From: an uncultured Candidatus Micrarchaeota archaeon
GTDB lineage: Archaea > Micrarchaeota > Micrarchaeia > Anstonellales > Bilamarchaeaceae
Assembly (NCBI GenBank): GCA_903835385.1
Contig: CAILMQ010000013.1
Location: forward strand, 2,687-66,686
Length of the DNA stretch: 64,000 nt
Direction: 5' to 3'
The position numbers and the translations under genes are program-made. Below the pieces are notes generated by a model that was given only the letters and a program-made list of their open reading frames with translations, was not told the DNA's origin and did not search any database. This document shows positions 1-64,000 of the stretch, one piece after another. Positions within the stretch are counted from its first letter, which is position 1. Every line of letters begins with the position of its first letter.

Positions 1-1221
1 TGCCGCGTATTTGGGCAGCTTCCTCTTGAACCAGAGCAGCGAGATGACGTCCCCCACGGAGTAGTCCTTTTCTATTATTTCCGCGAGCGGCACGCCTCCG
101 TAGAGCACGTCGTCCCCCCGGTCGTCGGAAATTGAGCACATGAAGTTCGCGCTCCTGCGGACGGTGCCGGATTTCAGCGCTGCCGCATAGTCCTGAGGGA
201 CCTTCGGAAGCTCGGGCTCCTTTATCTCCTTGATTTTGCCCTCCTTCCTTAGCCTCTCGAACTCGCCCTTTATCGCGGCTCCCAGCCCCTCAAACGACCT
301 GGGCACGATTATTCCCGCATCACGCATGGCCTTGTTCTTGGCATCCGCGGTCTCCTTTTCCTTGCCGGATTTCGCGCCAGCATGGCCGAATTGGACCTCG
401 GTAGGGAAGACCTTGGAGCAGGTCCCTATGCACCATCCTATGAGCGGCTTGGTTATCTTTCCGGATTTTTTCGCTTCGGCAATCCCGTATTCGCTCTGGC
501 CCCCCAACTCGCCCAGCACCACCATCATCTTGATGTCGGGGTTCGCCTCGAACCTGAGAATATGGTCCAGCAGCTCGGAGCCCGGATATGCATCGCCGCC
601 TATGGCGATTCCCTCGTTCACGCCGTCGCTGTTCTGGGCTATGACATTGTACATCTCGTTGGACATTCCGCCTGACTTGGAGACCAGCCCCACGCTCCCG
701 GCCCGATAAAGCCTGCAGTTCGTGATGTTCTCTATTGTTCCGGCGGTGTTCCCTATCCTGAAGCACCCGGATTTTATGCCTCCGACCGTGGCGGGCCCGA
801 TTATCCACTTGCCCTTCTTTTTCGCCATGGCGATGAGCTCCCGCGTTTCGCGCTCGGGCATGCCTTCGGCGATTATGGCCACTGTGCGTATGGTCCTGCT
901 TTCCAAAGCCTCTTTTGAGGAGCCGTAGGCAGAGCGAAAAGAGGCGAAATTCACCATCACGTCCGCATCCGGAACCGCCTTTGAGGCGTCAGCCACCGTG
1001 GAAAACACCGGAATGAGCATTTCGTTCTTCCCGAAGAACGCCTTGTGCCAGCCCGAGCTTCCGGGATTTATTATTCCGGCAACGCTCGGCGTCTCCCTGC
1101 AGCAGAGGAAGTCGAAGTCCAGCATCCTCTGTATCGGCCCTGCCTTGAGGTTGTACACGAACGCCTTGGTTTTTTTTGTGAACAGTTCGTTGTTCGCAGT
1201 GTTTGCAGTTGTTTTTTTCAT
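1..1221 (-). CDS. aclA: ATP-citrate lyase large subunit (CoA-binding / succinyl-CoA-synthetase-alpha-like part); C-terminus lies beyond the window edge
   Basis: Manual minus-strand translation from ATG near 1221 gives MKKTTANTANNELF...GPIQRMLDFDFLCCRETPSVAGIINPG...IIGPATVGGIKSGCFRIGNTAG...VSKSGGMSNEMYN...QFGHAGA...LPKYAA. This is colinear with the ACLY/AclA CoA-binding and phospho-His region. No stop codon occurs before position 1, so the ORF track omits it. Confidence 0.8.
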   Translation of the reverse strand, partial: MKKTTANTANNELFTKKTKAFVYNLKAGPIQRMLDFDFLCCRETPSVAGIINPGSSGWHKAFFGKNEMLIPVFSTVADASKAVPDADVMVNFASFRSAYGSSKEALESRTIRTVAIIAEGMPERETRELIAMAKKKGKWIIGPATVGGIKSGCFRIGNTAGTIENITNCRLYRAGSVGLVSKSGGMSNEMYNVIAQNSDGVNEGIAIGGDAYPGSELLDHILRFEANPDIKMMVVLGELGGQSEYGIAEAKKSGKITKPLIGWCIGTCSKVFPTEVQFGHAGAKSGKEKETADAKNKAMRDAGIIVPRSFEGLGAAIKGEFERLRKEGKIKEIKEPELPKVPQDYAAALKSGTVRRSANFMCSISDDRGDDVLYGGVPLAEIIEKDYSVGDVISLLWFKRKLPKYAA

Positions 1222-2496
1222 ACCGTCACCCGCTTAATTTTTTTATTGCGAGCGGCACAACGTAGGTCATGCTCGTCTCAGGCCCGTACACCTCTATTGG
1301 CACTCCGAGCTCGCTGCCAAGCTCGCGCATGAGTTTGAGGCCGGTCTGGTAATTCGGGCCGCCCCTTCTCACGAAAATGCTTATGTTCGCCTTCTTCAGC
1401 TTCTCCTTATGCTCGCGCAATGCGCGTACGATGCCCTTGAACGTGTTCGCGACGTCCGTGAAGTTCGCGATTCCGCCTCCGATGATGAGCACCTTGCCCT
1501 TCGGGTCGTTGTGCCTGGTCGCCAGGTCCAGCACGGTCTTCGCGTACTGGTAGGTCTCCTCCTCGTTCGGGTCTCCGCTGTACTCGCCGTAGTTCGCAAG
1601 CTCTTTCATGTAGCCCAGGTCCACCACCGTGTCCGCGTAAATCACGGACGCCCCTCCGCCCGCGACCATGGTCCATATCCTGCCCTCGGGGTTCAGGATG
1701 GTCAGCTTCAGCGATGCGCCTGTCTTGGCGTCCAGCTCCTTGACGAACTTCTCCTCTGGGTACGGTTTCCTTCCGAACGGCTCCGGGAACTCTATCGGAC
1801 CCCATTTCGCATCGTCCTTGAAACCTGCGCAGTCGTCTATCTCCATGCGCAGGTCGAGGGGGACCGGATTTCCCTCCCCATCAAAGGTGAACGGGTTCAT
1901 TTCCAGCAGCGAGAGGTCGAGCCCGGCGAAGACGCCGTGGCATTTCGCAAAAAATTCCGCTGCCCTGGCTTTCCTTTCAACAGGAATCTTCCCATCCAGC
2001 GCCTTTTCTATCGCCTTCCTGTCCGCAGCCTCTCCGACTGGCACTGCCACCTTGACAACCTTGTCCCAGTTCGCCTCAACGTCCATGCCGCCTGCAGGCG
2101 AAAATAGCAGGACGTCGCTATCCCGTTCCGGCATGATGGAGAAATAATACTCCTCCTTGTGCGCGACGAACGGCTCTATGATGAAATGGGTGAGCGCGCC
2201 CTTGACGCCTGGCATCTCCACCTCGTGATTCATGTTCTTTTTTATGAACTCCTTCGCGTGGCTCCAGTCCGCGTCAAGCAGTACCAGGTTGCCCTTCCCC
2301 CTCTTGCCGAAGAGCATGTCGGGCTTCACGACCAGCTTTTTCTGCAAAAGCCACGGGTTCTCCTTTGCCAGGCTGTCCAAATCAGTTTCCGGCTTTGCCT
2401 GGCAGCACATTATCGGCAGCCCCATCTGCCTTGCAAGCAGCTTCTTTCCGTCGTGTTCGCGCACCTTCCGCCTTGCCACTCCATCACCATCCGCGT

Positions 2497-3732
<1,236 letters not shown>

Positions 3733-3910
3733 CTGCCTCTCGCTTTGCGCATTAGGAATTGGGGAAGGTTCGCCAAAAGCCTTTATAAAGAATCGCCTGG
3801 CAGCGCGAAAAATTCGGCGATGGACGGAGATGCGGGTTCCGGCGAGGTCCTGGTGGCGGTTGCGGAAAACCTCTTATATATCGCCTTCGTTTCTTTTCCC
3901 GGTGACATGA

Positions 3911-4372
3911 ATGGTTGAATGCTGCCCGGAATTCAAGCCCGAGTCATTGGACAGGAAAACGCTGGAATACTCCGACAAGCTTTTTCTCAAGGAGCACTCC
4001 CTGGCGCTGTTCCACATCCCGCTCACCATAAACTCCGCCATGGCGCGCGCGATGAAGATGATAACCGGCGCAGGCGCAATCGTGCCGGACGGGGTCATGC
4101 TCTTCCATGAGAAATCCATGTGGGGCACGGACATCTACATAGAGGTGAAAAAGGACGTTCCGGGTGCCAGGATGGAGCGCATAAGCGGGACCTTCATGAC
4201 AAAGGTCTACGAGGGGGATTACAAGCAGATGATGGGATGGATGAAGGACATGCAGGCATATGTCACAAGCAAGGGCAGGACAATGAAGGACTTGTACGCG
4301 AACTACCGCTACTGCCCGGCGTGCGCGAAGAAGTTCGGGAAGAACTACGTCGTGCTGTTCGCGAAGGTGTGA
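3911..4372 (+). CDS. hypothetical protein with C-terminal CPAC zinc-ribbon-like motif
   Basis: 153-aa ORF in an intergenic-sized gap. No recognisable family. Confidence 0.45.
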   Translation: MVECCPEFKPESLDRKTLEYSDKLFLKEHSLALFHIPLTINSAMARAMKMITGAGAIVPDGVMLFHEKSMWGTDIYIEVKKDVPGARMERISGTFMTKVYEGDYKQMMGWMKDMQAYVTSKGRTMKDLYANYRYCPACAKKFGKNYVVLFAKV

Positions 4373-4518
4373 AGTGTAAACGCGGAAATCGCTCGATAGC
4401 CCTGTTTTTTAATTATCCGTGGCGAATGGATATCGGATGATCCAAGGCCCCGATGAGCAGATTAATATTACCCAAGCTGGTGAGGGGCTGCGGGGACTGG
4501 TATCTCCAGACGCCAAAA

Positions 4519-4884
4519 TTATCGTTTTTTATACCCGAACATCTTATCGTATGTCTGATGATCCACGAGGTAGAGGATGAACGCAACTATCTCGATTTGG
4601 TTGCCGTCCAGGGTATAAATCATTCTCCAATACCCGGTCAATTCGACGCGGAACAGATTCGAGACCCCGAGATTTTTCGGAATCAGATTATGCGGGACTT
4701 TATCTCCATAAGTAGGATTAATCTTCAGAAGTTCTGATTTCTGCTTAATAGATTTCAAGAGTTGCATCTCTTCCGAGTTGGTCATGCCCTTTGCCTGTTG
4801 CTCCCCGACAAGCCGGTTCAACTCTTCGAATTGGCCTTTTGCCTGGTCCAGCAGGATGACCTTGACCGGACGCTTGTCGCTCAT
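4519..4884 (-). CDS. putative RelE/ParE-like toxin of a type II toxin-antitoxin pair
   Basis: 121 aa. The C-terminal LFRVELTGYWRMIYTLDGNQIEIVAFILYLVDHQTYDKMFGY resembles the RelE/ParE core. Overlaps the upstream small gene by 4 nt (ATGA). The locus is AT-rich relative to the rest of the window. Confidence 0.45.
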   Translation of the reverse strand: MSDKRPVKVILLDQAKGQFEELNRLVGEQQAKGMTNSEEMQLLKSIKQKSELLKINPTYGDKVPHNLIPKNLGVSNLFRVELTGYWRMIYTLDGNQIEIVAFILYLVDHQTYDKMFGYKKR

Positions 4885-5150
4885 ATCTCCAATCCTCTTT
4901 GTTTAATCCGGTCCAGTTCAGCCGGTGGCCGATAAATCCAAACCACTCCTTTGGTGGTGATAAGGATTTTGCCGCTCTCTTGAAGGTAATCCAAAATCTG
5001 AATAAGCGTGGAGTGCATCACTTGTTTTGGTAACCTGCGTTTCAACTCCGAGATCTTGATTATTTCTCTGGCTTCCTGTAGCACTTGCTCGACCATTATC
5101 ACGGTATTCAGCGTAGGGGAATGCATCAATTGGACTTGTACTCCTTTCAT
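4881..5150 (-). CDS. putative antitoxin / winged-helix DNA-binding protein
   Basis: 89-aa ORF immediately upstream of the toxin-like gene and translationally coupled to it. Contains a wHTH-like segment, KISELKRRLPKQVMHSTLIQILDYLQESGKIL. Confidence 0.4.
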   Translation of the reverse strand: MKGVQVQLMHSPTLNTVIMVEQVLQEAREIIKISELKRRLPKQVMHSTLIQILDYLQESGKILITTKGVVWIYRPPAELDRIKQRGLEI

Positions 5151-5152
5151 GA

Positions 5153-5187
5153 ATATATTTATACTATAAAAGTATATAAATATACCT
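5153..5187 (-). promoter_or_regulatory. AT-rich inverted repeat (TATATTTATAC-TATAAAA-GTATAAATATA), candidate operator/TATA region of the toxin-antitoxin pair
   Basis: Near-perfect palindrome within a few nt upstream of the antitoxin start. Confidence 0.4.
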
Positions 5188-5297
5188 ATTTTGTATGAAT
5201 GTGCTCACTTTTTGCTCAGTTCCGGATATTCTTCGGGTATGTCCCGGAAGCCTCTTTCGAAGCGCCGTAGATACCGTAGCTGCGGGATGCGTATTCT

Positions 5298-7292
5298 TCA
5301 TTTCGCATGCTTCTTCGTGTAAGGTATCAGCCCGCCTTCAAGCAGGATTTCAATCGCCCTTGGAGTCAGTTCGCATTTCGCCTTTATCTCCGCTCCCTTG
5401 GCCTTCAGGGTCACTTCTTTTCCCGCCTTGAGCTCCTCCCTGAGATTCGGCATCTCCACCATGTCGCCCTGGCTTATCTTTTCGTAGTCAGCCGGGTTCG
5501 CGAACGTGAGCGGGACAATCCCCCAGTTCATGAGATTGTCCTTGTGGATTCTCGCCCAGCTCTTGGCAATCACCGCGCGGACGCCCAGGTAAAGCGGCGC
5601 GATGGCAGCGTGCTCCCTGCTGGAGCCCTGGCCGTAATTCTCGCCTCCGACAACTATGCCTCCGCCCTTTTCCTTGGCGCGCTTGGGGAACGTGGGGTCC
5701 AGCTTTGAGAACACGAACTCTGAAATCGCCGGCACGTTGGAGCGCAAAGGAAGGATCTTCGCTCCTGCGGGCATTATGTGGTCGGTCGTCACGTTGTCCC
5801 CGACCTTGAGCAGCACTTCCTTGGAAAGCGACGCCTCCAGCGGCTTCAGCTCAGGAAGCGGCCTTATGTTCGGCCCGCGGATGATTTCCACCGGCTCCGG
5901 GCTGTCCGGGTCCGGTGGCTGTATTATCATGGAATCGTCCACTTCGGTCTTCGCGTTCCTTATCTTCGGAAACCATGTCGCCTTTGGCGACAAGTTCCCC
6001 GGCTCCTTCGGAGCCGAGGATTCTCCGAGCTTCCTCGGGTCAGTGAACACCCCGCTCAGCGCGATTGCAGCCGCGGTCTCAGGGGAAACAAGGTATGCCT
6101 TGGCATCCGCGGTCCCGCACCTGCCCTCGAAGTTCCTGTTGAACGTTCGCACGGTAACCGCTCCGGAGCGCGGAGCGAGTCCCATGCCTATGCAGGGGCC
6201 GCATGCGGATTCCAGAATCCTTGCGCCGGATGCGATGAGGTCCGCCAAAGCGCCGTTCTTGGCTATCATCTCGTACACCTGCCTTGAGCCCGGCAGGATT
6301 GCGAACGAGACCTCGGGATGCACTGTCTTTCCCTTGACTATCGCGGCTGCAATCATCAGGTCCCGATAAGACGAGTTCGTGCAGCTTCCGATTATGACCT
6401 GGTTGACCTTCTGCCCTTCCAGTTCCGACACCTTGCCCACATTGCCCGGGCTGTGGGGCTTTGCCACCATGGGCTCGATGGTAGAAAGGTCTATTTCTAT
6501 TCTTTCTTTGTAATCGGAGAACGAATCCGGCGAGAGCTCCGCCCATTGGTCCGCCCTTCCCTCGCTCTCCAGATACTTCTTCGTGACGTTGTCGGACGGG
6601 AATATGGACGTGGTGGCGCCCAGCTCCGCGCCCATGTTGGTTATTGTCGCGCGCTCAGGAACTGAGAGTGTCCTCACGCCCGGCCCGAAATACTCGAACA
6701 CCTTGCCCACTCCGCCCTTGACATCCAGCCTTTTCAAGAGCTCCAGTATCACGTCCTTTGCAGACACCCATGGCTGCAGCTCTCCGGTGAGCTTCACGCC
6801 CACGATTTTCGGCATGTTCAGGTAGAACCTGCCTCCGCCCATGGCGAGCGCCACGTCCAGGCCTCCTGCGCCGATGGCCAGCGAGCCCGCGCCTCCTGCG
6901 GTCGGCGTATGGGAATCCGAGCCGAGCAGGGTTTTGCCCGGCCTTGCGAACCTTTCAAGATGGACCTGGTGGCATATGCCGTTTCCAGGCCTTGAGAAAA
7001 GTATTCCGTATTTGGCTGCCACGCTCCTCAGGTAGTCATGGTCGTCGGCATTCATGAAATCCGTCTGGAGCGTGTTGTGGTCAACATAGCTCACGGACAG
7101 CTCGGTTTTGACGCGCGGAAGGCCCAGCGCCTCCCATTCCAGGTATGCCATTGTGCCGGTGGCGTCCTGGGTGAGCGTCTGGTCCATCCTTATCGCGATT
7201 TCGCTTCCGGCTGCCGGAAGCTTGCCGTCCACGCCGCCCTCTGCCAGATGCGCCGATAAAATCTTCTCCGTGATGGTTGCCATGAGATACAC
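5298..7292 (-). CDS. acn: aconitate hydratase (aconitase, AcnA/mitochondrial-type, 664 aa)
   Basis: Contains the aconitase family Fe-S ligand and substrate motifs (GSCTNSS, ACGPC, SRQV..., R...SSR). Confidence 0.9.
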   Translation of the reverse strand: MYLMATITEKILSAHLAEGGVDGKLPAAGSEIAIRMDQTLTQDATGTMAYLEWEALGLPRVKTELSVSYVDHNTLQTDFMNADDHDYLRSVAAKYGILFSRPGNGICHQVHLERFARPGKTLLGSDSHTPTAGGAGSLAIGAGGLDVALAMGGGRFYLNMPKIVGVKLTGELQPWVSAKDVILELLKRLDVKGGVGKVFEYFGPGVRTLSVPERATITNMGAELGATTSIFPSDNVTKKYLESEGRADQWAELSPDSFSDYKERIEIDLSTIEPMVAKPHSPGNVGKVSELEGQKVNQVIIGSCTNSSYRDLMIAAAIVKGKTVHPEVSFAILPGSRQVYEMIAKNGALADLIASGARILESACGPCIGMGLAPRSGAVTVRTFNRNFEGRCGTADAKAYLVSPETAAAIALSGVFTDPRKLGESSAPKEPGNLSPKATWFPKIRNAKTEVDDSMIIQPPDPDSPEPVEIIRGPNIRPLPELKPLEASLSKEVLLKVGDNVTTDHIMPAGAKILPLRSNVPAISEFVFSKLDPTFPKRAKEKGGGIVVGGENYGQGSSREHAAIAPLYLGVRAVIAKSWARIHKDNLMNWGIVPLTFANPADYEKISQGDMVEMPNLREELKAGKEVTLKAKGAEIKAKCELTPRAIEILLEGGLIPYTKKHAK

Positions 7293-7442
7293 CCTCTATT
7301 TTTCCTCCTGATGACAAGAAATTTTAGCACTTAATCAGCGCGAGCATTTATAACCGTTTTCAGTTTCCGGTTCCGGGTTTCGGCAAAAAGCGAAAAAGCG
7401 ATTCGCAATATCATTTATATTCATAGCCGCAGAATACACCAT

Positions 7443-8510
7443 ATGCAGAAGTTCTTTGACGACACGCCGTCCGGTTCCTCCATAATAGCGCGCGAGGACG
7501 TGCTGCTTCCGCTTTACCAGCCCGACGAGCTCCGCTACCGCGGCAACGAGCTGCAGGTCATGGCCGACGCGGTGAAGCCGCTACTGCGCAAGCGCGAATG
7601 CATGAATCTTCTCATCCACGGCAAATCCGGCACGGGAAAAACCTCCTGCGCAAAGGCCATAATGAAGCAGCTTTCCGAGCATTCGCCGGTTGTGCTGCCT
7701 GTTTATGCAAACTGCTGGGAAAGCCCGACTCGGGCAGCGGTCTTCGGAAGGATAATAGAGGCAATGCAGCTTCCGGTCCCGAGACGGGGGCTTGCCGCGG
7801 ACGAGCTGTTCGACCGCGTGCTGCAATACGTGAAGAACTATTCGCGCCCGGTCCTGCTTGTCCTGGACGAGCTGGACGGCCTGGAAGAGCAGGAGCTCCT
7901 GTATTCGGTTGCGCGCGCGAACGAGAGGCCGGGCATCCTGTTCGGCATAACGGGCATAACGAACAATCCCGCATTCCTCGCCAAGCTCGACCCGCGTGTG
8001 CGGAGCTCGCTCCGCTTCTCCGAACTCCGGTTCTCCGAATACAGCGAGGAGCAGCTTTTCTGGATACTCAAGGACCGGGCTACCGCGGGCCTGGCTCCGG
8101 GCACCTGGGATGAAAAACTGCTCACGAAAATCGCAAGAGGCGTGGACGACGGCTCTGCGCGCATCGCGCTCGAAAAGCTGTGGAAGGCCGCGCGGCATGC
8201 CGAAGACCTTGCCAGGCCGAAAATCACGCTGCAGGATTTGGCGGATTCTGAAGCTGAAAACGAAGCCGCGGTCAGGCCCGGAGTTGCGCTCAGCGAAACC
8301 GAATCCAAAATAGTCGAGCATCTGCGCAACGGAAGCAGGACCACGGACGAGCTCTACGACCTGCTCAAATCCGGCAAGACAAAAAGGATGTTCATGAATT
8401 ACCTGGCCAGGCTGGAGGAGAAAAAGATAATCCAGATGGACGCGCAGCCGGAAACCGAAGCCAGCGGCAGGTTCGGGCCCAAGCTCTGCCGCCTATGCCC
8501 GAAGCTTTGA
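7443..8510 (+). CDS. orc1: Orc1/Cdc6 replication initiator
   Basis: Walker A (HGKSGTGKTSCAK), Walker B (LVLDELD) and a C-terminal winged helix. Typical archaeal Orc1/Cdc6 organisation. Confidence 0.9.
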   Translation: MQKFFDDTPSGSSIIAREDVLLPLYQPDELRYRGNELQVMADAVKPLLRKRECMNLLIHGKSGTGKTSCAKAIMKQLSEHSPVVLPVYANCWESPTRAAVFGRIIEAMQLPVPRRGLAADELFDRVLQYVKNYSRPVLLVLDELDGLEEQELLYSVARANERPGILFGITGITNNPAFLAKLDPRVRSSLRFSELRFSEYSEEQLFWILKDRATAGLAPGTWDEKLLTKIARGVDDGSARIALEKLWKAARHAEDLARPKITLQDLADSEAENEAAVRPGVALSETESKIVEHLRNGSRTTDELYDLLKSGKTKRMFMNYLARLEEKKIIQMDAQPETEASGRFGPKLCRLCPKL

Positions 8511-8873
8511 CTTTTTCGGCTTTGTTTTTGGCGTGGCCCGCGCAGCCGGTTTTTTCCGGTCTGATTTTTTCGAGCCTGTTTTTTTCGAATACTTAAGCAG
8601 CACCTTCTTGAGCTCTTCCACGTCCGGAACCTCGCCGTCGTAAATGACTTTTCCGTCTATGACGAGCCCGGGCATCCTGTGGATGTCATAGGCGGCCATT
8701 TCCCGGATTCCCGCGGCAACGCCTATGCTCACCCTGATGCCCAGCTCCCTTACCGCCTGGGCCAGCGTGTTCTCCATCTGGCGCGTCTCGGTGCCAAATC
8801 CGCCCACTATCACTATGTTCATGGATTGGTATTCGGGCTGCTCAGCAATAAAAAACTTTGCGAACGGAACCAT
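8493..8873 (-). CDS. thioredoxin-fold protein (Thioredoxin_3-like) lacking the CXXC pair, with a Lys-rich C-terminal tail
   Basis: MNIVIVGGFGTETRQMEN...LVIDGKVIYDGEVPDVEELKKVL parallels MTH895-type small redox proteins. The two Cys positions read G and T. The tail overlaps the orc1 3' end. Confidence 0.4.
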   Translation of the reverse strand: MVPFAKFFIAEQPEYQSMNIVIVGGFGTETRQMENTLAQAVRELGIRVSIGVAAGIREMAAYDIHRMPGLVIDGKVIYDGEVPDVEELKKVLLKYSKKTGSKKSDRKKPAARATPKTKPKKSKLRA

Positions 8874-8876
8874 TGC

Positions 8877-9584
8877 ATGGCAGAGATGAAACCTTACAGG
8901 ATAGCGGTATTCGCGCTCATCGCAATATTCCTCGTGGCGATCGCGCCCGTATTCGAGAACAACATCTCGTTCCTGCTGAACCCGATGGCGCTCTACGCGC
9001 TCGCGTCCGGCCAGTGGGCCGTGGTCGCCATATGGATATGCGTCTTCTCCGCGTTCTCGCTTTTTCTCGTGTTCCCCAGGAAGCGGGGCGAGTTCAGGAA
9101 ATACAAGGGCGCATACGTGGCGTACATAATCGCGCTTTTCACGGAGATGTTCGGCTTCCCGCTCACGCTTTATCTCCTCTCGGGCTTCCTTCCCGCGTCA
9201 TCGTCCCCGGTGCCGGTGCCCTACAAGGTTTTCTCCTTCACGTTCCTCGGCGTGGGCTACGACCTGCTGCTCACCTCGCTCATAGCCGGCATGGTCTCCA
9301 TAGTCGCGGGCGCAATCATCATCCTCGGATGGAAGAAGATATACAACAACGCGTCGCTCGTCACCGACGGGATATACAAATACTCGCGCCATCCGCAGTA
9401 TCTGGGCATGTCTATGGTAATCGTGGCATGGATGTTCGCATGGCCCACGATTCCGACCACGCTCATGGGCGCGGTCCTCGTAGGCGTCTATTACCGGCTC
9501 GCGCGCACCGAGGAAAAGGAGCTTGAGAAGGAGTTCGGCAAGGCATACGCGGAATACAAGGAGCGCACGCCGTTCTATCTGTGA
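8877..9584 (+). CDS. isoprenylcysteine carboxyl methyltransferase (ICMT/PEMT) family membrane protein
   Basis: Multi-TM protein with the C-terminal GIYKYSRHPQYLG...RTEEKELEKEFG..Y motif. Start chosen at MAEMKPY. The ORF-track extension to 8679 overlaps the previous gene. Confidence 0.75.
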   Translation: MAEMKPYRIAVFALIAIFLVAIAPVFENNISFLLNPMALYALASGQWAVVAIWICVFSAFSLFLVFPRKRGEFRKYKGAYVAYIIALFTEMFGFPLTLYLLSGFLPASSSPVPVPYKVFSFTFLGVGYDLLLTSLIAGMVSIVAGAIIILGWKKIYNNASLVTDGIYKYSRHPQYLGMSMVIVAWMFAWPTIPTTLMGAVLVGVYYRLARTEEKELEKEFGKAYAEYKERTPFYL

Positions 9585-9614
9585 GCGTATCCTTGTTTCA
9601 ATTTCATTCCTTTT

Positions 9615-10082
9615 TCAGTATGGTTTCCCGCCCATTTTTTTCCATGTCTTGAGCAGCTCGAGGTTCTCCTTCCGCATCACGCCGCCAATCACCTTGACAT
9701 GCAATTTTCCCTCGCGCCTGAGCCTTCTGTCGCTGAGGGGGATTTCAGAGAATCCGATTTTCTTCACGTCGCCTATTCTGGTTCCGAAGACTATCTCCCC
9801 TATCTTCGCCCAGTGTATGGCTGAGAAGCACATGGGGCACGGTTCGGTCGTCGAATATATGGTGCAGCCCGAGAGGTCGATGGTTTTCAGTTTCCTGCAT
9901 GAGAGCCTTATCGCATTTATTTCGGCATGGGCGGTGGAGTCGCAGTCGCCGCGTACGGTGTTGTGCGCCACCGCGACGAGCCTGTTGCCTTTGGCTATGC
10001 ACGCCCCGAATGGCGAGTTCTTTTTCCGGATGCCGGCCAGCGCCTTGCCAATCGCCAGCCTCATGAACCTCTTTTCGACCAT
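9615..10082 (-). CDS. CMP/dCMP-type nucleoside deaminase (TadA-like tRNA adenosine deaminase family)
   Basis: HAEINAI ... TEPCPMC zinc-binding deaminase signature. 155 aa. Confidence 0.8.
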   Translation of the reverse strand: MVEKRFMRLAIGKALAGIRKKNSPFGACIAKGNRLVAVAHNTVRGDCDSTAHAEINAIRLSCRKLKTIDLSGCTIYSTTEPCPMCFSAIHWAKIGEIVFGTRIGDVKKIGFSEIPLSDRRLRREGKLHVKVIGGVMRKENLELLKTWKKMGGKPY

Positions 10083-10167
10083 GGCTTGGGCTACCCAGTG
10101 AGCGCTTAAAAACCTTCATTGATGCAGAGGCGCTGGCCACGCTTGGAAAGAATTAGCTCATGGCGTT

Positions 10168-10788
10168 TCAGAGCCTTATCGCGTAGCTCACGCGGTAGAT
10201 GTTCTTCCCCTCTTTCCTTCCGAAGAGCTTCCTCGACCTGGCTGGCTTGAAGCCCAGGTCGTGGAGGACCGTGGAGACCGCCCTGGAGCTGCCCACGTAA
10301 AGGTCCAGCCCGCCGTGCATTTCCTCTATCTTGGAGACGAACGTCTTTTTCGCGAGCAGATTGCCCAGCCTCTCCGCCTCGGCCTCCACGCGGCCCATGT
10401 CCCCGCGCAGCTGTATTATGGCCTCGAAATAGCCGCCCGAAGACCTGCAGCAGTCCGGGCACATGGTGACCTGTTTCTCCAGGTCCACCTGGCGCTGCAG
10501 CGTGGCCCTTTTTCCGGCCTTCTCGAACGTGAAGGTGCAGGCGCCCGTGTCTATGTCGCAGTCGGCTCCGGTGAAATCCCCCTTGCATTTGCCGGCAACG
10601 TACTCGCTTATCTTCCTGCGGTTGAGCTGCTGCCATTCGCCCTGGAGGTTCATCCTGTTGCAGCGCTTGCACAGCACGACTTTGAGGCCCTTGGGCAGCC
10701 GGATGTTGAATTCGTAGCAGTCTATGCAGAAGGCCTCCACGAACTCCTTTTCTTCTGAGGTCCTGCCGCATCTTGGGCATATGAGCAT
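10168..10788 (-). CDS. NMD3-like zinc-ribbon protein (N-terminal domain only)
   Basis: MLICPRCG...CIDCY...CKRCNR...CPDC pattern of four CxxC pairs typical of the NMD3 N-domain. Shorter than the canonical archaeal NMD3. Confidence 0.5.
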   Translation of the reverse strand: MLICPRCGRTSEEKEFVEAFCIDCYEFNIRLPKGLKVVLCKRCNRMNLQGEWQQLNRRKISEYVAGKCKGDFTGADCDIDTGACTFTFEKAGKRATLQRQVDLEKQVTMCPDCCRSSGGYFEAIIQLRGDMGRVEAEAERLGNLLAKKTFVSKIEEMHGGLDLYVGSSRAVSTVLHDLGFKPARSRKLFGRKEGKNIYRVSYAIRL

Positions 10789-10822
10789 GGTTTAAATATG
10801 GCATTCCCGATATAAAAACCAT

Positions 10823-12607
10823 TTGGTGGGAACCACGATGAAAAACAACATAAAATCAGCGGTCGGGCTGACATCCTACTTCTTCTCATTGCCTCCCGCG
10901 CACGTGGTCGTGCTCGCCATGCTCGTCATCGCGTGCCTGTTCGGCCTGGCGCTCAATTTCTGGAAATACTCCGGAATCGACCTGCTACGGCAGGGCGCCA
11001 TGGACGGCGCCATTCTTCTCGCCATGCCCGCGCTCCTCACGTGCGCCGTGATAAAGCTCATGATACGCAAGATGCCGTTCCGCAGGATTGCGGCCGTTGC
11101 CCTGGCAGGGGAGGCGATATACGGGCTTGCCTACATGGGCAGCTTTCTGCTGGTCGGCGTGAACGCCCTGATGTCCGAGCTCATCCTGCTCCTGGGGGCG
11201 GCGCTGGTGTTCATACTCTGGTACGCCATAGCCAGGCTGGTATTCATACTCAAGTACCGCTCCGTCCTGTTCGCCATAATCCAGCTCCTGTTCTACCTGG
11301 TGTTCCTGGCCAACAGCCACATATTCGTGTTCGGAACCGACTCCCTCGCCTACGTCGCGAAATTCTACATGGCCTCCTTCGTGCTCTTCGGGGCGCTCTA
11401 CATATTCTTCCTCATCATCAACGCGCCCATGAAAAAAAGCTTCGGCTTCAGCTCCACGGACGCATTCACGTTCTTCATAAGCCAGTGGCTGTACCACAAC
11501 AAGGACCTGGAGAAAGCACTGGAAAGCGTGGGCGCCAGGGTAAGGACGCTCGTCACCGTGATGGGCTTCCAGAGGGAGAAGGGGAATGTCTACTTCGCCA
11601 CCCCCCTCGTGCACTTCGGGCCGTTCGGCAATCTGGGGGGGAGCGAATTCTCCTACCTCATAGCCGACGGGCTGGAGAAGAAGCACGGCGGGAAAGCGTT
11701 CGTCTTCCATGGCACCGTGACACACGACCTCAACCCGGTCTCCGCTTCCCAGCTGGACAGCATCCTTTCGGCATGCGACGGATGCATCGCGGAAACCCCC
11801 TTCCGCGACGCCCGGGTCTCGCTCCTGAAAGGGAAGGAAGCCGAATGCAGGGCCGAAGGGTTCAGGATCAACGACTCCGCGTTCATCGGGCTGAGCAGGG
11901 CGCCATACGTCACGGAGGACATAAACTTCGGCCTCGGGCTATCCCTGATGAAGGAGGCGGAGAAGAGGGCGGAGGTCGCCATGGTGGTGGACCAGCACAA
12001 CGCCGAGACCGGCGACATAACGAGCTTCGAGCCTGGCGACATTGTCGGCTACAACTACATGAAGGCGGTGGAGAACGCGCTTGCGAAGGACGCCAAAAAA
12101 GGGAACGCGCTGAAAATCGGGGTGTCCTGCCGCTCCTTCGATTCCAGCCACGTGGGAAAGGCCGGGATAAAAATCGCGGTCCTGTCCTCCTCCCCGGAAT
12201 ACGTCCTCGTGCTCATTGACTCCAACGGCGTCACGCCGGAATACCGCGATACTATAGAGGCTAAAGTCAAAGAGGTTGGCAGGAAGCTCGGCAGGGACTG
12301 GGAGGTGGGCATCTGCACCACTGACACGCACCAGACCAACGTGGTGCGCGGAGTGCTCAACCCCCTCAAGGAGGAGGACCACATGATGGCCGAGATAGCC
12401 TCCGGCGTGGAGGAGGCTGCAAAGGACATGGCTTCGGCGAAGTTCTTCGCAGCGAAGAGATGGTTCGACGTTGACGTCATCGGCGCGAAGCAGTCAATCG
12501 AGATAGTGTCCACAGTAAATTCAATCGTCGCGGTCGCCAAGATAACGCTTCCCCTCATCCTGATAGGCGCGATGCTGCTCCTGCTGGCGATACTGACGAA
12601 AATATGA
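10823..12607 (+). CDS. large polytopic membrane protein (DUF2070-like archaeal family)
   Basis: 594 aa. N-terminal multi-TM block, a soluble domain, and a terminal TM segment. The family assignment is from memory and not certain. Confidence 0.5.
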   Translation: MVGTTMKNNIKSAVGLTSYFFSLPPAHVVVLAMLVIACLFGLALNFWKYSGIDLLRQGAMDGAILLAMPALLTCAVIKLMIRKMPFRRIAAVALAGEAIYGLAYMGSFLLVGVNALMSELILLLGAALVFILWYAIARLVFILKYRSVLFAIIQLLFYLVFLANSHIFVFGTDSLAYVAKFYMASFVLFGALYIFFLIINAPMKKSFGFSSTDAFTFFISQWLYHNKDLEKALESVGARVRTLVTVMGFQREKGNVYFATPLVHFGPFGNLGGSEFSYLIADGLEKKHGGKAFVFHGTVTHDLNPVSASQLDSILSACDGCIAETPFRDARVSLLKGKEAECRAEGFRINDSAFIGLSRAPYVTEDINFGLGLSLMKEAEKRAEVAMVVDQHNAETGDITSFEPGDIVGYNYMKAVENALAKDAKKGNALKIGVSCRSFDSSHVGKAGIKIAVLSSSPEYVLVLIDSNGVTPEYRDTIEAKVKEVGRKLGRDWEVGICTTDTHQTNVVRGVLNPLKEEDHMMAEIASGVEEAAKDMASAKFFAAKRWFDVDVIGAKQSIEIVSTVNSIVAVAKITLPLILIGAMLLLLAILTKI

Positions 12608-12617
12608 CGATGGGGAA

Positions 12618-13337
12618 TCAGCGCTTTCCAGAACGTTTGGTTATTTTCCGATTGAAGTCCCAGTTCCCATTCAGATGGTACACTTCCTCTTCTATGCGTT
12701 CCCTGCATCTGCCGCAGAAATCCAGCATCGGCTTCACGACAAAGTCGGCGAGGTCGGCAATGCTGAAATATTCCTGCATCAGGCAGGCGCGGTCCGTGCA
12801 TTCCATGAAGCCCTTCCCGGGCCCGCGATAAGTGTCAATGAGCACATGCCCGATGGTGTTGCGGACGAGCATTTCCACGGTGCGCTCGGCAAGTTCCGCT
12901 TCCACGCGATACTCTCCCCCCACCATGTCGAATCCGAATGCCTCGCGCACCCCTGCCACGGTGACGATCGCGCCGCTCCGGAACCTGCTCCTGCCTGGTA
13001 TCTCCTGCTGCGCCCCGTTACCGGAATCGTCGAGTAAAAATATCCGTTTGCCAATCAGGACGATTCCGGCGACTCCGGCCCTTTCCTCTGCAAGACTGAC
13101 GCTCTCGTCAAACCTTGTTGATAAGAATCCGGGATTTACGTATGCCTGTCCGCTTGAGCCGAGCGCATCCCGGAGTTGCGCGGCCATCTTGACATTTTGA
13201 AACGCCTGCTCGCCCAGCGGCATGGCCTCGGTCCTGATGCCGTATTCCGCGAACCTGTTGATGGCCCTGGTCGCGGCAGCCAGCTCCCCCTTGCCCAGAT
13301 TTCCCTTGTGAATCAGCCTGAATGTGGGTGCAGTCAT
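12618..13337 (-). CDS. amzA: archaemetzincin-like zinc metallopeptidase, paralog 1
   Basis: HVLIDTYRG...C..RACLMQE...FCGRCRERI matches the archaemetzincin signature (HExxHxxxxxH, Cx4CxM, CxxC), here with HTIGHVLI. Parallels Archaeoglobus AmzA (...FCRECASKI). Confidence 0.75.
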   Translation of the reverse strand: MTAPTFRLIHKGNLGKGELAAATRAINRFAEYGIRTEAMPLGEQAFQNVKMAAQLRDALGSSGQAYVNPGFLSTRFDESVSLAEERAGVAGIVLIGKRIFLLDDSGNGAQQEIPGRSRFRSGAIVTVAGVREAFGFDMVGGEYRVEAELAERTVEMLVRNTIGHVLIDTYRGPGKGFMECTDRACLMQEYFSIADLADFVVKPMLDFCGRCRERIEEEVYHLNGNWDFNRKITKRSGKR

Positions 13338-13339
13338 GA

Positions 13340-13380
13340 ACCTATAGTGTTATAGAAATAATATTTAACTGTTTCGCTCG
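13340..13380 (-). promoter_or_regulatory. conserved promoter block upstream of amz paralog 1 (TATA-like TTAAATA about 26 nt from the ATG)
   Basis: cctatagtgttatagaaataatatttaactgtttcgctcgg. The same ~35-nt block precedes all three amz paralogs. Confidence 0.55.
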
Positions 13381-13384
13381 GATT

Positions 13385-14095
13385 TCAATCGTATTCCTCG
13401 GAGTCCCGCCTCAGCGTTTCCACTTCCATCCGTATGCGCCTTGCGCATTCCTTGCAGAAATTCAATCTGGCTTTCACGGCATGCTCCACGAAATGGGCAA
13501 TATCGGATGTCTCCTGCATCAAACACTGAGGGTGGTTGCAGTGCCATTCTTCCCTCAGATTCTCCATGCTCCTGCCATAGCTCTCGATGAGCACGTGCCC
13601 CACCTCGTGGCAGACCGCGAGTTCCACCGCGTCAATAGCGCTCTTCTGGTGCATGGCATATTCACCGGTATCCGGCCTGAAGCCGAAGAACTCGCGCAGC
13701 CCTGACACCGTGACGAACGCGCCGCCCCGGTACCTGCCGGCACCAATCACCTTTTGTTCAGCTTGGTCCCTGGGGCCGTGGACTGATAGGAGTATCGGCT
13801 CGTAGGTCAGGCCTATGCCTATGATGGGGCTGGTCTGCTGCATGACGTCTGCAAATTCGGTGCCGAGCCTCGGCATCAGGAAATTGGCGGAATTTATGCG
13901 CACCGGCCCGTCCGGGCCCAGGGTTTCCAGAAACTGCCTGCCCATCTTGACCTTCCGTACCGCACTCTCCCCCATTGCTATGGCGTCGCAGGTGACACCG
14001 TATCCGCGGAACCTGTTGATGGCGCTGCATGCGGCTTTCACCTCCGCGGGGCTCAGGCCAAGCCTGTGGATGAGCCTGAACATGGGTTCCTTCAT
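13385..14095 (-). CDS. amzA: archaemetzincin-like zinc metallopeptidase, paralog 2
   Basis: HEVGHVLIESYG ... HCNHPQCLMQE ... FCKECARRI. Confidence 0.8.
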   Translation of the reverse strand: MKEPMFRLIHRLGLSPAEVKAACSAINRFRGYGVTCDAIAMGESAVRKVKMGRQFLETLGPDGPVRINSANFLMPRLGTEFADVMQQTSPIIGIGLTYEPILLSVHGPRDQAEQKVIGAGRYRGGAFVTVSGLREFFGFRPDTGEYAMHQKSAIDAVELAVCHEVGHVLIESYGRSMENLREEWHCNHPQCLMQETSDIAHFVEHAVKARLNFCKECARRIRMEVETLRRDSEEYD

Positions 14096-14096
14096 G

Positions 14097-14135
14097 GGTA
14101 TATTGTTATAGAAAGGATATTTAACTGTTCTGCTG
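14097..14135 (-). promoter_or_regulatory. conserved promoter block upstream of amz paralog 2
   Basis: gggtatattgttatagaaaggatatttaactgttctg. Confidence 0.55.
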
Positions 14136-14155
14136 CCCGGAGGTTATGGAAGAAT

Positions 14156-14842
14156 TCAGAATTCCGCCAGCAATCCCAGTTCCGTCTCTATGCGCTGCGT
14201 GCATTCCCTGCAGAAACCCAATCCGGCCTTCACGATGCGCTCTATGAAATCGTCCAACCCGGAGTTCTCCTGCATCAAACAGGAGCGGTACGGGCAGTGC
14301 CCCTGCTCTTTCGGGCTGTCCACGCCCGGGCCATGGCTTTCTATGAGCACATGGCCGGCCTCGTGCAGGACCGCGAGCTCCACTGCAAGCAAGGCGGTTT
14401 GCTCGTCCTTCTCATAACGCATTGTCCTGCTGTTGAAATCGAAGGCCCTGCGCAGCCCTGACACCGTGACAATCGCGCCGCGCTGGAATCTGCTTGTGCC
14501 CAGCACCTCCTGCTGCTCCGTGCCATTTTTGATGACGAATGCCTGTTCATCGGTCAAACCGATGCCTATGGCGCCCAGCCTTTCCGCTATGAACTGGCGG
14601 AATTCCGTGCCTGGCACTACCCTTAGAAATCCAGTGGAATCCAGGCGCAACGGGCCGTTGGAACGCAGGGCATCCAGGAACTGCCCGCCCATCCTGACAT
14701 TTTGTATTGTTTCCTCGTCGATTGCCCGGACATCGTATCTGACCTTGTATCTCGCGAACCTGTCCATGGCACGGGATGCGGCTGCCATCTCCAAATGGGC
14801 GAGTCCTGGCCCGCAGAGAATCCTGAACATGGGTCCTTTCAT
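14156..14842 (-). CDS. amzA: archaemetzincin-like zinc metallopeptidase, paralog 3
   Basis: HEAGHVLIESHG ... HCPYRSCLMQE ... FCRECTQRI. The motif is HExxHx5H, Cx4CxM, then CxxC about 20 residues later. Confidence 0.8.
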   Translation of the reverse strand: MKGPMFRILCGPGLAHLEMAAASRAMDRFARYKVRYDVRAIDEETIQNVRMGGQFLDALRSNGPLRLDSTGFLRVVPGTEFRQFIAERLGAIGIGLTDEQAFVIKNGTEQQEVLGTSRFQRGAIVTVSGLRRAFDFNSRTMRYEKDEQTALLAVELAVLHEAGHVLIESHGPGVDSPKEQGHCPYRSCLMQENSGLDDFIERIVKAGLGFCRECTQRIETELGLLAEF

Positions 14843-14844
14843 AA

Positions 14845-14885
14845 GTATATTGTTATAGAAAGGGTATTTAACTGTTCCGTTACCG
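14845..14885 (-). promoter_or_regulatory. conserved promoter block upstream of amz paralog 3
   Basis: agtatattgttatagaaagggtatttaactgttccg. Confidence 0.55.
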
Positions 14886-14900
14886 GGCGCTTATGGGAGA

Positions 14901-15743
14901 TTACGCCCCGACCATCATCCTGAGCACGTCCCGCATTCCCGGGGCGAAGCCCATTATCATGAGGACGAGCGCGACGTATCGCTTGTCATCTGCGCTCATG
15001 TCCTCCTTCATGACGAAGTAGGCGGCCGCGAACGACACCAGCACCTTGACCAGGTAGAACGTGAAATACGTCCCTCCGAGCGTGCCGATGCCGGACGCGA
15101 GGACGTGCTGCTCCCCGTATTGTATGCCGCTTATCCTGGAGAATATGTCTATGACGAAGAACGTGGCAGCGCCGTCAAGGGCATGGCCGGCGACAATGCC
15201 GGTTATGACTTTGTCCTTGAAATAAACGTAGGCGATTGCTGCCGGAACGGCGGCCAGCAGGACGACCGGGACCGCATACAGGGCATACTGCATGAACGGG
15301 AGCAGCAGCAGGAAATGCGGGAGCCAGAGCGCTGCGCCCACAAGCCAGAGCCATTCCATTTTCTTCATGCTATAGAGCGCCGCCATGGAGATGAAGAGCA
15401 GCGCCGCGGTGACTATGTATATTCCGGGCGAGGCGGTGAGGAAGCCGTAATCGTAGATATGGGAATTGAGCACCAGCGAATGGAGGGGGCTTACCGGCTT
15501 GAACACCCCGCTGTCAATGGCATCCGTGACCACGCGCACGGTAGAGCCGAAAAGCACGAAGCTCAGGACGCCGCAAACGAAGCGCCCGTTGAACTCGATT
15601 TTCGTTTTCAGGTAGCGGTAGAGCAGATAGACCGCCGCTATTGCGATGATGGCGTAGGTTACGGTATTCACGACGTTGTATCCTTCGTGCGAGCGCAGCG
15701 GCTCGAGATAATAATCATTAATAAAGCTATCCAGTGTAGGCAT
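14901..15743 (-). CDS. polytopic membrane protein (DUF63-like archaeal family)
   Basis: Start chosen at MPTLDSFINDYYLEP. The ORF-track N-terminal extension to 16121 is Arg/Pro-rich and overlaps the rpr2 gene. Multi-TM protein. Confidence 0.5.
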   Translation of the reverse strand: MPTLDSFINDYYLEPLRSHEGYNVVNTVTYAIIAIAAVYLLYRYLKTKIEFNGRFVCGVLSFVLFGSTVRVVTDAIDSGVFKPVSPLHSLVLNSHIYDYGFLTASPGIYIVTAALLFISMAALYSMKKMEWLWLVGAALWLPHFLLLLPFMQYALYAVPVVLLAAVPAAIAYVYFKDKVITGIVAGHALDGAATFFVIDIFSRISGIQYGEQHVLASGIGTLGGTYFTFYLVKVLVSFAAAYFVMKEDMSADDKRYVALVLMIMGFAPGMRDVLRMMVGA

Positions 15744-15746
15744 CAC

Positions 15747-16049
15747 ATGGTTGATGGCCGGAAAAAGCTTATAAAATCCAGCGTCAGGCAGTCCATAGCG
15801 AAGCTGATGGGCGAGGCCGAGGCTGCCCGGGCCGCCGGCAGGCCGGAGCGCGCCAGACGATACGCGAAAATGATAATGGATCTCGTCAGGAAGCACAAGG
15901 TCCGCCTCACCGAGGAGCAGAAGCGCGGGTTCTGCAGGAAGTGCTTCACCTGGTGGGTGCCGGGTGACACCGTGAAGCTGGCCTTCGACAAGCGCCACAA
16001 CGTCATCCGCATGAAGTGCGCGAAATGCGGCTATACGAGACGGCTCTGA
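15747..16049 (+). CDS. rnp4: RNase P protein component 4 (Rpr2/Rpp21)
   Basis: About 100 aa: MVDGRKKLIKSSVRQSIAKLMGEAEAA...RLTEEQKRGFCRKCFTWWVPGDT...KCAKCGY. Basic helical N-terminus plus a CxxC...CxxC zinc ribbon typical of Rpr2. This is the C-terminal part of ORF 15105..16049. Confidence 0.7.
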   Translation: MVDGRKKLIKSSVRQSIAKLMGEAEAARAAGRPERARRYAKMIMDLVRKHKVRLTEEQKRGFCRKCFTWWVPGDTVKLAFDKRHNVIRMKCAKCGYTRRL

Positions 16050-16240
16050 GGCGCGCGAACGTCGCCTGTGAAAAAAAAAACAAAAACGGGCGCGCGGGCA
16101 TCGCCCGTGAAAAAAAACCACGACGAGCGCTCGAACGGGCCTCGAGGCCCGCGTTCGTTGTGAACATTCGAAATGTTTGTTCGCTGCAGTGGCGTGCCCG
16201 AACTAATCATTTTAATATCTTGCTCCGCAATCCCTTATTC

Positions 16241-17224
16241 ATGTTCTACGAGCTGGCAAAGCCAGATGTCTCCGAAGTCGAGAAGTACATAGCTTCGGTG
16301 CTGGAGCCCGAGCAGAAGGAGGTGTACGGCATGCTCCTTCCCTATATAATGCGGGGCGGGAAGCGCATGAGGCCCATGCTCGCAATCCTCTGCTGCCGGG
16401 CCGCCGGAGGGGACCCGAAGCTGGTGATCAAGCCGGCCGGCATAATAGAGATGTTCCACAACTTCAGCCTCATCCACGACGACATAGCGGACAGCTCGCA
16501 GTTCCGGCGCGGCGAGCCGGCGCTCCACATGAGCCACGGCACGCCCATAGCGCTGAATTCCGGGGACGCACTCTACACCCTGCTCCTCAAGGAGCTGGTC
16601 GGCCTGGACATGCCACGGGCGAAGCACGTCGAGCTCCAGAAGAGGTACATCGGGACGTTCAAGCAGGTGGTGGAGGGCCAGGGGGCCGAGCTCGCCTGGG
16701 AGCGGGCGGGCCGGTTCGACATAAGCGAGGGGGAGTATCTCGCCATGATCGATGGCAAGACGTCCGCGCTCATCGGGCTGTCCTGCGAAATGGGCGGGTA
16801 CCTGTGCGGCGCGCGCAGGCGGCTGTGCTCCCGCCTGGCCAGGTTCGGCCATAAAATCGGCGCCGCGTTCCAGATACACGACGACATCCTCAATGTCACG
16901 GGAACGTTCGAGAAATACCAGAAGGAAATAGGCGGAGACGTCACCGAGGGCAAGCGGACGCTTATGGTCATCCACTGCCTGAAGCATTGCGATGCGGGGG
17001 AAAGGGAGAGGGTCACGGGCATTCTCGGAAGCCACAGCACCAGGAAGGAGGACATAAGCTATGTCATCTCCGTGTTCCAGAAATACGGCTCGGTGAAATA
17101 CGCGCGTGAGCTGGCCGCGAAGCTCGTGGCGGAGGCCAGGGCAGAGGCATCGAAGCTGGACGACTCCGAAGCCAGGCGGGCCCTGCTGGCGCTCTGTGAC
17201 TACGTGATATCGAGGGAGACCTGA
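16241..17224 (+). CDS. idsA: geranylgeranyl diphosphate synthase (trans-polyprenyl synthetase)
   Basis: Two DDxxD motifs (LIHDDIAD, FQIHDDILN). Start at MFYELAKPD. The upstream ORF-track extension is spurious. Confidence 0.85.
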   Translation: MFYELAKPDVSEVEKYIASVLEPEQKEVYGMLLPYIMRGGKRMRPMLAILCCRAAGGDPKLVIKPAGIIEMFHNFSLIHDDIADSSQFRRGEPALHMSHGTPIALNSGDALYTLLLKELVGLDMPRAKHVELQKRYIGTFKQVVEGQGAELAWERAGRFDISEGEYLAMIDGKTSALIGLSCEMGGYLCGARRRLCSRLARFGHKIGAAFQIHDDILNVTGTFEKYQKEIGGDVTEGKRTLMVIHCLKHCDAGERERVTGILGSHSTRKEDISYVISVFQKYGSVKYARELAAKLVAEARAEASKLDDSEARRALLALCDYVISRET

Positions 17225-17261
17225 CCAAAGGTTTAAATATTTGCCCCGATAATTCCACCTC

Positions 17262-19382
17262 ATGAGATCCCCCGTGTATGTCGTCCTGCTTGTTTTGTTA
17301 GCCTCAGGGGCGGCCCTGTCCTTCCGGGCGGAGGACTACCTCTATGCGAACGAGAGCGGGGCGGGCGTCACCTACTCCAACTTCATGCAGGACGGGGGCA
17401 ACTATTCCCTGGTGAAGATAAACGGCAACGGGGCGTTCCTGCTGCTCAACGGAGCACCGCTCCAGGACCAGGCGAAGATGACCCAGGTCCTCCACGATTA
17501 CTACGTGCAGACGTACTTTCCGACCACGGCCGAGATAAGCCAGATCAGGGATTACCTGGTGAAATACAACGACAGCAAGAACAACGGGGAGATGGTCTCC
17601 ATGCGTGGCAAGGAGGACAACGCCTGCAGGTACAACACGTTCATAGACGGCCACATCAGGATAGGCAACGGCTCCGTGCATTGCTCGGATAATGCGAGCT
17701 GTAATATCGCCGCAGCCCTGCTCTACAGCGCGTATAATGAAGCTTTCGGATGGGGCTCCCCGACACAGGTGCTCGAGCCGATAAAGACCTACGCATTCGC
17801 GACCTACGGCTCGGAAGCGCTCATTGCCCAGGACTTCGCAGCATTGGATTCCATTAACGAGGATAACGTGTACAGCAACCTCAAATCAGTCCAGGATTCC
17901 ATAGCTCCGCTGCGCCAGGACGAATCCGACATAGAAACCAGCGTATTCCGCTTCCCGAGGCTCGACGACCCAGACGATGTGGAAGCATGCAGAGGGGTGT
18001 GCTACGGCCTGTGCCCCCCGTTAAACTTCGACTCCACGCAGCTTGACGGCCTGGATTCCAGCCTCGTTGCAATCATCTCCAAGGTCACCCCGCTGGCCTC
18101 CCAGGCCACGACCGGAGCCGCCATCTATGCCAGCACAGTTGCAAGGCTGGAAAAGCATGCCGAGGAAATGAACGCGTCCCACTACTCCGCCATATACAAC
18201 CCGCTGGCCACCAGCGCCGCGGCAACAATAGCATCCGCCGAATCCACCACCTCGCTCATAAAGAACAGTTCGCTCCAGGCGAACCTCTCCGCGCTCCAGG
18301 ACCTGCACAGCGGCATAAACGCCAGCATAAACAGCAGGAACTTCAACACCCTGGACAGGGACCTTGCCCTCTACAGGGCGCTCATCCCGGTGGTGAACAA
18401 CCTTTCCAATGCCACCTTTGCCGTGTACAATGCAAGCATGGACGCCAAGAACCGCGCAGATTCCATAGCCTTCATCCTGGATGCGACGGACCTGGACCCG
18501 CTCGCAAGGGCGGACGCCGACCGGCTGAAGAACAGGACCAGCATGCTCGACGCCAGGTTCTCGAAAGGGCTTGCGGAGCAGGCATACCTGAACCTGACCA
18601 GGAACTATACGGACATCTCCTCGCAGAGCGAGGCGCTCCTCAGGCAAACCCGCGAGAACCCCGGCTCCATGCTCCTGCTCAGCTTCAGGAGTTTCGCGCT
18701 CAAGATAAACCAGGGGCTCGCCGGCACCATAGAATCCGCCAAGCTCATGCCCCTCAACCAGGTGCCGCAGAACAAGATGCAGACGTTCGGCCTGTTTTCG
18801 CTGGCAACGTTCCTCTCGCTCGGCTCCATGTGCCTGCTGGTGTTCCTCTCAATCCTGGTCCTGAGGCAGTTCACCGCCAGGTCGTCGAGATACGCGCTGC
18901 TCGTGCTGTTCCTGCTATCCGTGCTTTCGGTGTCCACCTTCGCGGCCTTCATGTACATATACCTGGACAAGACGTCGAGCCACGCGGACGTGGGGGAATT
19001 CCTGGCGGATATGAAGGCGAGGAACAGCAGCGTGGTGCTGATAGACACCCAGAACGCGTCCCCGCTGGCCGCGGGGCCCATGGCGTCCTGCGGCGATTCC
19101 ATAGCCCGGACCCTGCTTGCGGAAAACAAGACCGTGACCCTGCTTTCGCTCGGGCCGTCCGGCTGCACCCGGCAGTCGGGCCCAGGCTCCGCCGCCTCCG
19201 TCAATGTGACCAAGGAATGGTGCATTGACAGCCTCAACAACGCGTCCAGCGCCATCCTGCTGAACTACTCGGCATATTCGGAAGTCTCGCGGTTCACGGT
19301 GATTTACCAGAACCGCGCGGACATAGAGGCTGGCGTCCCCTACTACAGCTCATGCCCGCTCCCCTCGCTGCTCGGCAAGTGA
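17262..19382 (+). CDS. large secreted/surface protein rich in N-glycosylation sequons, with two C-proximal TM segments
   Basis: Signal peptide MRSPVYVVLLVLLASGAALS, more than 25 N-x-S/T sequons, and a TM pair near residues 505-565. No known catalytic motif. Confidence 0.55.
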   Translation: MRSPVYVVLLVLLASGAALSFRAEDYLYANESGAGVTYSNFMQDGGNYSLVKINGNGAFLLLNGAPLQDQAKMTQVLHDYYVQTYFPTTAEISQIRDYLVKYNDSKNNGEMVSMRGKEDNACRYNTFIDGHIRIGNGSVHCSDNASCNIAAALLYSAYNEAFGWGSPTQVLEPIKTYAFATYGSEALIAQDFAALDSINEDNVYSNLKSVQDSIAPLRQDESDIETSVFRFPRLDDPDDVEACRGVCYGLCPPLNFDSTQLDGLDSSLVAIISKVTPLASQATTGAAIYASTVARLEKHAEEMNASHYSAIYNPLATSAAATIASAESTTSLIKNSSLQANLSALQDLHSGINASINSRNFNTLDRDLALYRALIPVVNNLSNATFAVYNASMDAKNRADSIAFILDATDLDPLARADADRLKNRTSMLDARFSKGLAEQAYLNLTRNYTDISSQSEALLRQTRENPGSMLLLSFRSFALKINQGLAGTIESAKLMPLNQVPQNKMQTFGLFSLATFLSLGSMCLLVFLSILVLRQFTARSSRYALLVLFLLSVLSVSTFAAFMYIYLDKTSSHADVGEFLADMKARNSSVVLIDTQNASPLAAGPMASCGDSIARTLLAENKTVTLLSLGPSGCTRQSGPGSAASVNVTKEWCIDSLNNASSAILLNYSAYSEVSRFTVIYQNRADIEAGVPYYSSCPLPSLLGK

Positions 19383-19387
19383 GTCCT

Positions 19388-19936
19388 ATGGCAAAACCCG
19401 CTGATAAAGGCAAAACCGCAGCCGCCGGGCCCGGACAGGGGCAGGGCCAAAAACAGGCGGCAATGCCCGTGGAGAAGATCAAAATCGCGGCAACAATAGT
19501 CATCGCGCTGGTTGCGCTCGCCATGGCGTACTATTTCCTCAACCCGCAGCAGGCCATTCCGTCCCCTGCACTCGGCAACCAAATCAACATGCAGACCTTC
19601 GCCTCCGTGCTTTCAAGCGCCCCGTCCGTTTACGTGGTCATGGATGTCCGGAACGCGGACGGGCCGGTCAAGCAGAACATCATCCGCTGCGGCGTGGATT
19701 TCGCGGGAAGCATGGGCCTCGGGAACAAGAACAAGACATTCTATTCGCTGGACAAGGGGGAGAGCTGCATCACCGAGAACGGCACCTATTCCAGTTCCTG
19801 GTGCTTCGGCCAGATGGAAAACGGCGTGAGCATAATAATCCAGCCGGGCGATTCCAGCGGCTATTACGCGAATGCCATGGTGGTGGGCATGGGCGAGAAC
19901 TATACTGAAGGGGAATGTTCTGTCAATCTGAAATAG
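19388..19936 (+). CDS. small membrane-anchored protein co-transcribed with the surface protein
   Basis: Start at MAKPADKGK directly after the upstream stop. Single N-terminal TM (IAATIVIALVALAMAYYF), then an extracytoplasmic domain with Cys pairs. Confidence 0.45.
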   Translation: MAKPADKGKTAAAGPGQGQGQKQAAMPVEKIKIAATIVIALVALAMAYYFLNPQQAIPSPALGNQINMQTFASVLSSAPSVYVVMDVRNADGPVKQNIIRCGVDFAGSMGLGNKNKTFYSLDKGESCITENGTYSSSWCFGQMENGVSIIIQPGDSSGYYANAMVVGMGENYTEGECSVNLK

Positions 19937-19966
19937 CAACGGCCTTTTTTCCAGCCGCCCCTCCCC

Positions 19967-21175
19967 TCACCTGGTTTTATACCTTAGGAACGCCCCGATT
20001 CCGCCGAACCCGGCCAGGAATTGCGCGCCTTCGGTGGTGTTCGTGGACACTATCTCTACCGGGATGTTGTTCCCCTTGGCAAGGTCCGCGAGCTCGTCCA
20101 CGAGCGACTCCTCTCCTTTCAGGCGCATGGAGGCGTTGCATTTCGGGCACGGGATGCGCTCCTCAGGCTTGTCGCGCGTCACGCGGAAATCCTCGCTTGC
20201 GCAGCTCGGGCACAGGTAGCTCGCCTTCTTGTGGGGCAGGCCTTCGGAAAGCAGCACCTTTTCCGCCTGCTTTGACATTATGGCCTCTCGCACCGGCTTC
20301 TCGCCGTAGGTGGCGAGGCCTTCGGACACTACCTCCTTCATGAACGAGTCCACGAGCTTCTTCTCCTTTATGGCCTCCTGCTCCTCCAGCAGCGATTCGC
20401 TCTTGGCGAGCACCTCGCGTATGCCGTACTCGTCGGTGTAGCCCGTGTCCACGGGGCCGAGTATCTTGTGCTGGTAGTTGAACGGCGACATCTTCAGGAA
20501 GTTGTCCTTGGTAGGGCCCGGCCCCCCTACGAGGATGGCCTTGGTCCTGCCGAGGAAGTGATTGTCCATGGCCTCGCCCACGCGGACGTAATACTTCTCT
20601 ATGGACTCCTCTATGAGCCGCTGGTAGCGCCTCGCCGACTGCCCTCCCTTCCTGATTTTCTGGTGCGCCGTGGAGTTCATCTTCTTGACTATGTGTATCT
20701 CCGTGCCCCGTATCAGGGCCAGTGTCGCCTCCCTGCCGTCCATCACCACCACGCCGTAGGAGTCCGTGACCTCCACCATGCGCTGTAGCGGCTCCAGGAA
20801 GAAACGGGAATCGCACCTGTAGATTCCGACCTGTAGCTGCTGCGGCGGTTCCAGTGAGAATATCTCTATGTCCGTCTTGGCCGGGTTGTCGGATATGTTG
20901 CCGCAGAACACCGCGATGCCGTTGGCAGGCGCCTTCTTGAAAAGCTTCAGGTGGCCCATTATCCTCTCGAGCGCGCCCATGACGTTCGTGCGCGTGGATT
21001 TTGATTTGATGTTGGACGCCTGGGACAATTCCTCGCGGAGCTTGTTGCCCATCTCGTGCACCGGCGAGCCCGCGGGTATGTACACCGATATGAGCTCGGT
21101 GCCGCTGCCCTTGTACTCGCCCAGCTTCCTTAGCGTCTTCTTGAGGGTATAGACCCTTTCGCTGTCAATCGCCAT
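19967..21175 (-). CDS. prf1: peptide chain release factor aRF1
   Basis: NIKS motif (NIKSKSTR), GGQ motif (KIRKGGQSARRYQR), and a Zn-ribbon insertion in domain 3 (CPSC...CPKC). Confidence 0.9.
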   Translation of the reverse strand: MAIDSERVYTLKKTLRKLGEYKGSGTELISVYIPAGSPVHEMGNKLREELSQASNIKSKSTRTNVMGALERIMGHLKLFKKAPANGIAVFCGNISDNPAKTDIEIFSLEPPQQLQVGIYRCDSRFFLEPLQRMVEVTDSYGVVVMDGREATLALIRGTEIHIVKKMNSTAHQKIRKGGQSARRYQRLIEESIEKYYVRVGEAMDNHFLGRTKAILVGGPGPTKDNFLKMSPFNYQHKILGPVDTGYTDEYGIREVLAKSESLLEEQEAIKEKKLVDSFMKEVVSEGLATYGEKPVREAIMSKQAEKVLLSEGLPHKKASYLCPSCASEDFRVTRDKPEERIPCPKCNASMRLKGEESLVDELADLAKGNNIPVEIVSTNTTEGAQFLAGFGGIGAFLRYKTR

Positions 21176-21179
21176 GTGT

Positions 21180-21740
21180 TCAGCCCACTACCTCTACCCT
21201 GCCGTCAGCGAGGAAATATTTCATGCCCACTATTTTCAGCTTCCCCTCGGACTCCAGGCGCTTCACGATTTCGCTTTTCCTTCTTATCTCCCTTATTACC
21301 GCCTTTATGTTCGCAGTGGCGGACTTTTCTATGTCCCCTGCGCCCCGCTTCACCGGGCCGCGCAGCTTTTTCATTATGGCTGCGATGTTCGGCGGGCACT
21401 CGCCTCCCTTGCAGGCGGCCGTAACCGCCCCGCACTTTTCATGGCCCATGACGACAAGCAGGGGCGTGTGGAGGTGTTCTGTGCCGTATTCTATGCTGCC
21501 AAGGGTTATTTTGTCCATGACGTTGCCTGCGTTCCTGACCACGAAAACGTCGCCTATGCCCTGGTCGAAGATGAACTCCGGAGACACCCGCGAGTCCGAG
21601 CAGGTGACGACGCTCACGAACGGCGCCTGGCTGTCCCTGGTCTCGTTGCGCCTGGCCTTCACGTCCTTAGGGGCCAGGGTCCCTTCGGTGAATCTCTTGT
21701 TGCCCTCCATCAATCTTTCTAGCTCTCCCATCCGTTTCAC
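21180..21740 (-). CDS. beta-class carbonic anhydrase
   Basis: CSDSRV ... HEKCG zinc-ligand pattern. 186 aa. Confidence 0.8.
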   Translation of the reverse strand: MKRMGELERLMEGNKRFTEGTLAPKDVKARRNETRDSQAPFVSVVTCSDSRVSPEFIFDQGIGDVFVVRNAGNVMDKITLGSIEYGTEHLHTPLLVVMGHEKCGAVTAACKGGECPPNIAAIMKKLRGPVKRGAGDIEKSATANIKAVIREIRRKSEIVKRLESEGKLKIVGMKYFLADGRVEVVG

Positions 21741-21854
21741 CTTATGAATATTGGAGCGTCAATTCGCATCTTTCTATTGACCCGCCACCTTTTATTAATA
21801 TTATGCCGGATAAGCTTATCCGTCATAAAGTATCTTTCTTCAAGGTAAACCATC

Positions 21855-23609
21855 ATGTGCGGCATCATCGGCTATGTAGGCAGCAGGAAGGCGTCCGAGG
21901 TCATAACCGAAGGTCTCAAAAGGCTCGAGTACCGCGGCTACGATTCGGTTGGCATAGCCGTAGCGCAGGGCAATTCCATAGACCTGCGCAAGGACAAGGG
22001 CATGGTCAACCCAGTCGCCGAGTCCATGCGGTTTCTGGACGTCTCGGGTACGCTCGCCTTAGGTCATGTTCGATGGGCAACTCATGGGGTCCCGTGCAAG
22101 GAGAATGCCCATCCGTTCATTGACTGCACCAGGACAATCGTCCTCGCCCACAACGGCGTAATAGAGAACTATTCGGAGCTTAAGGACGAGCTGAAGAAAG
22201 CCGGCCACAGGTTCAGCTCGGAAACCGATTCCGAAGTCGTGGTCCACCTGGTCGAGGAGGAGCGGAAGAAGATGCCTCCGCTGAAGGCGTTCATGGCCGC
22301 GGTCAGGAAGCTCAAAGGCTCGTACGCGCTGCTCTGCACCGTTGCCGATGGCGCGGAAACGCTTTACTGCGCGAGACGCAACAGCCCCCTGGTTCTCGGT
22401 GTCGGGAAGGGGGAAATGTTCGCCGCCTCGGACATCCCGGCAATGCTCGCATATACGAAAACGTTCGTGCCGCTCGAGGAGGGCGATATCGCGGTCCTGT
22501 CCAGGAACGGCTACAAGGTCTACGACGCCAACGGAAAGGAGGCGGTCCGCAAATCCATCACCGTGGAATGGAGCCTGGACATGGCCGAGAAGGGCGGTTA
22601 TCCGCATTTCATGCTCAAGGAGATAAACGACCAGAAGCACTTTGTCCACGAGAGCCTTGCCGCGGACGTCACGAACGCCCGGGCGATGGTCGCGGGCCAC
22701 GAAGCCATCGACATCATCGCCTGCGGCACGTCCTACCACGCCGGCACGATTCTCAAGATACTGCTTTCACGCGAGCTCGGGAAGCGGGCCGAGGCGTTCA
22801 TCGCGTCCGAATATCCGTTCGTCGCGAACCCCGGCAAAAAAACCCTTGTCATCGCCATATCGCAATCCGGCGAGACCGCGGACACCATGCAGGCGGTGAA
22901 GTTCGCCAAAAGCAGGGGCTCGAAGGTCCTGAGCCTCACCAACGTGGTGGATTCGTCCATCACCCGCATATCGGACGAGGTCGTCTACCTGAACGCCGGG
23001 CCGGAAATCTCGGTCGCGGCGACGAAAACATTCACCTCCCAGGCGGCCGTGATATACAAGCTCGTTTCCAATCCAGGCCCTGGCCAGGAGAGGCTCGCGG
23101 CCATCCCATCGCTCATAGAAAAGGCCATGGCCCAGGAGAGCGCCATCCGCGCGGTTGCCGCGAAAATCGCGGACAAAAAGGACATATTCTTCATCGGGCG
23201 CGGCCTGAATTATCCTGTTGCCATGGAGGGCGCGCTCAAGCTCAAGGAGATATCATACCTCCACGCCGAGGCATACGCGGGCGGCGAGCTCAAGCACGGC
23301 CCGCTGAGCCTGATTGAGAAGGGAGTCCCGGTCATCGCCGTCGCGCCAAAGGACGAGTCCCTGCCCAAGCTCTTCGGCAACATCAAGGAGGTCAAGGCAA
23401 GGGGCGCATACGTGGTGGCGCTCACGGATGACGAGGCGGTGCGCAACGAGGCGGACGTCTCCATCCCGCTCCCGCCCGCGGCGGACGCAACGCTCTATCC
23501 GTTCCCGGAGATAATCATTCTCCAGCTGCTCGCTTATCATGTTTCGGTGCTCCGCGGCATAAACCCGGACAGGCCGAGGAACCTGGCCAAGAGCGTTACC
23601 GTGGAATAA
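21855..23609 (+). CDS. glmS: glutamine--fructose-6-phosphate aminotransferase
   Basis: N-terminal MCGIIGYVG (Ntn Cys) and two SIS domains. 584 aa. Confidence 0.9.
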   Translation: MCGIIGYVGSRKASEVITEGLKRLEYRGYDSVGIAVAQGNSIDLRKDKGMVNPVAESMRFLDVSGTLALGHVRWATHGVPCKENAHPFIDCTRTIVLAHNGVIENYSELKDELKKAGHRFSSETDSEVVVHLVEEERKKMPPLKAFMAAVRKLKGSYALLCTVADGAETLYCARRNSPLVLGVGKGEMFAASDIPAMLAYTKTFVPLEEGDIAVLSRNGYKVYDANGKEAVRKSITVEWSLDMAEKGGYPHFMLKEINDQKHFVHESLAADVTNARAMVAGHEAIDIIACGTSYHAGTILKILLSRELGKRAEAFIASEYPFVANPGKKTLVIAISQSGETADTMQAVKFAKSRGSKVLSLTNVVDSSITRISDEVVYLNAGPEISVAATKTFTSQAAVIYKLVSNPGPGQERLAAIPSLIEKAMAQESAIRAVAAKIADKKDIFFIGRGLNYPVAMEGALKLKEISYLHAEAYAGGELKHGPLSLIEKGVPVIAVAPKDESLPKLFGNIKEVKARGAYVVALTDDEAVRNEADVSIPLPPAADATLYPFPEIIILQLLAYHVSVLRGINPDRPRNLAKSVTVE

Positions 23610-24641
23610 TCAGGCTGCGGCTTTCAGAAATCCCTTTACATCCAATGTTCCGGCGCTGAGCATCATGGAAAGCTGCGTTTCGGCGCCTCTCTCGTCCCCG
23701 AGCGCCTCTTTCAGCCCATCGAGAGCATCTGCAGCCCCTTTTGCAAGCCTGTCCGCAAGCTTCAGGTTCCCATAACGCAGCGCGGCGCAAATAATGGCCT
23801 CCGCATTATCCCTGGCGGCCTTGTCAGCATGGCTTTGGAGCGCGTCCAGCTTTACCCTGGCTCCTTTTGCGAGCACGCCCGCAAGCTCCAGATCCCCGGA
23901 ACGCAGCGCGGCGCAAACAATGGTTTTCGCATACTTCCTGACGATTTCGTCGGCATGGCTTTCGAGCATGCCCAGTTTTGCCTTCGCCCCTTCTGCAAGC
24001 GCGTCCGCGAGCTCCAGATTCCCGGCATGCAGCGCGGCATAAACGATTGTCCTTGCATGGTCCCTGACGACCTTGTCAGCATGGCTTTCAAGCGTGCCCA
24101 GCTTGGTCTGGATGTCGAAAACCGAGACCTTGCACAGGTTGTTCGCCGGCCGCGCGAATTTCGCTTCCATGTGCAATTCCAGCTCGGCCATCAGGTGCCC
24201 GGCGAGATGGGGCAGGGTCGTCCTGAGCTCCCTGTCCACCCGTTCGGGCTGCCTGCCGCGCCCGTCCCGGTAGTGCACCGCGATGAGGCGGGAAAAACTG
24301 AGCGCCAGCTCGTCGAACCTCTCCCAGTGTCCGGCGTCCTTCGCTTTAACGCCGTCGCAGAGCATCCTCTTCACTTCATCAGCGAAAAACGCCCTCCCTG
24401 CCTCCAGGCCCCCTTTCGCTATCGGCTTCCCCCTGAGGCGCAGGAGGGATTCCGCGCATATCAGCCGGGCATTGGCCCTGCCGCCGCTCTTCCGGTAGGC
24501 AGCAACCTCCTCTACAGCGGGCTCGTGCAGCCTGAGCACGCGGTGCGCCCTCATTGCGGACTGGGCGTGCCTGTCCCCGGACGCCGCGTGCAATGCCGTG
24601 ACCAGTGACGCTCGTGCCTTTGCAAGTGCCATTTCTTTCAT
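23610..24641 (-). CDS. HEAT (PBS-lyase-type) repeat protein, paralog A
   Basis: Repeated ...KYAKTIVCAALRSGDLELAGVLAKGA... units. The N-terminal ~190-aa domain is shared with the adjacent paralog. Confidence 0.7.
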   Translation of the reverse strand: MKEMALAKARASLVTALHAASGDRHAQSAMRAHRVLRLHEPAVEEVAAYRKSGGRANARLICAESLLRLRGKPIAKGGLEAGRAFFADEVKRMLCDGVKAKDAGHWERFDELALSFSRLIAVHYRDGRGRQPERVDRELRTTLPHLAGHLMAELELHMEAKFARPANNLCKVSVFDIQTKLGTLESHADKVVRDHARTIVYAALHAGNLELADALAEGAKAKLGMLESHADEIVRKYAKTIVCAALRSGDLELAGVLAKGARVKLDALQSHADKAARDNAEAIICAALRYGNLKLADRLAKGAADALDGLKEALGDERGAETQLSMMLSAGTLDVKGFLKAAA

Positions 24642-24645
24642 CCTC

Positions 24646-25926
24646 TCATGCGGCCTTTTTCAGGCGCGCGTCGACATCCAAGGTCCCGGCCGCGAGCATC
24701 TCGGAAAGGATTTTTTTGGCGCCCGGGCGCTTTCCCAGCCGCATTTTTATTTCATCAAAAACGTTTGCGGCTCCTTTTGCAAGCCTGTCCGCCAGCTTCA
24801 GGTTCCCCTTGTCCAGCGCGGTACAAACAATCGTCCTCGCATTCTTCCTCACGACCGCGTCGGCATGCCCCCTGAGCATCTCCAGCTTGGCGTTCGCCCC
24901 GTCTGCAAGCCTGTCCGCAACCCCCAGGTTGCCCTTGTTCAGCGCGGCATTGATGATTGTCCTCGCATACTTCCTGACGACCGCATCGGCATGTTTCCGG
25001 AGCGTTTCCAGCTTTTCATTCGCACCTGCAGCGAGCCTGTCCACGAGCGCCAGGTTCCCGGAACGCAGCCCGGTACTGGCAATGGTCCTCGCATTCTTCC
25101 TCACAATTGCGTCGCGATGCCTCTTGAGCATCCTCAGCTTTGCATCCGCGCCGGCAGCCAGCCTGTCCGCAAGTTCCAGGTTTCCCCTTAGCAGTGCGGT
25201 ATGAACAATGGTCCTCGCATTCTTCCTCACAATTGCGTCGCGATGCCTCTTGAGCATCCTCAGCTTTGCATCCGCGCCGCCAGCCAGCCCGTCCACAAGC
25301 CCCAGGTTCCCGCAATGCACCGCGGCATTGATGATTGTCTTCACATTGGCTTTCACGACTTTGTCGGCATGGTTCCTGAGCGCTTGCAGCTTGGCGCTGA
25401 TTTCGAAAACCGAAAATTTGCATACGATTTTTGCCGGTTTTGCGAATTTCGCCTCCATGCACAGTTCCAGCTCGGCCAGCAGGTGACTGGCCAGGCGAGG
25501 CAGAATCATTTCAAGACTTTCCCCTATCCTGTCCGGCTGCATGCCCTTCCCATCAACGTAATATACGGCAACGAGGCGGGAAAAATTCGATGCGATCTCG
25601 TCGAATTCTTTACTTTGCCTTTCGCCCTTCAGGCTGACGCTGCCGCAAAGCCGCGCCTTCACTTTCTCCTGGAAATCCGCCCTGCTTGTTTCCAGGGTAC
25701 CTCTCGGCATCAGTTTCCCCCTAAGGCGCATGAGGGATTCTGCGGATTTCAGGGCAGCCTGTGCCATGACGCTGCCGCCGTTCCTCCTGTAGGCGCTCGC
25801 CTCCTCAACCGTCGGTTCGTGGAGCCTGAGCCAGCGATGCGCCCCTTTCGCGGCTAGCGCGGCCCTGTCTCCTGACGCCGTGCGCAGTGTTGCGAGCAAT
25901 GATGTTCGTGCCTCTACAAGTGCCAT
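24646..25926 (-). CDS. HEAT (PBS-lyase-type) repeat protein, paralog B (expanded repeat array)
   Basis: Homologous N-domain followed by at least five 42-aa repeat units. Two of them are nearly identical at the DNA level. Confidence 0.7.
   Translation of the reverse strand: MALVEARTSLLATLRTASGDRAALAAKGAHRWLRLHEPTVEEASAYRRNGGSVMAQAALKSAESLMRLRGKLMPRGTLETSRADFQEKVKARLCGSVSLKGERQSKEFDEIASNFSRLVAVYYVDGKGMQPDRIGESLEMILPRLASHLLAELELCMEAKFAKPAKIVCKFSVFEISAKLQALRNHADKVVKANVKTIINAAVHCGNLGLVDGLAGGADAKLRMLKRHRDAIVRKNARTIVHTALLRGNLELADRLAAGADAKLRMLKRHRDAIVRKNARTIASTGLRSGNLALVDRLAAGANEKLETLRKHADAVVRKYARTIINAALNKGNLGVADRLADGANAKLEMLRGHADAVVRKNARTIVCTALDKGNLKLADRLAKGAANVFDEIKMRLGKRPGAKKILSEMLAAGTLDVDARLKKAA
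25080..25340. repeat. two near-identical 126-bp tandem coding repeats inside HEAT paralog B
   Basis: ggtcctcgcattcttcctcacaattgcgtcgcgatgcctcttgagcatcctcagctttgcatccgcgcc... recurs with a 126-bp period. Confidence 0.7.
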
Positions 25927-25973
25927 GCAGTATTCACACTAATATACTAATTAAAACAATTTAAAAACAAGCA

Positions 25974-27650
25974 TTATTTCTTCTTTCCCAGCACTTTCGT
26001 GAACAGGAGCCACACTGCCGCGAGCAGCACGATCGCCCCGCCTGCGAGCACGAGAGGGCTGGTGCCCTTGGAGCTGATATTAAAGGTCATGGAGTAGTCA
26101 TTGTATCCCATTTTTTTGATTGCCAGCGTGTGGGTGCCTGCCTGGGCCATGGTGACATTCACCGACTCCCCTGCCGCGAAATAGCTCTTCCCGTCAACAA
26201 CCGCCGTGAAGCGCTTCACCGGAGAGCCGTCAATGCCGTCATAAGCCTGTATGGCGAGAACGTCCCCCTCGAGGCCGGTGCCGGATGTAACGGGCACGAA
26301 GTCCGACAGGTTCGTGGTGGGGTCGCGGGACACCGCGATCTCGGTGAACTTGCCGCTTTCCTGCCCCCCGGAGTCGGACACCATGCACGATATGGTGTTC
26401 AGCCCGGAGGCCATATTGACCGCAGGGTTGAGATAATATGCCCAGGAACCGTCCTGGGTGACATTCGCGGACTGCCAGTCGCCTTCGTTCACGCGCACGA
26501 GCACGGTCGGCGCGCCGGCCAGGGAAACCGAGTTCCCTGCGATTTCGACCTCCTTGTAGCCCACCACCCCCCCTTCCACGGGCGAGGTTATGGAGCACGC
26601 TCTTTCAGTCGAAAATGAATATATTCCCTTGTCGGCAGAGCCGAAAATCACATGGTCCTGGTAGTACAGGGGGTCGGCGACCCACCCCTCCACGGTGCCC
26701 ATCCAGATGACATCCCCGGTCTGGGTCTCTATGGCGTATATGCTGTTTGCGATGCTGCCCACGAAAATGACATCCTCGCCGCCCATTTTCCCGGCCTCGG
26801 GCCGCGTTTCGATTGCGAGGGGGGTCTTCGTCTTCCACAGCACGCTTCCGTCCGTCTGGTCCAATGCGTAGACGTTGCCGTCATTGCTTCCGAAGTACAC
26901 CGTGCCGCCGTTTACGAGCGGAGTGGACAATACCCAGTTGCCGGTATCCAATGTCCACTTGTCTATGCCTCCGGTGAAAGTGAGCGCGTGCATATGGTTG
27001 TCCAGGCCGCCCACATAAACCGTTTGCCCGTCCACCACGGGCCTGGAGTTCCACACCCCGCCGAACGGGTGTTTCCATTCGACCGCGCCGGCCTCGCTTG
27101 CCTTCACCAAGTTGCTTCCCTCGTTGAATATTACTGTGTTGCCAGAAGCGGCTGGAGAGCCGCTGACCTGGGACGACGGGTAGATGTTGGTGACATTTCC
27201 GGCCGAGCCTATGGCAAACACGCCCCTGTCCGTTGTCAGGAAAATCTTGGTTGCCGTGGCGTCGATGCCGTATATGTAGGTCACGTTCTGCGTGGCGGCG
27301 AGGTCGAACTGCTTCTCGGCCACGCCGGTCGTTCCGAGCATGACGACCTTGCCGTTGGTGGTCGCGGCCACGAGCTTGTTCTGGGACAGGACGGGCTGGA
27401 GCGGCACGCCTGCAATGGCCGCACGCCAGGTGACGACCCCGGTGTCCGGCTTAAGCAGGAAAATCTCGCCGGCGGAAGTTGCTACCGCCACGCCGCTGGA
27501 GAATACGACCGGCTTGGCCGTGATCTCCCCGCTGGTGGCGACGCGCCATACCTGCGATGCGGAAACGAGCGATGAGAAAACGAGGAGGAAAGCCAGCAGG
27601 CAGAGTGACGGTCTCATGCTTCTACACCCTGAGCAGCGAGTCATGCGCAC
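25974..27650 (-). CDS. secreted PQQ-like beta-propeller repeat protein with C-terminal TM anchor
   Basis: Signal peptide, repeated ...G.VYAL/VYFGS.DG.. blades, and a C-terminal hydrophobic segment followed by KKK. The true start is probably MRPSLCLLAF. Confidence 0.7.
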   Translation of the reverse strand: MRMTRCSGCRSMRPSLCLLAFLLVFSSLVSASQVWRVATSGEITAKPVVFSSGVAVATSAGEIFLLKPDTGVVTWRAAIAGVPLQPVLSQNKLVAATTNGKVVMLGTTGVAEKQFDLAATQNVTYIYGIDATATKIFLTTDRGVFAIGSAGNVTNIYPSSQVSGSPAASGNTVIFNEGSNLVKASEAGAVEWKHPFGGVWNSRPVVDGQTVYVGGLDNHMHALTFTGGIDKWTLDTGNWVLSTPLVNGGTVYFGSNDGNVYALDQTDGSVLWKTKTPLAIETRPEAGKMGGEDVIFVGSIANSIYAIETQTGDVIWMGTVEGWVADPLYYQDHVIFGSADKGIYSFSTERACSITSPVEGGVVGYKEVEIAGNSVSLAGAPTVLVRVNEGDWQSANVTQDGSWAYYLNPAVNMASGLNTISCMVSDSGGQESGKFTEIAVSRDPTTNLSDFVPVTSGTGLEGDVLAIQAYDGIDGSPVKRFTAVVDGKSYFAAGESVNVTMAQAGTHTLAIKKMGYNDYSMTFNISSKGTSPLVLAGGAIVLLAAVWLLFTKVLGKKK

Positions 27651-28101
27651 CGGAATTTATCTCGCGCAGCACTATCTTGGGGGGTTTGCCTTCTATCGTG
27701 ACTCCAAGGCTCTGGCAGCTTCCCACCACTTCCTTGAGCGTGTCCTTGAGCGACTTTCCCAGCGAATTGCTCTTTGCCTTAGATATCCTGATGAGCTTTT
27801 CCAGGCTGATGTTGCCGGCCGGGGCCTCCCTGGTGCCTGCGCCCTTCTCTATGCCGGCCTCCTTCTTTATCAGTTCGGCCGTGGGCGGGGTTCCGACCTC
27901 CACCCTGTATTCCTTCTTCACGGTGTCCACCACGACCTTCACCGGGACCTTCATGCCGGAGAAGTCCTTTGTGGCGTTGTTTATGTCCGCCACCACCTTG
28001 CCCGCGTTTATCCCGAGGGGGCCCAGCGCCGGCCCGAGCGGCGGGCCCGCGGTCGCCTTGCCGCCGTCCACTATGACATCTATTGTTTTTTCCATGAGCA
28101 T
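27622..28101 (-). CDS. rpl11: 50S ribosomal protein L11 (uL11)
   Basis: GPPLGPALGPLGIN signature. 159 aa. Confidence 0.9.
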   Translation of the reverse strand: MLMEKTIDVIVDGGKATAGPPLGPALGPLGINAGKVVADINNATKDFSGMKVPVKVVVDTVKKEYRVEVGTPPTAELIKKEAGIEKGAGTREAPAGNISLEKLIRISKAKSNSLGKSLKDTLKEVVGSCQSLGVTIEGKPPKIVLREINSGAHDSLLRV

Positions 28102-28114
28102 ACGCCTCCTTTCT

Positions 28115-28441
28115 TCACTGGCTCAGCATCTTGCCGAGCTCCTCCAGCTGCTTTTCCGCGACTTCCCTGTTGAACTCCACCATCTCGAGCTTGAGCCTCT
28201 CGCCCTCGATTATGGCATCCATCTCCGCAAGCCGCGCCTTCAGGACGTTCTTCCTGTATTCGTTCTTCTCGTCCTTGAGCTCCACTTTCTCCACAACGTC
28301 GCGGTCCGCCTTTATCCTTTCCACGGTGCGCTCCACTAGCTTCTTGTTCACGGCGAGCTGCCTGAGCATGATTTTCGCCTGCTTCTCCCTGAACTCGAGC
28401 TGTTCCCTCATCGTCTTTTTCTGTTCGTCGGTCTGTTCCAT
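28115..28441 (-). CDS. small coiled-coil protein (charged, K/E-rich)
   Basis: 108-aa ORF immediately upstream of rpl11. Not an Spt5/NusG. Composition suggests a coiled coil. Confidence 0.4.
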   Translation of the reverse strand: MEQTDEQKKTMREQLEFREKQAKIMLRQLAVNKKLVERTVERIKADRDVVEKVELKDEKNEYRKNVLKARLAEMDAIIEGERLKLEMVEFNREVAEKQLEELGKMLSQ

Positions 28442-28519
28442 CGGTATCTACCCTGTACGTCAGTGATGGGATATTCATCAGAAAAAGTTATAAACATGCT
28501 GCGCGAGCGCCGCCAGTCC

Positions 28520-29212
28520 CTAGCCCCACCCTTCTAGGTACACCCTCTTCTGGTCGGCCCCCAGGCCTATCACGCACTCCCTCAGTGCGGTTGCCATTGC
28601 CATAGGGCCGCAGATGAACCAGTCGTAGTCCTCCGGGGCGGCCACGAACTCGTGCAGCAGCGCGTCTCCGATGCGGCCGCATCTGCCCGCCCATCCGGCC
28701 GGTTCCTCCCTGGTGAGCGTGAAGACCACCCTAAGGCAGGGGTTCCTTTTGGCGAGCCGCAGCAGCTCGTCATGGTAAAGCAGGGATTTCCTGTCCCTGG
28801 CGGAATAGAAGACCAGAAAGCTGCCCTTCCTGTTCTTTTGCGCGATGTCCCGCACCAGGGACATCACCGGCGCTATGCCCGTGCCTCCGCACACGAACGC
28901 CCATTTGCCACCTTCATGGGGAATCACGCCCATGGGCCCTTCTATGCCGACCACGGCGCCCTTTTTCAGCAGCGCGAGCCCGGATGTGAACCTTCCGCCC
29001 ACCATTTTTATGCAGAACTCCAGCTGCGGCGAATCCGGCGCGGATGCGATGGAGTAGGGCCGCTTGTCCAGGGATTCGCCCTTTTCGTCCAGCAGGTGCA
29101 TCATGGCGAACTGGCCCGGCCTGTGGACGAGTTTCCCGCCCAGGGGCTCCATGGCGAATATCCATATGCCGTTCGCAGCCTCGCTGATATCGGCTATCCT
29201 GTATTTCAGCAT
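28520..29212 (-). CDS. FAD/NAD(P)-binding oxidoreductase of the ferredoxin-NADP reductase family (no Fe-S domain)
   Basis: RPYSIAS (FAD), GGTGIAP (NAD) and CGP motifs. Confidence 0.7.
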   Translation of the reverse strand: MLKYRIADISEAANGIWIFAMEPLGGKLVHRPGQFAMMHLLDEKGESLDKRPYSIASAPDSPQLEFCIKMVGGRFTSGLALLKKGAVVGIEGPMGVIPHEGGKWAFVCGGTGIAPVMSLVRDIAQKNRKGSFLVFYSARDRKSLLYHDELLRLAKRNPCLRVVFTLTREEPAGWAGRCGRIGDALLHEFVAAPEDYDWFICGPMAMATALRECVIGLGADQKRVYLEGWG

Positions 29213-29223
29213 CGCAGCATACT

Positions 29224-30000
29224 TTGCTCAATAAATTTATAAACCGGAACTCCGATATGCGTAACATGACAGAGCTTTCGCGCGCGATACAATACTCATT
29301 CGAGTTCTACACCAAGCGCCTCGGAATCATCGTGCTTTTTTCCATACCGTTCCTGCTCGCGTTCGTGATGCTCTCGCTCGTTTCCGCTCCGACCTACCAG
29401 GCGCTGGGCGGGCTTTTCAGCAGGACCGGCTCCATCCCGGAACTCACGCCCCTTGACATCGCCATCATAGCAATCGCCTACATCGTCTCGTTCTTCATAA
29501 TCGCGGACGCGGTGACGAACGTCAACCTCATAATCCGTTCCCAGCGCACGCTCACCATAGCGTCCAGGGAAGTGGTTGCGGCGGCGGGCAAGTATGCGAT
29601 ACGCATATTCTACATATACACAATCATGCTGCTCCTGATATTCATCGCGCAGCTGCTGCTGTATGGCAACCCGCTCAGCGCCTGGCTGTTCCCGCTCTTC
29701 CTGCTTGTCCTCTCCTCGTTGCTGTTCTTCATAGCGCCGGCGATCGTGATAGACGAGGAGGACAGCGCAGGGGCGATTCGCAAGTCCGTGGCAATGGCCA
29801 TGCGGAAGCCGGTGTTCATCCTGGCATGGGCGATAATCGGGCTCGTGGCGCTCTCTGTCCCGAAAATTGTTTTCGACATCATCCTGCCCCACTGGCTCTC
29901 GCCATACCTGGTTTTCCTGGTGAATTCGCTGTTCGTGCTTCCCTTCCTCCTTGTCCTCCAGACGCAGATGTACATGGAGAAGTACCCGCTGGCGAAGTAA
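29224..30000 (+). CDS. polytopic membrane protein, unknown function
   Basis: At least six hydrophobic helices. Start possibly at MRNMTEL (about 29257). Confidence 0.5.
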   Translation: MLNKFINRNSDMRNMTELSRAIQYSFEFYTKRLGIIVLFSIPFLLAFVMLSLVSAPTYQALGGLFSRTGSIPELTPLDIAIIAIAYIVSFFIIADAVTNVNLIIRSQRTLTIASREVVAAAGKYAIRIFYIYTIMLLLIFIAQLLLYGNPLSAWLFPLFLLVLSSLLFFIAPAIVIDEEDSAGAIRKSVAMAMRKPVFILAWAIIGLVALSVPKIVFDIILPHWLSPYLVFLVNSLFVLPFLLVLQTQMYMEKYPLAK

Positions 30001-30045
30001 TCTCTTTTGCTGGCACGAACGATATTATTAACTTAACGTTAAGTA

Positions 30046-31398
30046 TTATAAACTATTATTAGTTTGTAATACCTTGACGTAATATGCCCCCCGCGTTCTA
30101 CCGACTCTCCTTAGCAGTCCCCTTTTTATGAGGTCGTTCAGGTCTGAAACTGCCATTGGATGTGAAACTGCAGCCATTTTCTCGTATGTTTTTGAAGTTA
30201 GAGAAGGATTCTTTTCTAGGTATGATATAGCTCGTTTTTGCCGCTCATTAAGGTCTGCTCTAGCTATGTGCGATTTGTTGCATAGTGTCACTCTGAAGAA
30301 GCTTCCCAGCTCTTCAAAAATGGGTTCCGGCAAGCCCGTCTCTTTCATTGCTGAACGCATTCTTGGTATGCCTGTTGCAAACCCTTCAATCAGTTTAAGG
30401 TCGCGCAAGAGTCGGTAAGTTAAATGATTTCTAGGAACTGAAATACTGCCCAAAATCTGAAGGCTCAAACCCGTTGGCAGCGTGCCAGGGTTTATGAACT
30501 CAATTCTGTCATCAAAAATATTTATTTGAACTGCATCCCGACTTAGATAATCTCGATGAGTTAGGGCGTTTATCAGGGCTTCGCGTATAACTGGGAACGG
30601 ATATTCTGGTTGTTCCTCCCGCTCCAACTTTTCTATTTTTACGGCAACACGCGTATTCTTCTTTATGAACTCTTCAGCTTCCTTTAGGTTTTCCAAAATA
30701 GTAGCCTTGACAATCCTTGAATCGATTATGTCGACTGGCTGATCACCCCTAAATCTCACGAGCTTAATTTCATTTTGGGGTAAAAATCTGGCCGGTTCTT
30801 TTGCGAAGAATAGAATGGCTGTGTTTTTTATCCATGAGTCGCCATTTTTACCTAGCAACCCTAAGTTGAATAGGTATTCTTGAACTTTGGTCTCGTCGAA
30901 CACGAGTTCTGGCGACCGTTTCTTTACAAATTCTTGTATCTTGTTTATATTCAAATCTTCGAGCTTTGCTTGTGAGCGTGACTCGTCAAAAGAGAGGATG
31001 TGCCGGTTAATCAGATAATCCTGAAGCGTTCGCCCTTCCAGTTTGGTATTGCTACTGCCAGCGCGGTAATATACTATGCCCCCGAAGGTGCAAAACGCTC
31101 CTTGGCCAATTTGATAGATTTCGCATACTACTGTTTTCTTTCCTTCTTTCTCCTCAACAAAGATTTTGTGGAATGGAACTGGAGAAACTTGTTGTATCGC
31201 TCCTTCAAGGCGCTGTTGCAGCGAATCGATCTCTTTCGCTGGAACGCCTATTGTTTTACCATCATCTGCAATTCCAATAACTATCTTACCGCCGGAGGCG
31301 TTGGCGAAAGCGCAGGTAGTCTTGCTTATCTCTTTGAAATTTTCTACGCTGTGCTTGAATTCCAAGCCTTGGCTTTCCGTGTTCATAGAATCCACCAT
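30046..31398 (-). CDS. AlbA_2 (Schlafen-like) DNA-binding domain plus HATPase_c_4 ATPase protein
   Basis: N-terminal ...ESQGLEFKHSVENFKEISKTTCAFANASGGKIVIGIADDG...; the C-terminal winged helix resembles the RecG-C-terminal/AlbA_2 family (weaker call). Lies in a low-GC segment. The ORF-track N-terminal extension to 31899 is spurious. Confidence 0.6.
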   Translation of the reverse strand: MVDSMNTESQGLEFKHSVENFKEISKTTCAFANASGGKIVIGIADDGKTIGVPAKEIDSLQQRLEGAIQQVSPVPFHKIFVEEKEGKKTVVCEIYQIGQGAFCTFGGIVYYRAGSSNTKLEGRTLQDYLINRHILSFDESRSQAKLEDLNINKIQEFVKKRSPELVFDETKVQEYLFNLGLLGKNGDSWIKNTAILFFAKEPARFLPQNEIKLVRFRGDQPVDIIDSRIVKATILENLKEAEEFIKKNTRVAVKIEKLEREEQPEYPFPVIREALINALTHRDYLSRDAVQINIFDDRIEFINPGTLPTGLSLQILGSISVPRNHLTYRLLRDLKLIEGFATGIPRMRSAMKETGLPEPIFEELGSFFRVTLCNKSHIARADLNERQKRAISYLEKNPSLTSKTYEKMAAVSHPMAVSDLNDLIKRGLLRRVGRTRGAYYVKVLQTNNSL

Positions 31399-31436
31399 AT
31401 CGTTAAGTATCTGTAAATAATAATACTTAACAATAT

Positions 31437-31733
31437 TTAAAGATATGCACGTATGGCAAGCACCCACCCGATGCAGAAGGACAGTGTTTCCCTGTCGAAT
31501 GCCTTTTTCGTATAATTGTATTCCGCAGCCTCCTTGGGGAACATGCTTGAGAGTTCGGCATAGCTTAGGGCCGTGAATATGGCGATGGCTGCCGAGATGA
31601 GGAATGCGAGCCAGAGCATGTCCCCGGCGAGCCCGGCTCCGATGGCTATGAGCGCGTATATGCCCGCGCCCAGTATCACGCCTATGCCGTACATCGTTGT
31701 GCTGAATAGCCCGAGCCCGCGTTTGAGCGCCAC
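31437..31733 (-). pseudogene. N-terminal remnant (TM1-2) of an APC-family amino-acid permease, truncated after ~98 codons
   Basis: MALKRGLGLFSTTMYGIGVILGAGIYALIAIGAGLAGD...SYAELSSMFPKEAAEYNY is a canonical APC N-terminus. The reading frame stops exactly where the low-GC island begins. Confidence 0.55.
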
Positions 31734-31785
31734 GATTCATGCTGTGAAATCCCATTTTTAAAAATCTTCCTTCCGAAAGCCCCCT

Positions 31786-32784
31786 ATGGCCAAAAAACCA
31801 CAGACTGAAAGCCGCAAGAGGGACCATATCCAGATAGCCCTGGAAAAGGACGTGCAATACTGCCGCACCACCGGCCTGGAGCGGGCGGAGCTTCTCCACA
31901 ACGCGCTTCCTGAAGTGGATTTCGATTCCATTGACCTTTCCATGAAATTCCTCGGGAAGAAGATATCATGCCCCCTGCTCATCTCGGCCATGACCGGCGG
32001 CTATCCTGAAGCGAAAAAGATAAACGAGGAGCTTGCCGCCGCCGCGCAAAAGCACAACATCGCCTTCGCGCTCGGCTCCCAGCGCGCCATGCTCGAGAAC
32101 CCCGCGCTCAGGGAAACCTATTGCGTGAGGAGCGTCGCACCGGACATCCCGGTAATAGGCAACATCGGGGCAATGCAGCTCAAGAGCTGCCCGGTGGACA
32201 AGGTGCTCGGGCTCGTGTCCGCAGTGGAGGCGGACGCTCTCGCAGTGCATCTCAATCCGTTGCAGGAGGTAATCCAGCCAGAAGGCGACCGTGATTTCTC
32301 AGGCGTGCTTGCCGCAATCGCGAAGCTGTGCGAGAAATCCGGCGTGCCAATAATAGCCAAGGAGACCGGGACAGGAATCTCCCAGGACGTTGCGCTGAAG
32401 CTCAAGGAGGCGGGCGTGGCCTGGATTGACGTCGCAGGCGCGGGCGGTACATCCTGGTCAAAGGTGGAGTACGTGCGCAACGGCGCGACACCCGGCTTCG
32501 GGGAGTGGGGGATACCTACGCTGGATGCGCTCATAGAGTGCAGGGGCGTGCTTCCCATGATAGCCAGCGGCGGCATCAGGAGCGGCATTGACGCGGCGAA
32601 GTGCGTCGCGCTGGGCGCGGACTTGGCAGGTGCCGCCTATCCGTTCCTCAAGGCCCTGGGCCGCAGCCAGGCGAAGCTCGACGAGACGCTCACGCTCTGG
32701 GAGGCGCAGATGAAAAAGGCGGCTTTCCTCACCGGGTGCAGGACGAGGGACGAGCTCAAGAAGGCGAAGATGGTTTTCCGCTGA
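31786..32784 (+). CDS. fni: isopentenyl-diphosphate delta-isomerase, type 2 (FMN-dependent)
   Basis: TIM-barrel IDI-2 motifs (SAMTGG, ...GAGGTSW..VE...), 332 aa. Confidence 0.85.
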   Translation: MAKKPQTESRKRDHIQIALEKDVQYCRTTGLERAELLHNALPEVDFDSIDLSMKFLGKKISCPLLISAMTGGYPEAKKINEELAAAAQKHNIAFALGSQRAMLENPALRETYCVRSVAPDIPVIGNIGAMQLKSCPVDKVLGLVSAVEADALAVHLNPLQEVIQPEGDRDFSGVLAAIAKLCEKSGVPIIAKETGTGISQDVALKLKEAGVAWIDVAGAGGTSWSKVEYVRNGATPGFGEWGIPTLDALIECRGVLPMIASGGIRSGIDAAKCVALGADLAGAAYPFLKALGRSQAKLDETLTLWEAQMKKAAFLTGCRTRDELKKAKMVFR

Positions 32785-32954
32785 CCTATTGCAGTCCACA
32801 AAAGTTTTGCAACTTTTGTGTCCTGCGTAATAGCAAACCGCGTCTCGGTCTTATCCGGCAACTACTGTTGCAAGACTTTCGCGGTTCGCTATAATCTTGT
32901 GTCAAATCATGGCTGAAGATATAATTAAATACCGGTCGCGGCATATCTGTTTCC

Positions 32955-34607
32955 ATGAATATGAATAGGCACGCCGCACCGCCAGCCGGCACGCGCATAT
33001 ATCCGCCCAAAATGCAGAGGGACGTCGAGACGATGCGCCGCCTGTACCAGAAGCTGAACGCGGGGCCGCTCTTCGAGCAGCACGTGCTCAGGGTGCTTGA
33101 CTACGCCATGCAGGAGAACATAGTCACCGCGTCCGAGGTCGAAGCAGGGGAGAGGCTCAACCGCAGGGTCGAGCTGCTGATACTCTGCCATCACGTGCGC
33201 GACATGCCGTCCCTTCCATGGCGCGGCCTCATAGCCAGGGACATGGCGGATTATCTCGCGCTGCACAGGCTGGACCTGGGCCCGCACCGCGACTGGTCCG
33301 CTTATGCGGCGCTGCTGCGGAAGCCCGACGGCGCGCTGCCGCCGGCCGTTCTCGCGGTGCTGGCCGAGAAGGCGCTCTACAGCGAGACCTCGCTGCCGTC
33401 GTTCTACGGGGTGACGGAAAGGTCGGCTCCAGGCATACGCATCCCGCGGGACTGGGAGGCGGACAGGAAGGCCATGGCCGAGCCGGACCTTGTCGTTTAC
33501 CGGAAGCTGGCGAACCTGCTCGGCTACCATGACACATACAACAGGATAGGGGCGCACGCGCTCGGCTCGCTCCCGGACTTCGAGGCCCTGCTGCATGAGG
33601 TAAGGATGGAAAAGGCGCGCCTGGCCCAGGCGCTAAGGCGCACCGGAGAGGCGGTTTCGAAGCTCGTGGCACGCGTATGCGACGAGCTCACCCGCCTGGG
33701 AGTACCCTACGTGGTGCAGGGCAGGGGCGAGAAGAGCGAGGCCAGCCAGGCGCTCAAGCTCAGGGAGCGGCGTTCCAAGGGCGAGGAGCTCACGGTCGCG
33801 GGGACCCACGACAGCGTCGCGCTCAGGCTCATAATATGCCGCGCAAAGGGCGCGATGACCGAGAACCTCGGAGGCGTGCGCATTGCCGAGAACGTGCTGT
33901 TCAGGAAGGCTGGCACGCTCAGGCAGGCCGGGCTCTTCCCTTACATAGACGTGAAGCCGGAGATGTTCATCGCCAGGCCCAAGCCCAACGGCTACCGCAG
34001 CGACCACTACGACTTCCAGCTCGTGGCGGACGGCGAGCGGAACCCGAACTACGTCAACGTGGAGGTCCAGGTGCTCACGCAGGAGATGTACGAGTTCAAC
34101 ATGCACGGCGGCGCCGCGCACATCGCGTACAAGGACGCGAAGGACTACGAGGCAGTGGCCGGCATGGGCGACATACGCGCGGTCCTGCTGCGGAACTACC
34201 AAAGGCTGCTCGACGACCTCCAGACCATGCGGGGCAGGCGGAGGAACGGGGACGACCGGTACTCGAAGTTCCCTGCGGCTGCGGCCGGGTCCGAGGCCGT
34301 CGTGCGCATCAGCGTCAGGAGGTTCGACGGGAACACCGCCGGCCTGGAGGTCATGCACCAGGAGGGCGACCTGGCCCTGGACGTCCTGGCCAGGAGCGGG
34401 CTGGACCTGCGCAGCCACGCGGTGGACGGCCGCTGCTCGGACAAGGCCGTGCCGGGGCAGACCGTGGCGGTGGTGCAGAAGCCGGATGCCATGGGCGCAC
34501 AGCTGGCCCGGGCATTGCACCAGTCGTCGGCCCACTTCAACGCGTTCACCATGAACAAGCTGGCCGAGATTTTCCGGGAAGATGCCGGTAAAAAGCAGAG
34601 ACACTAA
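32955..34607 (+). CDS. RelA/SpoT-homolog (RSH) protein: (p)ppGpp-synthetase-like nucleotidyltransferase domain with a long N-terminal extension
   Basis: HDSVALRLIICRA...FRKAG.LR...IARPKPNGYRSDHY...VEVQVLTQEMYEFNMHGGAAHIAYK parallels the RelA_SpoT synthetase core (D..A.R.I, PK.NGYQS.H, E.Q.RT..M, AAH..YK). Confidence 0.65.
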   Translation: MNMNRHAAPPAGTRIYPPKMQRDVETMRRLYQKLNAGPLFEQHVLRVLDYAMQENIVTASEVEAGERLNRRVELLILCHHVRDMPSLPWRGLIARDMADYLALHRLDLGPHRDWSAYAALLRKPDGALPPAVLAVLAEKALYSETSLPSFYGVTERSAPGIRIPRDWEADRKAMAEPDLVVYRKLANLLGYHDTYNRIGAHALGSLPDFEALLHEVRMEKARLAQALRRTGEAVSKLVARVCDELTRLGVPYVVQGRGEKSEASQALKLRERRSKGEELTVAGTHDSVALRLIICRAKGAMTENLGGVRIAENVLFRKAGTLRQAGLFPYIDVKPEMFIARPKPNGYRSDHYDFQLVADGERNPNYVNVEVQVLTQEMYEFNMHGGAAHIAYKDAKDYEAVAGMGDIRAVLLRNYQRLLDDLQTMRGRRRNGDDRYSKFPAAAAGSEAVVRISVRRFDGNTAGLEVMHQEGDLALDVLARSGLDLRSHAVDGRCSDKAVPGQTVAVVQKPDAMGAQLARALHQSSAHFNAFTMNKLAEIFREDAGKKQRH

Positions 34608-34747
34608 TAGTTTGAAATTTCCCGGCTTGCAAGGCCTCCAGCGACCGAAGTGGCACGTGTCTATACGAAGTCCGCTTCTTCTTTGAATAATGGCGAACGG
34701 CAACGAATTGCAGAATAATGGGAAAACCGGGGTGCTGGCAGGAGCCG

Positions 34748-35206
34748 CTAGACTCCTTTGAACTCGTCCGTCTCCTTCACCACGTTGAGCACCATGTTGG
34801 TGTTCGTCTTTTCCACGTGCGCTATGGCCAGTATGCGCTTAATGAGCCCGCTGAGTTCCGACCTCGACCTGCACATCAGGATGGCGATGGAGTCGTACTG
34901 GCCCGTCACGTCGTAGACCGCCGCGACGCCGGGAAGTTTCGCTATCCTCTCCTGCACGTCCAGCAGCGAGCCGTGGGATATGGATATCTGCACTATGGCC
35001 ATGAACTCGTAGCCGAGCCTGAGGAAGTCCAGCCTCGCGGAGTAGCCCTTCACGTAGCCGTTCTTCTCCAGCTTTCTCACCCTCTCCATGAGGGAGGCAG
35101 GGCTCAGCCCCACGGCCTGCGCCAGCTGGCGGTAGGAGCGCCTGCAGTCCGACCGCATCTCCTCTATGATTCTCCTGTCCACGGCATCCAATTGTTCGGA
35201 TTTCAT
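34748..35206 (-). CDS. lrp: Lrp/AsnC family transcriptional regulator
   Basis: MKSEQLDAVDRRIIEEMRSDCRRSYRQLAQAVGLSPASLMERVRKLEKNGYV (HTH) plus a RAM domain. Divergent from glnA. Start at M14 of the track ORF. Confidence 0.8.
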   Translation of the reverse strand: MKSEQLDAVDRRIIEEMRSDCRRSYRQLAQAVGLSPASLMERVRKLEKNGYVKGYSARLDFLRLGYEFMAIVQISISHGSLLDVQERIAKLPGVAAVYDVTGQYDSIAILMCRSRSELSGLIKRILAIAHVEKTNTNMVLNVVKETDEFKGV

Positions 35207-35339
35207 CGGTTTCGCCCCTTTATTGCGAAACGTTTGTTCATTCATTTTTTAAACAATGCTGTCAAATGAAAGGCAAAATCATGAAAAATATTATATACGG
35301 CACGCAACGAATCAGCGTAACGATAAAAACGGTGGGAAC

Positions 35340-36674
35340 ATGGCGCAAGCGAAAAATGAAATCTTCGAGAGGGTGGAAAAGGACGGGGTGAAATTCGTGA
35401 ACCTGCAGTTCACGGACCTGCTGGGAATGGTGAAGAGCATAACCCTTCCTGCAAGGCATTTGGACAACGCGTTCCAGAACGGCGCATGGTTCGACGGCTC
35501 CTCGGTGGAAGGGTTCGCGAGAATCCACGAGTCGGACATGTACCTGAAGCCAGACGCGTCCACATACGCGGTGATACCATGGCTCGATTCGGACAAGGGG
35601 CAGACCGCGAGGTTCATCTGCGACGTCTACAGCCCCGACGGCAAGCCGTTTGCCGGTGACCCGAGGCACATACTGAAAAGGACATTGGCCGAAGCCGAAT
35701 CAATGGGCTTCGAGTACAAGACCGGGCCGGAAATCGAGTTCTTCCTGTTCAGGAGGGAGAACGGCGCCCTGAAGCCCCTGCCGCACGACACCGGCGGCTA
35801 TTTCGATTTCACCTCCGACAAGGCATACGACGTGCGCAGGGACATGAACGTGGCGGTGGAGGCTTTCGGCATCAACGTGGAGGCCTCGCATCACGAGGTC
35901 GCCCTGGGCCAGCACGAGATAGACTTCCGCTACGACAACGCGCTCCGCTCCGCGGACGCGACCTCGACCGTGCGCTTCGTGCTCAAGGCAATCGCCCAGC
36001 GCCACGACCTGCACGCGACCTTCATGGCAAAGCCCATCGCAGGCATAAACGGGAGCGGCATGCACGTGCACCAGAGCCTGTTCAGGGGGGCGGACAACGC
36101 CTTCTACGACGCGTCGGACAAATACGGGCTGTCCAAGGAAGCGTATTCCTTCATCGCGGGCCAGCTCGCCCATGCGAAATCCATGGCAGGCATACTTTCG
36201 CCCACCGTTAACTCGTTCAAGCGCCTGGTGCCCGGCTACGAGGCGCCGGTCTATATCTCCTGGGCGAGGATAAACCGCTCGGCCCTCATACGCATACCGA
36301 AAATCTCCGCCGGAAAGCCGGGCAGCACGCGCATAGAACTGCGGTGCCCTGACTCGACCTGCAACATCTATCTCGCCTTCGCCGTGATGCTGAGAGCCGG
36401 GCTTGCGGGCATAAAACAGGGGCTGGTTCCGCCTGAGCCGGTGGAGGAGAACCTGTTCCATTTCGACGACAAGAAGCTGGAGGCCATGAAAATCGCCACT
36501 TTGCCGCATTCCCTCTGGGACGCGCTCAAGGAGATGAAGGCCGACCCGGTGATACGGGAAACGCTCGGCGACTCGACGTTCGCGAAATACGTGGAGGCCA
36601 AGACCGAGGAATGGGACTCCTTCCGGCTCCATGTCACGCAGTGGGAGCTGGACCAGTACCTTGAGAAGTATTGA
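35340..36674 (+). CDS. glnA: glutamine synthetase type I
   Basis: GS beta-grasp and catalytic motifs (KPIAGINGSGMHVHQS, NSFKRLVPGYEAP). Start at MAQAKNE. Confidence 0.9.
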   Translation: MAQAKNEIFERVEKDGVKFVNLQFTDLLGMVKSITLPARHLDNAFQNGAWFDGSSVEGFARIHESDMYLKPDASTYAVIPWLDSDKGQTARFICDVYSPDGKPFAGDPRHILKRTLAEAESMGFEYKTGPEIEFFLFRRENGALKPLPHDTGGYFDFTSDKAYDVRRDMNVAVEAFGINVEASHHEVALGQHEIDFRYDNALRSADATSTVRFVLKAIAQRHDLHATFMAKPIAGINGSGMHVHQSLFRGADNAFYDASDKYGLSKEAYSFIAGQLAHAKSMAGILSPTVNSFKRLVPGYEAPVYISWARINRSALIRIPKISAGKPGSTRIELRCPDSTCNIYLAFAVMLRAGLAGIKQGLVPPEPVEENLFHFDDKKLEAMKIATLPHSLWDALKEMKADPVIRETLGDSTFAKYVEAKTEEWDSFRLHVTQWELDQYLEKY

Positions 36675-36696
36675 TTCGATTGGGGAAGGCCGGGCC

Positions 36697-37158
36697 TCAC
36701 TGTATCCTGACTTTGGCCATTCCCGGGTTCGGGGTTCTCTCCACGCTTATGCCCCCGAGCGCCCAAGGCCGGTTCTCCGCGCTTCCATCGAAATTGACGC
36801 GGAACTGCCCTTGAGACGTCCCGGACACACGCGAAACGTCCGTGTTGAAAACGACCCCTTGCCCGTCCACGCCAGCCATACGGATGCTGCTCTTGCCATT
36901 ATTTCTCCCGGATTCGACGCTTGCGACGTTCGCGCGCCAGATGGTGTCGCCTGCCTTGGCAAGGACCTCGCAGGTCGGTAGCCGCTTGCACGGTGCCGCC
37001 AATCCCGTGATCTCGACGCTGTCCGAAGGCTTTATTGCTCTCTTTGCCGCGCATACGCCGAGGCATCCCAGCGCTCCGGTGACGAGTACCATGGCTGTGA
37101 GCCTCTTGGCTCTCGCGGTTACGCTCGCTTTTGGTTTCTGAGTTTGAATAGCCTCCAT
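36697..37158 (-). CDS. small secreted/membrane-anchored protein
   Basis: N-terminal hydrophobic segment (LTAMVLVTGALGCLGVCAA). No known domain. Confidence 0.4.
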   Translation of the reverse strand: MEAIQTQKPKASVTARAKRLTAMVLVTGALGCLGVCAAKRAIKPSDSVEITGLAAPCKRLPTCEVLAKAGDTIWRANVASVESGRNNGKSSIRMAGVDGQGVVFNTDVSRVSGTSQGQFRVNFDGSAENRPWALGGISVERTPNPGMAKVRIQ

Positions 37159-37276
37159 GGTATCATCCTGTCGGGTATTGAACAGAAGTTATTATAAAAT
37201 GCCTTTTTTACCACACTATCCTTCAATCCTGAATAAACCGGAATAAAAATAAGAGGAATAATAAAAAATAAGAAAT

Positions 37277-37981
37277 TCACTCCTTCCGGCCGTCGAGCGC
37301 AAACGCGTACCTTTTCTCGAGGTTCACGTCCCTGCTTATTTCCACAACCTTGTCCACCGCGTTCAGAACGCTGGTGAAAACCCAGTACGTGGCGCTGATG
37401 CCCAGCGCGAACACGGACCTCTCCAGCGCCACTATTGGGATGAGCGCAATCCACAGCGCGGGCACTGTAGGCACGGTGTAAAGGAACAGCACGCTTCCGA
37501 TTGCGTGCGCGGTGAACGTCGCCCCGTAGCTCCGCAGGAGCAGCCGCTCAGGCAGGAACTTCACGATGATGGGTATGGTCCAGTAGAGCGCGTATATCCA
37601 TGCCTGCTGCCCGATTGGGTTCAGCCAGAACGCGAGCATGGCGAGCGCCGGAACCACCAGGCTGAGCCTGTCCGAGAACGCCCTTGCCCCGTTCTTCCAG
37701 AAATAATAAGCCGCGAACATCATGGGCGTGAGCCCGGCGGCGTCCCAGAACGTGAAAGGAGCGCCTCCGATCACGAAAGACGCAGCCTTTGCCACGAACA
37801 CCGCAGCAACTCCTGCCATGCCGAGGAATCCGCCGGCAACCGGACCGAAAAGCTCGAACAGCGTGAACGATTTGCCGGTCACGCCCTGGAGCGCGAACAC
37901 GCTTGTGTTCAGGCCGACGAACGCAAGAACCGCGAAAAAAGCCAGGAATGCCAGTCCCCGTATCGAAAATAGTTTTTCCAT
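37277..37981 (-). CDS. polytopic membrane protein (possible ECF-transporter S-component-like)
   Basis: Six predicted TM helices, 234 aa. The functional guess is weak. Confidence 0.45.
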   Translation of the reverse strand: MEKLFSIRGLAFLAFFAVLAFVGLNTSVFALQGVTGKSFTLFELFGPVAGGFLGMAGVAAVFVAKAASFVIGGAPFTFWDAAGLTPMMFAAYYFWKNGARAFSDRLSLVVPALAMLAFWLNPIGQQAWIYALYWTIPIIVKFLPERLLLRSYGATFTAHAIGSVLFLYTVPTVPALWIALIPIVALERSVFALGISATYWVFTSVLNAVDKVVEISRDVNLEKRYAFALDGRKE

Positions 37982-38095
37982 GGTTCCACTCCCGCAATTT
38001 AATACTGGTTATGGATATCCGGTTATGTTTATTAATTTACCCCATCCCAGCGCGGTTGCGCGTGTTTAAAATACCTTTGTTACATAAATTATAAC

Positions 38096-39592
38096 ATGTC
38101 AAGAAGGCAGACCCCGGGCCCTACAGTGGCTCCCACGTGCGCGGAGCGGCCCCCCAGGCAGAAACCGAAATTCCCAGAACCTGTGCCAGAGCCCCGCAGC
38201 CAGCCGGAGGGCGGCGAAAGCCTGCTCGGGAAAGTGCTCGATGGCAAATACCTCATTATCAAGAAACTCGGTTCAGGCGGCATGGGACAGGTATATCTCG
38301 CCGAGGAACAAGAGGGAGGCAGGCAGTTCGCCATAAAAGTGCTGGACTCATCGGGCCGCCCCGGCCTTTTCCAGAAGGAGGTCATGGCTCCGATAGACAT
38401 CGGGCACGAGAACGTGGTCAACATGTTCGGCTATGGCAGGACGTCCAAGGGGCCCGACGGCTACCCGTTCATAGTGATGGAATACCTTAAGGGCATGGAC
38501 TTGGGCAAGCTGCTTGAAAGCAAGACGCGGCTCGACTGGCCCAGGGCCAGGGACATAATACTGCAGGTCTGCGACGCGCTCCAGGCAGCCCACCAGCAGG
38601 GGGTGGTCCATTTGGACATGAAGCCCATGAACGTATTCCTGGTGGACCGTCCCGGGAAGCCTTTTGTGAAGGTCCTGGATTTCGGCATCTCCAAGCTTTC
38701 CGAAGAAATGGCCGGCGCAGAGGCTTCCTCGGGCAGGGGTTTTATCGGCACTCCGGCATACGCGCCGCCGGAGCAGGCACACGGGTCCAAGGAGTGCGAC
38801 CATCGCTCCGACATATATAGCGTTGGCGTCATGCTCTATGAGATGCTTTGCGGCAGCCTGCCCTTTGTCAGCGATGCTCCGCCCGGCGAACGCGTCAAGG
38901 ATATCATGCGCATGCACGCGGAGTGCGAGCCGCCGCCTTTCTCCACCCACGGTCCTACGACCGGCATACTGGACGGCGTCGAGGCCGCGGTCATGCGCTG
39001 CCTTGCGAAGAAAAAAGAGGGCAGGTTCCAGTCCATGACCGAACTGGCACGGGCGCTGCCCGCCGTAGGAAGGCCGTCGCAACCGGCCCGGGCGCTGGAG
39101 CTGCCGGAGGGGGACCTTGAAACGAGGCCGCGGCTCAGGACGCAGAAGTCTTCGCCCCTGGCCGCAATAATCACAGCCGCGCTCATCACGTTCGGGGCGG
39201 CCGGAGCATGGCTCTACTACACCCGCCACGACAAGGGCGCGGTTCCTGCGGAACAGGACGCGCAGCCAGTTGCCGTTGCCGGGCCAGACGCCTCAGCCGA
39301 GCATCCTGCTGAAAAAAAGAAACATGCTTCTAAGGGCGCGTCCAACGCCGGGCCCGTTTCGCCTGCGAATGCCGGGGAGGCGAAGAAGCAGGCTCCTAAG
39401 AAGCCCCGTGGCCGGGCACACGGAACCGGCACGTCCGAAGCCGAGAGTGCCGCGCCTGCCGAAGATTCCGAACACGGGCAGCAACCCGACAAGGAAGCGT
39501 CCGAAAACGATCCGAATAATAACATTGGCGAGCAGTCCGGTCCGGACGAAGAGGAGCCTTCGAACGAAAGCGAGGCTGAAGAATCAAAATAA
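38096..39592 (+). CDS. Hanks-type (eukaryotic-like) Ser/Thr protein kinase with TM segment and acidic low-complexity tail
   Basis: GSGGMGQVY (G-loop), AIKVL (VAIK), HLDMKPMNV (catalytic loop; non-RD, HLD in place of HRD), DFGISK, GTPAYAPPE. TM segment LAAIITAALITFGAAGAWLYY. Confidence 0.85.
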   Translation: MSRRQTPGPTVAPTCAERPPRQKPKFPEPVPEPRSQPEGGESLLGKVLDGKYLIIKKLGSGGMGQVYLAEEQEGGRQFAIKVLDSSGRPGLFQKEVMAPIDIGHENVVNMFGYGRTSKGPDGYPFIVMEYLKGMDLGKLLESKTRLDWPRARDIILQVCDALQAAHQQGVVHLDMKPMNVFLVDRPGKPFVKVLDFGISKLSEEMAGAEASSGRGFIGTPAYAPPEQAHGSKECDHRSDIYSVGVMLYEMLCGSLPFVSDAPPGERVKDIMRMHAECEPPPFSTHGPTTGILDGVEAAVMRCLAKKKEGRFQSMTELARALPAVGRPSQPARALELPEGDLETRPRLRTQKSSPLAAIITAALITFGAAGAWLYYTRHDKGAVPAEQDAQPVAVAGPDASAEHPAEKKKHASKGASNAGPVSPANAGEAKKQAPKKPRGRAHGTGTSEAESAAPAEDSEHGQQPDKEASENDPNNNIGEQSGPDEEEPSNESEAEESK

Positions 39593-39593
39593 A

Positions 39594-39822
39594 AAAAACG
39601 GGCCTCTGATTGCCCTGTGGGGCAATTCGGTCCGAATTTCCTGAGGCAAAACTCAAGCCTGGAAACTGATTACAAACGAAATTCGGGCCTCTGATTGCCC
39701 TGTGGGGCAATTCGGCCCGTTTTTCCGGAGTCAAGGCTCAGGCTGGCACCTTTCAAAAGAAGAAAAAACGGGCCTCTTAGTGACCTCACTTCGTTCGGTC
39801 ACTTCGCCCCGTTTTCCTTGAG
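39594..39822. repeat. three tandem palindromic hairpin elements sharing aaaacgggcc...ggcccgtttt arms (two with an identical 33-nt core)
   Basis: 39594-39645 and 39673-39728 share cgggcctctgattgccctgtggggcaattcgg. 39763-39822 has the same arms with a different inner hairpin. On the minus strand each is followed by a T-run (candidate terminators). Confidence 0.6.
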
Positions 39823-39860
39823 CCGGCGCTAATGCCGATATCGATAAAAAGAAGGGAAAA

Positions 39861-40007
39861 CGGGCCTGGAGGGATTGTCAGTCTGGCGGACAACGCCCGC
39901 CTCGACATTTGAACCCTCGGCCTGCGGATTAAAAGTCCGACGCTCTACCATTTCAGGCCTTGCCTGAAAAACTTGCCATCAGGCAAGGCTAGCTGAGCTA
40001 CAGGCCC
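39861..40007 (-). tRNA. candidate tRNA-Lys (anticodon UUU) with insertions (putative introns) in the D-loop (~40 nt) and between the T-loop and T-stem (~33 nt)
   Basis: Minus strand: GGGCCTG-TA-GCTC-AG[...]TGGTA-GAGC-G-TCGGA-CTTTTAA-TCCGC-AGGCC-GAGGG-TTCAAAT-[33 nt]-CCCTC-CAGGCCC-G. Acceptor 7/7, D-stem and T-stem are perfect. The anticodon stem has one mismatch. Confidence 0.45.
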
Positions 40008-40575
40008 GTCTGTGCTTGACTTATGCATTGCCGCGCTCGACGCATCGAGCACGCTCGCGGTCGAATCTCGACCGCGACATCTCATTATCCAGTCTTTCGT
40101 TGTTTTACTTCTATGTTCCATGAATACGTGGGCTCCAATATTCTCAAGGCCACGTAAGTCGTTTTCGCGTTTTCACTTTAACGAACGCGCGAAGTAAAGT
40201 TCTACTGAAACTATTTAAAAACATGCACGGCAATAAGAAACGTCCGATGGGAGGTACAAACCAAACACCGAGCGACTGACGGAGCGCGAGTCGAATTGAA
40301 GACGACGTCTCTAAAGAAAACAGTAAGAATGAGAGAACAGAAAGAAAACAAGAGCCAGGTTGGCAGATCGGCTATGCGGCCGCCTGCAGTCGCCCGCTTT
40401 CTTGCGGGCGGCACAAAGCGGCACAGGGTGGTTCAACTCCTCCACCTGGCTTTTTTAGCGTCAGGGACGCGGGCAATCGCCCGGTCCTCGCACGCGAAGG
40501 AACCCGGCGTTTCCCCGGATGGCGAGCCCGGGCGAAGACATCTTTTTAAAAACTTCCACACATCCACTGCCGTAG

Positions 40576-41574
40576 GTGTGCGTCATGCAGCTTCACAAAA
40601 ATAGGATTTACGGAACCGTATCGGACAACCCGCAGAAGCATCCGCTGGAAAGGCATCCTCTTATCGAGCGGATTGGACGCAGAACGAAGCTCGCATTTGC
40701 AGGCGCGGCAGTGGCGGGCCTTGCATTCATAGCCTCGCCACAGAAAGTGAGCGGGCAGGACGATATGCGGTCCATCGCATCTGTTCTGAGCGGTCGTAGC
40801 AATGTGAACGCAAAGAACATCAATGGCAAGACCGCGCTCATGGATGCTGCAGGGGCCGGGCGCATGGGAGCAGTCGTTCTGCTCCTGGAAAACGGCGCCG
40901 ACGTGAATGCGAGGGACAAGAATGACGAGACGGCGCTCACGTACGCCGTAAAGGGCGGATACGCCAAAACAGCCGCTCTGCTCCTGGAAAAGGGCGCTTT
41001 TGTGGATGCGAAGTGCGGATTCACCCGGGTCGTACTCATGTGCGCTGCATCGTCCGGGTACACCGAAATCGTCAAGTTGCTCGTGGAACACGGTGCCTAT
41101 GTCAATAGGAGCGACCTCAGTGGTAAGACCGCGCTCATGCTCGCTGCAAAGGGCGGATACGCCGAAATCGCCGAGCTGCTGCTGAAAGGGCCTGGTGTGA
41201 ATGCAAAGGACGTATCAGGTTGGACCGCGCTCATGTACGCTGCATCTGCCGGGAGCGCAGAAACAGTCTGGCTGCTTCTGGAACATGACGCTAATGCGGA
41301 CGCGAAGGCCAAAGACGGCAAGACCGCGCTCATGAATGCCGCATCGGCTGGAAACCTAATTGCGGTCGGGCTGCTGCTGAAAAAGGGCGCCGATGCGAAT
41401 GCAAAGGACATCCACGGTACGACCGTGCTCATGTATGCTGCTAAGGATGGGCGCATAGAAATAGCCAGACTGCTCCTTAAATGCGGTGCTGATGCGAATG
41501 CAGAGGACTTATTTGGCCACACTGTGAGTGATTACGCCGAAAACCCAAAAATCTACGAGCGCCTGCATGAATAG
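40576..41574 (+). CDS. secreted ankyrin-repeat protein (about 8 ANK repeats) with N-terminal signal/anchor
   Basis: Repeated G.TALM.AA..G...V..LLE.GADVNA units. Hydrophobic LAFAGAAVAGLAFIASP near the N-terminus. Confidence 0.85.
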   Translation: MCVMQLHKNRIYGTVSDNPQKHPLERHPLIERIGRRTKLAFAGAAVAGLAFIASPQKVSGQDDMRSIASVLSGRSNVNAKNINGKTALMDAAGAGRMGAVVLLLENGADVNARDKNDETALTYAVKGGYAKTAALLLEKGAFVDAKCGFTRVVLMCAASSGYTEIVKLLVEHGAYVNRSDLSGKTALMLAAKGGYAEIAELLLKGPGVNAKDVSGWTALMYAASAGSAETVWLLLEHDANADAKAKDGKTALMNAASAGNLIAVGLLLKKGADANAKDIHGTTVLMYAAKDGRIEIARLLLKCGADANAEDLFGHTVSDYAENPKIYERLHE

Positions 41575-41600
41575 CGCCGATTCTCGGTGAAAACTGTTTT

Positions 41601-41632
41601 ATTTGGGCGGGCGGCAGCCCGGTTTTTTCTCT
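41601..41632 (+). terminator. GC hairpin (cgggcggcagcccg) followed by T6-7, candidate terminator of the ankyrin gene
   Basis: gggcgggcggcagcccggttttttctc lies about 30 nt after the stop codon. Confidence 0.4.
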
Positions 41633-41968
41633 TTCCAACACGCCATTTCCGCTGCACGCGTTTTTAACCAAAAAACCTGCGATTCGGGTTTTCGCCATGT
41701 GCCAGCAGCCGTTTTATATGATTTAAAACATGTTTTAAGCTGTTTTCCTGTGCAAAGTCATTGTTTCCGGCTTTTAAAAGCGCTCCGGCGTGAAAATGCT
41801 GCTTTATATGCTGGTCCGCGCTAAAGGGGGTATGCAGGTCCGATGGTTGCACCGAATCTGGGCATCTCTTTTTTCGCTCGTTTCAGGCTACGATGAATCT
41901 TTTTTGAGGCTGAATTGCAGGCCCCATGTCCTTCCGGTGAAGGAAGACGAGTGAAAAACGCTGACTTT

Positions 41969-42631
41969 TTATTTTAATCCATCATCAGCGGCAGCGTTTG
42001 GCGGTCCCAGCGTGTGCCCGTTCTGCCTGAGCCACTTTCTTTTCTCCCTGTAATCCGGCACAATCCGCTCCACAACGCCCCAGAACCTTGGCCCGTGGCC
42101 GCGGTATTTGCTGTGCGCCAGCTCGTGGACTATCACGTACTCCAGTATTTCAGGGGGCGCGAACAGAAGCCTGAAATTCAGGTTCACGGTCCCCTTCGGG
42201 GAATAGCTGCCCCATCGGGTGCTGTTGTCGCGGAGCGACACGCGCCCTATCCGCGCATAGAAATGCGATTCGTTTATCCTCCTTATCTTCGCCTCCAGGT
42301 CAGGCAGCACGCGCCTTGCTATGCCCTTCCGTATTCTCTCAGGCCCGGAATACCGGGTTATCCTGAACCTGCGCCCGAGAATCTCGAATTCCTGGCCTTG
42401 TCTGAATTCCAGCCCTTTCATCCTGCGCGCCCCCCACCTTCCTTCGGATATGCTTTTTATGGCGCGCGATTCCAGCCTTTCCGCGATTTCGTCCGCCTCT
42501 TTTTTCGGCCACCTGTGCGGAATGCTGATTATTATGCGGTCGTCCCTGAGCCTGGCAATGGCATTCCTGTTGTTGGACGTGATGCGTATGACCGAGTAGG
42601 TCTTCCCTGATATGTCAATCAGCCTTTCCAT
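41969..42631 (-). CDS. YgjP/DUF45-family (M48-like, WLM) zinc metallopeptidase
   Basis: YVIVHELAHSKYRGHGPRFW (HExxH...H) near the C-terminus. The layout is typical of DUF45. Confidence 0.7.
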   Translation of the reverse strand: MERLIDISGKTYSVIRITSNNRNAIARLRDDRIIISIPHRWPKKEADEIAERLESRAIKSISEGRWGARRMKGLEFRQGQEFEILGRRFRITRYSGPERIRKGIARRVLPDLEAKIRRINESHFYARIGRVSLRDNSTRWGSYSPKGTVNLNFRLLFAPPEILEYVIVHELAHSKYRGHGPRFWGVVERIVPDYREKRKWLRQNGHTLGPPNAAADDGLK

Positions 42632-43013
42632 CTGCCATCAGCCCTGCAATCGCCTTCCCAACCTGCCTCAGCGCGTTCCTCTCGTTTCCGGTTCCCGGCA
42701 CGCCTATTATCGTGACCTTCTTCACAATCCCCATCTTGCCGAGCAATTTCAGGTAAATCGGCAAGTCGAAATCGTGCATGCCCAGGCGCGGGCTTTCGGA
42801 AAAGGAGCCGATGCCATGGAAAACCCGCACGCTTTTTATCCCATGCACGGTGTCCAGCAGCGTTATCTCCTTTCCGGCCTTCTCCAGGTCCTCCACAGCA
42901 TCGAATTCCACGAACTCGATTTCGGGGAATGCTTTTCTTAGCTTCGGGAGCATGCGCAATGGCAAAGAATCCATATCCACGAGCGGATTCCCGAGCACGA
43001 GTATTTTTTTCAT
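42615..43013 (-). CDS. hydrogenase maturation endopeptidase (HycI/HoxW/FrhD family)
   Basis: MKKILVLGNPLVDMDSLPLRMLPKL... has the family's small size and Asp-containing N-terminal motif. Divergent from the hydrogenase structural genes. Confidence 0.6.
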   Translation of the reverse strand: MKKILVLGNPLVDMDSLPLRMLPKLRKAFPEIEFVEFDAVEDLEKAGKEITLLDTVHGIKSVRVFHGIGSFSESPRLGMHDFDLPIYLKLLGKMGIVKKVTIIGVPGTGNERNALRQVGKAIAGLMADGKAD

Positions 43014-43064
43014 TGCATAATCGAATGCAGAAACCTATTTTAAATTCATGTTAGATAAGGACGC

Positions 43065-43547
43065 ATGCCAAAGAAGAAGCTCGCCATGGGCTGGTTCACG
43101 TTCACCTGTTCCGAGGACAACACCATACTTTTCGTGGAGCTGCTCAACCAGTACTATTTCCAGTGGAAGGAGCTGGTGGAGTTCAGGCACTGCAAGGTGC
43201 TGAAAACGGACAACAGGCACGGCAGGTTCGATGTCGCGTTCGTCGAGGGCGCGATATCCACGAAAAAAGAGGAGGACAAGCTGAGGGAGATACGGAAGAA
43301 ATCGAAAAAGCTCGTTGCCGTGGGGGCGTGCGCATGCACCGGCCTCCCGGCAGGCCAGCGCAATTCCTTCACGCCGGAGATGCTAAGCAGGATAACGCCG
43401 TTCCTTGAGGCGTACCAGCTGCGCGACAAGATAGTGCCTCTGGGCGCCATAGTGAAGGTGGACGATTCGCTGCCCGGCTGCCCCATGGTTCCGGGGCAGT
43501 TTGTCCAGCTTCTCGAGAAATACCTTGCCGAGTTCGGAGTGAAATGA
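43065..43547 (+). CDS. [NiFe]-hydrogenase small subunit, minimal (sulfhydrogenase-delta / MvhG-like, proximal cluster only)
   Basis: TCSEDN ... GACACTG ... GCPMVPGQF Cys motifs of the NuoB-like small-subunit fold. 160 aa. Confidence 0.7.
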   Translation: MPKKKLAMGWFTFTCSEDNTILFVELLNQYYFQWKELVEFRHCKVLKTDNRHGRFDVAFVEGAISTKKEEDKLREIRKKSKKLVAVGACACTGLPAGQRNSFTPEMLSRITPFLEAYQLRDKIVPLGAIVKVDDSLPGCPMVPGQFVQLLEKYLAEFGVK

Positions 43548-43548
43548 C

Positions 43549-44844
43549 ATGCATGCTGAAGACTTCGATATAAACATAGAGGACATGAGCAAGATAGAGG
43601 GCCATGCCTCGCTCGAGCTCAAGGTGAGGAAAGGCGAGGTCCAGGACGTGAAGCTGAAGGTATTCGAGAACAGGCGCTTCTTCGAGTTCGCGGTCCGCGG
43701 CAAGAACTACGCCGCAGTGCCGCAGCTGGTGTCGAGGATATGCGGCACCTGCTCGGCCGCGCACCTCATGTGCTCCATAAAATGCATAGAGCACGCGTTC
43801 GGCTTCCAGCCCACGGAGCAGACCAAACTATTGCGCGACCTCACATTGTACGGCGTCAACATCCGCGACCATGCCATGCATCTTTTCCTTTTCGTGCTGC
43901 CGGACCTGTTCGGAAAGGACTCGGTGCTCCAGTTCGCGGATTCCGGGCTGGAGCACAGGCTGCTTCATCGGGCGCTTGCCATAAAGCAGGCGGGCAACAC
44001 GCTTTCGGCCGAAGTCGCCGGCAGGACGGTCCATCCCCCGTTCCCGGCAGTGGGCAATTTCCTCCACGTGCCCTCGAAGGAAAAGGCCAAAAGCCTGATT
44101 GTAGAGCTCAAAGGCGTGCGGGAGAGCGCCATAGAGTTCGTGCATTTGTTCGCTGAAAAGGATTTCGTCTTCGAGATGCCGGACATAGATTTCGTGGCGA
44201 ACGTGAACGAGAACTACAGCTACATCGGGGACGGCATATGCACCCATTCCAAGGGCTTCTGCATCCCGGAGCACGGGTTCGAGAGGTTCTTCAAGGAGAG
44301 CGTGGTGCCCTATTCCCAGGCATCGGGCTTCAGCTTCCAGGGCACGCCCTACATGGTCGGGGCGCTGGCCAGGATGAACATCAACTGCACCAGCCTTAAT
44401 CGGCGCACGCGCGAGGACCTGACCGAGGACAACCTATTCCCCTCGTTCAACATTTATCATAATAATCTGGCCCAGGCGATAGAAATCGTGCATTGCATAG
44501 ACTCGTCCATAGACCTGTTGGAGAACTGCGATTTCAGGCAGGAGCCGATACTGAAAGTCGAGCCCAAGGAATCCGAAGGCGTGGGCGTCATGGAGGCGCC
44601 CAGGGGAACCTTGTATTACCATGGGAAGCTGGACGCCAAGGGGAACTTCACTTATGCGAATCTGGTGATTCCCACGGCCCAGAACCAGGTGCTCATGGAG
44701 AAGGCGGTCGGCAGGCTGGTCCAGCAGCGCGTTACCGAGGACAAGAAACCGAAGCAGATACAGAAGGAGGTTGAGACCCTCATCCGGGCGTTCGACCCCT
44801 GCATGTCCTGCGCCACGCATTTCCTGAAGGTGAAATGGAAATGA
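43549..44844 (+). CDS. [NiFe]-hydrogenase large subunit (group 3-like)
   Basis: N-terminal RICGTCSAAH and C-terminal DPCMSCATH Ni-Fe ligand motifs. Confidence 0.85.
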   Translation: MHAEDFDINIEDMSKIEGHASLELKVRKGEVQDVKLKVFENRRFFEFAVRGKNYAAVPQLVSRICGTCSAAHLMCSIKCIEHAFGFQPTEQTKLLRDLTLYGVNIRDHAMHLFLFVLPDLFGKDSVLQFADSGLEHRLLHRALAIKQAGNTLSAEVAGRTVHPPFPAVGNFLHVPSKEKAKSLIVELKGVRESAIEFVHLFAEKDFVFEMPDIDFVANVNENYSYIGDGICTHSKGFCIPEHGFERFFKESVVPYSQASGFSFQGTPYMVGALARMNINCTSLNRRTREDLTEDNLFPSFNIYHNNLAQAIEIVHCIDSSIDLLENCDFRQEPILKVEPKESEGVGVMEAPRGTLYYHGKLDAKGNFTYANLVIPTAQNQVLMEKAVGRLVQQRVTEDKKPKQIQKEVETLIRAFDPCMSCATHFLKVKWK

Positions 44845-45125
44845 AGGCCAGGGCGGAGGAGAGGCTGCATAGCGGAAAGCTCGTGCGCGTGAAGGTGGAG
44901 CACCACGACTTCATAGAGAAAATAGAGATAAGCGGCGACTTCTCGCTGCATCCTTCCGAGGCCTTGCGCGAGGTGGAGAAAAACCTCGTGGGCGTGGAGG
45001 CGGACAGCGCCGAGCAGGGCATCGCTGACCTGATTCTTGAGACTTTATTGGAGCACCACGCGGTCCTGGAAGGCGCGAGCGCGTCGGACATCGCGCGGGT
45101 CGTGAAGAAGGCAGTAACGGACTGA
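44841..45125 (+). CDS. small protein resembling the lipoate-protein-ligase C-terminal domain fold
   Basis: KLVRVKVEHHDFIEKIEISGDFSLHPSEALREVEKNLVGVE matches the G.I.D.KI.GDFF.HP pattern. ATGA-coupled to the hydrogenase large subunit. Confidence 0.4.
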   Translation: MKARAEERLHSGKLVRVKVEHHDFIEKIEISGDFSLHPSEALREVEKNLVGVEADSAEQGIADLILETLLEHHAVLEGASASDIARVVKKAVTD

Positions 45126-45326
45126 TACGGACCGGGCCAGTTAGAATACCTTGAATTACTTCGCGAGCCTAAGAATGGCCTAAGACGAAGCGACCGGAGC
45201 GAACGAAGTTCGCGAGGTCCCTTGTTCGCTTCGAACAAGTGGATGATAAGAATACTGGAGAGAAGCGCGGCAATGCAGTAAGATGTTCAACCCGTACTTT
45301 GTGCAGAAACAGAAACATTTATATAC

Positions 45327-46748
45327 ATGTTCTGCCATATATTAGCATCGGTCTATCCCATGGACCGAAGCGAGAACATGAAACACGAAAAATCATACAA
45401 GCGAAGCTCAACGCTTCCCATTCGGACAGACGCCATGAACCCGCCAGTGCCAGGCAGGTCGGCGCCAGTCATGGGCAGGCCGCCGTTCGCAGGCCAGGAA
45501 CTGCAGCCCAGTCCACCGCAGCAGCTTGAGGGAGATGCCAGGCAGGCAGTGAAAAGCCGGATAATTCATGATTTTGTCGCAGAGGCGGCCGGAGCCAGGA
45601 CGAACCATCAGAACTACGTCGCTGCGCTTGTCAGGCTGGCAGAGGAACTGGCTGAGAAAAAAAGCAAAATCGAACAACCCGCACCCGAGCAGAAGCCCCG
45701 TCCGGTGACCAAGCAGGAGGTCCTGTCCATGGCGTTGTACAACCTGGGCATGGCTGCCGAGATAGGCGAACCCACCTGGATCCAGATTCCGGAAAGGGGA
45801 AAGTTATTCATTTTCACGATAAAATTCAGGGGGAACACCATAAAGGTGGCGCTCCCGGAGTCCATACTGGAATCGGACGACCCCGTGTCGCTGGCCGAGG
45901 CTGCAATAAAGATGCACGGCAGCAGGATTGTGGAGCCGCCTGAGCTTGACCAACCTGACCCCCATACCGCGCTTGGCATAGGGGAGCCTGACCTGGAAAA
46001 AAGGAATCTTTTATATGACGGCGTTGACACGGACGGGTCCAACAGGTTCGTCTACATGACCGAGGGCTGCGAGACGATATTCAGGGTGCCGGCAGGGCTG
46101 GCAGGGGACGGCCTGGCGGATTGCCTTGAAGAGAAGGTTCTCGGATGGCACATGACTCAGGCCACGGAAGGCCGGCCTGTGGTGATTCCATTTAAGGTTC
46201 TCGAAGCCCATGCCGAGAGGATAGCGCAGCAGGTTTATCCTGAGGGCACTCCGCCCCAGGTTGAGGAGACAGCGACGGTCCTTGATTACCTGATGCGCAT
46301 TTCGCCCCTTCCTGTGCCGGAACTGGTTCCGGAAGAATGCCGGGCCGCGTTCCTGGAGCTGCAGGGACTGCCCTCATGCTACGTCGTGAAAGTGACCGGG
46401 GCGCAGATGCGCGAGTTTGTGGAAGCGCTAGATGAGTTGGACGACCCCATGCTGGTACGTGCAAGAAAGGCCCATGAAATACGTGTCAGGGAAGGCGGCG
46501 CGCCTCTTGCGGATGAGACGATAGTGGAGCTTGTACGTGAGCACCTGGAGACGCCTGTTCCGGACATACCCGTATGCGACGGGGCGCTGGATAACCTCAA
46601 AAAGGCATACGCCCTGCTGAGTGGCAATCAGTATTACGAGTCCGCGCCAACGAACGTGCTCATAAAGAACCACGCGCTTTTCGTGCTGACCATACGCACG
46701 GAAATCCAGAAGATGATTAGCCTCAACTATCTTGTTATCGAGGAATAG
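45327..46748 (+). CDS. hypothetical protein (473 aa, no recognisable domain)
   Basis: Long ORF whose codon periodicity matches neighbouring genes. The start is uncertain (alternative M at MDRSENMKH). Confidence 0.5.
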   Translation: MFCHILASVYPMDRSENMKHEKSYKRSSTLPIRTDAMNPPVPGRSAPVMGRPPFAGQELQPSPPQQLEGDARQAVKSRIIHDFVAEAAGARTNHQNYVAALVRLAEELAEKKSKIEQPAPEQKPRPVTKQEVLSMALYNLGMAAEIGEPTWIQIPERGKLFIFTIKFRGNTIKVALPESILESDDPVSLAEAAIKMHGSRIVEPPELDQPDPHTALGIGEPDLEKRNLLYDGVDTDGSNRFVYMTEGCETIFRVPAGLAGDGLADCLEEKVLGWHMTQATEGRPVVIPFKVLEAHAERIAQQVYPEGTPPQVEETATVLDYLMRISPLPVPELVPEECRAAFLELQGLPSCYVVKVTGAQMREFVEALDELDDPMLVRARKAHEIRVREGGAPLADETIVELVREHLETPVPDIPVCDGALDNLKKAYALLSGNQYYESAPTNVLIKNHALFVLTIRTEIQKMISLNYLVIEE

Positions 46749-46839
46749 GCTTTTGGCCCGGTTCCTGGTTTCAGGCGCGGACCGAAGCAATCCCATTTTC
46801 ATTTAAATATCCGTTGGGTAATAGCCCTTCGGAGATTAA

Positions 46840-47835
46840 ATGGCTGAAAATCCGATGCTCGTAGTGGGAATCATTGCGCTTGTTCTTCTGACCGCAGGGC
46901 TTACGTATTACATGGTGAAAGCCGAGACCCCGGCCGTCATTCCGCCTGTCAATCAAACGAACATCAGCGGGCAGCCGGCGACAATAACAGTCACAGGCGA
47001 GGCGTCTAGGACCGTGACTCCTGACACCGTTGCCGTGGGGCTGACAATAAGCAGCATCGGGCCGGATACCGCTGTTTCGCAATCCAGGAACGCGGCAGAG
47101 ACCGGCGGCGTCAAGGCGGCCTTGCTCGCAGCAGGAGTGAACGAATCCGAAATCCAGACGGTTTCATACTACACCAATCCGGTTTACAACGAATCCTGCT
47201 CCAGATGCTATTCGCAGACGTACTATTACCCGCAGGCCGCTCCGGGCGGAGTAACAGCCCCGGCAAACAATCCGGCTTCAGCTCCGGTACCTGACGCGGG
47301 CGTTGGCTCGGCTTCCTCCGGAGTTGCCTCTGGCGGAGATGCGTCTTCCGGCGTGGCCGTTTCTCCCGGCTATCCGTCCCCGGTTCCGCCCTATCCCTGC
47401 AACTACGCTGACAATTGCACGATTGTCGGCTACACTACCGTCCATTCAATCACGATACAGAGCAATAAAACGGCCGATGGCGGCAAGTATCTTGAAGCCG
47501 CGCTCAACGCCTCAAACACGACCTCGGTGGATTACGTGTATTTCTCGGTGAGCAACGCGATGGGCATCAAAGTGGATTCCGAGCTCCAGGCAGAGGCCGC
47601 GGCGGCCGCCAAGACAAAGGCCAAGAACATCGCCACTGGCCTGGGCGCGAGCCTGGGAAAAATCGTTTCCGTGAACCCGAACTATTACCCTATTTACCCT
47701 GTTTACGCGTACCAGAACGGGGCGGCTGGAACCACCGCGCCCTCGGTTCCGCCTGTCGCCCCTCCAACCGAGATTTTCCCGACCACCACGCAGATGAGCA
47801 GTTCCATCACCGTGGTGTATGAGCTCGTGCAATAA
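46840..47835 (+). CDS. SIMPL (DUF541) domain protein with N-terminal TM anchor and Pro/Ser/Gly-rich linker
   Basis: ATITVTGEASRTVTPDTVAVGLTI ... pattern typical of SIMPL. TM helix VVGIIALVLLTAGLTYYM. Confidence 0.6.
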   Translation: MAENPMLVVGIIALVLLTAGLTYYMVKAETPAVIPPVNQTNISGQPATITVTGEASRTVTPDTVAVGLTISSIGPDTAVSQSRNAAETGGVKAALLAAGVNESEIQTVSYYTNPVYNESCSRCYSQTYYYPQAAPGGVTAPANNPASAPVPDAGVGSASSGVASGGDASSGVAVSPGYPSPVPPYPCNYADNCTIVGYTTVHSITIQSNKTADGGKYLEAALNASNTTSVDYVYFSVSNAMGIKVDSELQAEAAAAAKTKAKNIATGLGASLGKIVSVNPNYYPIYPVYAYQNGAAGTTAPSVPPVAPPTEIFPTTTQMSSSITVVYELVQ

Positions 47836-47955
47836 GGGAAGCTGAAGAGACGCCCGGCGAGTTCCCCGCAAGGGGAGGCCGGTATTCCTGCTATTTTAAA
47901 AATACTACTACACATTTATTTACTATAAAACACTATATTCCATAGGTGCAGCCAG

Positions 47956-48951
47956 ATGGCCATTCTACAAAGACTACCCGCTCCGGATCCTAAGGCCCTG
48001 GAAGCGAGAGGACGGGCGATCTCAGACCACTTTGTGACGCGGATGGAGCCGATCATCAACATCCTCGAGGCAAAACAGATTCCAGGCGTTCGGGAGAACA
48101 CTAATGACAAGACGTGGCTTACTGATAGGAACGCCAAGGCCGAGGACAGCGAGTTCTTATCAGACGCGATGAAGGGCCGCCCGTCCTTCCTCGCACGCAT
48201 AGACGATGATTTCCGCGCCCTGGGCCGTGTCATCTGGGATGAAAGGGCGGTGAGTGCGGCAGCCGACCTCCTGCTTCCGCTTCTGGACGTATCGGAGAGG
48301 ACGTGCTTCGGCTATTACGGCCATCAGTACCGCACCATGCAATACGCCGAGATACTGCTGAATAAGCGGTCCATGTCTAATCGGTCCATGACGGATGCGG
48401 AACAGGCCGCGCAGCTGCTCGGAGCCCTGATGCACGACATAGGCAAGGCCGCAGTGCCAGGGGAGGTCCTGCGCATAAAGGGGAAACTTAGCGATCCGGA
48501 AAAGGAACTCGTCAATCTGCATCCAAGTCATGGCAAGTCCATCCTGCTTGCTGCATTCGCTTCGCTTGCCGAAGCCGGAACCCATATAGCGTATGGGGAT
48601 GTGATAATCGATATCGCATTCAGCCATCATGAAAGATACGGCGATACCGGGGGATACCCGCTGGGCATCCGTGGAACCGAGATATCGGTCGGCGCCAGGA
48701 TTACCGGCTTTTGCGATGCGATGGATAGCATGACAACCAATCGGATATACGACCGCCACCCGAAAACCTTCAAGCAGGCCAAGATCGAAGCGGTGAGGAA
48801 ACTGAACAAGCATTTCAACGGAACAATAGTCGTGGATTTCCTACGTGCTGCGAAAACTAACGAAGTTACGAAAATAATCCTCGATATCATAAAGAGTGCC
48901 GGCGCCATGCCGGAACAGGCGCCTCAGCGGGACCTTATCCAGTCAAAATAG
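47956..48951 (+). CDS. HD-GYP domain protein (cyclic-dinucleotide phosphodiesterase family)
   Basis: LMHDIGK (HD) and HHERYGDTGGYP (HHExxDGxGYP) signatures. Confidence 0.75.
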   Translation: MAILQRLPAPDPKALEARGRAISDHFVTRMEPIINILEAKQIPGVRENTNDKTWLTDRNAKAEDSEFLSDAMKGRPSFLARIDDDFRALGRVIWDERAVSAAADLLLPLLDVSERTCFGYYGHQYRTMQYAEILLNKRSMSNRSMTDAEQAAQLLGALMHDIGKAAVPGEVLRIKGKLSDPEKELVNLHPSHGKSILLAAFASLAEAGTHIAYGDVIIDIAFSHHERYGDTGGYPLGIRGTEISVGARITGFCDAMDSMTTNRIYDRHPKTFKQAKIEAVRKLNKHFNGTIVVDFLRAAKTNEVTKIILDIIKSAGAMPEQAPQRDLIQSK

Positions 48952-49520
48952 AGATTGACTGCAGCACCGTCAGTCGCCCTGTATTTTTCCGCATCGGGAC
49001 CACCTTTGGCTGCAGCACTTCTCGCCGCCTCCTTGACTTCGTCCAGGTCCTGAATCGCGTCTCCCATGATGGAAACCGTCCATCCCGACGCCTCCAGGGC
49101 GGCTCTCACAAGCCCGGCGTCATCCAGATGCGCCATGCTGAACCTCTTGAGCGGCTCACGCCCGATTTCGAGCTTTGGGTTGCGGCAGTGGTCGGAACCG
49201 ACATTGTCAAGGGCTTCGAGTATGGCGGCCTTCACCGCCCGGTCTCCGAAGCCGGGCTCGCTCTCGCGGGCGAGGGCATCAAGGAGGGGCTTGAAAGTAT
49301 GGAGATAACGCAGGTCTCCGAGAGTGGTTGCGGCAGCCGTTCGTTTCCCCGCTGATTCGCTTTCCAGTCCATTCACTGCTTCGGTGCATTGGCGCACCGT
49401 GCCAGGCTGGCTGCGCCGTACCCCCCGTTCGTGCTCCTGGCGCAAAATCGCCTGTACACGCTCCAAACCTATCGGTGGCGGCGTTCTGGATTCGTGACGT
49501 CTGACTGTTGCCGATTTCAT
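48924..49520 (-). CDS. short HEAT/PBS-lyase-repeat protein, paralog 1
   Basis: TLGDLRYLHTFKPLLDALARESEPGFGDRAVKAAILEALDNVGSD repeat units. Confidence 0.65.
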   Translation of the reverse strand: MKSATVRRHESRTPPPIGLERVQAILRQEHERGVRRSQPGTVRQCTEAVNGLESESAGKRTAAATTLGDLRYLHTFKPLLDALARESEPGFGDRAVKAAILEALDNVGSDHCRNPKLEIGREPLKRFSMAHLDDAGLVRAALEASGWTVSIMGDAIQDLDEVKEAARSAAAKGGPDAEKYRATDGAAVNLYFDWIRSR

Positions 49521-49532
49521 TTTGATTCCCGT

Positions 49533-49562
49533 ATTTTATTATGGATTTTGATGTTTAAATAC
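49533..49562 (-). promoter_or_regulatory. conserved promoter block (ATTATGGnTTTTGATGTTTAAA; TATA TTTAAAC in gene orientation) of HEAT paralog 1
   Basis: The same block lies about 30 nt upstream of both short HEAT paralogs. Confidence 0.5.
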
Positions 49563-49621
49563 CTTGTGTTAAGGATACAGGCCCGGCTCCGGACCACGAA
49601 TCCGGCAGGAACACGATTATC

Positions 49622-50200
49622 TCAAGAGCCTCTGACGGCGTTGAGCCAGAGGCCGCTTGCCGCCAAGTCGGTATCCTTATATCCAGCCTCGGCCGCCGCC
49701 TTCATGACATTTTCCATGTCCTCAATCGCTTCGCATCTCAGGCAGGTGTATTCCAGCGCCTTCAGGGCGCTCCTCACCAGCCCGGCGTCATCCAGATGCG
49801 CCATGCTGAACTTCTTGAGCGGCTCACGCCCTGCCGCGAGCGCCACCTGGCCGCAGTGGTCGGAACCGATGTTCCTGAGGGCTTTGAGCATGGCTGCCTT
49901 CACCGCCCGTCCTTCGTCGCCGGGCTCGCTCTCGCGGGCAAGGGCATGGAGGAGCGGCTCGAAAGAATAAATGGAACGCAGGCGCCCGAGTGTCTTCGCG
50001 GCGCTTTTGCGTTCTGCCGCCACCGCGCTTCCGAGCTGGTTCTGTGCCAGCGTGCATTCAAGCTGCGTACTGCCGTGGAGGCGCCGCAGCTCGCGCTTCT
50101 GCCGCGCGAGCACTATCGCGTATACATCCTCCAATCCCTTGGGCGCTACGGGCCAGTGGCGCCTGGCGGCTAGTTTGTCATTCCGGCTCATGTATGCCAT
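49622..50200 (-). CDS. short HEAT/PBS-lyase-repeat protein, paralog 2
   Basis: TLGRLRSIYSFEPLLHALARESEPGDEGRAVKAAMLKALRNIGSD. About 60% identical to paralog 1. Confidence 0.65.
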   Translation of the reverse strand: MAYMSRNDKLAARRHWPVAPKGLEDVYAIVLARQKRELRRLHGSTQLECTLAQNQLGSAVAAERKSAAKTLGRLRSIYSFEPLLHALARESEPGDEGRAVKAAMLKALRNIGSDHCGQVALAAGREPLKKFSMAHLDDAGLVRSALKALEYTCLRCEAIEDMENVMKAAAEAGYKDTDLAASGLWLNAVRGS

Positions 50201-50225
50201 TATGGCTTTTGATGTTTAAAATGGT
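50196..50225 (-). promoter_or_regulatory. conserved promoter block of HEAT paralog 2
   Basis: attatggcttttgatgtttaaaatgg. Confidence 0.5.
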
Positions 50226-50340
50226 TTGTAAGGCGGAGGGGGGAGGCCGGGATAGACGAAATATAGACGAGAGGTTAAGATAAGTCGGCAGGTCATCGCC
50301 TCCCGATAGGTCTAAAATCTTTGGGAAAGAAGTAGAATTC

Positions 50341-51381
50341 ATGAAAAGATTTGTGATACTGTTTCTGATTCTAGGGTTGTTTATTGCTGGCTGTACTCAA
50401 CAAGCCGAAACAAAAAATATAGGTTCAAACAAAACCATCTCGAACGAGACTCAAACCCAGCCGAATCGAACCGTTCCGCCTCAACAAGCACCCATACAAA
50501 CATACGCCTGCCCGGACGGAACGATTGTCACAAACTTGACAAATTGCCCAGCACAAACAGCTAATAACAGTCAAACAACTTCAGAAAACACCAGCATAAC
50601 AACATATGTATGCTTCGATAATTCGACAGTGGACGACTCAACAAAGTGTCCTCCGGCTCCGACCATCAATGTTTCTAAAGATTATTGCAGTGATGGAACC
50701 AAAAAGCTCGCTTGTTCTATAACAAAGCCCATTTTTTGTGACGTCAGTCTCGAACTCGTAGAGAAAGCCAGCAGATGCGGGTGTCCGGCGAATTCGGATC
50801 CTTATCAGGATACATGCTTACCGAGATGTTCCGACGGCACACATTCTGGTTCGTGCAGTTCTACTAAACCCGAAAAATGTTATAACGGAACATTGACAGA
50901 TGTTCCTGCGAGTTGCGGTTGCCCGGTAGGGTATAAATATGATGGTTCAACTTGTGTTGTTCATGTTATGTCACCCGAGGAACTTTTCGTGAATACCTCG
51001 GTCTTACAAAACAGGTATGCTGGATTGACTAACTTCGATGTAACTGTTGTTCGAGCCGGTTATTATGAAGAAACATCATTTTTAACTACGGAGCGATATA
51101 TTCGACTTGATATAAACATTAAGAATCGTGGAGACAAACCAGAATATCTATTTGCTTCTCATATGTCGCTTGTCGATAGTAATAACCACCAATATTCGGA
51201 AACTTATGGCGGCACTTTTGAAGGTGGGGAATTTCAATCGGGAGTAGAAAGTAGTGGGTCGGTTTTATTCGATTTAGGAAGTTCTACGATGCCGGATGAA
51301 GTAACCTTGCACATCGATGATGGGTACGATAATAACTTCAAAATAATCGTTAAAACAGTTATAATTACATTAAAGAACTAG
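50341..51381 (+). CDS. Cys-rich secreted lipoprotein (lipobox IAGC) with repeated CPDGT modules
   Basis: MKRFVILFLILGLFIAGCTQQ signal/lipobox, at least five CP(D/A)GT/CGCP repeats. Low-GC gene. Confidence 0.6.
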   Translation: MKRFVILFLILGLFIAGCTQQAETKNIGSNKTISNETQTQPNRTVPPQQAPIQTYACPDGTIVTNLTNCPAQTANNSQTTSENTSITTYVCFDNSTVDDSTKCPPAPTINVSKDYCSDGTKKLACSITKPIFCDVSLELVEKASRCGCPANSDPYQDTCLPRCSDGTHSGSCSSTKPEKCYNGTLTDVPASCGCPVGYKYDGSTCVVHVMSPEELFVNTSVLQNRYAGLTNFDVTVVRAGYYEETSFLTTERYIRLDINIKNRGDKPEYLFASHMSLVDSNNHQYSETYGGTFEGGEFQSGVESSGSVLFDLGSSTMPDEVTLHIDDGYDNNFKIIVKTVIITLKN

Positions 51382-51426
51382 TTCGCCTCTCGACATGTCT
51401 AAAAATCTTGGGAAAGTAACAAATAC

Positions 51427-51804
51427 ATGGAAAAAGTCGTGATGCTGATTCTGATTTTTGGTTTACTCTTTTATGGTTGCACAAATCAAATCACCGGAAA
51501 TGTTTTGAATCAACATGCTGCAGTTGGTTGTTGGGTTTCAAACAGTTTGGCTATTGCAAAGATTGAGATAAACTCTGACGATACATTCGCAGCGTATACG
51601 CAAAATCCTCAGACTGGAGCATATTCAGTGGCATATAAGGGCAAATGGGTTGCAGAAAACGAAACGACGATTATAATGTCATATCAACTAAATAACGATA
51701 TTGTGAATCAAACAGCGACATATGTAGAAAGTACCGATTCCGTAGTAACATCAATATTAATCCCAATGGTTGGTCAGTTCCCAGAAACATTGTATAGATG
51801 TTGA
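51427..51804 (+). CDS. small lipoprotein (YGC lipobox), paralogous signal peptide
   Basis: MEKVVMLILIFGLLFYGCTNQ. Its upstream block is nearly identical to that of the 50341 gene. Confidence 0.45.
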   Translation: MEKVVMLILIFGLLFYGCTNQITGNVLNQHAAVGCWVSNSLAIAKIEINSDDTFAAYTQNPQTGAYSVAYKGKWVAENETTIIMSYQLNNDIVNQTATYVESTDSVVTSILIPMVGQFPETLYRC

Positions 51805-51901
51805 ACATGTATGAAAGTTATACCCAGAGCGCGCTCTGGCTCCGTTTTGGAGGGGAACGAGACGCCCTTACATTTAAATCGCTTGACGTTGTAGTGAAAT
51901 T

Positions 51902-53164
51902 ATGAAATTTGGATTCGTTGTATTACTTATTTTCGGACTTTTTATTGCTGGTTGCACCCAACCGACTACTCCACAACCAAAACAGACATATTTATGCCCT
52001 GATGGAAGCATTGTAACCCAGATTTCAGATTGCCCCAAAGCAATACAAACATATTCCTGTCCAGATGGTTCAGTAGTCACAGACATGTCTTCTTGCCCGA
52101 AGCAGACCTGTCCAGATGGAACCGATTACGGTTCTTGTTCTAATCTAAAGCCAATGTTCTGTCAAAATGGTCAGTGGATACCTAATGCCTCCGCGTGTGG
52201 TTGTTCCAGCGGATACGATATATCCGGGGACAATTGCGTTCCGCATGTAAATACCTGTAGTGATGGTACGATGTACGATGCCTGCTCTTTAACGAAACCC
52301 AAATATTGCTCTAATCTAGGACTTCTAATTGATGATGCCTCCACATGCGGTTGCCCTAGTGATTACGATACCTCTGGCAATGGCTGTACTCTCCACATAA
52401 GTTCCAACACGAATAGTTATAGTTTTACATCATATGAAAACACAGAGCCGTATTATAGCGCGTTTTGTGATAAAATTGACCCATATGATTTGAGTGTTCG
52501 TAAAGCTGCTGCAGATGCTATTAGAACCGATCCAGGGTCTTATAGCGTCAGTCAGCTTTTTGATATTTATGATTGGGTAATACAAAAGATATTTTATCAA
52601 AATTCTCCTTTAGCGGGTACTCCTTTCCCCCCATCAGAAACTTTAACGACTGCCTCCGGGGATTGCAAAAATCAGGCAGTTCTGATAGCATCCATGGTTC
52701 AAGCAATAGGTGGAACAGCCGAAGTTGTTGCAGATCCGACTTGCTCTCATGCGTATGCTGTAGTGTATTATGGTCCGTCTGGAAGCGATATGAGCTCCTT
52801 TACGCAAGCAGTTGCTAATCATTACGGTTCAAGTGTTAACGTACACTACTTTACCCATAACAATGGCTTCTGGATCATCTTTGATCCGGTTGGTGGAGCA
52901 TATCCTGGAGATACAATGCCCGAATGCAGCGGAAGCGAAGATCGTTATTTTATCAAAAGTTGCTTGGAATGTGTCCACCAATTTTCCAATGAGCCATACA
53001 CGTATGGTGATAGATGCTACTCTCAATGTCCATCTGGAACAATTACAGCGAACAAATATGCCTGCCAGCCTTGTTCAAAAGGCTCTTATAGCTGTAATGA
53101 TCAGTGTCTAACCTGTCCTTCCGGGTATTATATGGCCACCAATTGCAGGTGCTACAAATCTTAA
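51902..53164 (+). CDS. Cys-rich lipoprotein with transglutaminase-like cysteine-protease core
   Basis: MKFGFVVLLIFGLFIAGCTQP signal. CPDGS repeats. SGDCKNQAVLIASMVQAIGG...H...D matches the transglutaminase-like C-H-D pattern. Confidence 0.6.
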   Translation: MKFGFVVLLIFGLFIAGCTQPTTPQPKQTYLCPDGSIVTQISDCPKAIQTYSCPDGSVVTDMSSCPKQTCPDGTDYGSCSNLKPMFCQNGQWIPNASACGCSSGYDISGDNCVPHVNTCSDGTMYDACSLTKPKYCSNLGLLIDDASTCGCPSDYDTSGNGCTLHISSNTNSYSFTSYENTEPYYSAFCDKIDPYDLSVRKAAADAIRTDPGSYSVSQLFDIYDWVIQKIFYQNSPLAGTPFPPSETLTTASGDCKNQAVLIASMVQAIGGTAEVVADPTCSHAYAVVYYGPSGSDMSSFTQAVANHYGSSVNVHYFTHNNGFWIIFDPVGGAYPGDTMPECSGSEDRYFIKSCLECVHQFSNEPYTYGDRCYSQCPSGTITANKYACQPCSKGSYSCNDQCLTCPSGYYMATNCRCYKS

Positions 53165-53246
53165 TTATTAAAAATTTTCAATATAAAGCTTCTAATGGCG
53201 CTAAAATACCTAAAGTTTAACTTAGAAAATATAAAGGCCACGCCCA

Positions 53247-53295
53247 GATTGAACTCGTGACCTCGTCCTCTTCGGAGACAAAAAGCCTTACCTTC
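53247..53295 (-). other. partial duplicate of tRNA-Thr (anticodon, intron-start and 3'-exon segments), candidate attachment-site remnant
   Basis: GGTAAGGCTTTTTG...GGACGAGGTCACGAGTTCAA(A)TCT is shared with the intact tRNA-Thr at 54494-54643. It lacks the 5' exon and the acceptor 3' end. Confidence 0.4.
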
Positions 53296-53845
53296 CTTCC
53301 CTGAACCTTCTCCTGTCCTTTTTTATCTGGGATTTCAGGGCGAATCTTCCATACGGGGTTTCCTTGAACTTCGCGCCTTCTATGCTTTTTACCTTGTGGA
53401 AGACGATTTTATTGCCGTAATACGACAGTATGGCGGCTATCTTCTTCGCCCTGAACGATTTTTTCCTTTCGTTCCTACGGATTCTCTCGGCAAGGTCGAT
53501 TCTGCCGCTGCGTTTTGTATTTACAACGTGAATTTCACCCGAAGGAGTCCATTTCAGGCCAAAAAATTCTTCGGCGGTAGTGCAACTAAAGTAAAAGTCT
53601 CCTGTGGCGAGGTAAAGCTGTAATGCTTTTTTGAGGGCCAGGCTAGGCCTATCGATGAACCATGCTTTTTTTTCTTCCGGTGATGGCACGTAATAAATCC
53701 CTTTAAACGGGGTGGGGAAGAGGTTCAGCGACGCGCTTAAGTTTTTTATCTGGGGTCCGCTCAAACCGTCTTTGATCAACTGACCGAACTGTATGGCCTG
53801 CTTAGGAAGCATTTTCAACGACCTCGTTAAAGAATTTGTAATCAT
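53288..53845 (-). CDS. hypothetical protein, partner of the AbiEii-like gene (possible antitoxin-like component)
   Basis: 185-aa basic protein. Overlaps the upstream nucleotidyltransferase gene by 44 nt. Low-GC. Confidence 0.4.
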   Translation of the reverse strand: MITNSLTRSLKMLPKQAIQFGQLIKDGLSGPQIKNLSASLNLFPTPFKGIYYVPSPEEKKAWFIDRPSLALKKALQLYLATGDFYFSCTTAEEFFGLKWTPSGEIHVVNTKRSGRIDLAERIRRNERKKSFRAKKIAAILSYYGNKIVFHKVKSIEGAKFKETPYGRFALKSQIKKDRRRFREGR

Positions 53846-54392
53846 CTTCGCTTGTAATATACTCCTTTATCCCCTCTAGGTTATCCGGCCGGCCATATTT
53901 GGCAAGTAATTCTTTTACCAGGTCGAATCCCCTGTCCATCTTTTTTAAGATGAAAACGATGTCAAACAGGTCGCGGGCGGCTTTCCTGTTTGCGTATGCT
54001 TCCAGTTTCATCACAAGAAGATCATCCAATGACGCAACGGATAAAGGCACGCCTGAAACTTCGAAAGTCTCTATCTTTTTTATTTTTGCGGTCGGATAAA
54101 AAATCTCTATTTTTATGCTTGTATCCTCAAACTGGACCACAAACTGATTCGTATGGCTGGCAACAGATGTTCTATACCCCTTTTTGGTAAGACAACCCTT
54201 CATCATCTCCTTTAATTTGACTTCATCTCCTTCCAAAGGAACAAAGTCCAAATCAACGCTTACTCTGTGGTTAAGATAGAAAATGGCGAGCGCAGTCCCT
54301 CCAACCAGGATGAGCCGGTTTTGTGCGCATGCGGCAGTGTCGCTGAGGATTTCGAAAACCCGTTTGTATTTGAGGGCGAACTTCTGATTCAT
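53802..54392 (-). CDS. AbiEii/DUF1814-family nucleotidyltransferase (type IV toxin-antitoxin/abortive-infection toxin-like)
   Basis: LILVGGTALAIFYLNHRVSVDLDF matches the GGTAL...R.S.D.DF signature. Confidence 0.6.
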   Translation of the reverse strand: MNQKFALKYKRVFEILSDTAACAQNRLILVGGTALAIFYLNHRVSVDLDFVPLEGDEVKLKEMMKGCLTKKGYRTSVASHTNQFVVQFEDTSIKIEIFYPTAKIKKIETFEVSGVPLSVASLDDLLVMKLEAYANRKAARDLFDIVFILKKMDRGFDLVKELLAKYGRPDNLEGIKEYITSEDDYKFFNEVVENAS

Positions 54393-54493
54393 GAAACCAT
54401 ATCGAAAAGCAGGTTTATATGTGTTTCTGCTAGGTTAGATAAAGTTTAACCTAGATAAAACAGCTACGAGAGCCTATTTTTAATGGAAAATTA

Positions 54494-54643
54494 AGCCCTC
54501 GACGAGATTTGAACTCGTGACCTCGTCCTTTTTGCGGCGTTTGACTTGCTTACCTCAGGGCTTTTTCCAGGGTTTTTGCCCGTATAAGGGCGTAAGTCAA
54601 AAAGCCTTACCAAGGACGCGCGCTACCACTGCGCTACGAGGGC
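54494..54643 (-). tRNA. tRNA-Thr (anticodon GGU) with a canonical-position (37/38) intron of about 85 nt
   Basis: Minus strand: GCCCTCG-TA-GCGC-AGTGGTA-GCGC-G-CGTCC-TTGGTA[intron]A-GGACG-AGGTC-ACGAG-TTCAAAT-CTCGT-CGAGGGC-T. All four stems are perfect. Confidence 0.75.
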
Positions 54644-54843
54644 GAACTGCATATTCTTACTGTTCTCTCATTCTTTCTGTTTTCGTCGTTTTCCTACTTT
54701 TTTCCTAGAGGACGTCGTCCCCAATTTCTCTAATGCTCCGTCAGTCGCTGGACGGAATTCTCCTGCAACTGTGACAGGCAATTTTAGCATTTGCCGATAT
54801 AACATTTAAAACCTACGCCCGACATCCATAATCCGGTGAATTC

Positions 54844-55641
54844 GTGGAAGGAGAAGACGAAATAATCATATCCGGAGCGTACAAGGATTTCAAAAAGGAG
54901 CTGCGCTACGGCCTGGCATCAGCCGACGACGCGGAAGTGGCGAAAGTCCTGGGCGCGGTGTGCGACGCGATAGAACCGTATGCGTTCGCGTTCTCAGGCA
55001 TAAACGTCCCTGGAATAAAGGCATACGCCAAGCCCTCCGGCACCGGGCTGAAGGCAGTGGCGGATTTCCTGAAGAACAACCCCCAGGCCGGGATAAAGGA
55101 AAAATTGAAATCGTTCTGCCCCGTGCCCGAACTCATGCCGGCAGCAGAAAGCTGCTTCTTCAATCTCCTCATGTCAGAAGCCAAAGTGAGCTTCCGCATG
55201 GGCGATTCCATAGCAAAGCCGTCAATCGCCCCAAGCAAGGAAGAAGCAGGCGACGTTATCTTTTTCGTGGGCAAGTACAAGAGCTGGATAAGCATCAAGA
55301 AGCTCGGCCTGGAAGGCGCAAAGGAATACGAGGTCTCCGCAGTGCTCGCAGGCATCACGCACACAGCCACGAACAAGGCTTTTGACCTGAGCGGAGTGCA
55401 AAAGGACGACGCCCTGGTCTCAAAGGCGACGTCAGGCAAAAGGCGCGCCTACGGCAATCTTTCCGACGCCTTGAACATAATATTACCCGAACTTAAGAAC
55501 GACCGGCTGGCTGACGCCTACGTCATCTGCAAGACGTTCGAGGCCATAGGGTTCAAGCCCTACGCGAGCCCCGAGATGCTCTCAAGCGCCCATCCGGACA
55601 TCAAGCCCCCGAAAGTCAGGGGAAGAAAACCAAAGGCATAG
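54844..55641 (+). CDS. hypothetical protein with basic C-terminal tail (KPPKVRGRKPKA)
   Basis: 265-aa ORF upstream of and in the same orientation as mvk. No known domain. Confidence 0.5.
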   Translation: MEGEDEIIISGAYKDFKKELRYGLASADDAEVAKVLGAVCDAIEPYAFAFSGINVPGIKAYAKPSGTGLKAVADFLKNNPQAGIKEKLKSFCPVPELMPAAESCFFNLLMSEAKVSFRMGDSIAKPSIAPSKEEAGDVIFFVGKYKSWISIKKLGLEGAKEYEVSAVLAGITHTATNKAFDLSGVQKDDALVSKATSGKRRAYGNLSDALNIILPELKNDRLADAYVICKTFEAIGFKPYASPEMLSSAHPDIKPPKVRGRKPKA

Positions 55642-55652
55642 GAGTTGATTCA

Positions 55653-56552
55653 ATGGTGAAAGGCATAGGCTTTGGAAAGGTCATACTTTGCGGAGAGCAT
55701 TTCGTGGTACACGGCAGCCCTGCAATTGCCGCGGGAATATCCAACAGCGCCGTGGTCTGGGCAGAAGAGGCGCAGGCCAACGAAATATCCACAGACGTTC
55801 GCGTGGTCCCCGAAATGAGCATCCGCGCCATAACCGCGATTCTGGACGCCATGGGCATAAAACAGAAATACAAGGTGTTCATGGAGAGCGATTTGCCGAC
55901 CTTCGGCGGATTGGGCTCTTCCGCCGCGTTCTCCGTGGCCCTGGTGCGCTACATGTCCTATGTCCACAGGCTGAGCCTGAACGACGCACAGGTCAACCGC
56001 TTCGCATACGAGGGCGAAAAGGTGTTCCACGGCAATCCCAGCGGCATAGACAACGCCATGGCGACCTACGGCGGAGTGCTGATGTTCACCAAGGGAAAGT
56101 CCTATTCCGACAACGTCATAGACCGGTTCCAGCTCGGTTTGCCGCTGCATTTGGCCGTGGGCATGACCGGCAAGTTCGGCGCAACTGCGAAAATGGTCGC
56201 AGCGGTCAAGGAGTTCAAGGAAAAGGACGAGGAGAACTTCGGCCAGCTGCTGGACGAGGCGCGGGAGCTCTGCCACAACGCAAAGGCGGCTTTGGAAAGG
56301 GGGAAGCTGGACGTGTTCGGCCAGATAATGAACCAGAACCAGTCCCTGCTCTCGGAGATGGGCGTTTCCATAGAGGAGAACGATAAAATAAACAAGGTCG
56401 CGCTGGATGCCGGGGCCATGGGCGCAAAGCTCACGGGCGGCGGAGGCGGCGGGTGCTGCATCGCGCTGGCAAAGGACCAGGAACACGCGGAGCAGATAAT
56501 CAGGGCGATAAAGAAGGCCGGCTACGACGCGTTCTATACCACGGTGCGCTGA
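55653..56552 (+). CDS. mvk: mevalonate kinase (GHMP kinase)
   Basis: N-terminal GKVILCGEHFVVHG and GHMP motif GGLGSSAAFSVALV. Confidence 0.85.
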   Translation: MVKGIGFGKVILCGEHFVVHGSPAIAAGISNSAVVWAEEAQANEISTDVRVVPEMSIRAITAILDAMGIKQKYKVFMESDLPTFGGLGSSAAFSVALVRYMSYVHRLSLNDAQVNRFAYEGEKVFHGNPSGIDNAMATYGGVLMFTKGKSYSDNVIDRFQLGLPLHLAVGMTGKFGATAKMVAAVKEFKEKDEENFGQLLDEARELCHNAKAALERGKLDVFGQIMNQNQSLLSEMGVSIEENDKINKVALDAGAMGAKLTGGGGGGCCIALAKDQEHAEQIIRAIKKAGYDAFYTTVR

Positions 56553-56743
56553 AAACCGGCCGCATCCGTTTTTCTATGGCTCAGGGCTTTCGTTTCCTGT
56601 TGCCGTGCTTGTTCACTTCCCTTTTAGTTTCAAGATACGCCTTGCTTTCATTGAACATTTTTTTGTTTTTGAGATGCCTTATGTGGCTCGCAGGTACCTT
56701 CATCTTGTCCACCCGTTGACATGGTCAATATCGGCATAGGCGA

Positions 56744-57412
56744 TTATATACCGGAGCGTTTTACTCCGATCCTCCAGCATATCCTGTTCAGTCTGCACTC
56801 CCTGCATTTGGGGCCCCTGGGCAGGCATACGGTCTGGCCATAGGACACGAAGGCGTGGTTAAGCGGCTTCCAGAACCTGCGCGGAACGATTGCCATGAGC
56901 GCCTTCTCGGTCTTTTCCGGAGTCTTTGTTTTCACGATTCCGAGCCTGTTGCTTATGCGATGGACGTGGGTGTCCACAGGAATCGCGTCCTTTCCAAAGG
57001 AGTATGCGAGCAGGATGTTCGCGGTCTTCCTCCCCACGCCGGGCAAAAGAAGCAGCTTTTCCATTGATGCGGGGACGTTTCCGTCAAAATCGCCAAGAAG
57101 CATCTGCGCCATGGCTTTGAGGTTCTTCGCCTTCATCCTGTAGAATCCCGACGAGCGGACGAGTTTTTCAATTTTTTTTATACGCATTCGCGCGAGCGCT
57201 CGCGGATCCGGGGCCTCGGCAAGCAGCTTTCCTGCAGCGAGCATCGTGTTCGCATCCTTTGTTCTTGCCGAAAGAATGGTGAAAACGAGCGAGCGGAACG
57301 GGTCGCTTTTCGTTATTTTTTCTATTTTGTTCACTGGAGGATTCCTTTTTCCGGCTTCAATCCGCATGGTGCGGATTATCCGGCCCATGGAGGAGAGCGC
57401 CTTGAGGTTCAT
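56744..57412 (-). CDS. nth: endonuclease III (HhH-GPD glycosylase with 4Fe-4S cluster)
   Basis: HhH-GPD region and C-terminal C..C..C..C (CLPRGPKCRECRLNRIC). Confidence 0.85.
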   Translation of the reverse strand: MNLKALSSMGRIIRTMRIEAGKRNPPVNKIEKITKSDPFRSLVFTILSARTKDANTMLAAGKLLAEAPDPRALARMRIKKIEKLVRSSGFYRMKAKNLKAMAQMLLGDFDGNVPASMEKLLLLPGVGRKTANILLAYSFGKDAIPVDTHVHRISNRLGIVKTKTPEKTEKALMAIVPRRFWKPLNHAFVSYGQTVCLPRGPKCRECRLNRICWRIGVKRSGI

Positions 57413-57449
57413 GACGCTTTATCGGACCGGTGCTATTTATGGTTTTGGT

Positions 57450-58463
57450 TCAGGCTGCTTCGAGCGCTTCCTCGATAAGCCCGGAGAACTTATGTTCACG
57501 GTACATCCCATCCAGGCCATTGCTTCTGACATCCCTGGAAGTCAGGTTTTCAACCGGCTTATGGAGCTTCCATGCAACCCATCTCACTGCCGCTATCCTG
57601 TGCCTTTCATCCTGGAAAAACAAATTCGGGGTCTGCCTTAATTCCCACGGGTAAATCTTCTTGTCCTCAAAGCTGCGCGAATGGCTTTGCGCTATCATCT
57701 CCTGCGAGCTGTAAGCCAATCCCGCCTCTGCCAGGGCGACATATATGGAATGGTGATATTTGGCCTCGATGAGCACTGCCAGGCCATTTTTCATGAAATC
57801 GTCTATGCCAATCTCAAGGGGCCCCTTGGACGTTTTCCAAAGCAGCCATTTCACGGCAGCAGCCCTGTGTTCGGCCTTGTCAAACAGGTTCGCCGGAGTC
57901 GTTTTCATTTCCCACGGGTAGATTTTCCCTGTTTCGAATCCGGTTTCCGCATGCTTCAAAAATTCAGTTTCCGGATAAGCGATGCACATGTCCACAAAAG
58001 CCCGATAAGGGGTGTTTTCGTAATACCTGCCTAAAATGCCGCTCAATCCGGCAACGCAAAATTCCGCCCATTCCATCTTTTTCGGGTCCTCGAAACCTTC
58101 AACGAATTTTTTCAGGACCGCCACTCTCGCCGGATGGTCGCTCCAGTCCGCATGCCACCTGCGGGTCGCATGCCCCTTGTCAAAAAGTTCTGAAGCCTTT
58201 CCTTCCCGAATCAGCGCGTTCACTTTTTCAACAACCACCGCCCTTGCGCTTTTTTTGCTCATGCCGCGTTCCGGAGCCAGTTCATCATATCCACTCTTGG
58301 TGATTTTGTACTGCCCATGCTCCATGAGGAAAATGCTGAGCCATCTCCTGAATTCCGCTGTCTTGTCGAGCTTGCCCGGGTCGCTTAGGTATTTTTGAAG
58401 CCTGGGCGAACTGGTGAAATCCGCCGCAGTGTGCTTTCTTGCCCCTAATTGCCATGATTGCAT
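57450..58463 (-). CDS. hypothetical protein with two internal ~60-aa repeats (KIYPWE..TP.NLF...HR.AAV.W..WK)
   Basis: 337 aa, with its own TATA-like TTTTTATA about 22 nt upstream. Lies immediately downstream of the sigma-like pair on the same strand. Confidence 0.5.
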   Translation of the reverse strand: MQSWQLGARKHTAADFTSSPRLQKYLSDPGKLDKTAEFRRWLSIFLMEHGQYKITKSGYDELAPERGMSKKSARAVVVEKVNALIREGKASELFDKGHATRRWHADWSDHPARVAVLKKFVEGFEDPKKMEWAEFCVAGLSGILGRYYENTPYRAFVDMCIAYPETEFLKHAETGFETGKIYPWEMKTTPANLFDKAEHRAAAVKWLLWKTSKGPLEIGIDDFMKNGLAVLIEAKYHHSIYVALAEAGLAYSSQEMIAQSHSRSFEDKKIYPWELRQTPNLFFQDERHRIAAVRWVAWKLHKPVENLTSRDVRSNGLDGMYREHKFSGLIEEALEAA

Positions 58464-58540
58464 GGTTATACTGTGTCAAATAGGGTATAAAAAGGTTAGC
58501 GGGCAGCTATGAACGGCTATTTTTCTCCGGATGCCTGCTT

Positions 58541-59591
58541 TCAGGTTGCCGGCCCTTCCTCGCGCGGCGCCTCATATCCCCATTCGGCCCGATGCCTCAG
58601 GAGCGTCTCGCGCATTTTCTTCTTGCCTTCGCTTATTATCTGCATCACCCGTTGCCTTGAGACGTGGTTATCCATCCCGATCTCAAGTGGCGTGCGCGGC
58701 TGGCAGCCGCCCACTCCGAACTGGCTCCGTATCATGCCCGCTTCCCTTGGTTTCAGCGTGGCAAGCAGCCTTTCCGCAATCTCCCTTTGCGAAAGCATCT
58801 CCTCAGGCGTCCCGGCGCGCCTGTCCGGAATCATTTCTATGCGCCTCGGCCCGTCCCTCGGGAGCTTTTGGTGCATGCTGATTATCCTGGGCACCGAGGA
58901 GGAATTGATTATGGCGCTCCTTCTGAGCCCGGTCCCATCCGCTATCTCGTCAATGTCCGGGTACCTGCCGGTGAGGCAGAAGCGGGCATTTGAGAATTTT
59001 TCCACCCTGTTGGTCACAAGATGCAGATAGGGCGGCTTCCTGATTTCATTTCCTTCCTCATATACCAGGAGCCACATGGCCCGCTTTGCCCAGTCCATCG
59101 CATAGCTGTAGAACCTGGTGCCCCTTTCCAGGTCGAATTTGGGCATCGCGTATTTCACGATGGCCGCCTCGCCGACCTGGACAAGGTCCTCGACCTTGAC
59201 GCCTGCGGGGCGCCTTATTCCCCTGGCTTTTTTCCAAACCAGCCTGCCAAGCCCCCGCGTGACTATGGTTTCAGCAAGCCCTTTCGCCTCCTCAAGCCGC
59301 TTAAGCTCCTGGCTTATGGCCGCAGAATCCTCGTTTGCCTTGCTGCCCAGCGTTTTCGCCAGTTCTTCCATGCGCGCAAGCGCCTGCCCGTAAATCGCAA
59401 ATAACCTGCGCTCATCCGGTTTGGATATGCGCTCCTTCTTCTCCGCTGCGAGTTGCTGCAGGAACTGCATATCCGGAGTTTTCACAACCGGCCTGTGGGC
59501 ATCGGTCCTGCATTGGACCAGCCGCAGGGCCGGGCGGTTGCATTCAAAAGCAGTGCGAACGATCATTCTTGCTGTGCGCATGGGAAAATAA
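58541..59591 (-). CDS. sigma-70-family protein homolog 1 (regions 1.2/2/3/4)
   Basis: DLVQVGEAAIVKYAMPKFDLERGTRFYSYAMDWAKRAMW...IRKPPYL parallels RpoD region 2 ([44 protein letters not shown]). Region 4-like REAGMIRSQFGVGGCQPRTPLEIGMDNHVSRQRVMQI. Start placed at MRTARMIV downstream of the conserved promoter block (the track ORF starts at 59638). Confidence 0.8.
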
Positions 59592-59593
59592 TT

Positions 59594-59637
59594 TGATAAG
59601 ATTCGCGTATAAACCATCGCATTTTGTGACTGCCACA
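59594..59637 (-). promoter_or_regulatory. conserved promoter block (TATA TTTATACG about 26 nt from the ATG) of sigma homolog 1
   Basis: aataatttgataagattcgcgtataaaccatcgcattttgtg. A near-identical block lies upstream of sigma homolog 2. Confidence 0.55.
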
Positions 59638-59647
59638 ACTCTTCCTG

Positions 59648-61144
59648 CTATGCAGCTTCCTCAGCGCCGATCAGTCGGAGCAGTTTTTCCAGGCTAATCC
59701 GGGAATGTTCCTGATAACAGGGCGGCTCGCCTCCGTAATACTCGCACAAACGTTTCCGGCACCACCTGCGCAGGTTTGATATGGCCTTTGTTTGTATCTG
59801 CCTTGCCCTTTCCCTTGTGAAATCCATCAAATCCCCTACTTCTTCGAGCGTATGCTCTTTACAGCCCACGCCGAATCTCATGCGCAGCACATTCGCATGC
59901 CGCGGGTCCAATCCCGAAAGCAGCTCGTTTACCAATCGTCCCGCTTCTTTGCCGAGAACAGCGTCAAAGGGGCTCGTACTCCTGGTATCCGGAATCAGGT
60001 TTACTCTCTCCGACCCATCCCCATGATTCAGTTTCATGTTCATGCTGACTGTCTGGGGCAATGACAGGCATCTTTCAACCGCGTGCCTGGTGAGCCCGGT
60101 AGAATCCACTAGCTCGTCAATGGTCGGTTCCCTGTTAAACTCAATACGGTATGACCTTGAAACGTTCTCTACCCGGGCAGCCGCCTCATGTATATGGACC
60201 GGCCGCCTGATGTCCCTTCCCTGATCCACTATGTAGCGGCCCATTGCCTGGCGTACCCACCACATGCCGTATGTGGAGAGCCTGTAGCCCATGGCAGGAT
60301 TGAATTTGGGCATCGCTCCCTCAATAAGGGCCATCTCGCCTTCCTGGACCAGGTCTGATTTTGATATGGACGGGGGGTGCCTCATTTTCCTGGCATACTT
60401 CCAGACCATCTCATGCAGTCCCTGGACTACTATGCATTCAGCAAACTTTTTAGGCACTGAAAGCCGCCTGATTTCCAGTTCTAGCAGCCCCGGATTCCGG
60501 TTTGCCGCGCCATCCGCCTCTGCGGGCCCGGATTTCTCTTTTTCCGCATCCCTGATTTCCATAAGATTCATGATACGGGGATGCAGGCGCCGGTAAATGG
60601 TGCAGACAGCGCATTCCAGTTCCCGGGTAAGCACATTCCCCCTCTCGGCAGCGCATTCCCGGAGGTACTTCGCCTCCCAGGCGTTCACAACCATGCCTTC
60701 AATAAGCCCCTTGGCTTTGGAAAGCCGTGCGAGCTCGCTTTTTATGGCTTTGCTCTCTCCGTTTGCCCGGGCTTTCAGCTTCGCATCAAGCTCCTCCATG
60801 CTCCGGATAACCCGAATATATATCGCAAATGTCTCGGCCTCATCTTTTTCTGAAAGTATTCCCCTTCCCTTGCTCGCGAGTCCTTCTAGGTACTCCGTTT
60901 CCTTGGCGCCCAAGGCATGCCTCGGGGTTCCGGTCATATTGCCGTTCGCAGGCTGCCCCATGATGGTCTCAATCTCGCATTTGAATAGCCGGAGCAGTTT
61001 TTCGCGTTCAGAACTAAGTTCAGCGCTGGGCTTTGGGGTATGGATCCGCTTGTCCCCGTGGGCATGAGTATGGCTGGCCCTGGGAGCATAGGTGTGGCTG
61101 GCTTTAGGAGCAATAGTGTGCATGAGTCTTCTTGCTGCAAGCAT
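59648..61144 (-). CDS. sigma-70-family protein homolog 2 (regions 1.2/2/3/4, duplicated 2.1-like helix, Cys/His C-terminal tail)
   Basis: DLVQEGEMALIEGAMPKFNPAMGYRLSTYGMWWVRQAMGRYIVDQGRDIRRPVHIHE (regions 2.1-2.4). LRMRFGVGCKEHTLEEVGDLMDFTRERARQIQTKAISNLRR (region 4.2 HTH). C-terminal WCRKRLCEYYGGEPPCYQEH. Confidence 0.85.
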   Translation of the reverse strand: MLAARRLMHTIAPKASHTYAPRASHTHAHGDKRIHTPKPSAELSSEREKLLRLFKCEIETIMGQPANGNMTGTPRHALGAKETEYLEGLASKGRGILSEKDEAETFAIYIRVIRSMEELDAKLKARANGESKAIKSELARLSKAKGLIEGMVVNAWEAKYLRECAAERGNVLTRELECAVCTIYRRLHPRIMNLMEIRDAEKEKSGPAEADGAANRNPGLLELEIRRLSVPKKFAECIVVQGLHEMVWKYARKMRHPPSISKSDLVQEGEMALIEGAMPKFNPAMGYRLSTYGMWWVRQAMGRYIVDQGRDIRRPVHIHEAAARVENVSRSYRIEFNREPTIDELVDSTGLTRHAVERCLSLPQTVSMNMKLNHGDGSERVNLIPDTRSTSPFDAVLGKEAGRLVNELLSGLDPRHANVLRMRFGVGCKEHTLEEVGDLMDFTRERARQIQTKAISNLRRWCRKRLCEYYGGEPPCYQEHSRISLEKLLRLIGAEEAA

Positions 61145-61145
61145 G

Positions 61146-61190
61146 AATAATAATCTGTTAAGATTCGCTTATAAACAATCGCACTTTGTG
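61146..61190 (-). promoter_or_regulatory. conserved promoter block (TATA TTTATAAG about 24 nt from the ATG) of sigma homolog 2
   Basis: aataatctgttaagattcgcttataaacaatcgcactttgtg. Confidence 0.55.
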
Positions 61191-61194
61191 TTTA

Positions 61195-61953
61195 TTATTT
61201 CCTTATTTCAGTGCAAACCGCCTTTCCGCCGAGCATGAGCGCTTCCACTCTTTCGGGCTTAAGCCCGTTCACGACATAGGACGGCGTGTCCAGCTCCAGC
61301 AGTTCCTTTATCTTGCCTGCCATCGCCCCTGTCACGTCCTTGCCTTCAGCAGCCCTGAAATGCCGCGATATGTCAACAAAGTTCCTGCTCGTTATGCTCT
61401 CTATCACTTTACCCTTGTCGTCAAGCACTCCGTCCACGTTTGTAGCGAGGAGTATGCGCTCCGCCCCCTTGCCGAGATAGGATATTATCTGGTCTCCGGA
61501 GCACACCGAACCGCCCAGCTCCACGTCCGGGACCATGTCCCCGAAAAGCACCGGGATATAGCCGGATTTCAGGTAATCGTCCACTACTTTGGTGTCAAAG
61601 GAGTATATGCGCCTGTTTTTGGATACGATGGCCATGGCAGGCGGAATTGACACCGCAGGCGCGCCCGCACTATTAAGCGCGCTTGTGACCAGAACCGACA
61701 GCTCGGAACACGCCTCGTGTGTAATAGCAAACCCCAGCTTCTGCGCAGTGTTCTTCACGCCGTCGTTGATGCCGTATTTCACGACCAGCGGGTGGCCGAA
61801 GGAGCCTGCGCCGTGCACAATCACCCAGTCGCGCTCGGACTTTTTCCAGGCAGAGGCAACGACTTTTGCCAGCGCCTCTATTGCCTTGAGGTCCGCCTCG
61901 CGCCAGCCCGCCTTCCGGGTTATCACCGAGCCTCCCAGCTTGAGCAGTTTCAT
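61195..61953 (-). CDS. ipk: isopentenyl phosphate kinase (amino-acid-kinase fold)
   Basis: MKLLKLGGSVIT ... VHGAGSFGH ... motifs. Start at M18 of the track ORF. Confidence 0.8.
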   Translation of the reverse strand: MKLLKLGGSVITRKAGWREADLKAIEALAKVVASAWKKSERDWVIVHGAGSFGHPLVVKYGINDGVKNTAQKLGFAITHEACSELSVLVTSALNSAGAPAVSIPPAMAIVSKNRRIYSFDTKVVDDYLKSGYIPVLFGDMVPDVELGGSVCSGDQIISYLGKGAERILLATNVDGVLDDKGKVIESITSRNFVDISRHFRAAEGKDVTGAMAGKIKELLELDTPSYVVNGLKPERVEALMLGGKAVCTEIRK

Positions 61954-62007
61954 GGAATAGACATGCGGTAGGGGTTTTTTTAAGCCTTCCGAGGCAAAAA
62001 ACACTTC

Positions 62008-62541
62008 ATGAAGGTTCTTCTTGCCATCACGGGAGCGTCAGGCCTAGCCTATGGCACGATGCTTCTCGAATCGCTCAGGGCGCTGAAACAGGATGTTTCG
62101 GTCGTGATAAGCTCAGGGGCGAAGGAGGTGGCAAAAGCAGAAGGCACGAAGCTGCCGAAAGCCGATTATGGCGAGTACGATTTCAATTGTCCCTATGCCT
62201 CAGGCTCCAACCCGCCCGATGCCGTAGTGGTGTGCCCGTGCTCGCTCAAGACGCTCGGCGAAATCGCGAACGGGGTCGGAAACTCGCTCATAACGCGCGC
62301 GGCTGAAGTCGCGCTCAAGGAGCGGAAAAAGCTCATACTCGTGGTCAGGGACACCCCCTACTCGCTCATAACCATAAGGAACATGGAAACCGTGACGCTC
62401 GCCGGTGGTGTCATAATGCCGGCATCCCCGGGCTTCTATGGAAAGCCGAAAAAAATTGACGACCTTCTGGAATTCATGGTGGCGCGCGTGCTGGACCAGC
62501 TCGGAATAAAACACAGCCTAAGCAAGAGGTGGAAAGCATGA
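62008..62541 (+). CDS. ubiX: UbiX-family flavin prenyltransferase (prFMN synthase; partner of the archaeal anhydromevalonate-phosphate decarboxylase)
   Basis: MKVLLAITGASG ... VVCPCSLKTLGEIANG ... flavoprotein motifs. Confidence 0.85.
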   Translation: MKVLLAITGASGLAYGTMLLESLRALKQDVSVVISSGAKEVAKAEGTKLPKADYGEYDFNCPYASGSNPPDAVVVCPCSLKTLGEIANGVGNSLITRAAEVALKERKKLILVVRDTPYSLITIRNMETVTLAGGVIMPASPGFYGKPKKIDDLLEFMVARVLDQLGIKHSLSKRWKA

Positions 62542-63842
62542 AACCGATGTCATTCCGTGATTTTATCGAATTGCTCAGGAAAGAAAAAACCCTTGTCGAG
62601 CTCAAAAAGCCGGTTTCAAAGAATCTCGAGCTCGCAGGCGTGCTGAAGGCGCTTGACGGCAAGCCAGTTTACACCGACAAGATAGCCGAGAACCCGGGCG
62701 CGAGGGTCGCTGGAAACGTCTTCTCAACACGCGAACTGGTGTGCAGGTATCTGGGCATAAAGAACGGGGAGCTGATGCCGAAGCTCGCGCAGGCGATAAA
62801 CAATCCCACGAAACCAAAATCTGTTTCCACGGGCCCGGTGCTCGAGGTTACGGAGAAAGATGTCGACCTCAACGGGCTTCCAATCCCGTTCCACGCTGAA
62901 AAGGACGGCGGCCCGTATTTCGCCTCCGCGGTGGTGATTGCCAATGACAAGGAGCTGGGAAGGAACTGCTCATTCCACAGGATGATGGTGATAGGGAAGG
63001 ACAGGGTCGTTATGAGAATCCTGCCCAGGCATCTTGCCGAATTCATAAAACGCGCGGGCGGGGAGCTGGACGTGGCGTTCGTGGTCGGAGCGCCCATAAA
63101 CGTGCTTCTCGCAGGAGCCACTTCGGTACAGCTCGGGACAGACGAACTTCAGATAGCGAACTCGCTCGCACCTGTGGAGACCGTGCGCCTGGGCAATGGC
63201 ATTGAAGTGCCTGCGGATGCCGAATTCGCGTTTGAAGGAAGAATCACTGCCGAGTTGGCCGACGAGGGGCCGTTCATAGACCTCACTGAGACCTACGACA
63301 TAGTGCGCAAGCAGCAGGTCATGAAGATAACGAAAATCCACCATAGGAAGGACCCCATATTCCATGCGCTCCTGCCCGGTGCGCTGGAGCACAAGCTCCT
63401 CATGGGCATGCCAAGGGAGCCGACAATATTCAACGAGGTAAGCAAGGTCTGCGGCTGTGTTGGCGTGAACATCACTCCGGGCGGATGTTCCTGGCTGCAC
63501 GCGGTGGTGGCGATAAAGAAGAAGGGCGAGGACGACGGGAAGAAGGCCATTGACGCGGCGTTCCGCGGCCACAAGTCCCTAAAGCACGTTGTAATCGTTG
63601 ACCATGACATAGACATCTACGACCCAGCGTCCGTGGAATGGGCGATTGCGACAAGGGTGCAGGCTGACAAGAGCATGGTTGTGAAGACCAAACAGGCCGG
63701 TTCTTCCCTTGACCCGAGCGCTGACCCGCACACCTATGCCACTGCGAAACTGGGAGTGGACGCCACGAAGCCGCTGGCCGCCCACGGCAAGAATTTCGAG
63801 AAGGCAAAGTGGATGGCCGTTGATGCCAGCAGGTATGTCTGA
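62529..63842 (+). CDS. ubiD: UbiD-family decarboxylase (candidate trans-anhydromevalonate-5-phosphate decarboxylase)
   Basis: UbiD-fold N-terminus (FRDFIELLRKE..LVELKKPVS) and 437 aa. Overlaps ubiX by 13 nt. Confidence 0.85.
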   Translation: MESMKPMSFRDFIELLRKEKTLVELKKPVSKNLELAGVLKALDGKPVYTDKIAENPGARVAGNVFSTRELVCRYLGIKNGELMPKLAQAINNPTKPKSVSTGPVLEVTEKDVDLNGLPIPFHAEKDGGPYFASAVVIANDKELGRNCSFHRMMVIGKDRVVMRILPRHLAEFIKRAGGELDVAFVVGAPINVLLAGATSVQLGTDELQIANSLAPVETVRLGNGIEVPADAEFAFEGRITAELADEGPFIDLTETYDIVRKQQVMKITKIHHRKDPIFHALLPGALEHKLLMGMPREPTIFNEVSKVCGCVGVNITPGGCSWLHAVVAIKKKGEDDGKKAIDAAFRGHKSLKHVVIVDHDIDIYDPASVEWAIATRVQADKSMVVKTKQAGSSLDPSADPHTYATAKLGVDATKPLAAHGKNFEKAKWMAVDASRYV

Positions 63843-63856
63843 TATTTGGTAGATTG

Positions 63857-64000
63857 GATGTTCCTCACAAAACAAGAGCAGAAAATGTATGACGGCGAAC
63901 TAGGCGAGGCTGCACGCCAGTCCATGGAAATCCTCGTCGCCCTGGGCAGGATTTACAACGCGGAAAAAATGATTCCCATAACCAGCGCCCAGGTCGCCGG
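63857..64000 (+). CDS. AcnX-type (DUF521) dehydratase large subunit, N-terminal fragment (candidate phosphomevalonate dehydratase); continues beyond the window
   Basis: [48 protein letters not shown] matches the conserved AcnX N-terminus (M.LT.EE..ML.GE.GEA...AMEILV..G.....ERLIPI.SAH). Confidence 0.6.

Follow-up and report, generated by a model that had tools for sequence, protein, structure and literature searches.

The window, a stretch of 64 kb, was chromosomal DNA of a Micrarchaeota archaeon. GC content was 0.37 to 0.47 over 50.2 to 54.8 kb, against 0.55 to 0.65 on both sides; an earlier note on this DNA had described a low-GC island here. The low-GC region contained an intron-containing tRNA-Thr(GGU) gene, a two-gene cassette of 1.25 kb (GC 0.438), a partial copy of the tRNA gene and a block of lipoprotein-like genes; the flanks had a GC content of 0.55 to 0.58. 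Features are listed in Table 1.

Table 1. Features of the low-GC island and its tRNA gene (positions in the window).
Feature	Position	Strand	Basis or remark
Low-GC block with three lipoprotein-like genes	50233-53199 (to 53236 as insertion)	+	GC 0.413
Lipoprotein-like gene, weak sub-threshold DUF4352 match	50341-51381	+	Pfam
Lipoprotein-like gene	51427-51804	+	
Lipoprotein-like gene, transglutaminase-like	51902-53164	+	Pfam
Weak second copy (77%) of the palindromic operator region of the cassette	53200-53229	.	Repeat vs 54429-54458
Partial direct copy of tRNA-Thr, attR-like	53228-53292	-	Repeat alignment
Fragment: 3'-exon piece	53249-53272	-	Match to 54509-54532 at 23/24
Fragment: anticodon and intron start	53276-53292	-	Match to 54595-54611 at 16/17
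Partner gene, putative antitoxin/autorepressor, 174 aa, second gene	53288-53812	-	Start M12
AbiEii/DUF1814 nucleotidyltransferase (putative toxin) gene, 196 aa, intact, first in operon	53802-54392	-	Pfam, PADLOC
tRNA trailer and cassette regulatory region	54393-54493	-	Sequence; layout kept in related loci
25-nt palindrome CTAGGTTAAACTTTATCTAACCTAG, putative operator	54430-54454		Adjoins BRE/TATA-like element
tRNA-Thr(GGU) gene	54494-54643	-	Rfam RF00005 and ARAGORN; attL-like end
tRNA-Thr(GGU) 3' exon and discriminator	54494-54529	-	
tRNA-Thr(GGU) intron, 78 nt, position 37/38	54530-54607	-	ARAGORN i(37,78)
tRNA-Thr(GGU) 5' exon	54608-54643	-	

The tRNA gene was identified by covariance search and by ARAGORN. 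Rfam RF00005 (gathering score 29) matched over the full model at 55.1 bits, the anticodon loop carrying 80 inserted nt, and this was the sole tRNA match in the window at the gathering threshold. ARAGORN with intron search placed tRNA-Thr(ggt) at c[54494,54643] and its intron, of 78 nt, at position 37; with the bacterial code it returned no tRNA in the whole window, and the intron search was needed. The gene proposed earlier was thus recovered, and its intron, put at about 85 nt, was shortened to 78 nt. The exons were 100% identical to the intron-less orthologues at two related loci, L001 and L012, and in silico excision of the 78 nt gave exactly the 72-nt gene found there. In the predicted fold, the precursor formed a cloverleaf whose anticodon arm was extended (z = -3.6).

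As read from the sequence, U32 U33 G34 G35 of the window gene lay opposite GCAA, giving three pairs and a G-G mismatch. The strict hBHBh' motif has a 4-bp central helix between two 3-nt bulges, so the window motif is a relaxed form. Perfect helices in the same register were present in L084 (AUGG/CCAU), in L099 (UUGG/CUAA) and in the tRNA fragment of the window itself (UUGG/CCGA). A broad-specificity epsilon2 endonuclease has been described from ARMAN/Micrarchaeota (PMC3239211). The 78-nt intron contained a CUGA, and no C box of a C/D-box guide RNA was seen in it by eye. The long introns of L084, L099 and the window showed no significant similarity in global alignments (p ~0.3). By eye, all three began with AGG(G)CTTT and had a small internal motif in common.

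The first gene of the cassette matched the Pfam AbiEii family (PF08843) at 67.6 bits (cutoff 22.5) and the PADLOC AbiEii model at 78 bits. Residues G31 G32 T33, D47 L48 D49 F50, E96, K129, R136, R140 D141 and D144 were invariant among 25 homologues; more than 200 homologues were found, mostly in Micrarchaeota. The longest ORF of the second gene spanned 53288-53845(-). Its likely start was M12, which overlaps the toxin gene by 11 nt and agrees with the gene calls on a public contig bearing an identical protein. The TAA stop codon of this gene was part of the GGTAA that resembles the anticodon in the tRNA fragment. These two were the only genes between the tRNA repeats, in accordance with the earlier description of an AbiEii/DUF1814 gene with an overlapping partner ORF. 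Toxin-first order and the gene overlap were fixed in 72/72 loci.

Upstream of the toxin gene, a conserved CTCGTAGCTGTTTTA motif was followed by the palindrome, then by the BRE/TATA-like element ACACATATAAAC, with the toxin start codon approximately 25 nt further on. Examination of 61 loci showed this layout ahead of the toxin gene there as well. The CTAG..CTAG palindrome was present in 37 of these, and the variants printed remained palindromes. Homology between the window cassette and that of L016 began at 54480, 13 nt past the end of the tRNA gene.

The partner protein had no match in Pfam, NCBIfam or PADLOC, and a profile search of the PDB returned nothing. Its distant relatives were likewise without any Pfam match, and hhalign comparison with canonical Micrarchaeota AbiEi (PF09407 and PF13338) gave a probability of 0.1%. 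A profile search of 1.84 billion proteins returned a small closed family only. The partner had 189 homologues of 44 to 92% identity; the family had 15 representatives at 50% clustering and was seen mainly in Micrarchaeota/DPANN. An AF2 model (pLDDT 93.9) was compared with the PDB using Foldseek. The best match was Rv2827c (prob 0.99, E 0.014, TM 0.45) and the next distinct fold was S. agalactiae AbiEi 6y8q (prob 0.85, E 0.047, TM 0.36); the matches were specific, yet these TM values lie below the usual same-fold score. Judged by the model, the partner would resemble AbiEi by fold only and not by sequence. It is predicted to be a two-domain, AbiEi-like winged-helix protein that would neutralize the toxin and repress the operon. 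A natural deletion was found in the L012 lineage, where the toxin ORF had been lost and the partner retained. Besides this lineage, at most five loci (L043, L054, L065, L082 and L091) had a partner and no toxin match within at least 700 nt upstream.

The closest known counterparts are the AbiE type IV toxin-antitoxin (TA) systems, comprising AbiEi-AbiEii of Lactococcus and Streptococcus agalactiae and Rv2827c-Rv2826c of M. tuberculosis (MenAT family). Common to these and the cassette are the DUF1814/AbiEii nucleotidyltransferase with its GG(T/S), DxD, E and K..R..RD.D positions, the overlapping two-gene operon, a partner predicted to have two domains, with Rv2827c and AbiEi as its best fold matches, and an inverted repeat at the promoter. 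AbiE is autoregulated through inverted repeats (PMC3985639, PMC7319586), and its regulator gene lies 5' of the nucleotidyltransferase gene (Dy et al., PMC3985639). In the cassette, by contrast, the toxin precedes the partner at all 72 loci, the toxin is short (196 aa), the promoter is archaeal, and the partner belongs to a tiny family with no sequence match to any AbiEi family, the AbiEi families having a COG5340/PF13338 N-terminal wHTH and an AbiEi C-terminal domain. The label AbiE-like, given in the earlier note, had to be qualified for a module with reversed gene order and a partner without recognizable AbiEi sequence.

On the far side of the cassette, the tRNA fragment comprised, in order, the anticodon with the intron start, a shortened 'intron' of 19 nt, the 3'-exon piece and a degenerate T-stem, acceptor and trailer reaching approximately 53228. 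The 20-mer GGACGAGGTCACGAGTTCAA occurred exactly twice in the 64 kb (0 expected), and GGTAAGGCTTTTTGAC occurred twice at up to two mismatches (0.07 expected). Gapped alignment extended the repeat through T-stem, acceptor and trailer with a score of 54, against a shuffle maximum of 29. A partial copy with most of the intron deleted was accordingly substantiated, as the note had read it, and its concern that the fragment might be a tRNA-Thr paralogue was settled: a second tRNA gene was ruled out because the 5' half was missing and the T-stem was unable to pair. Homology of the cassette to L012 and L016 stopped at 53290-53294 and tRNA homology began at 53292, so that cassette and tRNA copy abut at the anticodon triplet. 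Identity along the fragment was uneven, falling from 100% over 24 nt to approximately 60%, with decay towards the 3' end. The operator-like copy at 53200-53229 may be what remains of an earlier copy of the cassette or of an arm of the incoming element; confidence in this reading is low because its register is ambiguous against the trailer alignment of the fragment.

Comparison with related genomes, which the note had recommended, showed both that the contents of the slot after tRNA-Thr vary and that the cassette is better conserved than its surroundings. Roughly 90 loci were gathered in this analysis. Cassettes were 84 to 91% identical at the nucleotide level between genomes whose flanking genes were 64 to 80% identical. 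The window cassette was 90 to 91% identical to that of L012 (flanks 76 to 80%) and 84.1% identical to that of L016 over 1189 bp (flanks 64 to 69%). Cassette GC was 0.41 to 0.45 in hosts of 0.52 to 0.61. The cassette was also present in many settings that are unrelated to one another, a second site in the L001 genome among them, and is horizontally mobile across related genomes. The slot itself contained a different TA pair in the closest complete genome, and the different pair in L001 was accompanied by its own tRNA remnant. L012 carried the same cassette with the toxin deleted and L016 carried an extra gene. Related tRNA-Thr(GGU) alleles differed in intron number (zero, one or two), in the presence of the toxin and in the occupant of the slot. 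The 3' remnants of the tRNA were significant in L001 (p < 0.003) and L012 (p ~0.005), marginal after the L099 cassette (p = 0.07) and not significant after the cassettes of L016 and L084. A tRNA-Thr gene adjoined the cassette in only 3/80 metagenome loci carrying it, and a general targeting of tRNA-Thr was rejected on this count. These three loci, together with L012-L014, L016-L017 and L099, represented three lineages besides the window.

The adjoining lipoprotein-like genes had homologues in DPANN archaea, the best non-self match being 60% identical. Synteny with L001 broke at approximately 50232, and in L012 the tRNA remnant was followed directly by a HEAT-like gene without the block. Because it was absent from both close relatives, the block is a second insertion. 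A third, older tRNA remnant to its left appeared plausible by eye and was dropped, the similarity at that far edge not being significant (p 0.1 to 0.6). The suggestion of an adjacent tandem island consequently stands as regards low GC and a second insertion, and a tandem att-bounded island is unproven since no tRNA remnant was demonstrable at the far edge.

Elsewhere, the cassette alone was bounded by significant direct repeats of 23 to >180 nt at 9/52 testable loci. The repeat-bounded unit at these nine loci was again only the 1.3- to 1.6-kb cassette, at unrelated targets. The repeats were 3' ends of neighbouring genes, protein-coding outside the tRNA loci; that at L058 (178/182 nt) came from a 469-aa ORF and that at L067 (70/84 nt) from a convergent 797-aa ORF. 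A common att core was not found, the repeats at seven independent targets sharing at most 9 nt of low-complexity sequence. At 40 of the 52 loci a significant flanking repeat was absent.

On this evidence, the region 53288-54480 is probably, by a modest balance of the evidence, a compact and self-contained mobile TA cassette specific to Micrarchaeota/DPANN that integrated as a circle by a single crossover. It would consist of one regulatory region, with the palindromic operator upstream of an archaeal BRE/TATA-like promoter, followed by the toxin gene and the overlapping partner gene. The cassette would arrive on a small circular DNA of approximately 1.3 kb that also bears the 3' part of its target, here the stretch of tRNA-Thr(GGU) that begins in the anticodon loop, spans an intron and takes in the 3' end and trailer. 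A single reciprocal crossover in the common segment would rebuild a complete tRNA gene on one side and leave the displaced partial copy on the other, which would later lose most of its intron and decay at its 3' end. Once integrated, the pair might stabilize itself through addiction or abortive infection. The crossover is somewhat more likely to have come about by host homologous recombination (Campbell-type) than by a site-specific integrase acting in trans, because the cassette has no recombinase and the repeats elsewhere have no common core.

Several observations count against this proposal. A circular form, an empty site and a recombinase were not seen, and most testable loci lacked a significant flanking repeat. 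To explain the uneven identity of the fragment, gene conversion, uneven decay or a mosaic origin has to be assumed. A short intron-like insert is also present in the fragment, where the simplest crossover models would place the complete intron or no intron at all.

The strongest competing explanation, which we consider unlikely, starts from a larger integrative element, for example a plasmid or virus with a pNOB8- or SSV-type tyrosine integrase. Such an element would have inserted site-specifically into tRNA-Thr and later lost its integrase and other genes, leaving the cassette as its cargo-only remnant; alternatively, the cassette would have been mobilized in trans by such an integrase in the manner of a cis-mobilizable element. 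This explanation would account for a boundary at the anticodon loop, a known crossover position (integrase sublocation classes), and for the second low-GC block beside the cassette. Against it, no integrase or recombinase was found in the island or in 20 ORFs (258 to 617 aa) elsewhere in the window, an integrase search being among the checks suggested in the note. The bare cassette recurring at nine unrelated targets without such a core also argues against it, and no relative was found among IMG/VR viral contigs; a virus or plasmid origin was rejected for this reason and for the lack of a meaningful match to viral structures. The tRNA-targeted integration footprint proposed in the note was partly supported: the tRNA gene and partial direct repeat as brackets, the foreign GC and the mobility of the cassette were borne out, and an integrase and a tRNA specificity of the cassette family were not.

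Small recombinase-less units with att-like direct repeats are familiar from the CIMEs of Streptococcus ICEs and from decayed 'tycheposon' cargo arrays at Prochlorococcus tRNA genes. Such units stack beside a tRNA gene with other islands, and they derive from, and rely on, recognizable parent elements that carry an integrase and use a single att core. The present cassette differs in that neither a parent nor a common core was found.

A precedent for the integrase explanation comes from Caldiarchaeum subterraneum, in which the tRNA-Thr(GGU) locus is heterogeneous (Sugahara et al. 2012, PMC3293823). There, an insertion is flanked by a tRNA fragment that makes a direct repeat 1.2 to 1.8 kb away from the gene, very close relatives vary in their number of introns, and the authors propose that a tRNA gene can receive an intron from an intron-bearing attP (PMC3293823). 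The isoacceptor, the direct-repeat fragment beside an insertion and the intron number varying among close relatives are the same in the present case. In Caldiarchaeum, however, the fragment corresponds to the 5' part and is found upstream, with a recombinase gene in the insert (PMC3293823), whereas in the window the 3' two-thirds are found downstream and the insert consists of a TA pair only; phylum and intron position (37/38 here) also differ. SSV- and pNOB8-type elements at archaeal tRNA genes similarly leave a rebuilt tRNA gene, a foreign composition and, at the far border, a direct repeat of the 3' part of that gene (PMC3293823). The window differs from these in the absence of an intact or split integrase gene, in a unit of only approximately 1.3 kb and in sister cassettes at the 3' ends of protein-coding genes.

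Allelic replacement is improbable. By this explanation, homologous recombination with DNA of a related Micrarchaeota, anchored in the invariant tRNA and in repeated HEAT-like paralogues, exchanged the region, and the fragment was imported ready-made. It agrees with the complete identity of the tRNA exons across species whose flanks are approximately 80% identical, with the presence of HEAT-like paralogues beside the slot in L001, L012, L015 and the window, and with GGCCTTTnTATT, which by eye was common to the window fragment and the L099 remnant and was in neither tRNA. It explains transfer but not the origin of the repeat, and at other loci the flanking repeats adjoin non-repeated genes. A local tandem duplication or unequal crossover that copied the 3' part and trailer of the tRNA beside vertically inherited TA genes would suit a repeat that reaches past the tRNA to take in the trailer and possibly the operator, and the same cassette at the same junction in L012, but is highly improbable given a cassette far more conserved than its housekeeping flanks, its foreign composition, its many unrelated contexts (the second L001 site included) and the sharply uneven identity of the fragment.

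Islands beside tRNA genes and mobile TA modules are both familiar, and the integration scar is fairly ordinary; the type of cassette and the variation of the intron are new in detail. Three features go beyond the routine, the first being a compact AbiE-like module in reversed gene order. Since neither Pfam nor PADLOC detects the putative antitoxin family, automated defence annotation across Micrarchaeota would list the cassette as an orphan AbiEii. Second, it seems to be the 1.3-kb cassette on its own that moves as a repeat-bounded unit, at many different targets and with no recombinase. To our knowledge, the means of gene exchange in DPANN archaea are poorly known, and the cassette offers a simple test case for the movement of minimal selfish modules among them. 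Third, the set of alleles, with its differing introns, toxin and slot occupants, bears on the gain and loss of archaeal tRNA introns and on whether integrating elements take part in them. More tentatively, the pair could be a recombinase-free selfish cassette that spreads in DPANN archaea by means of a copy of the target 3' end and a single crossover, shuttling an intron between the att copy and the live tRNA-Thr(GGU), the 78-nt intron having been acquired or exchanged in this way. If true, this would be a second natural instance, in another archaeal lineage, of the model in which tRNA introns arrive with integrating elements.

The window comes from the chromosome of a Micrarchaeota (DPANN) archaeon, with genes including those for ATP-citrate lyase, isocitrate dehydrogenase, Cdc6/Orc1, aRF1, hydrogenase and mevalonate kinase. 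The last is 90% identical to its orthologue in OY970229.1 (locus L001), the complete chromosome of an uncultured Micrarchaeota MAG. GC content was 0.37-0.47 across 50.2-54.8 kb versus 0.55-0.65 on the outside, bearing out the low-GC island proposed in an earlier note. The tRNA-Thr(GGU) locus belongs to a recognisable kind, a small foreign islet at a tRNA gene that carries a toxin-antitoxin module and is delimited by a repeat of that tRNA.

Features of the tRNA-Thr islet, the layout upstream of its toxin gene and the neighbouring block (window positions)
Feature	Position	Strand	Description
tRNA-Thr(GGU)	54494-54643	-	Rfam full-length, 55.1 bits, large anticodon-loop insertion
Partial tRNA-Thr copy (fragment)	about 53228-53292	-	Same orientation as the tRNA, 1.2 kb downstream in the tRNA direction
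AbiEii/DUF1814 nucleotidyltransferase (putative toxin)	53802-54392, first gene	-	196 aa; PF08843 67.6 bits, PADLOC 78 bits
Partner	53288-53812, second gene	-	174 aa; overlaps the AbiEii gene
Upstream motif	First in layout		CAGTCGAT..TGTTT-like
Palindrome	Second in layout		9-12-bp stem, consensus CTAGATTAAAGAAAGTTTAATCTAG; variants still palindromic
BRE/TATA-like element	After palindrome		Start codon about 25 nt further
Lipoprotein block	50233-53236		GC 0.413; three lipobox-bearing cysteine-rich genes

The tRNA gene was missed by ARAGORN with the bacterial code; with intron search, a 78-nt intron was placed at position 37/38. Rfam and this search confirmed the intact intron-containing gene of the earlier note, whose intron estimate of about 85 nt is the sole correction to that observation. 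Once these 78 nt are taken out, the gene is identical to its intron-less counterpart in L001 and in a second related locus, L012. The partial copy described in the note also held up: fragment 53276-53292 matched the anticodon and intron start (16/17 identical) and 53249-53272 the start of the 3' exon (23/24), both greatly exceeding chance. Gapped alignment extended the copy through degenerate T-stem, acceptor and trailer (score 54, shuffle maximum 29). Identity was uneven, near-complete over 24 nt (23-24/24) and then about 60%, which argues for gene conversion or a mosaic origin over plain decay.

Two overlapping minus-strand genes lie between tRNA-Thr and fragment, the AbiEii-partner pair of the earlier note, with the AbiEii assignment upheld by PF08843 and PADLOC. 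The toxin retains the invariant positions GGT, DLDF, E and K..R..RD.D. The partner gave zero matches in the family libraries searched and no sequence-level link to AbiEi. Its family is small and closed (189 homologues, 44-92% identity; only 15 representatives in a profile search of 1.84 billion proteins). The partner's AF2 model was confident (pLDDT 93.9), and its two best PDB matches were Rv2827c (prob 0.99, TM 0.45) and S. agalactiae AbiEi (prob 0.85, TM 0.36). Toxin preceded partner in 72/72 loci, overlapping or close (gap -7 to +69 nt), whereas in AbiE the regulator gene lies ahead of the nucleotidyltransferase gene (PMC3985639).

All loci examined have one layout ahead of the toxin gene: motif, palindrome, BRE/TATA-like element and start codon. 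This is consistent with a predicted role of the partner as dimeric winged-helix autorepressor, as in AbiE. Since the L012 lineage has naturally lost the toxin and kept the partner, the latter fits a putative antitoxin. From the palindromic operator layout and this toxin-less allele, the cassette is read as AbiE-like in its working; it departs from AbiE in two respects, its gene order and a partner that is not AbiEi by sequence. A Micrarchaeota contig (JAUSHJ010000027.1, L102:789-5809) carries three modules inside 6 kb: an RHH-PIN pair, AbiEi (225 aa) then AbiEii (249 aa) in canonical order, and the reversed-order cassette. Together they resemble a small cluster of TA or defence genes.

Four groups of related loci shared either the mevalonate kinase-DUF2666-tRNA-Thr neighbourhood or the tRNA-cassette link. 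[quoted passage not shown] The slot after the tRNA in this closest complete genome (L001:8136-8877) is occupied by another low-GC pair, encoding a DUF2283 protein and a weakly BrnT-like toxin, followed by a tRNA 3' remnant (p<0.003) and the HEAT-like gene that also borders the window island; synteny with the window ends at about 50232. The trailer of this remnant is closer to those of the window and L012 than to L001's own. In the L012 group (L012, L013, L014, L019), exons are again identical and intron-less, and trailer and operator are as in the window. Nearly all of the AbiEii ORF has been lost in a clean deletion (window 54388-53846 gone; L012:5868-6001), leaving promoter and partner gene (92% identity) as an antitoxin-only allele. 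A decayed tRNA remnant (p about 0.005) is followed directly by the HEAT-like gene. A third group (L016, L017, L020 and L099) has a two-intron tRNA-Thr and the same cassette at 84% nucleotide identity, L016 with an additional 177-aa gene between the two. In the more distant L084, where another gene lies upstream, the cassette follows a tRNA-Thr(GGU) whose 37/38 intron measures 83 nt. Tandem HEAT-like paralogues (668-bp period, 74% nucleotide identity) lie next to the variable slot at window 48924-50200 (-) and L001:5824-8055; relatives have three or four copies plus one fused double-length copy. At L015, the non-tRNA location of the cassette in the L001 genome, a HEAT_2-like gene likewise adjoins it.

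By sequence comparison, the cassette is mobile. Its nucleotide identity was 90-91% to L012 (flanks 76-80%) and 84.1% over 1189 bp to L016 (window 54480 to 53294; flanks 64-69%), and its GC content was 0.41-0.45 irrespective of host. In the L001 genome it occupies a different site, and 80 metagenome loci found via the partner protein showed many contexts, only 3/80 adjoining tRNA-Thr. Upstream and downstream repeats were compared at 52 loci with sufficient flank (significance p<=0.005), and direct repeats were significant at nine, the window included. Those of L058 and L070 (178/182 and 95/99 nt) are copies of the 3' terminus of a 469-aa ORF, and that of L067 (70/84 nt) duplicates the corresponding end of a convergent ORF of 797 aa; others were 59/68, 42/53, 26/30 and 20/23 nt. 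As the right-hand copy begins -7 to +105 nt from the partner stop and the left-hand copy ends 95-370 nt ahead of the toxin start, the repeat-bounded unit is the cassette alone. No core common to the repeats of different loci was found, and an IMG/VR search found no cassette relatives. At L015, an exact 12-nt direct repeat, GCAGCACGGGCG (5261-5272 and 6540-6551), surrounds the cassette (p = 0.05); upstream of it, by eye, lies GGAGGCTTTCTAGTCTG, resembling a tRNA-Thr 3' end plus trailer (compare GGGGGCTTTCTAGTTTT in L016).

On the right side, cassette homology to L012 and L016 stops at 53290-53294 and tRNA homology begins at 53292, which places the junction at the anticodon triplet; the partner TAA stop falls within the GGTAA that copies the anticodon loop. 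On the left, the tRNA 3' end and the first cassette homology are 13 nt apart. Read from sequence, the two junctions are arranged as one reciprocal crossover between chromosome and a circular DNA of about 1.3 kb would leave them. Such a circle would comprise the cassette and a tRNA-like segment from anticodon loop to trailer, and one crossover would insert the cassette at tRNA-Thr. We favour Campbell-type host homologous recombination somewhat over a site-specific integrase supplied in trans, because the family has no recombinase, its repeats vary widely (23 to >180 nt, 83-98% identity) and its targets are unrelated and lack a common core. Instead, an integrase-bearing element may have left the cassette as a remnant or mobilise it as a satellite; the 20 window ORFs tested included no integrase. 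The tRNA-targeted integration proposed in the earlier note is partly supported: the tRNA repeat, foreign composition and mobility speak for it, and the lack of an integrase in the islet and the tested window ORFs, and of a core shared by the repeats, against it.

In the bulge-helix-bulge register read from the sequence, the central helix joins positions 32-35 to the intron bases from sixth-last to third-last. It is perfect in L084 (AUGG/CCAU) and L099 (UUGG/CUAA); that of the window (UUGG/GCAA) has three pairs and a G-G mismatch, a relaxed motif. A broad-specificity epsilon2 endonuclease has been described in ARMAN archaea (PMC3239211), and an enzyme of this type would plausibly tolerate the relaxed motif. 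The fragment's 19-nt mini-intron matches the start of the long intron (10/11 nt, one mismatch, p = 0.002), resembles its end by eye, and has a perfect predicted helix (UUGG/CCGA). Introns of different lineages showed no overall alignability (p about 0.3). The same tRNA-Thr gene has 0, 1 or 2 introns among close relatives, and the att-like copy contains intron-derived sequence, a situation reminiscent of Caldiarchaeum tRNA-Thr(GGU), for which intron entry from an intron-bearing attP was proposed (PMC3293823). The 78-nt intron may be a gain of the window through the element, or its absence from L001 and L012 may reflect loss. Two introns (D-loop and 37/38) occur at L016:4449-4602 and L099:811-965, a single one at L084:1703-1857, and exon pieces split at at least three places at L002:2154-2367. 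Multi-intron tRNA-Thr genes were missed or mis-called by Rfam (gathering threshold) and ARAGORN. Elsewhere in the window, tRNA-Cys(GCA) with a 27-nt intron (40353-40452, +) was detected only by ARAGORN with intron search, with no Rfam match at the gathering threshold; an ankyrin-repeat ORF (40576-41574) lies downstream.

The lipoprotein block is a second insertion, past the tRNA fragment. One gene is transglutaminase-like and another has a weak sub-threshold DUF4352 match (22.8 bits, cutoff 25.9); homologues occur in DPANN archaea (best non-self 60% identity). Its low GC agrees with the adjacent tandem island suggested earlier, and the block is absent from L001 and L012; a tRNA remnant sought at the far edge was not demonstrable, and the near edge (53200-53229) has only a weak operator-like copy. 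A second low-GC spot (30046-31899, -; GC 0.45, background 0.58) encodes a 617-aa product in which Schlafen AlbA_2 and HATPase_c_4 domains are combined; this gene, too, may be foreign or of a defence type. ORF 58541-59638 (-) matched Pfam Sigma-70 regions 2 and 4 barely over the cutoffs (27.6 and 26.6 bits), in an archaeal genome; an orthologue lies at L012:390-1739.

The form of this locus is new on three counts: an AbiE-like module in reversed order whose antitoxin family is unclassified, a unit bounded by repeats that lacks a recombinase and occurs at many targets, and an att region with an intron in a lineage of variable tRNA intron content.

Follow-up and report, generated by a model that had tools for sequence, protein, structure and literature searches.

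A tandem pair of sigma-70-family homologues behind archaeal-type promoters in a Micrarchaeota genome

Archaea initiate transcription with TBP, TFB and TFE, sigma factors being a hallmark of Bacteria, and we know of no use for sigma factors in archaeal cells. What, then, are two adjacent sigma-70-like genes doing in an archaeal contig? We have analysed a stretch of 64,000 nucleotides (here called the window) from an uncultured Candidatus Micrarchaeota archaeon, in which a preliminary description had noticed a tandem of such genes on the minus strand. The coordinates of the two genes, of their parts and of their immediate surroundings are collected in Table 1.

Table 1. Features of the sigma-like locus, in positions of the window (aa, amino acids of gene 2 for its parts)
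Feature	Position	Strand	Description
Gene 2 promoter block	61145-61190	-	CACAAAGTGCGATTG at 61190-61176, TTTATA at 61175-61170, then AATC..A.CA
Gene 2	59648-61144	-	498 aa; full-length group-1/2-type; canonical region 2.2, 2.3/2.4, 3.0 and 4.2 residues
N-terminal region, aa 1-77	60914-61144	-	Lineage-specific; MLAAR start, F.CE.ETI..P motif (from alignments)
Tandem region-1.2-like helical segments, aa 78-152 and 153-240	60425-60913	-	Second copy runs into region 2.1
Sigma region 2, aa 241-310	60215-60424	-	DLVQEG and STYGMWWVRQA; from Pfam, PDB alignment and residue table
Sigma region 3, aa 320-395	59960-60187	-	H455 and E458 equivalents, 3.2 linker
Sigma region 4, aa 408-459	59768-59923	-	Helix-turn-helix (HTH) with R584, E585, R586, R588 and Q589 equivalents
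C-terminal tail, aa 460-498	59651-59767	-	WCRKRLCEYYGGEPPCYQEH...; low pLDDT
Gene 1 promoter block	59582-59628	-	CACAAAATGCGATGG, TTTATA at 59613-59608; begins 20 nt past the gene 2 stop
Gene 1	58541-59581	-	346 aa from ATG; single region-1.2-like copy; region 2 at 59075-59248, region 4 at 58607-58768
Co-oriented neighbour	57450-58463	-	337 aa, all-helical, 2-3 repeats of ~85 aa; own TATA box 58486-58491

The surroundings had been described as archaeal, and so they proved to be. The window carries Orc1/Cdc6 (7443-8510), aRF1 (19967-21175), DUF63 and DUF2070 genes and an intron-containing tRNA, while archaeal mevalonate-pathway genes flank the sigma-like genes, whose neighbours include IPK and EndoIII. 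All of the closest named relatives of the aRF1 are Micrarchaeota. The preliminary description had also called for a check of contig integrity and a search for synteny in relatives, and both came out in its favour: the gene order of the window recurs in two independent assemblies (three in all) and on the 1.57-Mb contig of a relative (L014), in synteny over the mevalonate cluster, and the codon usage of the sigma-like genes is typical of the window. Their promoters sit in intergenic spacers of 50-66 nt that abut archaeal genes. Breaks in composition or codon usage do exist in the window, as two islands (30-32 kb, 50-54 kb), and none is found at the sigma-like genes.

Profile searches confirmed that both genes are genuine sigma-70-family homologues, derived from groups 1/2 (RpoD-like). 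In gene 2, the Pfam models Sigma70_r2, r3 and r4 scored 38.3, 30.5 and 52.4 bits, against gathering scores (GA) of 24, 25.3 and 24.1. Gene 1 passed for r2 (27.6 bits, GA 24) and r4 (26.6 bits, GA 24.1) and had no Pfam r3 match, yet it could be aligned to positions 11-227 of the 238 of RpoD_Cterm. NCBIfam models of the RpoD/RpoS/SigD type cover regions 2-4 in both (E 1e-49 for gene 2 and 7e-22 for gene 1), phmmer matched gene 2 to E. coli and Vibrio RpoD in the PDB (E ~1e-39) in an alignment reaching from region 2 to 4.2, and the fold predicted for gene 2 by AF2 had RpoD/SigA chains as its best PDB matches in Foldseek (prob 1.00). Neither gene gave a Pfam match to Sigma70_r1_1 or r1_2 at E <= 0.1, nor were TFIIB or TFE domains found by Pfam in the two proteins. 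They do not qualify as primary, group 1 RpoD either, the best RpoD model scoring 170 bits where the cut-off is 555. Gene 2 is a canonical, full-length homologue, and gene 1 is a divergent paralogue (34% identical to gene 2) that falls short in several melting and recognition residues. For the latter gene a start at TTG 59638, given by mechanical ORF listing, was dropped since that reading frame would cross the gene's own promoter block; ATG 59581 (MRTAR...) is the best start.

The first 76 residues of gene 2 are predicted to be disordered (AF2 pLDDT <50), and no hydrophobic, signal-peptide-like stretch was found in aa 1-77. The internal duplication pointed out previously is real, as residues 78-152 and 153-240 align with each other at z = 6.2, a score reached by none of 500 shuffles; blastp of gene 2 against gene 1 gave two matches, fitting two region-1.2-like copies against one, and NCBIfam SigD models start aligning at residue 159. 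In region 2, DLVQEG corresponds to E. coli D403, Q406 and E407, and STYGMWWVRQA to T429, Y430, W433, W434, R436 and Q437. Y430, W433, W434 and the residues that read the -10 and -35 elements are all present in gene 2 and variable among its relatives. In gene 1 the residues for melting and recognition have degenerated (W433D, Q437R, H455Y, R588M) and region 2.2 keeps the equivalents of D403 and Q406 with E407V, where gene 2 retains all three; this copy is probably sub- or neo-functionalised, judging by its residues. At the other end, the tail motif L(R/C)E(Y/F)Y...PP is common to the whole Micrarchaeota sigma-like family. A Cys-bearing tail is there as had been reported, but a zinc site is unsupported, just two of the Cys recurring in one relative, L014_B, the only one with the same tail.

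The downstream repeat protein had been suggested as a partner in the same module, and this did not stand. Two of its repeats are clear (z = 24) and a third is weak; it found no match in Pfam, NCBIfam, PADLOC or PHROG, and its single-sequence AF2 model is unusable (pLDDT 43). No counterpart exists in the syntenic L014 locus, nor at two other loci with sigma-like genes (L001, L013).

The near-identical block reported upstream of both genes is also real. The two copies are ~84% identical and place the TATA hexamer 25 nt (gene 2) or 26 nt (gene 1) from the ATG, so that the gene 2 transcript is probably leaderless. The 21-nt core CACAAARTNNRATNNTTTATA occurs at just these two sites in 64 kb, with 0 expected by chance. 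The promoters are of archaeal type, as proposed: in most genes of the window the hexamer begins 27-32 nt before the ATG, and those of the sigma-like genes fit this geometry. A family version of the block, CACAAA-N9-TTTATA-N4-AATC, precedes the ATG of eight genes in five genomes (two each in the window, L013 and L014, one each in L001 and L004), and degenerate versions were found at L016, L017 and L019. As the block was seen at nearly all loci examined, upstream of sigma-like genes and nowhere else in the examined sequence, it implies a dedicated common control, which would most simply be auto- or cross-regulation, although an unrelated regulator could also bind there. When the window is compared with its close relative L014, the block is no better conserved than the promoters nearby (34/50 identical positions versus 44/53 and 31/36). 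A reading as a -35/-10 pair was discarded for its ill-fitting geometry, the block having the look of BRE/TATA with conserved flanking elements. Nor was there evidence of sigma-70-type promoters in the window: of 38 upstream regions, 7 contained TTGACA-N16-18-TATAAT with <=3 mismatches, while shuffled ones gave 5.6 +/- 2.1.

When 1.84 billion representatives were searched with a profile of the family, a handful of sequences stood at 273-735 bits above a bacterial plateau of ~180 bits. The sigma-like genes make up a small, fast-evolving, lineage-specific clade apart from bacterial sigmas. The genomic contexts that were recovered are without exception archaeal, and those with a name belong to Micrarchaeota (DPANN). 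In two Micrarchaeota MAGs (L001 and L004), and at the same locus in L013, the gene adjoins Trm56, geranylgeranyl reductase and PRPP synthase; in L017 it lies beside RtcB and Archease. Tandem paralogues are found in the window, L013, L014, L016 and L019. The members have in common a lineage-specific N-terminus (MLAAR/F.CE.ETI), a duplicated region-1.2-like segment (YL..LA...E...F.IY) and AMPKF in region 2.2, marks that both window genes bear, gene 1 with one copy of the segment. Pattern scans recovered only the two Micrarchaeota MAGs among genomes and one distant locus in metagenomes, and a word search from a 12-member alignment was swamped by bacterial RpoD and brought back only P0001 and P0002. 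A neighbour-joining tree suggests old paralogue groups, although at such divergence it is too weak to rely on.

Like the bacterial group 1/2 sigma-70 factors (RpoD, RpoS, cyanobacterial SigD-type), these proteins have the order region 1.2-like, 2, 3 and 4, with ~40% identity over regions 2-4, and gene 2 has the residues for core binding, for melting and for the extended -10 and -35 elements. Unlike them, they are encoded in an archaeal genome behind a leaderless TATA promoter, are devoid of region 1.1, carry a new N-terminal extension and the duplicated segment, have a one-residue insertion with AMPKF in region 2.2 as well as a replaced N409, and score far under all NCBIfam equivalog cut-offs. 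A sigma-70 gene driven by a non-bacterial promoter system has a parallel in the plastid sigmas of plants, which are nuclear-encoded and serve the bacterial-type polymerase PEP; in Archaea, by contrast, we know of no bacterial-type polymerase. With TFB and TFE there is no sequence similarity, homology being undetectable here, and these would be functional analogues only if the sigma-like proteins dock on the clamp coiled-coil and help to open promoters. Bacterial-type sigma-70 genes on verified DPANN contigs are themselves known as fam00359, with emphasis on Woesearchaeota and no anatomy given; no anti-sigma factor was found for them and their mechanism was left unknown (Castelle et al., 2021; PMC8204110). 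Compared by description only, the tandem paralogues, N-terminus, conserved promoter, fast rate and residue pattern in Micrarchaeota go beyond that account, and this clade with its features appears to be undescribed so far (cf. PMC8204110).

While primary sigmas are highly conserved, the Micrarchaeota genes evolve many times faster than their neighbours. At five loci their dN was higher than in the housekeeping genes alongside by a factor of 6-25, with dS being similar, and omega was 0.31-0.65, i.e., below 1, values that are rough because dS is near 1 and close to saturation. Still, the ORFs (340-500 aa) are intact in all the genomes examined, and in a family only 25-45% identical the equivalents of D403, L404, Q406, E407, F419, T429, Y430 and Q589 are almost invariant. 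Every full-length member retains the whole multi-domain layout and a 3.2 linker with a near-invariant Asp. Region 2.2 (DLVQEG...F) is the best-conserved segment, while the residues reading -10 and -35 vary; W433/W434 are lost in several members, including both L014 copies and gene 1 of the window, and N409, invariant in the bacterial matches, is replaced in all members but one. The intact frames, omega below 1 and near-invariant motifs speak for genes that are probably still functional, and such speed next to slowly evolving housekeeping genes, in organisms that are obligate symbionts, suggests a connection with adaptation to the host.

The explanation that we favour, tentatively, is that the family was acquired from Bacteria long ago and exapted into accessory regulators of transcription, which possibly still contact RNA polymerase. 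A sigma-70 gene would have passed from Bacteria to an ancestor of the lineage, a history that the data support, and would have become fully domesticated, taking on native codon usage and a leaderless TATA promoter of the archaeal kind, gaining the N-terminal extension and the duplicated segment, and repeated duplication would have given the tandem paralogues. The proteins would most likely be accessory transcription regulators of the archaeal host, binding DNA through the region-4 HTH and, in canonical copies such as gene 2, also through region 2. Region 2.2, which binds to the beta' clamp helices and not to DNA in bacterial sigmas, may dock on the clamp coiled-coil of an RNA polymerase, and in this cell the target could only be the archaeal Rpo1/A' clamp. 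Against this reading, TFB, TFE and Spt4/5 already occupy the corresponding surfaces of the polymerase, and we know of no experiment or structure with a sigma domain bound to an archaeal RNA polymerase. Gene 2 keeps all the residues that bacterial sigmas use for melting and for -10/-35 reading, while gene 1 has probably diverged in role.

A rival possibility, unlikely in our view, is that these are plain DNA-binding factors in which the sigma scaffold is just a carrier of the HTH, repressing or activating genes (their own promoter included) and leaving RNA polymerase untouched. Archaeal regulators are mostly HTH proteins of bacterial type, the equivalents of R584, E585, R588 and Q589 are kept in most members, and the block around the TATA box is conserved and operator-like. 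The fast evolution and variable recognition residues would suggest diversifying DNA specificity, and the rate, with the loss of W433/W434, is also compatible with relaxed constraint on a mere DNA-binding protein. Against this, the segment under the strongest conservation is the one with which bacterial sigmas grip the clamp rather than DNA, and a simple HTH regulator has no need of the whole multi-domain layout.

At the other extreme they might be true initiation factors for the archaeal RNA polymerase, with region 2 on the Rpo1 clamp coiled-coil, Y430/W433/W434 helping to melt the promoter and region 4 reading an upstream element, to which we give only a small chance. The TFB linker, TFE and Spt5 act at that coiled-coil.

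We consider it improbable that the archaeon, an episymbiont, would send the proteins as effectors into a bacterium, be it partner or victim, whose transcription they would reprogramme by way of its RNA polymerase. Some phages do reprogramme host transcription with their own sigmas and DPANN archaea exchange material with their hosts; gene 2 and several relatives keep all the residues for the holoenzyme and for consensus -10/-35 elements, and rapid evolution is what host-interaction genes display. The known hosts of Micrarchaeota are, to our knowledge, archaea (Thermoplasmatales), no signal peptide or secretion-system neighbour was found at the window, L001/L004 or L014 loci, N409 is replaced and the melting tryptophans are gone from many paralogues.

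A functionless, slowly decaying relic of horizontal transfer is very improbable. It would account for the raised omega, for the functional residues lost in some paralogues and for the lack, as far as we know, of a bacterial-kind partner polymerase in archaea, but not for ORFs intact everywhere examined with omega below 1, motifs persisting at such low identity, a conserved promoter of their own, codon usage that is native, and duplicates repeatedly retained.

An origin as cargo of a virus or mobile element, put forward at the outset, or as a component of a defence system (MZA, for example), is highly improbable and was rejected. The proteins do match PHROG 351 (phage sigma factor) and the PADLOC/NCBIfam models of MzaA, the component of that anti-phage system with sigma-70 regions 2-4. 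These matches are confined to generic regions: that to MzaA scores 162.9 bits where the cut-off is 800, a fifth of the value required, and covers only model positions 500-713, the generic C-terminal third. The match to the phage sigmas (phrog_351) is likewise generic, and there are no viral neighbours. No MzaB-E genes lie beside the window's pair, and neither integrase, capsid nor Mza partner genes were found near the sigma-like genes of the window, L001/L004 or L014. The sigma-like genes are flanked by genes of the mevalonate pathway and by those for PRPP synthase, PGM and Trm56, composition and codon usage are unbroken, unlike at the two islands of the window, and IMG/VR held no close relatives, only sigmas 26-34% identical. 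A divergent 'rpoS' tied to DPANN genomes has been reported as an auxiliary gene on viral contigs and in a prophage (PMC12647753), and would favour a viral source; compared by description, the window genes differ in lying between housekeeping genes, not in a prophage.

For an assembly chimera or bacterial contamination, of negligible probability, nothing speaks except the bacterial affinity of the domains, and it is refuted by the arrangement shared by three assemblies and relatives (L013, L014), native codon usage and archaeal promoters abutting archaeal genes.

A sigma-derived family that is kept, domesticated, duplicated and diversified in an archaeal lineage needs a job in the archaeal cell, and the short genes, the defined promoter element and the defined residues are testable material for finding it. 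If the job is not linked to the polymerase, this would be a clear example of exaptation, in which a complete multi-domain initiation factor became a regulator; if it is, nature would have run an experiment on the interchangeability of the initiation machineries of two domains. Should the proteins be true initiation factors, Micrarchaeota would select promoters through a sigma-like layer in addition to TBP and TFB, these would be the first bacterial sigmas to work with an archaeal/eukaryotic-type polymerase, and the proposed functional equivalence of sigma with TFB/TFE could be tested directly.

The preliminary description of this stretch had recognized a tandem pair of minus-strand sigma-70 homologs, the longer one with an internal duplication, and this pair is a real feature that was rightly identified. 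Two adjacent minus-strand ORFs are present (see table). For gene 1, the short copy, the most likely start is the ATG at 59581, giving 346 aa (MRTARMIVRT...), because it aligns with the conserved N-terminus of the relatives; an upstream TTG is disfavoured because the frame would then read through the gene's own promoter block. Gene 2, the long copy, was above the Pfam gathering thresholds for Sigma70_r2 (38.3 bits), r3 (30.5) and r4 (52.4), and gene 1 for r2 (27.6 bits) and r4 (26.6). The NCBIfam models of RpoD, RpoS and cyanobacterial SigD span regions 2-4 of both proteins (best E-values 1e-49 for gene 2 and 7e-22 for gene 1, every score far under the equivalog cut-offs), with the SigD alignments beginning at a position equivalent to region 1.2. 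A phmmer search against PDB sequences retrieved the RpoD of E. coli and Vibrio (E ~1e-39) in an alignment almost without gaps, and the structure prediction that had been proposed as a check (AF2, mean pLDDT 64.7, region 2 at 80-92) was matched best in Foldseek by RpoD/SigA chains from holoenzyme structures. By domain criteria both proteins belong to the sigma-70 superfamily, and they lie outside the RpoD/RpoS equivalogs, MzaA and the phage sigma groups. The duplication in gene 2 corresponds to a region-1.2-like helical segment present twice, at aa 78-152 and 153-240 (z = 6.2).

The locus had been described as archaeal, and the gene content of the window agrees. Besides Orc1/Cdc6 and aRF1, the window has genes of two archaeal membrane families, DUF63 and DUF2070, and the pair is adjoined by archaeal-type mevalonate genes (mevalonate kinase, isopentenyl-phosphate kinase, UbiX, UbiD and AcnX). 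One tRNA was detected by Rfam but not by ARAGORN, the outcome to be expected of an archaeal tRNA with an intron. The nearest named relatives of aRF1 are all Candidatus Micrarchaeota, Micrarchaeia or Bilamarchaeaceae (65-71% identity). Codon-usage distance and GC3 of both sigma-like genes fall within the interquartile range of the window, and the foreign islands at 30-32 kb and 50-54 kb are clear outliers in codon usage/GC3. The gene 2 protein was exactly recovered on two further assemblies, ERZ1426835 and ERZ1426843, which have in common with the window the order AcnX-UbiD-UbiX-IPK-sigma-sigma-repeat protein-EndoIII-MVK. Contamination or a chimeric join is excluded by these archaeal genes, the relatives of aRF1, the native composition and codon usage and the synteny in the other assemblies, and an assembly artefact is refuted.

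Other parts of the window deserve mention. With the RelA/SpoT protein, this archaeal genome has another regulatory component of bacterial style besides the sigma-like pair, the low-GC island is probably an integrated element, and the Schlafen-type gene is likely foreign or defence-related. The metabolic and signalling repertoire, with the enzymes, kinase and hydrogenase listed in the table, is rich for a DPANN archaeon.

Features of the window (coordinates in nt; empty cells, nothing recorded)
Feature	Coordinates	Strand	Remarks
ATP-citrate lyase, isocitrate dehydrogenase, aconitase	1226-7292		
Orc1/Cdc6	7443-8510		
Three tandem paralogous genes	12618-14842	-	ca. 230-240 aa each; near-identical promoter before each (ACAGTTAAATA..TTTCTATAACA)
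aRF1	19967-21175		all three eRF1 domains
Schlafen AlbA_2 + HATPase_c_4 protein	30046-31899	-	isolated gene, GC 0.45
RelA/SpoT (alarmone synthetase) domain protein	32955-34607	+	550 aa; Pfam E 7e-10; window maximum of GC (0.66) and GC3 (0.88)
Eukaryote-like Ser/Thr kinase, ankyrin-repeat protein	38096-41574		
NiFe-hydrogenase large subunit	43549-44844		
Adjacent gene pair	48924-50200	-	near-identical upstream blocks TTTAAACATCAAAA.CCATAAT
Adjacent gene pair	50341-51804	+	near-identical upstream blocks GTCTAAAA.TCTTGGGAAAG
Low-GC island	50341-54392		GC 0.41-0.43; atypical codon usage; transglutaminase-like protein, AbiEii toxin
Intron-containing tRNA	54494-54643		Rfam-only detection; adjoins end of low-GC island
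Repeat protein	57450-58463	-	co-oriented with the sigma-like pair
Gene 1 (mechanical ORF listing)	58541-59638	-	adjacent to gene 2
Gene 2	59648-61144	-	498 aa, ATG start

A word-indexed search found only two full-length relatives of the pair, P0001 and P0002 (35-39% identity), above the bacterial RpoD plateau; the contigs of both belong to Micrarchaeota MAGs, and the genes are flanked by phosphoglucomutase (PGM) and PRPP synthetase and close to Trm56 and geranylgeranyl reductase. When 1.84 billion cluster representatives were searched exhaustively with a profile, a small distinct set stood out at 735, 556, 405, 363, 322 and 273 bits, the bacterial plateau lying at ca. 180 bits, and a few members of intermediate score have their N-terminal architecture in common with the top set. 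Viral and metagenome pattern scans gave no close relatives, and the family contexts recovered are only archaeal (Micrarchaeota where named). Two tandem sigma-like genes are found next to PRPP synthetase in locus L013 and, in L014, the 1.57-Mb contig ERZ25039480 contig_20877, at the exact position in the mevalonate cluster that they occupy in the window. L016 and L019 carry arrays of at least three and at least two, and L017 a single gene adjoining RtcB and Archease. The hallmarks of the family are the start MLAAR, which is conserved, an F.CE.ETI..P motif, one or two region-1.2-like segments (YL..LA...E...F.IY), the AMPKF motif with a one-residue insertion in region 2.2, and a C-terminal tail L(R/C)E(Y/F)Y...PP.

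Over 46 gene starts of the window, TATA-like hexamers are concentrated 27-32 nt before the ATG, which indicates that its transcripts would be mostly leaderless, and both sigma-like genes are within this peak. The shared promoter block that had been noticed before them was found again (ca. 84% identity between copies), with TTTATA 25-26 nt upstream of the ATG in both. Its 21-nt core has no further occurrence in the window, where zero chance matches are expected. The upstream regions of eight family genes, drawn from five genomes, align on the invariant skeleton CACAAA.T...AT...TTATA....AAT...A.CA, followed by ca. 10 variable nt and ATGC; the more distant family genes of L016, L017 and L019 have degenerate versions of it upstream, and throughout the window and all fetched loci the motif is exclusive to sigma-like gene upstreams. 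The block reads as a putative archaeal TATA box flanked on both sides by conserved elements; a -35/-10 pair was ruled out by its misfitting geometry. The block is 34/50 identical between the window and its close relative L014, a level not above that of neighbouring promoters (44/53 and 31/36). Its significance lies in its being exclusive to the family and in its having been kept in all paralogs and lineages even as the proteins drop to 25-45% identity. The simplest reading is that it would put the family under shared, dedicated control, which may be auto- or cross-regulation. Among 38 upstream regions taken from the window, consensus sigma-70 promoters were not enriched, and there is therefore no sign in it of a bacterial-style regulon. 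In L019, another sigma-like gene (2218-2586, MLAARKG...) begins 10 nt past the preceding gene's stop without a block of its own, so some arrays may be co-transcribed. Gene-plus-promoter duplication units seem to be common in this genome, as in the three paralogs (no Pfam match for the first, 12618-13337) and the two gene pairs of the table.

The sigma-like genes evolve fast. Between the window and L014, five flanking housekeeping proteins are 81-90% identical in amino acids, versus 30-46% for the sigma-like proteins; among L001, L004 and L013, three related loci, PRPP synthetase, DJ-1, ferredoxin, PGM and Trm56 are 87-98% identical and the sigma-like gene 42-58%. Nei-Gojobori estimates, rough since dS is close to saturation, were dN 0.30-0.74, dS ca. 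1.0-1.4 and omega 0.31-0.65 for the sigma-like genes, and dN 0.013-0.13, similar dS (0.34-1.5) and omega 0.02-0.14 for the flanking housekeeping genes. On these rough values the sigma-like genes are under net purifying selection, yet their rate is 6-25 times that of the genes next to them. The Cys tail, LC.(Y/F)YGG.PPCY, is found on the second gene in L014 (8001-10780), the closest relative, and on the first in the window (58541-61144), and both L014 copies are without the W433/W434 pair (E. coli numbering), which suggests that paralogs have been shuffled or replaced while the locus stayed fixed. Three unannotated genes beside the sigma-like gene of L001 (7007-8047, 12279-13127 and 15158-15889) are equally fast (46-60% identity across L001/L004/L013, omega 0.3-0.4, among housekeeping neighbours at 87-98%); they have no similarity to the window's repeat protein.

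Under this rapid change, D403, L404, Q406, E407, F419 (region 2.2), T429, Y430, R451 and Q589 are almost invariant family-wide. W433/W434, Q437/T440, H455/E458 and R584/E585/R586/R588 are complete in gene 2 and in the family proteins P0001, P0136 and P0138, and degenerate in gene 1, the second L013 copy and both L014 copies. N409, invariant among all bacterial matches, is replaced in all family members but one. The chief bacterial contact with the beta' clamp helices is region 2.2; that this region is preferentially conserved is the main reason to hold that the family proteins probably still bind a polymerase-like partner. That they are plain HTH regulators without polymerase contact is possible, and we give this a minority share of our belief. 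We find it improbable that they are effectors against the polymerase of a bacterial partner: this would fit the rapid evolution and gene 2, whose residues are fully canonical, but the known hosts of Micrarchaeota are archaea, no secretion signal was seen and N409 is altered. A decaying relic is more doubtful still, given the intact ORFs, omega below 1 and the conserved motifs and promoter, and viral or defence cargo is very improbable in view of the genomic context and of matches that were only generic and sub-threshold.

Sigma-like genes in DPANN are already known. Castelle et al. (2021; PMC8204110) noted in passing that DPANN contigs carry sigma-70 genes, which they described as particularly common in Woesearchaeota; they found no anti-sigma factors and left the mechanism open. 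A 2025 study (PMC12647753) added two 'rpoS' genes from viral contigs of DPANN, of which one contig is a prophage. Our full-text literature searches gave neither a functional study nor any account of a clade in Micrarchaeota; the clade, its anatomy, tandem organisation, promoter, rate and residue-level pattern of constraint appear to be new. The finding is of high interest, though less so after the report of 2021 and with a function that is predicted from sequence. The family is domesticated, vertically maintained, repeatedly duplicated, fast-evolving and sigma-70-derived, with a dedicated promoter of archaeal type from which it is expressed. Its proteins would act as accessory transcription regulators, binding DNA through region 4, and in the canonical copies also through region 2, and probably retaining the docking on an RNAP clamp coiled-coil that here could only be archaeal, with gene 1 as a putative sub- or neo-functionalised paralog.
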